In this document: positions 1 through 28,146 of the stretch, one piece after another
Numbering within the stretch: position 1 is the first letter of the stretch
How the letters are laid out: every line of letters begins with the position of its first letter
Origin: Desulfuromonadales bacterium
GTDB lineage: Bacteria > Desulfobacterota > Desulfuromonadia > Desulfuromonadales > SZUA-540
Direction of reading: 5' to 3'
Length of the DNA stretch: 28,146 nucleotides
Assembly (NCBI GenBank): GCA_033549025.1
Contig: JAWSUS010000033.1
Location: 1 to 28,146 of the forward strand
Translations under genes and position numbers: made by a program
The notes under the pieces: model-generated
Database searches by the model: none
What the model saw: the letters and a program-made list of their open reading frames with translations, nothing else
What the model was told of the DNA's origin: nothing

Positions 1-77
1 CAAAATCCGATAATTAATCCGTTGAGTCTACGATGTCCTGGCACAAAAAAGTGTCTACGATCTCGTGGCACTCAACA
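1..77 (-). mobile_element. Probable terminal end of an insertion sequence (IS21-like); the rest would lie left of the window
   Basis: The minus strand from 77 reads TGTTGAGTGCCACGAGATCGTAGACAC-TTTTTT-GTGCCAGGACATCGTAGACTC: a TGT terminus plus two imperfect 21-bp direct repeats. It starts 1 bp after the dctQ stop codon, where dctM would be expected. No transposase is visible in the window. Confidence 0.6.
24..71. repeat. Two imperfect 21-bp direct repeats, 27-bp period
   Basis: gagtctacgatgtcctggcac (24-44) versus gtgtctacgatctcgtggcac (51-71), 18/21 identical. Confidence 0.9.
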
Positions 78-78
78 A

Positions 79-573
79 CTAGTCTTTAAGGGGGCCGCGC
101 CAGTCCTCGACCATGATGACGAATGTCCGTACAAACATCATAAAGCCGATGACGGGCAGCACGGCATAAAAATACCACTCGGGTATCTGCAGGGTCGCCG
201 TGCGGGCGTATTCATCCAGATAGACCTGCTTGGTGAGCTGAAAGCCGAGCCACATCATAATGGCGCCGAAGAGCAGAACCACCAGGTGGCTGAACAGGGT
301 CAGGGGCTTGCGCAGTACGGGCATGAGCTGAGGCAGAGCATCGATGCGGATGAGGGAGCGGCGCCGGATGGCGGCACTGCAGCCGACATAGGTGGAAAAG
401 AAAATAACCTTGCGCACCACCTCGTCGGACCAATAGAGGTTGATGCTGGTGGTCTTGCGCAGGATGACGTTGGCCATGGCGGCGGTCAGGGCGATTGCCA
501 CCGTCAGAAAAAGGGACCAGTCTTCCACGAAGGCGAAGGTCCGATCGATGACCCGGAAGGTTTTTTTGATCAT
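79..573 (-). CDS. dctQ: TRAP transporter small permease subunit
   Basis: 164 aa with four hydrophobic segments. It carries the DctQ-like pattern NVILR...WSDEVVR...IRID...IPEWYFY and lies downstream of two DctP genes. Confidence 0.9.
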   Translation of the reverse strand: MIKKTFRVIDRTFAFVEDWSLFLTVAIALTAAMANVILRKTTSINLYWSDEVVRKVIFFSTYVGCSAAIRRRSLIRIDALPQLMPVLRKPLTLFSHLVVLLFGAIMMWLGFQLTKQVYLDEYARTATLQIPEWYFYAVLPVIGFMMFVRTFVIMVEDWRGPLKD

Positions 574-687
574 GGCTCACATTTCAGGGGAAAAGAGCCC
601 GGTTCGTGGTCTCGGCTGTCCGTCATGCATGGCGGGCGATTCTGGCCGGGCCGATGTTTCGGGCGGTAAAAAGCAGTAAACGGGGGC

Positions 688-716
688 AGGATAGCGGAGG
701 AAGGGGGCAAAATCAA
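688..716 (-). promoter_or_regulatory. Putative sigma70 promoter for dctQ
   Basis: Minus strand TTGATT-17 bp-TATCCT. Confidence 0.5.
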
Positions 717-723
717 GGAATTT

Positions 724-753
724 GCAGGGCCCTGACCGGTGTCAGGGCCCTGC
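724..753 (-). terminator. Stem-loop 3' of dctP (terminator or mRNA-stabilising hairpin)
   Basis: Perfect 13-bp inverted repeat gcagggccctgac / gtcagggccctgc with a 4-nt loop, 10 bp after the dctP stop. There is no strong U-tract. Confidence 0.6.
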
Positions 754-763
754 CGTGAGCCGA

Positions 764-1804
764 TCAGGGTCCAAGAGTAGAGCGTACTTTTTGCAGGTAG
801 TCGGGGCCAATTTTTGCTCCCCAGGACTGATAGACAGGCGCAGCCATCTCGACCAGGCGGGCCCGGTCTTCGGCCGACAGGGCGAAAAACTCAACACCCT
901 TGGCCTTGGCGTCGGCCACCTGCTCGTCATGCTGGATTCTGGTGCGGTCGCGCGAGGCGGCGCTCTCCTCTTCGATGACTTCGATGAGAACGGTCTGCAG
1001 ATCCTTCGGCAGTTTGTCGAACCAGCGTTTGTTCATCAGGTGCACGAAAAGCCCTTGGGCGTAGTCGACCTGGGTAAAGTATTTGGCGACGTCGAACTTC
1101 TTGGTGATGTTGCACACCGTCGGGGTGTGGTCCAGACCGTTGATGACGCCGGTCTGCAGCGCCTGCGGGACGTCCGGCCAGGGCATGACGGTAAATTTGA
1201 GACCCCAGCTCTTGTAGATATCGGTATTTACCGGCGCCTGGGCAATGCGGAAATTGACTTTTTTGGCATCTTCGAGGGTGCGCACCGGAGTGGTGGTGGC
1301 CCAGCCGTAGGTGCCGTAGCCGGTGATGTCCACGACCATGATGCCGCTGCCCAGTGCGCTCTGCTTGAACTCGCCGAAGAGTTCTTCGGACTGGCGGAAA
1401 CGGTCGAGCTTGTCGAAGCTGTCGACGACGTAGGGCAGGTTGACGATGCCCAGCTTGTCGGCGACGTTGGCGGCGGCCACGGACGAGGAGAGCATCCCCT
1501 GGACGGCGCCCATTTTCAGTTTGCTGATGACATCCTTCTCGCCGCCAAGCTGGGAGAGGGGGCGAAAGTCCACATAAAGGCGGCCGCCGCTGCGCTCCCA
1601 GACCTTGTCGCGAATGCGGTAGCCAACCCCGACTCCTTCGATGGCGGGGTGCGACACATTGGAGAGGATGTAGGTATATTCGGCCCCTTTTGGGTCAAAA
1701 GCGGGCTTCCAGGCGGCCAGGGGGTCTTTGGAATCTGCGGCCAGGGCAGCTCCCCCCCAGGTCAGGGCGACGAGGGTCAATAAAGCCGTAATGAACGTTT
1801 TCAT
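764..1804 (-). CDS. dctP: TRAP transporter substrate-binding protein (DctP family), paralog 1
   Basis: Signal peptide MKTFITALL...ALA. Motifs QLGGEKDVISKLKMGAV, NLPY, FRIA (conserved Arg) and MPWPDVPQALQTGVING. Start placed at ATG 1804 because AGGAG lies upstream; the ORF track extends to 1858. Confidence 0.92.
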   Translation of the reverse strand: MKTFITALLTLVALTWGGAALAADSKDPLAAWKPAFDPKGAEYTYILSNVSHPAIEGVGVGYRIRDKVWERSGGRLYVDFRPLSQLGGEKDVISKLKMGAVQGMLSSSVAAANVADKLGIVNLPYVVDSFDKLDRFRQSEELFGEFKQSALGSGIMVVDITGYGTYGWATTTPVRTLEDAKKVNFRIAQAPVNTDIYKSWGLKFTVMPWPDVPQALQTGVINGLDHTPTVCNITKKFDVAKYFTQVDYAQGLFVHLMNKRWFDKLPKDLQTVLIEVIEEESAASRDRTRIQHDEQVADAKAKGVEFFALSAEDRARLVEMAAPVYQSWGAKIGPDYLQKVRSTLGP

Positions 1805-1856
1805 AAAAACTCCTGTGGCAGAAAAAGGGACAAGCATGAGCCTGAAATGAAAAATC

Positions 1857-1885
1857 ATGCTATTACAAACCCTGTTTTAAGGCAA
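1857..1885 (-). promoter_or_regulatory. Putative sigma70 promoter for dctP paralog 1
   Basis: Minus strand TTGCCT-17 bp-TAGCAT in an AT-rich intergenic region. Confidence 0.5.
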
Positions 1886-1954
1886 AGAAATTTTAGAAGA
1901 AAAGTTCGTAAAAACAGCAGTTTTGGGGGTATGGAAATTTTTTTGGGGAGGTGA

Positions 1955-2006
1955 AACGAAAAAACCCCGGATGGCAAAAAGTCTTTCTGCCATCCGGGGT
2001 TTCGTT
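1955..2006 (-). terminator. Rho-independent terminator after dctP paralog 2
   Basis: Stem ccccggatggca (1965-1976) / tgccatccgggg (1988-1999), followed on the minus strand by a T-run. Confidence 0.85.
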
Positions 2007-2024
2007 ATTGGCGATAGGTGCGAG

Positions 2025-3074
2025 CTATTGGCCCAGCGTCTCGCGCACTTTTTTCAGATAATCGGCGCCGATCCTTTCGCCCCATTTCTGGTAAACGGGT
2101 TCGCTCTGTTTAATGAGCTGCTGGCGGTCGGCTTGGGACAGGGTAATAAATTCGACGCCCTGTCCCTTGGCGGCCTCGATCTGCTCCTCCTGCTGTTTCA
2201 TGGTCAGCGCACGGGCCTTGGCGCTCTCTTCGGCAATGACCTCCAGCATGATCGTTTGCAGATCGGCGGGAAGGGCCTCGAACCATTTCTTGTTCATGAG
2301 GTGGATGTACAGCCCCTGGGCATAGTCGAGACGGGTGAAGTATTTGGCCACATCGAATTTATTGGTGATGCTGCAGACGATAGGGGTGTGGTCGAGGCCA
2401 TTGATGACGCCGGTCGCCAGGGCCTGGGGTACATCGGGCCAGGGCATGACGGTAAATTTAAGGCTCCAGGCTTTGTAGATGTCGGCATTGACCGGGGCTT
2501 GGGCCACCCGGAAATTGGTGTTTTTGGCGTCCGTCAGGGTGCGGACCGGCGTGGTGGTGGCCCAGCCGTAGGTACCATAGCCGGTGAAATCAACCACCTT
2601 GACCCCCTGGGCCTCGGCGCTCTGGCTGAATGGGCCGAAGAGTTCGGGTTCGTTGCGGAAGCGCTCCAGTTTATCGAAACTGTCGATGACGAAGGGAAGA
2701 TTCACGATGCCGAGGGTGCTGGCGACATTGACCGCGGCCACCGAAGAACAGAGCATCCCCTGCACGGCCCCCATTTTCAGTTTGCTGATGACATCCTTTT
2801 CGCCGCCCATTTGGGCGAAGGGGCGAAAATCCACGTAGATCTGACCGTTGCTGCGTTCCCAGAGGCGATCCCGAATATGATAGCCGACGGCAATACCCTC
2901 GATGGCAGGATGGTCCACGTTGGAGAGGATATAGGTGTATTTGGCCCCGCTGGGATCGAACTTCGGCTTCCACTGGTCCAGCAGCTCCTGCTGACTGGCG
3001 GCCGCAGCCAGGGACCCGGTCAGGCAGAGAAAGAGTAGAGTAAGAGGCAGGATCAGTCGCACATGGTTTTTCAT
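2025..3074 (-). CDS. dctP: TRAP transporter substrate-binding protein (DctP family), paralog 2
   Basis: Signal peptide and the same DctP motifs (QMGGEKDVISKLKMGAV, FRVAQAP, MPWPDVPQALATGVING). It is colinear with paralog 1. Start placed at ATG 3074 behind AAGGGGG. Confidence 0.92.
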   Translation of the reverse strand: MKNHVRLILPLTLLFLCLTGSLAAAASQQELLDQWKPKFDPSGAKYTYILSNVDHPAIEGIAVGYHIRDRLWERSNGQIYVDFRPFAQMGGEKDVISKLKMGAVQGMLCSSVAAVNVASTLGIVNLPFVIDSFDKLERFRNEPELFGPFSQSAEAQGVKVVDFTGYGTYGWATTTPVRTLTDAKNTNFRVAQAPVNADIYKAWSLKFTVMPWPDVPQALATGVINGLDHTPIVCSITNKFDVAKYFTRLDYAQGLYIHLMNKKWFEALPADLQTIMLEVIAEESAKARALTMKQQEEQIEAAKGQGVEFITLSQADRQQLIKQSEPVYQKWGERIGADYLKKVRETLGQ

Positions 3075-3128
3075 AGAAACCCCCTTTTCATGGTCGGACA
3101 CTGCAGCAACAAATCGTCATGACCAAGA

Positions 3129-3157
3129 AGACTAAAGCCTAACCTCAGGGTGGTCAA
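3129..3157 (-). promoter_or_regulatory. Putative sigma70 promoter for dctP paralog 2
   Basis: Minus strand TTGACC-17 bp-TAGTCT. Confidence 0.5.
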
Positions 3158-3250
3158 GAAAAAAACAGTTAGCCCAGGGGGAGATAGCCCGCTTGAAGTA
3201 AGCAGAAAGTTGGATACTTTTAAAGGCAGAGGATTCATGAGAGACGGGCC

Positions 3251-3296
3251 TTGACGAATAATTGCAAAATGGATATATATTTCTTTTAGAATATAT
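3251..3296 (+). promoter_or_regulatory. Putative promoter of the efflux operon with an overlapping palindromic operator
   Basis: TTGACG (3251-3256)-17 bp-TATATA (3274-3279). The palindrome ATATATT-N8-AATATAT (3275-3296) overlaps the -10 region and the likely start site. Confidence 0.5.
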
Positions 3297-3310
3297 GAAA
3301 GGTGATCCTG

Positions 3311-4636
3311 ATGCGCGTAGTGATTTCCCTGTTTCTGTTGTTATGGCCCGCCGCCCTCTGGGCGGAAACCCTCGATTTTCCCACGGCTCTGCAGGAGGCC
3401 ATCGAGAAAAGGCCCTTCGCCGAGGCGGCCCGCAAGGACGCCGAAGCGGCGGCAGGGGCGGCCGGCGAGGTGCGCAGCCGTTATCTTCCCCGCCTGACCT
3501 TTTCCGAGCGGTTTACCTGGACCAATGAGCCCGGCAGCAGCCTCTTTATCAGCCTGAACCAGGAGGACCTCGTCATTCGGGAGGCCGATTACTACAACAA
3601 CCCTGACGACCGCAAGGATTTCGAAACGCGGTTCGACCTGAATCAGGTGCTTTATGACCCGGATGTCTCCTATGGCTACCGGCGTGCCCAGAAAGGCGCC
3701 GCCGCCGCCAATGAGCAGGCGCGCTGGGCCGAAGAGGAGGCCGGCTTCGACCTCTTCCGCGCCTATCTGGGCCTGCAGCAGGCCATGGGGGCGCAGGACT
3801 GGGCCGCAAGCGCGCGCCGTCAGGCCGAGGAGGTGCATCGCCTGGCGCAGGAGCGTCAGGCGGAAGGGCTCGGGTTGAAGGCGGATACTTTGCAGGCGGC
3901 GGTCTTTCTGGCCGACGCGCGGCGCCGGGAGCGAAGCGCCGCCAACGACGTCGCCCAGGCCCAACAGGCCCTGGCTCTGGCCCTGGGGCGTGATGGAAGG
4001 GAGGTCCGCCTTGGCCGTCCCCTGCAGCCGGAAGATTTCGACACTCCCGCCTCGGTGGGGGCCCCGGACCGCAGCGACCTCAGGGCTTTGTCTCTGCGCG
4101 AAGAAGAAGCCAGGCTGGCGGTGAAGCAAAGCCGGGCCGCCTATTTTCCCAAGGTAGGGCTTGGCGCTTCCTATGTTTTCCACGACGGGTCGACTCCCCT
4201 GGGCACGGAAGCGGAGAGCTGGATGCTGCACGCCGGCCTGACCTGGGAGCTTTTTGACGGTTTCCGGCGCTCGCAGGGACGGAGCCGGGCCGAAGCCACC
4301 CGGGAGGCTATCCAATGGCGGCGGCAGGAGGCCGTCCGGCAGGCGATTCTGCAGAGGGACGAAGCCGGGCGCCGCATCGAGGAAGCCCGCCTCAACCTGG
4401 AGACGGCCCGCCAGAGTGAAAAACAGGGGGCCGAGAGCCTGAGGCTTCTTCAAGAGCGTTACACGGTCGGATTGACGGATATGGCCGACCTGCTGGCGGC
4501 CCAGACGGCCGTGGAGCGCACCCGCCTCGAAACCATCCGGGCCGAGGCTCAGCTCATTTTTTCCCTGGCCAGCCGCCATTTTCAACAGGGCACCTTTTTG
4601 CAAACGTTTCTGTCCTCCGAGGAGATGAACCAGTGA
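3311..4636 (+). CDS. TolC-family outer membrane efflux protein
   Basis: Signal peptide (ALWA) and two OEP repeats (SRYLPRLTF, AAYFPKVGL; LTWELFDG; RYTVGLTDMADLLAAQ). ATG 3311 follows GAAAGGTGA. Confidence 0.9.
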   Translation: MRVVISLFLLLWPAALWAETLDFPTALQEAIEKRPFAEAARKDAEAAAGAAGEVRSRYLPRLTFSERFTWTNEPGSSLFISLNQEDLVIREADYYNNPDDRKDFETRFDLNQVLYDPDVSYGYRRAQKGAAAANEQARWAEEEAGFDLFRAYLGLQQAMGAQDWAASARRQAEEVHRLAQERQAEGLGLKADTLQAAVFLADARRRERSAANDVAQAQQALALALGRDGREVRLGRPLQPEDFDTPASVGAPDRSDLRALSLREEEARLAVKQSRAAYFPKVGLGASYVFHDGSTPLGTEAESWMLHAGLTWELFDGFRRSQGRSRAEATREAIQWRRQEAVRQAILQRDEAGRRIEEARLNLETARQSEKQGAESLRLLQERYTVGLTDMADLLAAQTAVERTRLETIRAEAQLIFSLASRHFQQGTFLQTFLSSEEMNQ

Positions 4637-5703
4637 AAAAACTGATGACCTATTGCAGCGCGTTGACCCTTCTTTTTCTGGCGGCCTGCGGCGGGGAGAT
4701 TCCTCCCGGGCAGACGGATATGGAAAAGACCATCCTGAAGGGCCTGCCCTTTCACGAGGTGACGGTCTCGACATCGGCGGATTCGGGGGCGCTGGTGGCG
4801 ACGGTGGAGAGTTCGGAGCGGGCTCTGCTGACCGCGCGTACCGACGGGCATCTTTTGCGACTGGCCGCCAGGGAGGGGAGTCTGGTGAAAAAGGGCGAGC
4901 TGCTGGCGACCATCGGGGACAACGCGGCCGGTAGAAAGCTGCAGGAAGCCGAAGGCGCCTTGGGCATGGCGACGGCCCGTTTGGAGCTGGCGGAAAAGAC
5001 CTTTGACCGTTATCAGAAACTCTCGGCAAAAGAAGCGGTCACTCCCCAGGAGTTGGATCAGATCGCTGCCGACCTGCGTGTGGCCCAAGACGGAAGGGCT
5101 GCGGCAGCTGCCGCTGTCGAGGCCGCCCGAATCGCCGCGGCCCACACCCGTATTGCGGCCCCCTATGACGGCAGGGTTTTGAGACACCTGGTCGAGGAAG
5201 GGAGCACGATTCTGCCCGGCACCCCTCTTCTCGAACTCGAGGGCCTCGGCGCCTGGCGGGTCAGGGTCGAAGTGCCCGAGTCCTACCGGGGCCGATTTGT
5301 CCCCGGTACGCCGGTGCGGGTAGAGATCCCTTCCCTGTCCAGACAACTGGAAGGAACGGTGACCGAAGTGCTGGCGGCGGCCGATCCACAGAGTCGCACC
5401 TTTCAGGTCAAAGCGGCACTCGGCGCCGGGGAGGGACTGACCAGCGGGATGTTCGCGCGGGTTTTCGTGCCGGGGGCGGAACGTACGAGCCTGTTCATCC
5501 CCCGCTCGGCCCTGCTGCAACGGGGACAACTGGCCGGGGTCTATGTACTGGAAGACGGCATTTTGCACTATCGCCTGGTAAAAACGGGCCGTCAGGTCGC
5601 GGATAGGGTGGAGATTCTCTCAGGCCTCCGCGCCGGCGAACGCATCCTGGCCGATAAGGTGGATAAAGCCAGCCATGGGGACCGGGTGGAGGAGGAGCGA
5701 TGA
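4633..5703 (+). CDS. RND efflux periplasmic adaptor (MFP) lipoprotein
   Basis: Lipobox LAAC, lipoyl-like halves (EGSLVKKGELL; IAAPYDGRV), DPQSRTFQVK and GMFARV. The start overlaps the TolC stop (GTGA). Confidence 0.92.
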   Translation: MKKLMTYCSALTLLFLAACGGEIPPGQTDMEKTILKGLPFHEVTVSTSADSGALVATVESSERALLTARTDGHLLRLAAREGSLVKKGELLATIGDNAAGRKLQEAEGALGMATARLELAEKTFDRYQKLSAKEAVTPQELDQIAADLRVAQDGRAAAAAAVEAARIAAAHTRIAAPYDGRVLRHLVEEGSTILPGTPLLELEGLGAWRVRVEVPESYRGRFVPGTPVRVEIPSLSRQLEGTVTEVLAAADPQSRTFQVKAALGAGEGLTSGMFARVFVPGAERTSLFIPRSALLQRGQLAGVYVLEDGILHYRLVKTGRQVADRVEILSGLRAGERILADKVDKASHGDRVEEER

Positions 5704-8700
5704 CGGCGAAAAAGCACTCCCTGCCGACCCGGATTGTCGACAAGTTTCTGGACGGCAATCTGTCGGTCATTCTCATCCTGCTGTCCGTTATTGCCGGTAT
5801 CGCCGCCCTCATGCTCACCCCTCGGGAGGAAGAGCCGCAGATCGTGGTGCCTCTGGCCGATGTCTACGTGCACATGCCGGGGGCCAGCGCCGAGGAAGTG
5901 GAAAAGCAGGTGTCCACCCGCCTGGAGAAGCTGCTGCTGCAGGTCGACGGGGTCGAATACGTCTATTCCATGTCCCGGCCGGATCTGGCGATCGTCACTG
6001 TACGGTTCTATGTCGGCGAGGATCGTATCGACTCGCTGGTCAAGCTGCATAACAAGATCATCACCCACATCGACATTGTGCCGCCGGGCGTCAGCGGCTG
6101 GGTCATCAAGCCGGTGGAGGTGGATGATGTCCCCATCGTCAACCTGACCCTTTATGCGGAGACCCTCTCCGATCATGATCTGCGCCGCGTCTCCGAAGAA
6201 GTGGTGGACCGTCTGCAGTCGGTGAAGAACAGCTCGGTGACGTCGGTGATCGGCGGCCGATCCCGGCAGGTACAGGTCGCGGTGGATGCGGGCGCCCTGG
6301 CTGCCCGGGGACTTGACCTGCTGGACCTGAAAAGAGCCCTGCAAGCCGCCAACCTCGATCTGCCGGCGGGCTCCTTTCAACAAAACAATGAAGAAATTCT
6401 TGTGCGTGGCGGCACCTTCCTGAACTCCGCGGCCGCAATGGAAGATCTCGTTATCGGCGTCCAGAACGGCAAGCCGGTCTTTCTGCGGGATGTGGCGACT
6501 GTTCACGATGGCATGGAGGAAGTCAAAAGCTATACCCGCCTGCGCTTTGGCCCGGCCGAGCCGGACGCCGATCGCGGCAAGGAATATCAGGCCGTGCACA
6601 TCGCCGTGTCGAAGCAGAAGGGAACCAATGCGGTTCGGGTGGCCGCGGAGGCCATCGAGGCGGTGGAATCCATGCGGGGAACGATCATTCCGGCCGAGAT
6701 TGAGCTGCGGGTCACGCGCAACTACGGGGAGACGGCCAACCACAAGGTCAATGAGCTCATGAAGCACCTGGTGATTGCTATCGTCACCGTGCTGGCACTG
6801 ATCTTCATCGCCCTTGGCTGGCGGGAGGCGCTGATTGTCGCGGTCTCCATCCCCATCATCTATTCGCTGACCCTGCTGGTCAACTACTGGTTCGGCTACA
6901 CCATCAACCGGGTGACCCTCTTTGCCCTGGTTTTGGCCCTCGGCCTGCTGGTCGACGATCCCATCGTCGATGTGGAGAATATCTACCGCCACTTCAAGAT
7001 GAAAAAGGAACCCCCCCGCGAGGCGGTGCTGACCGCCGTGGATGAGGTGCGCCCGCCGGTGATTCTGGCCACCCTGGCCGTCATCGTCTCTTTTCTGCCC
7101 ATGCTTTTTATCACCGGCATGATGGGGCCGTATATGCGGCCCATGGCCGTGAACGTGCCCCTGACTATGGTCATGTCCCTGCTGGTGGCTTTTACGGTGA
7201 CGCCCTGGATGACCTACCATGTCCTCAAGGGGGAGTATGGCAAGCAGGAAAAAGAGTATGTGCTGGAAGAAAGCCGCATCTACAAGGTCTATCGCCGGCT
7301 TATGCTCCCTTTTCTGGAGTCTCGCGGTCGTGCCTGGCTGCTGGTTGGCATGGTGGTATTGCTCTTCCTGGGCTCGGTAGCCATGCCCGCTTTCAACCTG
7401 GTGCCGCTGAAGATGCTCCCCTTCGACAACAAGAACGAGTTTCAGCTGGTGGTCGATCTGCCGGAAGGGGCCACGCTGGAAGAGACGGACCGGGCGGTGC
7501 GGGCGCTGGAGGACTATCTGGCAACGGTCAACGAGGTCACCGACTTCCAGTCCTATGTCGGGACGGCCAGCGCCATGGACTTCAACGGCATGGTGCGCCA
7601 CTATTACCTGCGCCAAGCGCCCAACCTGGCCGACATCCGCGTCAATCTGGCCCACAAGGAGCAACGGGATCAGCAGAGCCATGCCATCACGCTGCGGCTG
7701 CGGGACGATCTGACCCAAATCGCCATGAAACACGGGGCCCTGCTCAAGGTCGTCGAGGTGCCGCCAGGACCGCCGGTCATCAGCACCTTGGCGGCCGAGG
7801 TGTATGCGGAGCCTGGCCTGTCTTATGCTGAACAGATCGCCGCCGCCCGCCTGGTCAAGGAACGGATGGCTACGGAGGATAAGGTCGTCGATGTGGACGA
7901 TTCCGTCGAGGCCCCGCAACGGCGCTTTCAGTTCGTGCCTGACCGGACCCGTGCGTCCCTGTCGGGGGTGAGCGATGCCCAGATCGCACAGACGCTGGCC
8001 CTGGCGCTGGCCGGCGAAAAGGTCGGCGCGGTGCATCTGCCCAGCGAGCGGCACCCACTGCACATCATGCTGCGTCTCCCCCTGTCGGAACGCTCCTCGC
8101 TGGTGGCCCTCGAGGGCCTGCAGGTACGGACCCCCTCAGGGAAGATGGTGCGGCTGTCCGAACTCGGTCATTTTGAAGAGGAAGTGCTGGAGCCGACCAT
8201 CTATCATAAAAACCTGGATCGGGTCGTCTATGTCTTTGGCGAAATGGCCGGCAAGAGTCCGGTCAATGCGATCCTGAATCTTTCCTCGCACTTCAAAGAC
8301 AACCCCCTGCCCGAAGGGGCCAAAGTGGTCTGGGGCGGTGAGGGAGAATGGAAGATCACCGTGGACGCCTTCCGCGATCTGGGTATCGCCTTTGGCGCCG
8401 CCCTCATCCTCATCTTCATCCTGCTGCTGATCGAGACGGGTTCGTACGTGCTGCCGCTGATAATCATGGGCGCTATCCCCCTGACCATGATCGGCATCAT
8501 GCCGGGCTTCTGGCTGCTGAATCTCATTATGGACCGCCCTGTCGGGGGCTACGATAACCCGGTCTTCTTCACGGCGACCGCCATGATTGGCATGATCGCC
8601 CTGGCCGGTATCGTGGTGCGTAACTCCATCATTCTCATCGACTTCATCCACCATGCCCTCAAGCGAGGCGCTTCCCTCAAAGAAGCGATCATCGAGAGCG

Positions 8701-8915
8701 GGGCCGTGCGCCTGCGTCCCATTCTGCTGACGGCCGGCGCCGCCCTGCTGGGGAACTGGATCATCACCCTCGACCCGATCTTTTCCGGCCTGGCCTGGTC
8801 GATCATCTTCGGGGTCTTTGCTTCGACCGCCTTCACCCTGGTGGTGATCCCGGTGGTGTACTGGCTGGTTTACGGAAAAAACGCGGAACAACATGAGAGG
8901 AGATACAGACCATGA
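5700..8915 (+). CDS. RND efflux transporter permease (AcrB/AcrD/AcrF family)
   Basis: 1071 aa with PREEEPQI, GLLVDDPIVDVEN (proton-relay Asp pair), GIVVRNSIILIDF and RLRPILLT. ATGA overlap with the adaptor gene. Confidence 0.95.
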   Translation: MTAKKHSLPTRIVDKFLDGNLSVILILLSVIAGIAALMLTPREEEPQIVVPLADVYVHMPGASAEEVEKQVSTRLEKLLLQVDGVEYVYSMSRPDLAIVTVRFYVGEDRIDSLVKLHNKIITHIDIVPPGVSGWVIKPVEVDDVPIVNLTLYAETLSDHDLRRVSEEVVDRLQSVKNSSVTSVIGGRSRQVQVAVDAGALAARGLDLLDLKRALQAANLDLPAGSFQQNNEEILVRGGTFLNSAAAMEDLVIGVQNGKPVFLRDVATVHDGMEEVKSYTRLRFGPAEPDADRGKEYQAVHIAVSKQKGTNAVRVAAEAIEAVESMRGTIIPAEIELRVTRNYGETANHKVNELMKHLVIAIVTVLALIFIALGWREALIVAVSIPIIYSLTLLVNYWFGYTINRVTLFALVLALGLLVDDPIVDVENIYRHFKMKKEPPREAVLTAVDEVRPPVILATLAVIVSFLPMLFITGMMGPYMRPMAVNVPLTMVMSLLVAFTVTPWMTYHVLKGEYGKQEKEYVLEESRIYKVYRRLMLPFLESRGRAWLLVGMVVLLFLGSVAMPAFNLVPLKMLPFDNKNEFQLVVDLPEGATLEETDRAVRALEDYLATVNEVTDFQSYVGTASAMDFNGMVRHYYLRQAPNLADIRVNLAHKEQRDQQSHAITLRLRDDLTQIAMKHGALLKVVEVPPGPPVISTLAAEVYAEPGLSYAEQIAAARLVKERMATEDKVVDVDDSVEAPQRRFQFVPDRTRASLSGVSDAQIAQTLALALAGEKVGAVHLPSERHPLHIMLRLPLSERSSLVALEGLQVRTPSGKMVRLSELGHFEEEVLEPTIYHKNLDRVVYVFGEMAGKSPVNAILNLSSHFKDNPLPEGAKVVWGGEGEWKITVDAFRDLGIAFGAALILIFILLLIETGSYVLPLIIMGAIPLTMIGIMPGFWLLNLIMDRPVGGYDNPVFFTATAMIGMIALAGIVVRNSIILIDFIHHALKRGASLKEAIIESGAVRLRPILLTAGAALLGNWIITLDPIFSGLAWSIIFGVFASTAFTLVVIPVVYWLVYGKNAEQHERRYRP

Positions 8916-9103
8916 CAGTAGACAGATATTTGCGGATGGCGGCGGGGTTTTTTATCTTGCTGAGCCTGGTGCTGTCGCAGGTGCATTCCCCCCACTGGCT
9001 GTGGTTTACGGCCTTTGTCGGGCTGAACCTGCTGCAGAGCGCGTTCACCAACTGGTGCCCGTTGATGTCCATCCTGCGCCAGCTGGGTGTTCCTGACAAG
9101 TAA
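8912..9103 (+). CDS. DUF2892 / YgaP-like small two-TM membrane protein
   Basis: 63 aa with DRYLR..AG, WLWFTAFVGLNLLQSAFTNWCP (the family-typical WCP). ATGA overlap with the RND gene. Confidence 0.88.
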   Translation: MTVDRYLRMAAGFFILLSLVLSQVHSPHWLWFTAFVGLNLLQSAFTNWCPLMSILRQLGVPDK

Positions 9104-9117
9104 AGCCGCCGGCAAAC

Positions 9118-9160
9118 AAAAAAACCGGAGATGTCCGCAAGGGACTCTCCGGTTTTTTTT
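9118..9160. terminator. Bidirectional rho-independent terminator
   Basis: A-run, ccggag..gtcc / ggac..ctccgg stem and T-run, located between the convergent DUF2892 and MCP genes. Confidence 0.88.
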
Positions 9161-9178
9161 ATATGGCCGGTTTGCCTT

Positions 9179-10873
9179 CTAGCCTTCGGTATCCCTCCGG
9201 TAGGCATCGGCCAGCTGGCGCAGGTTGCGAACCAGGGCCTCCAGGCTGTGGATCTCCTTGGAGAGCTCGGCGCCTTTGTCGGCGTTCCCCCGTAGCCGTT
9301 GTTCGGAGCGGGCGAAATGAGCGAAAACCCGCGTGGAGGTTTCCCGCAGAAAACGCGCGGCCTCGTTGATGGCCAGAAACTGCTGTTCGCGTTCGGCCAG
9401 GCTGCGGTCAAACTCGCGGTTGGCCTTGACCTGTTCTTCCATGCCCCGGCGGATCTGCAGGGCGGCGGCATTCATCTGGTTGACCCCCTCCATGATGCGG
9501 CTGATGGCGATCTGCTGCTCATTCTGGGCGCGGGCGATGGCTCGGACGGAACGCAGGCTGGAGCCCGCTTCATGAATAAGGGCCTTAGCCCGTTCCCCCT
9601 GGCGAGCCGTTAGGTTGGCGATTTCGTCGGAACTGTCGGCCGCCTGGCTGGAGCTTTTAAGAATCTTGTTCAGGGCCTCCCCGGTGGACAGGGACAGCTC
9701 CTTCCCGCGCGAAATCCGCTTGCTGGTCGTTTCCACCGCCTCCGTCATCTCTTTGGTGTCGCCCTGAATGGCCTTGACGATGTGATGGATATCCGTGGCG
9801 CTGGAGGTCGTCCGATCGGCCAGGTCGCGGATCTCTTCGGCCACGACGGAAAAGCCCTTGCCTTCTTCGCCGGCCTTGGCGGCAATGATGGCGGCATTGA
9901 AGGCGAGCAGTTCCGTATCCGAAACCAGTTCCTTGATGACTTCGATAATTTTGACGACGTCGGCGGTCTGCCGGGAAAGACGGACCATGGCTTCCCGGGT
10001 TTTCTGGCTTTCGCGGTCGATGCGCTCCATCTCCTCAATGGCGTTGCGCACGACCCGCAGGCCGTCCTCCGCATCGTTCCGGACCGTATTGGCGGCCTGG
10101 GCGCTGGCCAGGGATCCGGTGTGGATTTTGGCCAGAGAGTCACCGATGGAGTCGAGGTCGTGGGAGGTTTCTTCCACGGCCCGGGCGATTTCTTCGGCCT
10201 GCCCGGCGACTTCCTTGACGCTGGCCGCCATTTCCTCCACGCTGGTCGTCGTCTCCATGAACTGGGCGGTGGAGTGGTCGATGGCGGTGGACATCTGCTC
10301 GAGAGAGGCGAAAAGCTGGCGGGACAGGGCGGATTCGTCCTGGGTGCGATGGGAAAGGATTTCCATCTGCTCGGTGATCTGCTGCTGCTTGTCGTCCATG
10401 GACTGCACGTCCCGGTGCGTATCGATGGCGGCGGCCAGTCCCTCCCGGGCTCTTTCGGAGAGATAGTGACTCGACTCGGCCATGGAGCGGTACAGCGAGT
10501 TAATCTCGTCGACGGAGGAGAGCAGATTGTCGACCAGTTTTTCGGCTTTGCTGACGGCCTTTTCGACGGCTCCATTCAGGGCTTCCACCGTGTCGCCCTC
10601 GACATGAAGATTGCCGCCGGCCAGGGGATGAAGCCGACTGAGCAGCTGGCGGAAAATCTTCTGCAGGGTGAGGCGGATGAACAGGTAGATCAGGGCGCCA
10701 AGGGTCACCCCCATGCACAGGCAGGCGGCGATAAAAGGCAGGCTGACGGCCTGCCGCCCGATGATCAAAGCGGCAAAGAGCGGGAAAACGGCCCCGGCCA
10801 CCAGGCCGGCGGACAGGGTGATGAGAAACACTTTTTTCAGGGTGGAAAACTGCGGGGTTCCCAAGGGGCCCAT
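9179..10873 (-). CDS. Methyl-accepting chemotaxis protein lacking a periplasmic sensor domain
   Basis: Hairpin-tip signature [33 protein letters not shown]. Two closely spaced N-terminal hydrophobic helices are followed by long heptad-rich regions. Confidence 0.9.
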
Positions 10874-11011
10874 GGAGGATCCTTTCGCAGGAAAAATGAC
10901 GTTAATGGCGCAATTTCAGTCTGTTAGACCTAGCATAGAAAGGCGCATGTGGCAAGTGGGAAAACAAAGGAATCTTTCGCCTGGCCCCCCGTTATGGTAG
11001 CATCTGGCGTC

Positions 11012-11836
11012 ATGAGCAAACCGGTGTATTTCGACACCCATATCCATCTCGATGCCCTCGGCGACGAACCGATGATTCAGCGTGAGGTGCGTCTGGCCCG
11101 TGCGGCCGGCGTGGGCGCCTTTCTGGTGCCCGGCGTGCATCCCCGGGACTGGCCGCGATTGCTGCAAACCGTCGGCCATGTTCCCGAGGCCCTGGCGGCG
11201 CCGGGTGTTCATCCGCTGGCGGCCGCCGACTGGAATACCGGGGTGGCCGACAAGTTGACCGCCCTGTTGGCGACTCCCGCCGTCGTAGCCGTCGGCGAGG
11301 TCGGGCTGGACGGCGTGATTCAGGGGGTGTCGCCGGCACAGCAGGAAAAAGCGTTCCGGCACCAGATTCGCCTGGCTGTCGAGGCGGGCTTGCCCCTGCT
11401 CATCCACTGCCGCAAAGCCACCGCGCGTCTGCTGGACATTCTGCACCAGGAAGAGGCCCAAAAGGTCGGCGGGATCTTTCACGGCTTTTCCGGTAGCCGG
11501 GAAACGGCTCTGCAGGCGGTAAAGCTCCATTTCGCCATCGGTTTCGGCGGTCCCCTGACCTACCCGGAAGCCCGGCGGGGGCCCGAAGTGCTGTCGGCGC
11601 TGCCGGAAGAGTGGATTGTGCTGGAGACGGATGCGCCGGATCTCTCCCCCCATCCTCACCGACAGGAGGAAAACCGCCCCTCCTACCTTCCCCTCATTGC
11701 GGAGCGGGTGGCCCAACTCAGGGGGTGGACCCTGGCGCAGACCGCGGCTATCACCACGGCCAATGCCAAGCGCATTCTGAATCTGGTGCAGGAGGAAGAG
11801 GGGAAGCCGTATTTTCGCAGGAAAGGATGGACCTAA
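11012..11836 (+). CDS. tatD: TatD-family metal-dependent hydrolase (DNase)
   Basis: Motifs DTHIHL, GVHP, VGEVGLD, IHCR, IFHGF and LETDAP. Start placed at ATG 11012, just before the DxHxH motif. Confidence 0.9.
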   Translation: MSKPVYFDTHIHLDALGDEPMIQREVRLARAAGVGAFLVPGVHPRDWPRLLQTVGHVPEALAAPGVHPLAAADWNTGVADKLTALLATPAVVAVGEVGLDGVIQGVSPAQQEKAFRHQIRLAVEAGLPLLIHCRKATARLLDILHQEEAQKVGGIFHGFSGSRETALQAVKLHFAIGFGGPLTYPEARRGPEVLSALPEEWIVLETDAPDLSPHPHRQEENRPSYLPLIAERVAQLRGWTLAQTAAITTANAKRILNLVQEEEGKPYFRRKGWT

Positions 11837-11840
11837 AACA

Positions 11841-12593
11841 ATGGAAGAGCACCGTTTCAGTCGGCTGGAACTTCTCGTAGGATCAACAGGTTTGCAGAGG
11901 CTGGCCCAGGCCTCGGTGGCCGTGTTCGGTGTCGGCGGCGTGGGCAGTTACGCCGTGGAGGCGCTGGCCCGCAGCGGTGTCGGCCGCCTGACCCTGGTCG
12001 ATTTCGACGTCATCAATCCCAGCAATATCAATCGGCAGATTCATGCCCTGGAGGGCACGCTGGGTCAGGCCAAGGTGACCGTGATGGCCAGGCGCTGCGA
12101 GGCCATCAATCCGGCCATGCAGGTGGAACCGCTGAAGGTATTTTACGACAGCACTACGGCAGAAGAACTTCTCAGCCGGGGCTACGACTACGTGCTCGAC
12201 TGTATCGACACGATCACGTCCAAGCTGCACCTGCTGCAAAGCTGCCGCCAGCGGGAACTGCCGGTCATCTCGGCCATGGGGGCGGGCAACAAGCTCGATC
12301 CGTCCAAAATCAGCGTCGGCGACCTCTTTCATACGCAGAAATGCCGGCTGGCTCGGGTCATTCGCAAAGAGCTTCGGCGTCGCGGCATCACCTCCGGCAT
12401 CAAAGTCGTCTATTCGACCGAAGAATATGAGCCGCCGCCGGGCCAGCTGCCGGCCATCGGCGGCCGGGGCGATGGCCGCGGCACGCCGGATTTCACCAAG
12501 CTTCTGCTGGGGAGCTCTTCCTATCTGCCGCCTATTTTCGGCATGACCATGGCCGGCGAAGTCATCCGCGCCCTGCTGTCGGCAGAGCCCTGA
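11841..12593 (+). CDS. tcdA: tRNA threonylcarbamoyladenosine dehydratase (ThiF/E1-like)
   Basis: Motifs RFSR..LL.G, GVGGVGS, LARSGVG, DFD.I..SNINRQ, DCID, SAMGAGNKLDP, LARVIRKELR and VVYSTE. Confidence 0.88.
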   Translation: MEEHRFSRLELLVGSTGLQRLAQASVAVFGVGGVGSYAVEALARSGVGRLTLVDFDVINPSNINRQIHALEGTLGQAKVTVMARRCEAINPAMQVEPLKVFYDSTTAEELLSRGYDYVLDCIDTITSKLHLLQSCRQRELPVISAMGAGNKLDPSKISVGDLFHTQKCRLARVIRKELRRRGITSGIKVVYSTEEYEPPPGQLPAIGGRGDGRGTPDFTKLLLGSSSYLPPIFGMTMAGEVIRALLSAEP

Positions 12594-12610
12594 ACCCGTC
12601 GGACCGCCTC

Positions 12611-12829
12611 CTATTTCAGTTCAAAGGCGACTTTCAGGACGACCTGATATTCGCTGACCTGCCCGTCGGGCCCGACATGACCGCGAATATCCTGCACTTC
12701 GAACCAGGAGAGACCTTCCAGCGTCTTGTGGGCGCGGCCGACTGCCGCCTGAATGGCCGCCTCGATACCCTGGCCGGAAACCCCGATCACTTCCACCTTT
12801 TTGTAGGTCCGTTCTGCGCCGTAAGTCAT
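12611..12829 (-). CDS. Dodecin (flavin-binding protein)
   Basis: 72 aa with YKKVEVIGVS, WFEV..IRG and YQVVLKVAF. RBS AGGAGG lies upstream of ATG 12829; the longer ORF to 13153 is not needed. Confidence 0.92.
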   Translation of the reverse strand: MTYGAERTYKKVEVIGVSGQGIEAAIQAAVGRAHKTLEGLSWFEVQDIRGHVGPDGQVSEYQVVLKVAFELK

Positions 12830-12878
12830 GATGCCCTCCTTCTGGTCGGATTTTAGGGCAATAGTATCAGCTGCCGGA

Positions 12879-14519
12879 CTAATGTAAAGGGTGCGCCGGG
12901 GCCTGGGCAGCCGCCTCGCCAGCGGGGTCGTAAAAGAGAATCTGGTCGTTCGCTTTCTCCTTGGCCTGATACATGGCCTGGTCGGCCACGCGCAGCAAGG
13001 AGCCGGCGTTGGCGCCGTGATCAGGGAAGATGGCGGCGCCGATGCTCGGCCTGGCCGAAAGGTTGAGGCCGTCGAGGGAAATAGGGCGGGAGAGGCTGTC
13101 GACAATCTTGGCGCCGATCTCCCGGACGACTTCGATGTCCTGGATGCCGGCAATCACCACGACAAACTCATCGCCGCCGAGGCGCCCGACCGTATCCGTG
13201 GCGCGAACGCAGCTTTTCAGCCGTCTGGACACTTCCTTGAGCACCATGTCCCCCTTTTCGTGGCCGAGGGTGTCGTTGATGGCCTTGAAACCGTTCAGAT
13301 CGAGAAAGAGGACGCCCACCTTGAGTTCGTCCCGTCGGGCCCGGCCCAACGCCTGGCTTAGACGGTCCAGCAGCAGCAGCCGGTTGGGCAGGCCGGTGAG
13401 GGAATCGAAATAGGCCAGCTGCTTGACCCTCAGCTCGGCGTTTTTGCGCTGGGTGATGTCTTTTTTCACATGCACCACATGAACGATCTTCCCTTCCTTG
13501 TCCCTGACGGGCGAGGCGGAGATTTCGGCATAGCGAAGATGCCCCTGCCGATCCTGGTAGGCATGTTCGATCTGGCAGTGTTCGCCGGTCTCCAGCACCA
13601 GGCGCAGAGGACAAGGTTTGTCGGCCGCGTCGCAGGGGGCTGAACCCTGGCAGGTGAATTCAGCACATTTTCTGCCGATAATTTCATGCTCTTCTTTGCC
13701 CAGGCTATGGAGAAGCACGTTGTTGGCGCCCAGCAGGATCCGGTCTTCCACATCGATGATGGCAATGGCATCGTTCATGCTGTTGAGGATGGTGCGGGTA
13801 AAGGCGAGAGAGCGTGAGAGCGACTCCTCGCTTTCGAGAAGGGCCGTTTCGATCTGATGGCGGCTGGTGACGTCCCGGAAGATGCCGCGGGACGAAACCG
13901 CCCGCCCGTTTTCGAAGCGAAAGTTGCAGTTGCCTTCGACCCTGACGGCGCGCCCGTCCTTGCTGATGAACTGAAATTCGCCGCACTCCTCGCTTTGTCC
14001 CTCCTGCAGGCGCTTAAAAATGCCGAGGCAGTGGCTGCGGCTGTCCGGGTGAATAAAGTCGAGCATGTTCAGCTGGCGGAGTTCTTCCTCCTCGTAGCCC
14101 AGGGCCTGCCGCCAGGCGCGGTTGGCATAGAGGATGCGGCCGTCGGCGCTCACGCACTGGATGAGGTCGTTGGCGTTCTCGAAGAGATCGCGGTAGCGTT
14201 CTTCGCTTTCACGCAGGGAGTCCAGGGTGCGGCCTGCCTGCTGGACTCGCCTGCCGGTCCACGCCCCGATCAGGCCGCCGGCCAGGCCGGAAATCCACAG
14301 ATGGCTGAACAGGATAGGTTCAGGATGCAGGAAATATTCATGGGCCAGGGTCAGCAGGCAGAGCAGCAGCGCGCCCCCCAGCGTAAAGAATACGTATGTA
14401 TATTGTTTACTATTTATTTGCATAAAGCGATCAAGGGATGACATCGATCTATCCTTTGGGACGGGCTGAAAGAAGGTGTATACCCTAGTGTTTTTGTGGT
14501 CAATGGCGGATACTGCCAC
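12879..14519 (-). CDS. Membrane-anchored PAS-PAS-GGDEF diguanylate cyclase (start uncertain; ATG 14444 or 14423 also possible)
   Basis: Two N-terminal TM helices and two PAS/PAC domains (IHPDS..RDVT; KDIT). Also DSLTGLPNR, DLNGFKAINDTLGH..GD, an intact GGDEF motif and an RxxD I-site (RATD). Confidence 0.92.
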   Translation of the reverse strand: MAVSAIDHKNTRVYTFFQPVPKDRSMSSLDRFMQINSKQYTYVFFTLGGALLLCLLTLAHEYFLHPEPILFSHLWISGLAGGLIGAWTGRRVQQAGRTLDSLRESEERYRDLFENANDLIQCVSADGRILYANRAWRQALGYEEEELRQLNMLDFIHPDSRSHCLGIFKRLQEGQSEECGEFQFISKDGRAVRVEGNCNFRFENGRAVSSRGIFRDVTSRHQIETALLESEESLSRSLAFTRTILNSMNDAIAIIDVEDRILLGANNVLLHSLGKEEHEIIGRKCAEFTCQGSAPCDAADKPCPLRLVLETGEHCQIEHAYQDRQGHLRYAEISASPVRDKEGKIVHVVHVKKDITQRKNAELRVKQLAYFDSLTGLPNRLLLLDRLSQALGRARRDELKVGVLFLDLNGFKAINDTLGHEKGDMVLKEVSRRLKSCVRATDTVGRLGGDEFVVVIAGIQDIEVVREIGAKIVDSLSRPISLDGLNLSARPSIGAAIFPDHGANAGSLLRVADQAMYQAKEKANDQILFYDPAGEAAAQAPAHPLH

Positions 14520-14639
14520 AAGTCCTCAGTAAATAAAAGAAAAATCGTAGGTCTGTTCTTCGCCTTGCTGGGGCCGGTGGGGCTGTTAGAATGCAGGAGA
14601 GGTAAAGGACGGTAAATCTCAACACAGCAGACGGGAATC

Positions 14640-17078
14640 ATGGAAAAATATCTGTGCATACACGGCCATTTTTATCAGCCGCCCCGGGAAAACCCCTGGC
14701 TCGATCACATTGAGCAACAGGACAGTGCCCAGCCCTACCACGACTGGAACGAGCGCATCACCGAACAGTGCTACGAGCCGAATTCGGCGGCCCGCATTCT
14801 CGACAGGGAAGGCTACATCCAGGACATCGTCAACAACTATACCCGCATCAGCTTCAATTTCGGGCCGACCCTGCTGCGCTGGTTTCAGCGGTGTCGGCCG
14901 GAAACCTATGCGGCCATTCTGGAGGCGGACCGGCTGAGCCAACAGCGTTTTTCAGGCCACGGGGCGGCCCTGGCGCAGGCTTACAGTCACCTGATCATGC
15001 CGCTGGCCAATCGTCGTGACAAACAGACCCAGGTCCTGTGGGGGATCGGTGATTTCCGTCATCGTTTCGGGCGGGACCCGGAGGGGATGTGGCTGCCCGA
15101 AACGGCTGTTGACCTGGAAACCCTGCAGCTGCTGGCCACGCACGGCATCCGCTTTACTTTGCTCGCCCCCCGTCAGGCGGCCAGGGTGAAGGGGCTCACG
15201 GAAAAGCGCTGGCAGGATGTACGCGGCGGCGGGATCGATCCGCGCTGCCCCTATCTCTGCCGCCTGCCGGACGGGCAAAGCATCACGATCTTCTTCTATG
15301 ACGGCGCGATCGCCCAGGAAGTCGCTTTTTCCGATCTGCTCAAGCGCGGGGAGTCCCTGGCCGATCGCCTGACGGGCACCCTGGCGCCGTCGGCTGAGCC
15401 CCAGCTGGCCCATATCGCCACCGATGGCGAAACCTATGGGCACCATCATCTTTTTGGCGAGATGGCCCTGGCCTATGCCTTGCGTCACGTCGATAGCTCC
15501 GGGTCCGCCCGGGTGACGATCTATGGGGAATACCTGGAAAAACATCCGCCGACGCACGAGGTGGAAATCGAGGAAAACTCGTCCTGGAGCTGCAGCCACG
15601 GCGTCGAGCGCTGGCGGGCGGATTGCGGCTGCCACACGGGGGGAAAGCCGGGCTGGAACCAGCAGTGGCGGCGGCCGCTGCGCGAGGCGCTGGACTGGCT
15701 GCGGGATGAGCTGGCTGTTGTTTTTGAGCAGGAAGGGAAAGCGCTTCTGCGTGATCCCTGGCAGAGCCGGGACGACTACATCGACTTGCTGCTCGATCCG
15801 GCGGAAGACCGGATCGATTTATGGTTGGACGCCCAGGCCGCGCACCGGCTGAGTGCGGCGGAGCGCTCCAAGGTCCTGGCGCTGCTGGAAATGCAGCGTC
15901 ACGCTATGCTGATGTTCACCAGCTGCGGCTGGTTCTTCAACGATATCTCGGGCATAGAGACGGTGCAGGTTCTGGCCTACGCCAGTCGCGCCCTGCAGCT
16001 GGCCGAGGATATCGGTGCCCGGCCTTTGGAGGAGGCCTTTGTCCAGCGGCTCGGCGCGGCGCGGAGCAATGTAGCGGCCTGGCAGGACGGCGGCACCATC
16101 TACCGTCGGGCGGTCAAACCCATGCGGGTGGACCTGGCCCGGGTGGCGGGCCGCCACGCCATGCTTTCCCTCTTCAAGGCCGGTACCGACGGGCAAGGGT
16201 ACGGATATTCGACGCATAGACGGCAATATGACGAGTATCGGGCCGGCAAGATGAAGCTGGCTTGCGGCCGCGTCGTCATCCGCTCGCGGGCGACCCGCAA
16301 GGAGGGCGATTTTATCTTCTATGCCCTTTACCTGGGCGGGCACAATCTGGTGGCCGGAGTAAGAAGCGCAGCCGAAGCGGGAGAAACAGCTGTCACGGCA
16401 GACGAGGTAATCGAGGCGTTTCGGCAAGGGGACATCCCTCGGGTTCTCCGTCTGCTGGACCACCACTTTGCGCAAGGGACCTTTGGTCTGGAGCATCTCT
16501 TTCGGGACGATCAGCGCCTGGTCATGGACAAGATTCTGCGCGAGACGCTGCGGGAAATCGAGACGTCCTTTCAGGAGGTCCATGACGAACACTACGTCCT
16601 CATGCGCTTTCTGCATGGCATCGACATGCCGGCGCCGTCCCAGCTGGCCCTGCCTGTCGGTTTTGTGCTGAACAGGCAATTACGGACGATGCTCGATGAA
16701 GAACCCTTTGAGGCGACCCCATTCCGGCAGACCCTGGCAGAAATCGAGCTGCTGGGGTTGGCTCTGGAACAGCCCCTGCTCGATTACCGGGCCGAGCGTC
16801 GACTGACCGCCGAGCTCGAACGGTTGCCGGGCGAAGGGGAAGACCCGGACCATCTGGAGACGGCCGTCGAACTGGCGGCCTGCATGACCCGGCCCCCGCT
16901 CCAGGTCGACCTGTGGAAGGCGCAGAACATCTGTTTCGGCCTGCACAAGACCCTGGCGGCGGAGATGGAAAGGCGGGCGGCGGCTGGCGACGAGAAAGCG
17001 CGGCGCTGGCTGGCCACTTTTGAAGAGCTGGCCGGACTCCTCAAGGTGAAGCTTCAGCGAGGAGGGACGGCGGCTTAA
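14640..17078 (+). CDS. Glycoside hydrolase family 57 protein with DUF3536 domain
   Basis: Motifs HGHFYQPPRENPW, GMWLPE (nucleophile Glu), ATDGETYG (acid/base Asp), SWSC.HGVERW and MFTSCGWFF. Confidence 0.9.
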   Translation: MEKYLCIHGHFYQPPRENPWLDHIEQQDSAQPYHDWNERITEQCYEPNSAARILDREGYIQDIVNNYTRISFNFGPTLLRWFQRCRPETYAAILEADRLSQQRFSGHGAALAQAYSHLIMPLANRRDKQTQVLWGIGDFRHRFGRDPEGMWLPETAVDLETLQLLATHGIRFTLLAPRQAARVKGLTEKRWQDVRGGGIDPRCPYLCRLPDGQSITIFFYDGAIAQEVAFSDLLKRGESLADRLTGTLAPSAEPQLAHIATDGETYGHHHLFGEMALAYALRHVDSSGSARVTIYGEYLEKHPPTHEVEIEENSSWSCSHGVERWRADCGCHTGGKPGWNQQWRRPLREALDWLRDELAVVFEQEGKALLRDPWQSRDDYIDLLLDPAEDRIDLWLDAQAAHRLSAAERSKVLALLEMQRHAMLMFTSCGWFFNDISGIETVQVLAYASRALQLAEDIGARPLEEAFVQRLGAARSNVAAWQDGGTIYRRAVKPMRVDLARVAGRHAMLSLFKAGTDGQGYGYSTHRRQYDEYRAGKMKLACGRVVIRSRATRKEGDFIFYALYLGGHNLVAGVRSAAEAGETAVTADEVIEAFRQGDIPRVLRLLDHHFAQGTFGLEHLFRDDQRLVMDKILRETLREIETSFQEVHDEHYVLMRFLHGIDMPAPSQLALPVGFVLNRQLRTMLDEEPFEATPFRQTLAEIELLGLALEQPLLDYRAERRLTAELERLPGEGEDPDHLETAVELAACMTRPPLQVDLWKAQNICFGLHKTLAAEMERRAAAGDEKARRWLATFEELAGLLKVKLQRGGTAA

Positions 17079-17083
17079 GCCGC

Positions 17084-19018
17084 CTACCAGAAGAGGTTCC
17101 AGTTCAGGCCGGCATCGGTCAGGTAGCGTCCATGGACCTTCTGCCTGGATAGAGTCAGGGTCAGGCTGCTGGATCTTCCCGTCACCAGGGTCTGGTCCAG
17201 CCGGGCCTCGCCGCTGCGGTGAGGCCCGCCCGCTTCGTGCCAGATGTGCCGGGCCGCGGCATGGATTTTCCAGCGGTCGGCCAGGTTGACCAGCACCCCC
17301 AGAGAACCACCGCCCCCCAGAGCGAAGCTGTCGCGAAAGTGTCCTGAAACCAGCAGCTCCGTTTCCACCATGCCGTATCCCAGCACGGCGTCGTTGCCAT
17401 AGCTGAATCCCCCCCCAGGCGACAGCTCGTAGACCAGGTGGTCGCCGCCGTCATCAGCTGGCCACTGAATGAGGCCGGTCTTCACTTTCCAGGAAATCGG
17501 TTTGAAAAAACGGCTGCGAGGTGACAGGGAGACAATCTCGATGAGATTGAGGTTATGGAGTCTGAGCCTGTTCTCCTCGGGATAGTAGCGCAGCACCAGG
17601 TCGGCGAAGTCAATCTGCGAGCCGGCGATGTAACCGGCGTCGGCATCGAGCAGGTTGTGGTAGGCCGGACGGATTTTGGCCTGCAGATAATAGTCGTCGG
17701 CGCGAAAGCCGGTGCCCAGGCTGAAGCGGTTGGAACCATGCCCCCGATCGGGGCGCAGGGGCTCCTGCCAGTCGGGCTCGGCGCTGGCCGCTCCCAGCTT
17801 GCTGCGGGCGGTAAGCAGCGAGATATAGCGGGTGCGGTATTCATCCTGGCCGAGCTGTTTCTTGAAGTAGCTGAATTCGACCGATTCCGTGGCCAGATCC
17901 AGCGCCCGGATCTGAGCCGCCTGGTTCAGCCCGGCCTCCTCCAGTTCCGTCGGACCAATGCTGCCGTCGAGCAGGCGCAGGGTGGTCTTTTGCTCCTCGT
18001 CGTTCATCTGCGCGGCGATGCGCGCGATACGGGTGGCTTTGGAGGGGCGGTAAAGGCTCGACTCGATCAGTCCCTGCTGGCCAACGATCCGCACCGTGTC
18101 GATAGGGATGACCCAGGGACGGGTGTGATCGGTGAGCCGCAGGCCGGGACGGGCCGCCTCCAGCAGGAAGAGGAGCTGGTAGGCGCAGTTTTCATCGAAA
18201 AAGAAGTAATCCGAATAGATGTCCTTCAGTTCCCAGGTGTGCAGAAACATGCGTCGCGTTTCGTCCGCGTCGAGGTTGAGCGGATATTCCCAGACGTCCC
18301 GCCGTTCCAGATCCCGATATTCCCGCAGCTTCTGATAGTAGGGAAGGACCGAGAAGTAGCCGCGATACAGGCCGAAAATCCCCTTGACCGCATAGGCGAA
18401 GCCGTTGGTTTCATCCGTAAAGGCGGAATAGTTGACGGCGTAGGAGAGCAGCCGGCTCTTGTAGGGGCCTTCGATAATGATCAGGGTGTGCCCGAACATG
18501 GAGGCGGGGCTGTTGTTGTGGGTGCCGGGAAAGATGAGGACGGCCGAGCGGGGATCAACCTGGTCAAGGGCCTCGTCGAGTTCACTGCAGGTGACGGCCG
18601 GAAAATCGTCGTCCTCGGCTCCTAACTGCTCCTTCAGCCATTCATAGCGGGCGGGAAAACGGCAGCGGGCCGGAAGCTGGTCGGAAGAGGATGGTTCAAA
18701 GAAAGCCTGCAGGGTGGCGTCCAGTTCCGCCTGGGCATCCCATTTGCCGTTGTCGGCCACAAAGAAGGCGGGGTCATCGATCAGACTGCCAAGCCCCCGC
18801 AGAGAGGGGCGATAGTGCAGCAGGGTGAGCCAGTAGGGATCCTGGTGAAGCTGCTGCTGACGGGCGCGTTCGCGCAGACCTTCAGCGCTGTTGTCGGCGG
18901 CCCGGGCGGCCGAGCCGACAAAAAACAGGCACAGAAAAAGGGCAAGGCCCGGGAGAATGAAAATCCCGAGCCCGCCCTTTTCAGGTGCCTGTACGGTGTC
19001 GTAAAAAACGAAACGCAT
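17084..19018 (-). CDS. DUF4105 (Lnb N-terminal-like) domain protein with a probable C-terminal beta-barrel
   Basis: Signal peptide, W..LLHY, CRFPAR..WL, PASMFGHT, Y.FFDENCAY and YRPS. The C-terminal part has alternating-strand character and ends WNLFW. Confidence 0.82.
   Translation of the reverse strand: MRFVFYDTVQAPEKGGLGIFILPGLALFLCLFFVGSAARAADNSAEGLRERARQQQLHQDPYWLTLLHYRPSLRGLGSLIDDPAFFVADNGKWDAQAELDATLQAFFEPSSSDQLPARCRFPARYEWLKEQLGAEDDDFPAVTCSELDEALDQVDPRSAVLIFPGTHNNSPASMFGHTLIIIEGPYKSRLLSYAVNYSAFTDETNGFAYAVKGIFGLYRGYFSVLPYYQKLREYRDLERRDVWEYPLNLDADETRRMFLHTWELKDIYSDYFFFDENCAYQLLFLLEAARPGLRLTDHTRPWVIPIDTVRIVGQQGLIESSLYRPSKATRIARIAAQMNDEEQKTTLRLLDGSIGPTELEEAGLNQAAQIRALDLATESVEFSYFKKQLGQDEYRTRYISLLTARSKLGAASAEPDWQEPLRPDRGHGSNRFSLGTGFRADDYYLQAKIRPAYHNLLDADAGYIAGSQIDFADLVLRYYPEENRLRLHNLNLIEIVSLSPRSRFFKPISWKVKTGLIQWPADDGGDHLVYELSPGGGFSYGNDAVLGYGMVETELLVSGHFRDSFALGGGGSLGVLVNLADRWKIHAAARHIWHEAGGPHRSGEARLDQTLVTGRSSSLTLTLSRQKVHGRYLTDAGLNWNLFW
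18934..18982 (-). terminator. Terminator-like hairpin inside the 5' end of the DUF4105 gene
   Basis: Minus strand GAAAAGGGCGGGCTCGGGA-loop-TCCCGGGCCTTGCCCTTTTTC followed by further T-runs, about 35 nt after the DUF3015 stop. Confidence 0.5.
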
Positions 19019-19485
19019 TAACCAGCGATGGTGATGATGCTGTCGATCACGTCGGCGCTGCTTTCCTGACCGGTGACGAAAATCTGGTCGAAATTGGACT
19101 GCAGGCGGCTGTAGAGGTTGGCGCGCTCAGCGGCAGGAACTTCCAGCAGCTCGGCGAGAGTCTCGAGGGTTTCGCCGCCGCCGGCAGCGATGTCACGAGC
19201 CAGGGGGTCGAGATTGTCGCGGGTGAAAGCGAGGGCGCGGTCATTCTTGATGATGTTGGCCGGCTGCTCGCAGCCGAGGGTACCGGAGGTGATGCCGAAA
19301 GTCTGGTTGCCGAAGATGCCGTTGGTGGTCGCCTGCAGGGACTGGGAGATAACGGAGCCGTCCGCCTTGCCTTCCCACAGCAGGGAACCGAGGCCGCAGC
19401 CCGTGTTTCGGTCGGCCTGACCGGCAGCAAAAGCCGTGGTGGCCAGAAGGGAAAGAGCCAGAGTTGCTACGAGAACTTTTTTCAT
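19018..19485 (-). CDS. DUF3015 family secreted protein
   Basis: Signal peptide (AFA), TGCGLG, ATTNG..GNQTFGITSGTLGC, LARDIAAG.GE.L..LA.L and LQSNF..IF. RBS AAGGAGG. Its stop overlaps the next ATG (TAATG). Confidence 0.88.
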   Translation of the reverse strand: MKKVLVATLALSLLATTAFAAGQADRNTGCGLGSLLWEGKADGSVISQSLQATTNGIFGNQTFGITSGTLGCEQPANIIKNDRALAFTRDNLDPLARDIAAGGGETLETLAELLEVPAAERANLYSRLQSNFDQIFVTGQESSADVIDSIITIAG

Positions 19486-19768
19486 GTGTAAACCTCCTTT
19501 TTGATGAAATGGGCGGTGAAAAGGTACCTGACTAATTAAACCTGCTTTAGGCGCAAAGTCAAGTGCCTGTTTTCCCTTGCCCGTTGTGCCATGGGGCTTT
19601 TGTTCCCGGGGCGCGGCAACGGCTGGCGCCCGAAAATGATAGAAATTTAATAGAAAAGTCAGGGGTTTTGGAATGCCTCAGCAAAGTTTTATGGCATAGT
19701 TTATTGGGCGCCCTGAAATGGAATAATGGATTTTTCAGGCAGTCATCGGTCCGGCGCCAGGATAAGCC

Positions 19769-20479
19769 GTGAACTCTTCCACGGATCTCCGTAATTGCAC
19801 GACTTGTCCGCACAGAGACCGCCCCATCGTGATCGTGGGAGAGCGTCGTTTCTGCATGGACATCCTCACGCACTTCATCGCGACACAGACCCCGGCTCGT
19901 TGGAGTCTGGTCCCCTGCCTTCGTGACCTCTCTGCCTTGGGCGGCACCGAGTCCCCTGTACTCCCCCGGCTCATTTTTGTCGATGCCTTTGGTTTTTCGG
20001 GGTCCGACATCTGTGGTTTGCTCAAGCGAGAAGCCCTGCCCTTTCTCGAGAACGAAACCCTTGCGCTCTTCAATCTGGTGCGAAGTCTGACCCCCCTCCT
20101 CGATTTAATGGAGCTGGGCGTGCGCGGATTTTTTTTCGAAGACGACCGGGCCGAGAGTATCCTCAAGGGGATCTGCGCCCTGAAAGCCGGGGAGCTCTGG
20201 GTTTCCCGCGAGGTGATGATGGAATACGTCACCCGCCAGACCAGAACACCCCATGGCGAGGATAAAGCTCATCCCCAGGAGCGGGCGGCGGCCCTGCTGA
20301 CCCGCCGGGAACGGGATGTCCTCGCCCTGATCGCCGCCGGCGCCGACAATGAGACCATCTGCTCCCGTCTTTATATCAGTCCTCACACGGTAAAAACCCA
20401 CCTATACAACATCTTCAAAAAGATCGGTGCCCGCAACCGCCTGCAGGCGGCCCTGTGGGCGGCCCACCATTTGAAATAA
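19769..20479 (+). CDS. LuxR-family regulator of VpsT/CsgD type (degenerate REC + LuxR HTH); start uncertain
   Basis: C-terminal LTRRERDVL..IA.G..NE.I...LYISPHTVKTHLYNIFKKI...NRLQA..WA. REC-like strands (LIFVD, G.RGFF) and a GELWVSR linker. Confidence 0.88.
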   Translation: MNSSTDLRNCTTCPHRDRPIVIVGERRFCMDILTHFIATQTPARWSLVPCLRDLSALGGTESPVLPRLIFVDAFGFSGSDICGLLKREALPFLENETLALFNLVRSLTPLLDLMELGVRGFFFEDDRAESILKGICALKAGELWVSREVMMEYVTRQTRTPHGEDKAHPQERAAALLTRRERDVLALIAAGADNETICSRLYISPHTVKTHLYNIFKKIGARNRLQAALWAAHHLK

Positions 20480-20493
20480 ATCCTGTCTTTCTC

Positions 20494-20566
20494 GGGTTCT
20501 CATCGCCTCTTCCTCAGGCGGCTGTTCTCGCGTCTAAGAAAAAAGGCTGAGGCCGGATGAGAACCC
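20494..20566. repeat. Intergenic inverted repeat between luxR and pilZ
   Basis: gggttctcatc (20494-20504) / gatgagaaccc (20556-20566), with inner cctcag (20512-20517) / ctgagg (20547-20552). Confidence 0.7.
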
Positions 20567-20719
20567 CGCCCCCTGTTTCATCTCTGCGCCTGAGCCAGTG
20601 CCCATTAAAAAACGATAAATAAACCAGCCTCACGCCCGATGGTGTTCCCGCCAGAGTCCGCTAAACCTATCTACATGCAGCAAAAGAGCCATCTGAACAG
20701 AAGCAGGAGTGATCTGCCC

Positions 20720-21040
20720 ATGCCAGCTCCCGAACAAAGAGCTTCTGAGCGCTATCCAACCCAGATGCCCGCTCTTTTGACCTGTCGGGAAGCCGATGAC
20801 CGCCACAGGCACATGCTCTTACTGACCCGGGATGTCTCCAGTACCGGTGCCTATTTCCACACCCGGGAACCCTTTTTTGAAGAAGAGGACGTTCAGGTGG
20901 AGATGCTCATCCGGATAGAGTCGGCAGCGGACAATGTTCATCACATGTATCTGGAAACCACGGGTGAAATTACCCGGCGGGATCCCTCCGGCCTGGCCGT
21001 TCGTTTTAAGGGGCCCTACCGGCTGACGCCTTTTGTCTGA
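20720..21040 (+). CDS. Stand-alone PilZ domain protein
   Basis: RxxxR (QRASER) and DxSxxG (DVSSTG) c-di-GMP motifs, with terminal GLAVRF. ATG 20720 lies behind GCAGGAG; the ORF track extends to 20639. Confidence 0.85.
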   Translation: MPAPEQRASERYPTQMPALLTCREADDRHRHMLLLTRDVSSTGAYFHTREPFFEEEDVQVEMLIRIESAADNVHHMYLETTGEITRRDPSGLAVRFKGPYRLTPFV

Positions 21041-21153
21041 GGATTCAGCTATGGGCATTTCGGCAAAGGGGACGAGAAGATCAGACACTCCGGCGTGTTT
21101 ATGCGCTTCCGTTTAACCGAAGGACAGCAATGGAATGAAAGGAGGTACTGACA

Positions 21154-24100
21154 ATGAAGAGGTGTTTATCGTTGGCAATAGGGGGCGTCCTGCTTCTGGC
21201 GTCCGTTATCTCGACGGCCTACGGCAGCGAGGTCCCTCACAAAGGGCCCGGGTTGGTCGAGGCACCCTTGATTACCCAGACTCTGCAGCAGGTCGGCCTG
21301 GTCAGTGTCTGGAACGACGGCGATGAGTTTCATGTCGAAATTGACGGGGCTGGTTCATGGCAGGTCGTTGATGCTTATATCTTCGTCGGCACCGACCCCG
21401 TGCCTGCCACCCAGAAGGGCAGCCTGGTCCCCGGGCTGTTCAACTACAAGAAAGAAGGAATTCTCGCCCCAAGTTATGATCTGGAGTTGAGTCTCAAGGA
21501 AGACCTCGGTTTTAGCTGGGGAATCCCCTACAATCCTCTGAGAATCCAGAATATCGCCGTGCAGGTCTACATGATGGGTGTGGACGCAAAAGGCAAAAAG
21601 ATCTATGAAGGCGCCTGGGCCTATCCCGGTGAAAGCACAGATTATGTCGATTTCGAGGGGGTCGGCGCCGGCTGGTGGTTCACCTACATGCTGTCGCACC
21701 CGAAACGCGGCCATTTCCACGATGCTCCGGTAGGTGGTTTGTTGTTCGTCGGGGAGACTTTTTCCGGCAAGACCGACCCGACAGGCGGCTTCGACATCTT
21801 CCCTGACGAGACCGTCAGTTTTTACCTCGGCAGCTATCTGCTCGGTACGACAACCGCCGCCCAGCGGGTCACACCGATCGACCTCATCGAACAGGGCGAC
21901 ATCGATAACCCCGCAGTCATCAATATGGCCAGGCTGCTGCAGAGCCTCGACGACGATGGCGATCTGACCAAGGGGATCCAGATCACCTCGCAGGTCATCG
22001 GCCTGCTGGAAACCGTCATGGCCGCCAACGGCTTTGACGCCTTCGACTTTTATAACGACGCGCAGATCGAGACGATCATCACGGAAGTCGTTGCCCTCGG
22101 TGTGGATGACGGGCTGACCATGGTGGCGGTGACGGCCGACGAGGCTCGGGATCACCTCGACAAGCATCTGTCGTCCTCCTACAACCGCAAGAATGTCTCC
22201 CAAACGCCCGATTTGGGCACCAGCAAGGCGAAACTCGATCTGATGCCGGTGCTGGTTCCGGCCACCCGGGCTAACAACGAAGCGACCGGTAGCCTCGACT
22301 ACTACGACGAAAACGGCAACTTCCTCTACTCCCGCGATAAGGTCAAGCCGCTGGTGGCCGTCTATGCCGACCAGATTGAAACGGGGGCTTCGGACGTGTT
22401 CGGCGCCATTTCCAGAGACGACGGCAACACCTGGAAACGCACGAACCTGTCACGCTCCGCCGACCTCAGCTCCATCATCCTGCCGGTGACCGGCGAAGAG
22501 GCTCTGGGCGATGTGCGCAAGCCGAATATCGTGGTCCGCGGCAACCATATCCTGACTGCCTGGACCAGCCATTTCTGCCAGGGCGGCAAGCCGCTCTACT
22601 CCAGAGAGGCCCTGACCGACGACGGCACCTCGTATCCCTATTACGAGGATGACATCTGGGGGGTGGGTGGACCGCAGCTTTCCCACTGGTACGAGGAGGA
22701 AGGCTATCCCGAGGTGGAGCTGCCTTACAGCTGCGTCTGGGCGGCCCGCGGCACCATCGACCCCGACACCGCCGAGATCACCTGGTTCAAGCCCGAACGG
22801 CTGACCTCCGGCCGGCGCGATGCCTACCAGATCTCCATCACCGGCGCGAAAAATGTCGGTTTCGCCATCATCTGGCAGGAAGACCCGGACGGGCTGCGGC
22901 CCGGCTCGGCGGCTGGCCCCGGTCACGGCTGGAGCGGCGCTACCACCAGCCACAAGACCGACATCTGGTACAGCTCGGTCAAGTGGAGCGATTTCGACAA
23001 GATCGACACCCAGTTCTACCCGAACGGCGACCCGGAGCAGGCCATCGACGATCCGGAATGGACCACCAACCGGCCGATGCCGCTGGTGCCTTTCAAGCTG
23101 CCGATGCGCATCTCCGACAACGACATGTGCAACGCCGACACCATGAAGGTCCAACTTGACGAAAACGGTCTTCCGGTTCTGGATGAAAACGGCGATTACA
23201 TTCCGTTGATGGACGAGGAAGGCAAGCACGCCGGGACCCACCGCTACTGCTACGAAGTTCCCGATCTCTGCACCGGTTTCTATACCTTCGATAATAACCA
23301 GGAAGCCGAGAAAAACGTCTGTATCGCCGCCGATACCGCCACGGACAGGCGCCTGCTTGACGGCGACACCGGTGCTTCGCGGCCCAACATCAATTTCATG
23401 CCCTACACCAAAAAAGACGGTACCCAGAGTGCCTGGGTCGTCGTCGCTTACGAAGAGACCAAGGGGGTCGGTGGTGGCGTGCCGGTGTGGGACGACAGCG
23501 ACGACACCACCCATCTGGAGGAGAAGGACAAGCCGGACCTCGGCAAGAATGTCATCTACCACAGCTTTGAATTCATGAGCCCGGACAAGGTCAGTGACGG
23601 GACCATCGTCAACCTGCCCGAACAGGACGCTGCCGGCAATCCGCTCTATCTGGTCGACGTCGATGGCAACCAGGTCCTTGACTGGGAAGGACAGCCGCAA
23701 CTGGCCTACGAGAACGCCCGCCGACCGCGCATGCTGCCCCAGCCCGCCGGCCAGGCCGGACCGTCCAATACCGTGCTGGCGCTGATTTACAAGCAGGGCG
23801 AAGAAGGCAAAGGGCGCCCCTCCGACATCTTCATGCGGCGCATCGTCAACCCCAAGGATGGCCAGAACCCCTATGCTGCCAAGAATCTCGCCACGGGACA
23901 CCAGAACGTCAGCACCGTGACCCCCACCGAAACCTGGATCAATCCGGACTCGGAGCCTGATGCCAATGGGGATGGCACCAAGGTGGTCAAGTGGGTACAG
24001 ACCGAGGCGAACCTCAGCGATGACAGTTCGACCAACCCCTACGAAGACGCCCGCGCCCACCGCGGGATCCTCAAAGGCGACCAGCTGTTCATCGCCTACA

Positions 24101-24828
24101 CCTACACGCCCAACTGGGCGGCCTCACGCAACGCTCACGACAAGTATGACCTGTACATTCGTCGCTCCTTCAACGGCGGCCAGAAATGGGGAACCGACCC
24201 GAACGGCACAGGTCCGATCTGCCACACCGACACGTTCAAGGACTACACCGGGGTAGTCGCCGAAGATGACGAGGAGGCCGGCGACAAGATCCCGTCCTAT
24301 GACGTGGAAACCTGCTTCGAACCAGGCGTCTTCGAGCCCGGCCGCAACATGTCCCGCTTGAAGAACAACAAGGAGAGCACCATCGAACCGCGCCTGGTGG
24401 GCCCGCCCAGCACCTTGGCCACGTCCCCCTACCCCGAGGACAAACAGAATACCGATGTCTTCTACGTGAGCTTCGGAACCGAGAGCAATGTGCCCAAGGC
24501 GCACGGCGAATTCGATGAGGGGAATGAGGGGGCGGATGCCATCCCCGGCGACCTCTTCTACACCCTGACCCGTGATCGCGGCCAGACCTTCTTTATGGAA
24601 GAGTGGGAAGTGAACCCGGACAGCGACGGCAACTTCGCCGGTACCATCGTCGAGCGTTTCCCGTATCTGGCCAAGGGCGATGCGGCCCAGGGTGAGGCGC
24701 AGCTGCGCATCTCCCCGGACGGCTCCAAGTTCTACGCCATCTGGAACGAGAATGGCGTCGATGGCAACGACAGCATGTTCCGGCGCATCATGAGCCCGGC
24801 CTTTCCGCAGAACCGGGCCGGTCAATAA
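21154..24828 (+). CDS. Large secreted acidic Asp-box (BNR) protein, choice-of-anchor O-like, with two extra N-terminal domains
   Basis: RBS AAGGAGG and signal peptide. Asp-boxes SRDDGNTW, SFNGGQKW and TRDRGQTF, plus PERLTSGRRDA and WQEDPDGLRPG..GPG.GWSGA motifs. The family label is from recall, not from a search. Confidence 0.75.
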   Translation: MKRCLSLAIGGVLLLASVISTAYGSEVPHKGPGLVEAPLITQTLQQVGLVSVWNDGDEFHVEIDGAGSWQVVDAYIFVGTDPVPATQKGSLVPGLFNYKKEGILAPSYDLELSLKEDLGFSWGIPYNPLRIQNIAVQVYMMGVDAKGKKIYEGAWAYPGESTDYVDFEGVGAGWWFTYMLSHPKRGHFHDAPVGGLLFVGETFSGKTDPTGGFDIFPDETVSFYLGSYLLGTTTAAQRVTPIDLIEQGDIDNPAVINMARLLQSLDDDGDLTKGIQITSQVIGLLETVMAANGFDAFDFYNDAQIETIITEVVALGVDDGLTMVAVTADEARDHLDKHLSSSYNRKNVSQTPDLGTSKAKLDLMPVLVPATRANNEATGSLDYYDENGNFLYSRDKVKPLVAVYADQIETGASDVFGAISRDDGNTWKRTNLSRSADLSSIILPVTGEEALGDVRKPNIVVRGNHILTAWTSHFCQGGKPLYSREALTDDGTSYPYYEDDIWGVGGPQLSHWYEEEGYPEVELPYSCVWAARGTIDPDTAEITWFKPERLTSGRRDAYQISITGAKNVGFAIIWQEDPDGLRPGSAAGPGHGWSGATTSHKTDIWYSSVKWSDFDKIDTQFYPNGDPEQAIDDPEWTTNRPMPLVPFKLPMRISDNDMCNADTMKVQLDENGLPVLDENGDYIPLMDEEGKHAGTHRYCYEVPDLCTGFYTFDNNQEAEKNVCIAADTATDRRLLDGDTGASRPNINFMPYTKKDGTQSAWVVVAYEETKGVGGGVPVWDDSDDTTHLEEKDKPDLGKNVIYHSFEFMSPDKVSDGTIVNLPEQDAAGNPLYLVDVDGNQVLDWEGQPQLAYENARRPRMLPQPAGQAGPSNTVLALIYKQGEEGKGRPSDIFMRRIVNPKDGQNPYAAKNLATGHQNVSTVTPTETWINPDSEPDANGDGTKVVKWVQTEANLSDDSSTNPYEDARAHRGILKGDQLFIAYTYTPNWAASRNAHDKYDLYIRRSFNGGQKWGTDPNGTGPICHTDTFKDYTGVVAEDDEEAGDKIPSYDVETCFEPGVFEPGRNMSRLKNNKESTIEPRLVGPPSTLATSPYPEDKQNTDVFYVSFGTESNVPKAHGEFDEGNEGADAIPGDLFYTLTRDRGQTFFMEEWEVNPDSDGNFAGTIVERFPYLAKGDAAQGEAQLRISPDGSKFYAIWNENGVDGNDSMFRRIMSPAFPQNRAGQ

Positions 24829-24848
24829 CCTACAGGACCAGGCGTAGC

Positions 24849-24880
24849 GGGGCGGCGGCCACACCGGCAGCCGCCGCCCC
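24849..24880 (+). other. GC-rich stem-loop between the two large paralogs
   Basis: ggggcggcggc (24849-24859) / gccgccgcccc (24870-24880), 10-nt loop, no U-tract. Confidence 0.7.
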
Positions 24881-24921
24881 CACGGATGAGATTTCCCCAA
24901 CAGCCGGTAAAAGGGGGTCAC

Positions 24922-27900
24922 ATGAAGACGTATTTATCGCGATTGCTTCTAGGCATGGGGGTGCTCATGCTGCTGGCAGGCGGGGCTTGGGGCGATGACG
25001 GGCCCATGTTCCGAAGGAATATTTCGAATACGCCAGCGGACGACACAGAGTTCGTGTCATTACGTATGCTGCCGCTTTATGTACCAGCCCAGAGTTCGGA
25101 CGGCACCCTGCTTACGGATGGCATCGACTATTTAACGGCCGATGGTACGGTGGCGGAAACCCGAGACTACGCCCGGCCCCTGATCGCCACCTATCAGGAC
25201 GGGCCCGTTGAATTTATCGAAGAGTACGAAGCCTTTCCCGGCCATGGCGCCCGTGACAGCTATGCCGCGGTGAGCCTTGACGACGGAGCCACCTGGAAAC
25301 GAACCAACCTGTCCAATTCAGCCGACCGTTCGTCCATCACCTTGAAGGACGGCCGCCAGAAAGTTCGTTATCCGGGCGATACCCTGCGCAACTTCCTGGC
25401 TTCGGATGGCAACAAGGCCCTCTTTGTCTGGGTAAGCAAATACTGCGACAGCGGCAGTCCGACCTATGCCATGTCGGACACCGAGAAAGAAGCGGTCTCC
25501 ACCTATCTCGGCACAACGGGGTGCACCGATGGTGATGCCGCGACGCCCTGCCTCTATCTCGACGACCTCTTCGGGGTGGCGGGACAGCAGGGGGTGCAGA
25601 GCGCCGAGGATTTGGCCGAAGAGGGCTATCCCCTGGTGGGCGACTATCCCTATTCCTGTCTGTGGGTCGCTCGCGGGGTTTTGTTGCCCCCGGCGGCTGA
25701 AGGGGAACAGAGCACCTTTGTCTGGTACAAGGCCGAGCGTTTGACTTCGGGTGTACGCAGCGCCGAAAGGGCTGAAGTGGTCTGCGTGAAGGGAGCGGGC
25801 TGCACGGTGACCTGGCAGGAAGATCCGGAGGGGGTTCGACCGGGTCACGGGGACGGCCCCGGTGAAGGATGGAGTGGCGCCATCGCCCACCACCAGACGG
25901 ACACCTGGTACAGCTACATCGACTGGGATGACTTCGACCTGGTCAGCGCGGATGGAACCTACGGCACTTTTTACAACACGACGGGCAGTCTGGCCGAGTG
26001 GGTTGTCGCCAACCCGACGGGAAGCCCCCAGGCCGCCGTGCCCATGTCCATTCCCGTACGCGCAACGGACAACGCCATGTGTGCCGATGCGGACGGCAAC
26101 CTCGACACTCTTGAGGATGATCCTTACTGCTACATGGATTTCAACGGCAACGGGACCCCCGACTTCTGCGCCTCCACAGTGGCGGTTACCATTGAAACGC
26201 CCGAAGGTCCCACCCAGACCGTCAATATGTGTGTCAGCGAAGACGGTCGCCTGATGCGTGGCAATACCGCCTCCACCCGGGCCCGCCTCAGCCTGCATGG
26301 TTATTCGACGCTGGGAGATTACCGCCTTGATCCCGCTGCCTACCCCATCGACAGTGCCTGGGTCTCCTTTACCTACGAAGAGAACAAGGGGCTGGGCGAT
26401 ATCTGCGACGACGGCGACTGCCTCGAACTCACCGATGCCGACAAGCGGGATATGGGCAAGAACGTCTGGTACCACACCTTTGATATGTTCCAACCCGAGC
26501 TCGTCTCTCAGGGTCTGATGCTCAACCAGCCCGCCGTCTATCCGACCGACTGGTCAGATCCGACCAATCTGTTGGATCCCTTACCCCAGTACGGCTACAA
26601 CTTCTGGGCCTTCACGGCTGATCCTGTCTATCAAACCCTGGCGGGTCTGGAGACGACCACACTCTACCAGAGCGAGATCTCTCGCCGTCCCAGTCATATC
26701 ACGCAGGACTGGTACGACGCCGGGCCGAGCGGGACGGTAGCCTTCAACCTGTGGAAGCAGGGAATTATCCGCCGCGGCGGACCAGCCGATATCATGGCCC
26801 GTCGATTCATCATCCCGGAAGAGTTTGACCCAGCCGTGGATAACCCCTACGACTATGCCAATATGGCTTGTGAAAACGCTGATGGCTCCGCCGCCTGGCT
26901 TTACCGCACCGATCTGTCGCAACCGGCCAATCCTCGATATGTCAAAGGATTGTGCGCCGCTCCGGCGATCAACCTGTCGGGCAATACGGTGCTGACCGGA
27001 GAGTCCTGTGATGGTGCCCTCACCTGTCTGGAGGCTTTCCCCTTCAATAGTTATTTTGATGATCTCGCCGGGGGCACAGGGATCTCCAAGATCTACACCT
27101 GGCAGCAGTTTGGCCCCGGCTACGGCGAAGTTCCCGATTTGACCACCAGCAACCTCGATGACCCGAGTTGGGCCAATCCTTATGATATGGCCAAGGGCCA
27201 TCGTGGTTTCCTGGCCGGAGACATGGTCATGGCCATGTACGCCTGGACCCCCAACTGGCATGCTCTGACCGAAGCCAACGACATCGTCAATCTTTATGCG
27301 CGGCGATCTTTCGATGGCGGCCAAACCTGGAGCACTCTGCCGGCGAGCTTTGTCCACACTAACGGCCTGACCTACAGTGGCGATGGCACGACGACTTGTG
27401 AATGGATGGGGCCGATTTCGGAGAAAGCGCCCCTATGTACGACCTATGGGGCCGGGGCGTTTGAGCAGGCTCGTAATCTTTCCCAGCTTCTCGGCTCAAC
27501 GGTGACGGTTCTTGATCCCCGGTTTGCGCCAACCTCCCGCGGTATCACGACGGGGTCGGTCAGCACCTCTTCCCTGCCCGCCGGCTTCTTTGCTCCTCTC
27601 TATCTGGACGATACGCGCGATCCCTCCCGCTATCACATGATATTTGAGACGGGCATCACCAGCGCCTACGATGAAGGTGAAGCTGAGCCTCTGGATCTTT
27701 CCTACAGCCGAGCCGTGGATTGGGGAGACGACTATCTGGTTTTCCAGGACGAGGCCGATTCGGGGACATGCCTGCCTTCAGCCGATAATGAGGACATTTA
27801 TGACCTCAGCGGGTTCTGTAACGAATTTGACGCCCTCGAAGGGAGCCGATTCTCAACCGCCTCCGAGGCGGCCGTGGCCAGCAGCCCTGGCGGACAATTC

Positions 27901-28050
27901 ATGTATGCCGATTGGTATCAGCATGAATTGGATAGTGGCGGGGTCGATGCCTGGTTCCGGCGGGTCATGTACCTGGATGACTACGTCCCCACCGCCGAAG
28001 AGCCGGAGCCTGTGCCAGTGAAACCAGGCAAGCCGAAAAAAGTGAAATAA
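24922..28050 (+). CDS. Second large secreted Asp-box protein, choice-of-anchor O-like, paralog of 21154-24828
   Basis: ATG 24922 behind AAGGGGG; signal peptide ending AWG. Asp-boxes SLDDGATW and SFDGGQTW, plus AERLTSGVRSA and WQEDPEGVRPG..GPGEGWSGA. Cys-rich, with a Pro/Lys-rich C-terminal tail. Confidence 0.75.
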   Translation: MKTYLSRLLLGMGVLMLLAGGAWGDDGPMFRRNISNTPADDTEFVSLRMLPLYVPAQSSDGTLLTDGIDYLTADGTVAETRDYARPLIATYQDGPVEFIEEYEAFPGHGARDSYAAVSLDDGATWKRTNLSNSADRSSITLKDGRQKVRYPGDTLRNFLASDGNKALFVWVSKYCDSGSPTYAMSDTEKEAVSTYLGTTGCTDGDAATPCLYLDDLFGVAGQQGVQSAEDLAEEGYPLVGDYPYSCLWVARGVLLPPAAEGEQSTFVWYKAERLTSGVRSAERAEVVCVKGAGCTVTWQEDPEGVRPGHGDGPGEGWSGAIAHHQTDTWYSYIDWDDFDLVSADGTYGTFYNTTGSLAEWVVANPTGSPQAAVPMSIPVRATDNAMCADADGNLDTLEDDPYCYMDFNGNGTPDFCASTVAVTIETPEGPTQTVNMCVSEDGRLMRGNTASTRARLSLHGYSTLGDYRLDPAAYPIDSAWVSFTYEENKGLGDICDDGDCLELTDADKRDMGKNVWYHTFDMFQPELVSQGLMLNQPAVYPTDWSDPTNLLDPLPQYGYNFWAFTADPVYQTLAGLETTTLYQSEISRRPSHITQDWYDAGPSGTVAFNLWKQGIIRRGGPADIMARRFIIPEEFDPAVDNPYDYANMACENADGSAAWLYRTDLSQPANPRYVKGLCAAPAINLSGNTVLTGESCDGALTCLEAFPFNSYFDDLAGGTGISKIYTWQQFGPGYGEVPDLTTSNLDDPSWANPYDMAKGHRGFLAGDMVMAMYAWTPNWHALTEANDIVNLYARRSFDGGQTWSTLPASFVHTNGLTYSGDGTTTCEWMGPISEKAPLCTTYGAGAFEQARNLSQLLGSTVTVLDPRFAPTSRGITTGSVSTSSLPAGFFAPLYLDDTRDPSRYHMIFETGITSAYDEGEAEPLDLSYSRAVDWGDDYLVFQDEADSGTCLPSADNEDIYDLSGFCNEFDALEGSRFSTASEAAVASSPGGQFMYADWYQHELDSGGVDAWFRRVMYLDDYVPTAEEPEPVPVKPGKPKKVK

Positions 28051-28146
28051 GGTTTATGCGGTAACAAAAAAAGATGGCCTCGCAAAAAACACATTAAACA
28101 CAAGTGGCTGAAATTACATAAATAATAGCAAATTTTGACTTTTAAT

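Follow-up and report, generated by a model that had tools for sequence, protein, structure and literature searches.

In a 28,146-nucleotide stretch of Desulfuromonadales DNA (the window), four ORFs in one orientation encode a LuxR-type regulator, a PilZ protein and two large proteins, A and B (Table 1). On balance we favor the reading that they form an islet in which a CsgD/VpsT-like, c-di-GMP-responsive regulator drives two probably exported, predicted propeller proteins of the surface or matrix, and we class the locus as a new variant among CsgD/VpsT-type matrix loci. The four co-oriented genes of the original prediction are borne out by the ORF list and by family matches.

Table 1. Features of the four-gene block and its edges in the window
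Feature	Coordinates	Strand	Basis
Left TTTATG, 6-base direct repeat copy at block edge	19688..19693	+	Comparison with same-genus G001
luxR, CsgD/VpsT-like regulator, 236 aa	19769..20479	+	NCBIfam, Pfam and PDB sequence matches
LuxR parts: degenerate receiver, N-terminal CxxC (C10, C13), C136, W144-V-S-R147, helix-turn-helix	within 19769..20479	+	
luxR-pilZ spacer, conserved; candidate operator and promoter	20488..20714	+	Alignment A8, spacer profile
pilZ, stand-alone PilZ protein with RxxxR and DxSxxG (106 aa from Met at 20720, as in orthologues, not 20639; stop at 21040)	20720..21040	+	Pfam, motifs, orthologue starts
Leader of first large gene, short; riboswitch site in relatives	21041..21153	+	Rfam, alignment
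Type A choice-of-anchor O gene, 1224 aa	21154..24828	+	NF040591
Type A layout: putative signal peptide, ~320-residue N-terminal extension (beta-sandwich, small beta domain, helices), propeller core	within 21154..24828	+	
Hairpin, G+C-rich, without U tail, between large genes A and B	24849..24880	+	RNA fold
Type B choice-of-anchor O gene, ~1042 aa (ORF 24886-28050; putative signal peptide begins at Met 24922)	24922..28050	+	NF040591, structure model
Type B layout: putative signal peptide, predicted eight-bladed propeller with large insertions, Pro/Lys-rich tail, no recognised anchor	within 24922..28050	+	
Right TTTATG direct repeat copy	28053..28058	+	Comparison with G001

Members of Desulfuromonadales and Desulfobulbaceae share the gene order luxR-pilZ-A-B. 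It is found in L036, from the same genus, in L031, L011 and L022 (3/29 loci), and in L041, L042 and L044 (three of the four loci of a second set that were not from the source strain), so the check on gene order named in the original prediction was passed; L046 and L113 have luxR-pilZ-A. Types A and B occur together in 14/29 loci from three phyla. The family as a whole, with proteins of 1000-1900 residues in Desulfobacterota, Chloroflexota and Gammaproteobacteria, is present in 1 of 400 other genomes of the phylum and 14 of 400 other genomes of the class. The block itself is a removable, dispensable islet: G001, a genome of the same genus, lacks exactly 19694-28058 and has the left TTTATG joined straight to the sequence after 28058. 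It sits beside tRNA-Phe, on the 3' side; unrelated cargo occupies this site in G001. The last stop of the block is 96 bases from the contig end.

The regulator's best PDB sequence match is VpsT (3kln, E 9e-23), with WVSR opposite WLTR, and its best NCBIfam match is CsgD (NF007505), at 91 bits below the equivalog cut-off of 250. The receiver domain is degenerate, as had been claimed: measured against what we take to be the receiver consensus, it keeps an Asp where strand 3 ends (D72) and lacks the conserved Lys as well as the acidic pair (alignment A9). The WVSR that had been read at the REC-HTH junction is present and aligns to the VpsT motif, but with Val at position 2 it is only a near match to W[F/L/M][T/S]R, described as the motif through which VpsT-type regulators bind c-di-GMP (PMC6237807, PMC13726011). 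W144, R147 and the hydrophobic V154 align to VpsT W131, R134 and I141, whose roles in the pocket and the extra helix are described in PMC3359988. Among 47 clade rows, eight of them not parsed, the motif reads WVAR (10), WVSR (8), WISR (6), WVPR (5) or WIPR (3); its W and R are retained in every parsed row, and many orthologues have A or P at position 3. RbrT, with WLSR, is reported to bind c-di-GMP at 2.47 uM (PMC13726011), and Vibrio proline variants of the motif are reported to act without c-di-GMP (PMC6237807). Three cysteines of the regulator clade had been overlooked: C10, C13 and C136, together with W144 and R147, are invariant in 10/10 aligned members. A complex prediction for LuxR, PilZ and two c-di-GMP molecules gave a median score of 0.09 (mark 0.32), which weighs neither way.

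The PilZ protein scores 31 bits against PF07238 (cut-off 22.5), which by sequence places it in the PilZ family of c-di-GMP receptors. Both ligand motifs are intact, as predicted; they read RASER and DVSSTG and are invariant in 9/9 aligned orthologues. Its close clade occurs in 6/401 genomes of the class, all six within the 15 NF040591-positive genomes (five of the six were in the training alignment of the clade profile). The other 9/15 family-positive class genomes are without this PilZ clade, and two-component regulators take the place of luxR-pilZ at the Chloroflexota and gammaproteobacterial loci, which have no Rfam riboswitch; c-di-GMP control is therefore lineage-specific.

The spacer between luxR and pilZ contains an inverted-repeat-like TGAG...TCAT element (~20547-20582), a CGAT box (20637) and, near 20662, a -10-like hexamer that is poorer in the window than in relatives (alignment A8). 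With a profile built from five other loci, one of the same genus, the window spacer scored 44 bits and was the genome's best match; the same profile matched none of four luxR-pilZ loci without propeller genes. No sigma-70 consensus match was found in the window spacer, and sigma-70 and terminator scans were at chance level.

Downstream of pilZ, several relatives carry a further c-di-GMP sensor. A c-di-GMP-I riboswitch occupies the leader position in L031, L045, L046 and L113, and 6/11 assessable family-positive class genomes have a riboswitch before the propeller unit. The scan covered 851,551 bases, L021, L035, L112 and L114 not among them; six c-di-GMP-I-clan riboswitches exceeded the Rfam cut-off, all six upstream of a choice-of-anchor O unit; the background is 5-7 per whole genome. 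L011 has a sub-threshold remnant at the same place (28 bits, E 5e-4). The related genomes are not independent of one another, and the riboswitch after pilZ may be a single inherited element. No c-di-GMP-I riboswitch was found between 19400 and 21300 of the window at the Rfam gathering cut-off or at E up to 10, alignment of the leader shows the aptamer to be missing, and G002 likewise has no riboswitch. Separately, cGAMP is disfavored as the ligand because position 20 is G rather than A in every one of the six aptamers at these loci, and G there is c-di-GMP-specific by the rule in PMC6140456.

Proteins A and B are the sole copies of their family in the genome. Their membership in NF040591 ("choice-of-anchor O"), previously unrecognized, is clear at 565 bits for type A and 638 bits for type B (cut-off 125) over model positions 1/2-670, and NCBI labels the close homologues P0002 and P0288 as choice-of-anchor O; the UniRef label of homologue P0109 is exo-alpha-sialidase. 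That the two are paralogues of over 1000 aa holds up, with 32% identity over 1042 columns (E 7e-116). Calling them Asp-box proteins was an overstatement: each has two strict boxes, but Pfam BNR stays under its cut-off. Both appear to start with a signal peptide, that of type A being read by eye. No shared C-terminal anchor was found among 120 type-B and 113 type-A homologues; basic tails occur in 20/120 of the former versus 1/113 of the latter, and two homologues have a PEP-CTERM-like tail. Searches by name and accession found no publication on this family, which is known by name; among the choice-of-anchor papers listed, none dealt with it to judge by title and the opening of the abstract.

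The type B model (pLDDT 89.9, pTM 0.92) predicts one eight-bladed propeller with large insertions, its eight strand sets being read from the model's secondary structure. The designed propeller Ika8 aligns over 317/318 residues (rmsd 3.0, Z 13.6). Eight-bladed propellers, presumably so to judge by the blade numbers we assume for the matched PDB entries, superpose at an rmsd of about 3.0 over 317-335 residues, versus 4.2-6.0 over 257-302 residues for sialidases; identity to the fold matches is 7-14%. On the model, the eight strand sets and the better eight-bladed fit rule out a six-bladed GH33 sialidase fold for type B. In the Atlas, unnamed clusters alone reached at least 0.9, BNR/sialidase clusters 0.79-0.82 and the type A N-terminal part 0.83. 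The model of the type A N-terminal extension (pLDDT 93) has weak Ig/CBM9-like matches (best Z 7.1) and no Foldseek match at E 0.001.

Related luxR-pilZ pairs stand before matrix genes in genomes that are NF040591-negative. For each of the four assessable distant PilZ matches there (non-propeller matches reach 56-76 bits with the PilZ profile), a related luxR lies immediately upstream; the genes that follow pilZ are five curlin genes and CsgG in L102, sugar transferase/Wza/Wzc in L101 and L103, and Ig-like and collagen genes in L104; in L105, a fifth match at a contig start, Wza/Wzc follow. The tree of 25 LuxR rows has an unresolved backbone (7/22 branches starred), so we term the curli, EPS and collagen pairs related, not orthologous. 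The source genome has 28 ORFs with GG[D/E]EF, 13 PilZ matches, two Wza and five secretins above cut-off, and no CsgG; G477 (98% complete) has the locus and no Wza match. Four sediment RNA runs hold pieces of the locus (contigs only, low depth), with flanking genes covered alike. A literature search on Desulfuromonas with CsgD and curli found nothing, and of the Geobacter PilZ/LuxR biofilm papers listed, none concerned this locus. Of the earlier idea of two c-di-GMP readers gating an extracellular matrix, the c-di-GMP-linked matrix control is supported by the riboswitches in relatives and the matrix cargo behind related pairs; dual binding and dual gating as stated, given the imperfect VpsT motif, are not, and no evidence here speaks for the suggested attachment to insoluble substrates.

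Regulation could be as proposed and A and B still be exported enzymes or redox scaffolds, polymer-cleaving or a platform for heme modules, an explanation we regard as possible but doubtful. Blade-end Arg, Glu, Asp, Lys and Trp are conserved across types A and B (positions R255, E276, D277, D303, R429, E462, E463, K465, R564 and D599), and among the Arg, Glu and Asp there may be candidates for the GH33 Arg triad, Tyr/Glu nucleophile pair and Asp acid/base; many conserved residues, however, return at the equivalent position of every blade, and their role may be structural. In the Foldseek ranking for the type B model, sialidases and ulvan lyases come top, but the model's best rigid superpositions are with eight-bladed propellers that are not enzymes, and no PDB sequence relative emerged: the type-B protein had no match, and the type-B profile had five at E about 0.5, to the Asp-box only. 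CxxCH motifs in 24/113 type-A homologues (paired in each of the 10 inspected) form a di-heme-type insert, which suggests that some family members have a redox role; L019 has rubredoxin matches, and multi-CxxCH ORFs or subtilase/clostripain genes adjoin several loci; against this, A and B of the window are without CxxCH, and the regulatory slot is filled elsewhere by matrix genes.

It is quite unlikely, in our estimate, that the source-strain LuxR is c-di-GMP independent like CsgD, QstR and BrpT and uses its three cysteines to sense metal or redox state, with the riboswitch gone and PilZ as the sole or a vestigial nucleotide input. The invariance of those cysteines beside variable motif positions 2-3, including Pro as in the Vibrio variants, the missing aptamer and the weaker -10-like hexamer would fit such a regulator, but the constant W and R, the Ser that it shares with RbrT at position 3, the hydrophobic V154 and the intact PilZ motifs argue for c-di-GMP binding. 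A chance neighborhood at a tRNA integration hot spot, with no regulatory link, is highly improbable: the site beside tRNA-Phe, its unrelated cargo in G001 and the patchy family are what such a history would leave, yet the same order in two classes at unrelated sites, the conserved spacer and loss as one unit go against it, and synteny has already largely refuted it.

Under the favored c-di-GMP-responsive matrix islet, the LuxR regulator would bind the conserved spacer upstream of pilZ and likely activate a pilZ-A-B transcript on c-di-GMP, the input entering through its W-x-x-R pocket, the PilZ protein or both. Many relatives would add the riboswitch as a further layer, missing in the source lineage, and the intergenic hairpin is possibly an mRNA-stabilizing element. 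A and B would leave by Sec and then probably a type II system; by analogy with Vibrio Bap1/RbmC, the propeller may bind an extracellular polymer, with its insertions turned toward surfaces.

Set against known systems, the regulator differs from Vibrio cholerae VpsT in its CxxC and variant motif. Bap1 and RbmC are described as secreted paralogues, both eight-bladed propellers that carry inserted domains; one of the two has additional domains at its N terminus (PMC10102183, PMC8295476). The A/B pair resembles them in paralogy and propeller, by analogy and not homology: there is no sequence match, their propellers are about 70% identical versus 32% for A/B, and A/B, unlike the VpsT/Bap1/RbmC system, are clustered with regulator and PilZ. 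Neither protein appeared in the sequence or fold lists of whole-protein queries, an absence that excludes nothing. CsgD/curli shares the best NCBIfam match and the curli cluster headed by a related pair in L102, but LuxR falls below the CsgD cut-off and the genome has no CsgG. We know of no csg operon that includes a linked PilZ. A 2012 survey reported the deltaproteobacterial curli loci to be without a csgD homologue (PMC3521004). GH33 sialidases and BNR propellers share the Asp-boxes and are nearest in Foldseek and the Atlas, but type B fits eight-bladed propellers better. From NF040591 there is no difference; fold, A/B pairing and regulatory context are added here.

A bolder view, speculative and in our judgment unlikely, is that Desulfobacterota have their own portable matrix cassette, with a Cys-bearing VpsT-like factor reading redox or metal state and c-di-GMP, a PilZ of its own and, in many cases, a riboswitch, so that c-di-GMP would be checked at up to three points, the A/B pair being an independently evolved anaerobe counterpart of Bap1/RbmC, sometimes with a di-heme module making the matrix protein redox-active. 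None of the islet's parts is of a new kind, and what the large proteins do is inferred from context. For a family so far named but not studied, the analysis offers a first hypothesis of structure and regulation; it is directly testable, since one close relative is without the block and the riboswitch is present in some relatives and absent from others. Little has been described of transcription factors that read c-di-GMP in sulfur- and metal-reducing bacteria; there the luxR-pilZ cassette would be a marker for biofilm-matrix genes, and choice-of-anchor O proteins are likely a signal-controlled surface or matrix component.

The window takes up a complete contig (G000:C33). The four co-oriented genes behind the proposed c-di-GMP-controlled secreted-protein system are present as described, and a synteny search for luxR-pilZ-large secreted protein recovered this order at several Desulfobacterota loci. 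The complete luxR-pilZ-A-B order is found at L036 (same genus), L031, L011, L022, L041, L042, and L044, the last a near-duplicate of L011; at L031 a PEP-CTERM gene sits between A and B. Shorter arrangements are luxR-pilZ-A (L046 and L113), a single propeller gene with pilZ before and luxR after it (L045), and luxR in the absence of pilZ (L052, L055, and L038). Of the 29 loci retrieved with type B, 14 hold both A and B side by side (Desulfobacterota, Chloroflexota, and Gammaproteobacteria). At five Chloroflexota loci (L008, L009, L012, L015, and L016), with a short unannotated ORF ahead of type A, a membrane PAS-GAF histidine kinase of ~1000 residues and a NarL-type regulator lie between or beside the two genes, i.e., the same A/B cargo under another regulator. 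Type II secretion/pilus-like genes, read by eye, adjoin propeller genes at L010, L013, L027, and L031.

NF040591 is rare: proteins above the cut-off occur in 1/400 other phylum genomes and 14/400 other class genomes, all 14 from this order. The same-genus genome G001 lacks exactly the block containing the four genes, which is flanked in the window by a TTTATG repeat left as a single copy in G001; the site lies 3' of tRNA-Phe in G001, G002, and G003. Flank proteins are 83-98% identical to those of G002 vs 49-72% for block proteins, the pattern one would expect if the islet were exchanged or evolving fast. Other features of the region and its relatives are listed in the table.

Coordinates of the islet and of associated features
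Sequence	Positions	Feature
Window	764-3101	two tandem paralogous periplasmic binding proteins, TRAP-like, and small transporter subunit (by eye)
Window	12879-14519	PAS-type GGDEF protein 5 kb upstream, outside islet; conserved (93%) in G002 (domains by eye)
Window	17084-19485	DUF3015 and Lnb_N/DUF7840/DUF7843 protein; conserved flank, divergently transcribed
Window	19694-28058	block missing from G001
Window	20720	pilZ start, judged from orthologues
L118 (G001)	3324-13960	another island at the same tRNA-Phe site, two partial tRNA repeats; ORFs resemble methyltransferase, resolvase, Fic protein (by eye)
L102 (G018, same order)	4727-13492	CsgD/VpsT-like luxR and pilZ directly before five curlin-repeat genes and csgG
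L031	10486-14044	ECF sigma factor and small secreted ORFs (Gly/Ser- or Gln/Arg/Asp-rich) downstream of choice-of-anchor O genes
L019	16541-18825	as L031
L057	5271-7082	as L031
L051	7780-9174	unannotated 460-520-residue secreted protein ahead of divergent choice-of-anchor O gene
L054	1463-2926	as L051
L058	6817-8382	as L051
L009	1221-5498	two-CxxCH type-A protein
L016	488-5836	two-CxxCH type-A protein
L018	5624-9712	two-CxxCH type-A protein
L019	5290-9849	two-CxxCH type-A protein, also two rubredoxin matches
L020	247-4710	two-CxxCH type-A protein

Rfam scans of 851,551 bases returned six c-di-GMP-I-clan matches above the cut-off, all with a G at position 20, which the available text of PMC6140456 assigns to the c-di-GMP type. 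Four lie between pilZ and a propeller gene (L031, L045, L046, and L113); the others (L051 and L054) lie upstream of a secreted ORF preceding a propeller gene, so that a c-di-GMP-I-GGC aptamer heads the 460-520-residue ORF at two of its three loci. Because kin are not independent, the six may stem from two or three inherited elements. A remnant below the cut-off occupies the equivalent position in L011, and the alignment places one in L042 and L044 as well; the scan found no riboswitch at this position in the window or G002. Among the 14 other positive class genomes, the aptamer is present in six and absent from five, and in three the sequence ends before the leader. Riboswitches of this clan number 5-7 per whole genome.

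The window PilZ scores above the Pfam cut-off with both ligand motifs intact. Its close clade occurs in 6/401 class genomes, all six NF040591-positive (five in the training set, G599 outside it), and is missing from 9/15 positive class genomes. The spacer 5' of pilZ is conserved, and its inverted-repeat-like element and -10-like hexamer (alignment and profile) make it a candidate regulatory region. In genomes without NF040591, downstream of more distant luxR-pilZ pairs lie five curlin genes plus CsgG (L102), a sugar transferase, Wza, and Wzc (L101 and L103), or Ig-like and collagen genes (L104), and at L105 a pilZ at the contig start precedes Wza/Wzc genes; thus, 5/5 distant PilZ matches head matrix-type genes. 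A 2012 curli survey (PMC3521004) reports that the curli loci of deltaproteobacteria had no homologue of csgD.

The large proteins had been predicted to be twin giant Asp-box proteins. They are indeed two large paralogues (32% identical, with signal-peptide-like N-termini by eye), but each has just two strict Asp-boxes, and both are choice-of-anchor O proteins (NF040591). An AlphaFold2 model of mature type B (119 sequences) was confident (pLDDT 89.9, pTM 0.92). Foldseek ranked sialidases top, yet with low TM-scores (<=0.23). An unbiased search of 48,161 chains gave Ika8 as the best match (Z 13.6, rmsd 3.0, 317/318 residues), then Cdc4, ODA16, TBLR1, and Fbw7, all five of which we take to be eight-bladed propellers, with BamB further down. 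The model's secondary structure reads as eight strand sets spanning 244/1018 residues; therefore, most of the chain would be inserted loops and small domains. Type A has ~320 extra N-terminal residues, well modeled, that match generic sandwiches only. Both types share conserved charged residues at the ends of the blades.

Could these proteins instead be enzymes or redox scaffolds? CxxCH motifs occur in 24/113 type-A homologues, paired in all 10 of those listed, possibly as a di-heme module within a secreted propeller; both window proteins lack CxxCH, and we regard this reading as possible but doubtful. Less likely again is a cysteine-sensing, c-di-GMP-independent regulator. C10, C13, and C136 are conserved in 10/10 clade members, a possible metal or redox site judging from the sequence, and the available text of PMC6237807 describes a Vibrio WLPR variant for which c-di-GMP is not needed. 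VpsT is the nearest solved relative, WVSR aligning onto its WLTR; CsgD is the top NCBIfam model, at a score far below the cut-off. On the other side, the motif W and R are present in every parsed row of the clade, although positions 2-3 are variable. Partial texts describe a Vibrio WLSR variant as a c-di-GMP binder (PMC13726011) and VpsT R134 and I141 as essential (PMC3359988). CxxC-type LuxR regulators without PilZ also adjoin other large secreted proteins (400-900 residues, mostly lacking Pfam matches) at L106, L107, L108, L110, and L112. That the four genes are chance neighbors is, beside their recurrent order, very improbable.

No published description of the locus was found, with most subscription papers and all supplements outside the search. 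CsgG was not found in the window's genome; GGDEF-motif ORFs, Wza, and secretins are encoded there, and the genome has the context needed by the proposed mechanism. The likeliest reading, which we favor somewhat over the rest, is that the regulator would activate pilZ-A-B under high c-di-GMP and that the propellers would be exported to the surface or matrix. This design, a c-di-GMP regulator with a propeller pair, would resemble VpsT with Bap1 and RbmC, described in the available text of PMC10102183 and PMC8295476 as two eight-bladed propeller adhesins, but with no homology to them detectable in sequence searches.
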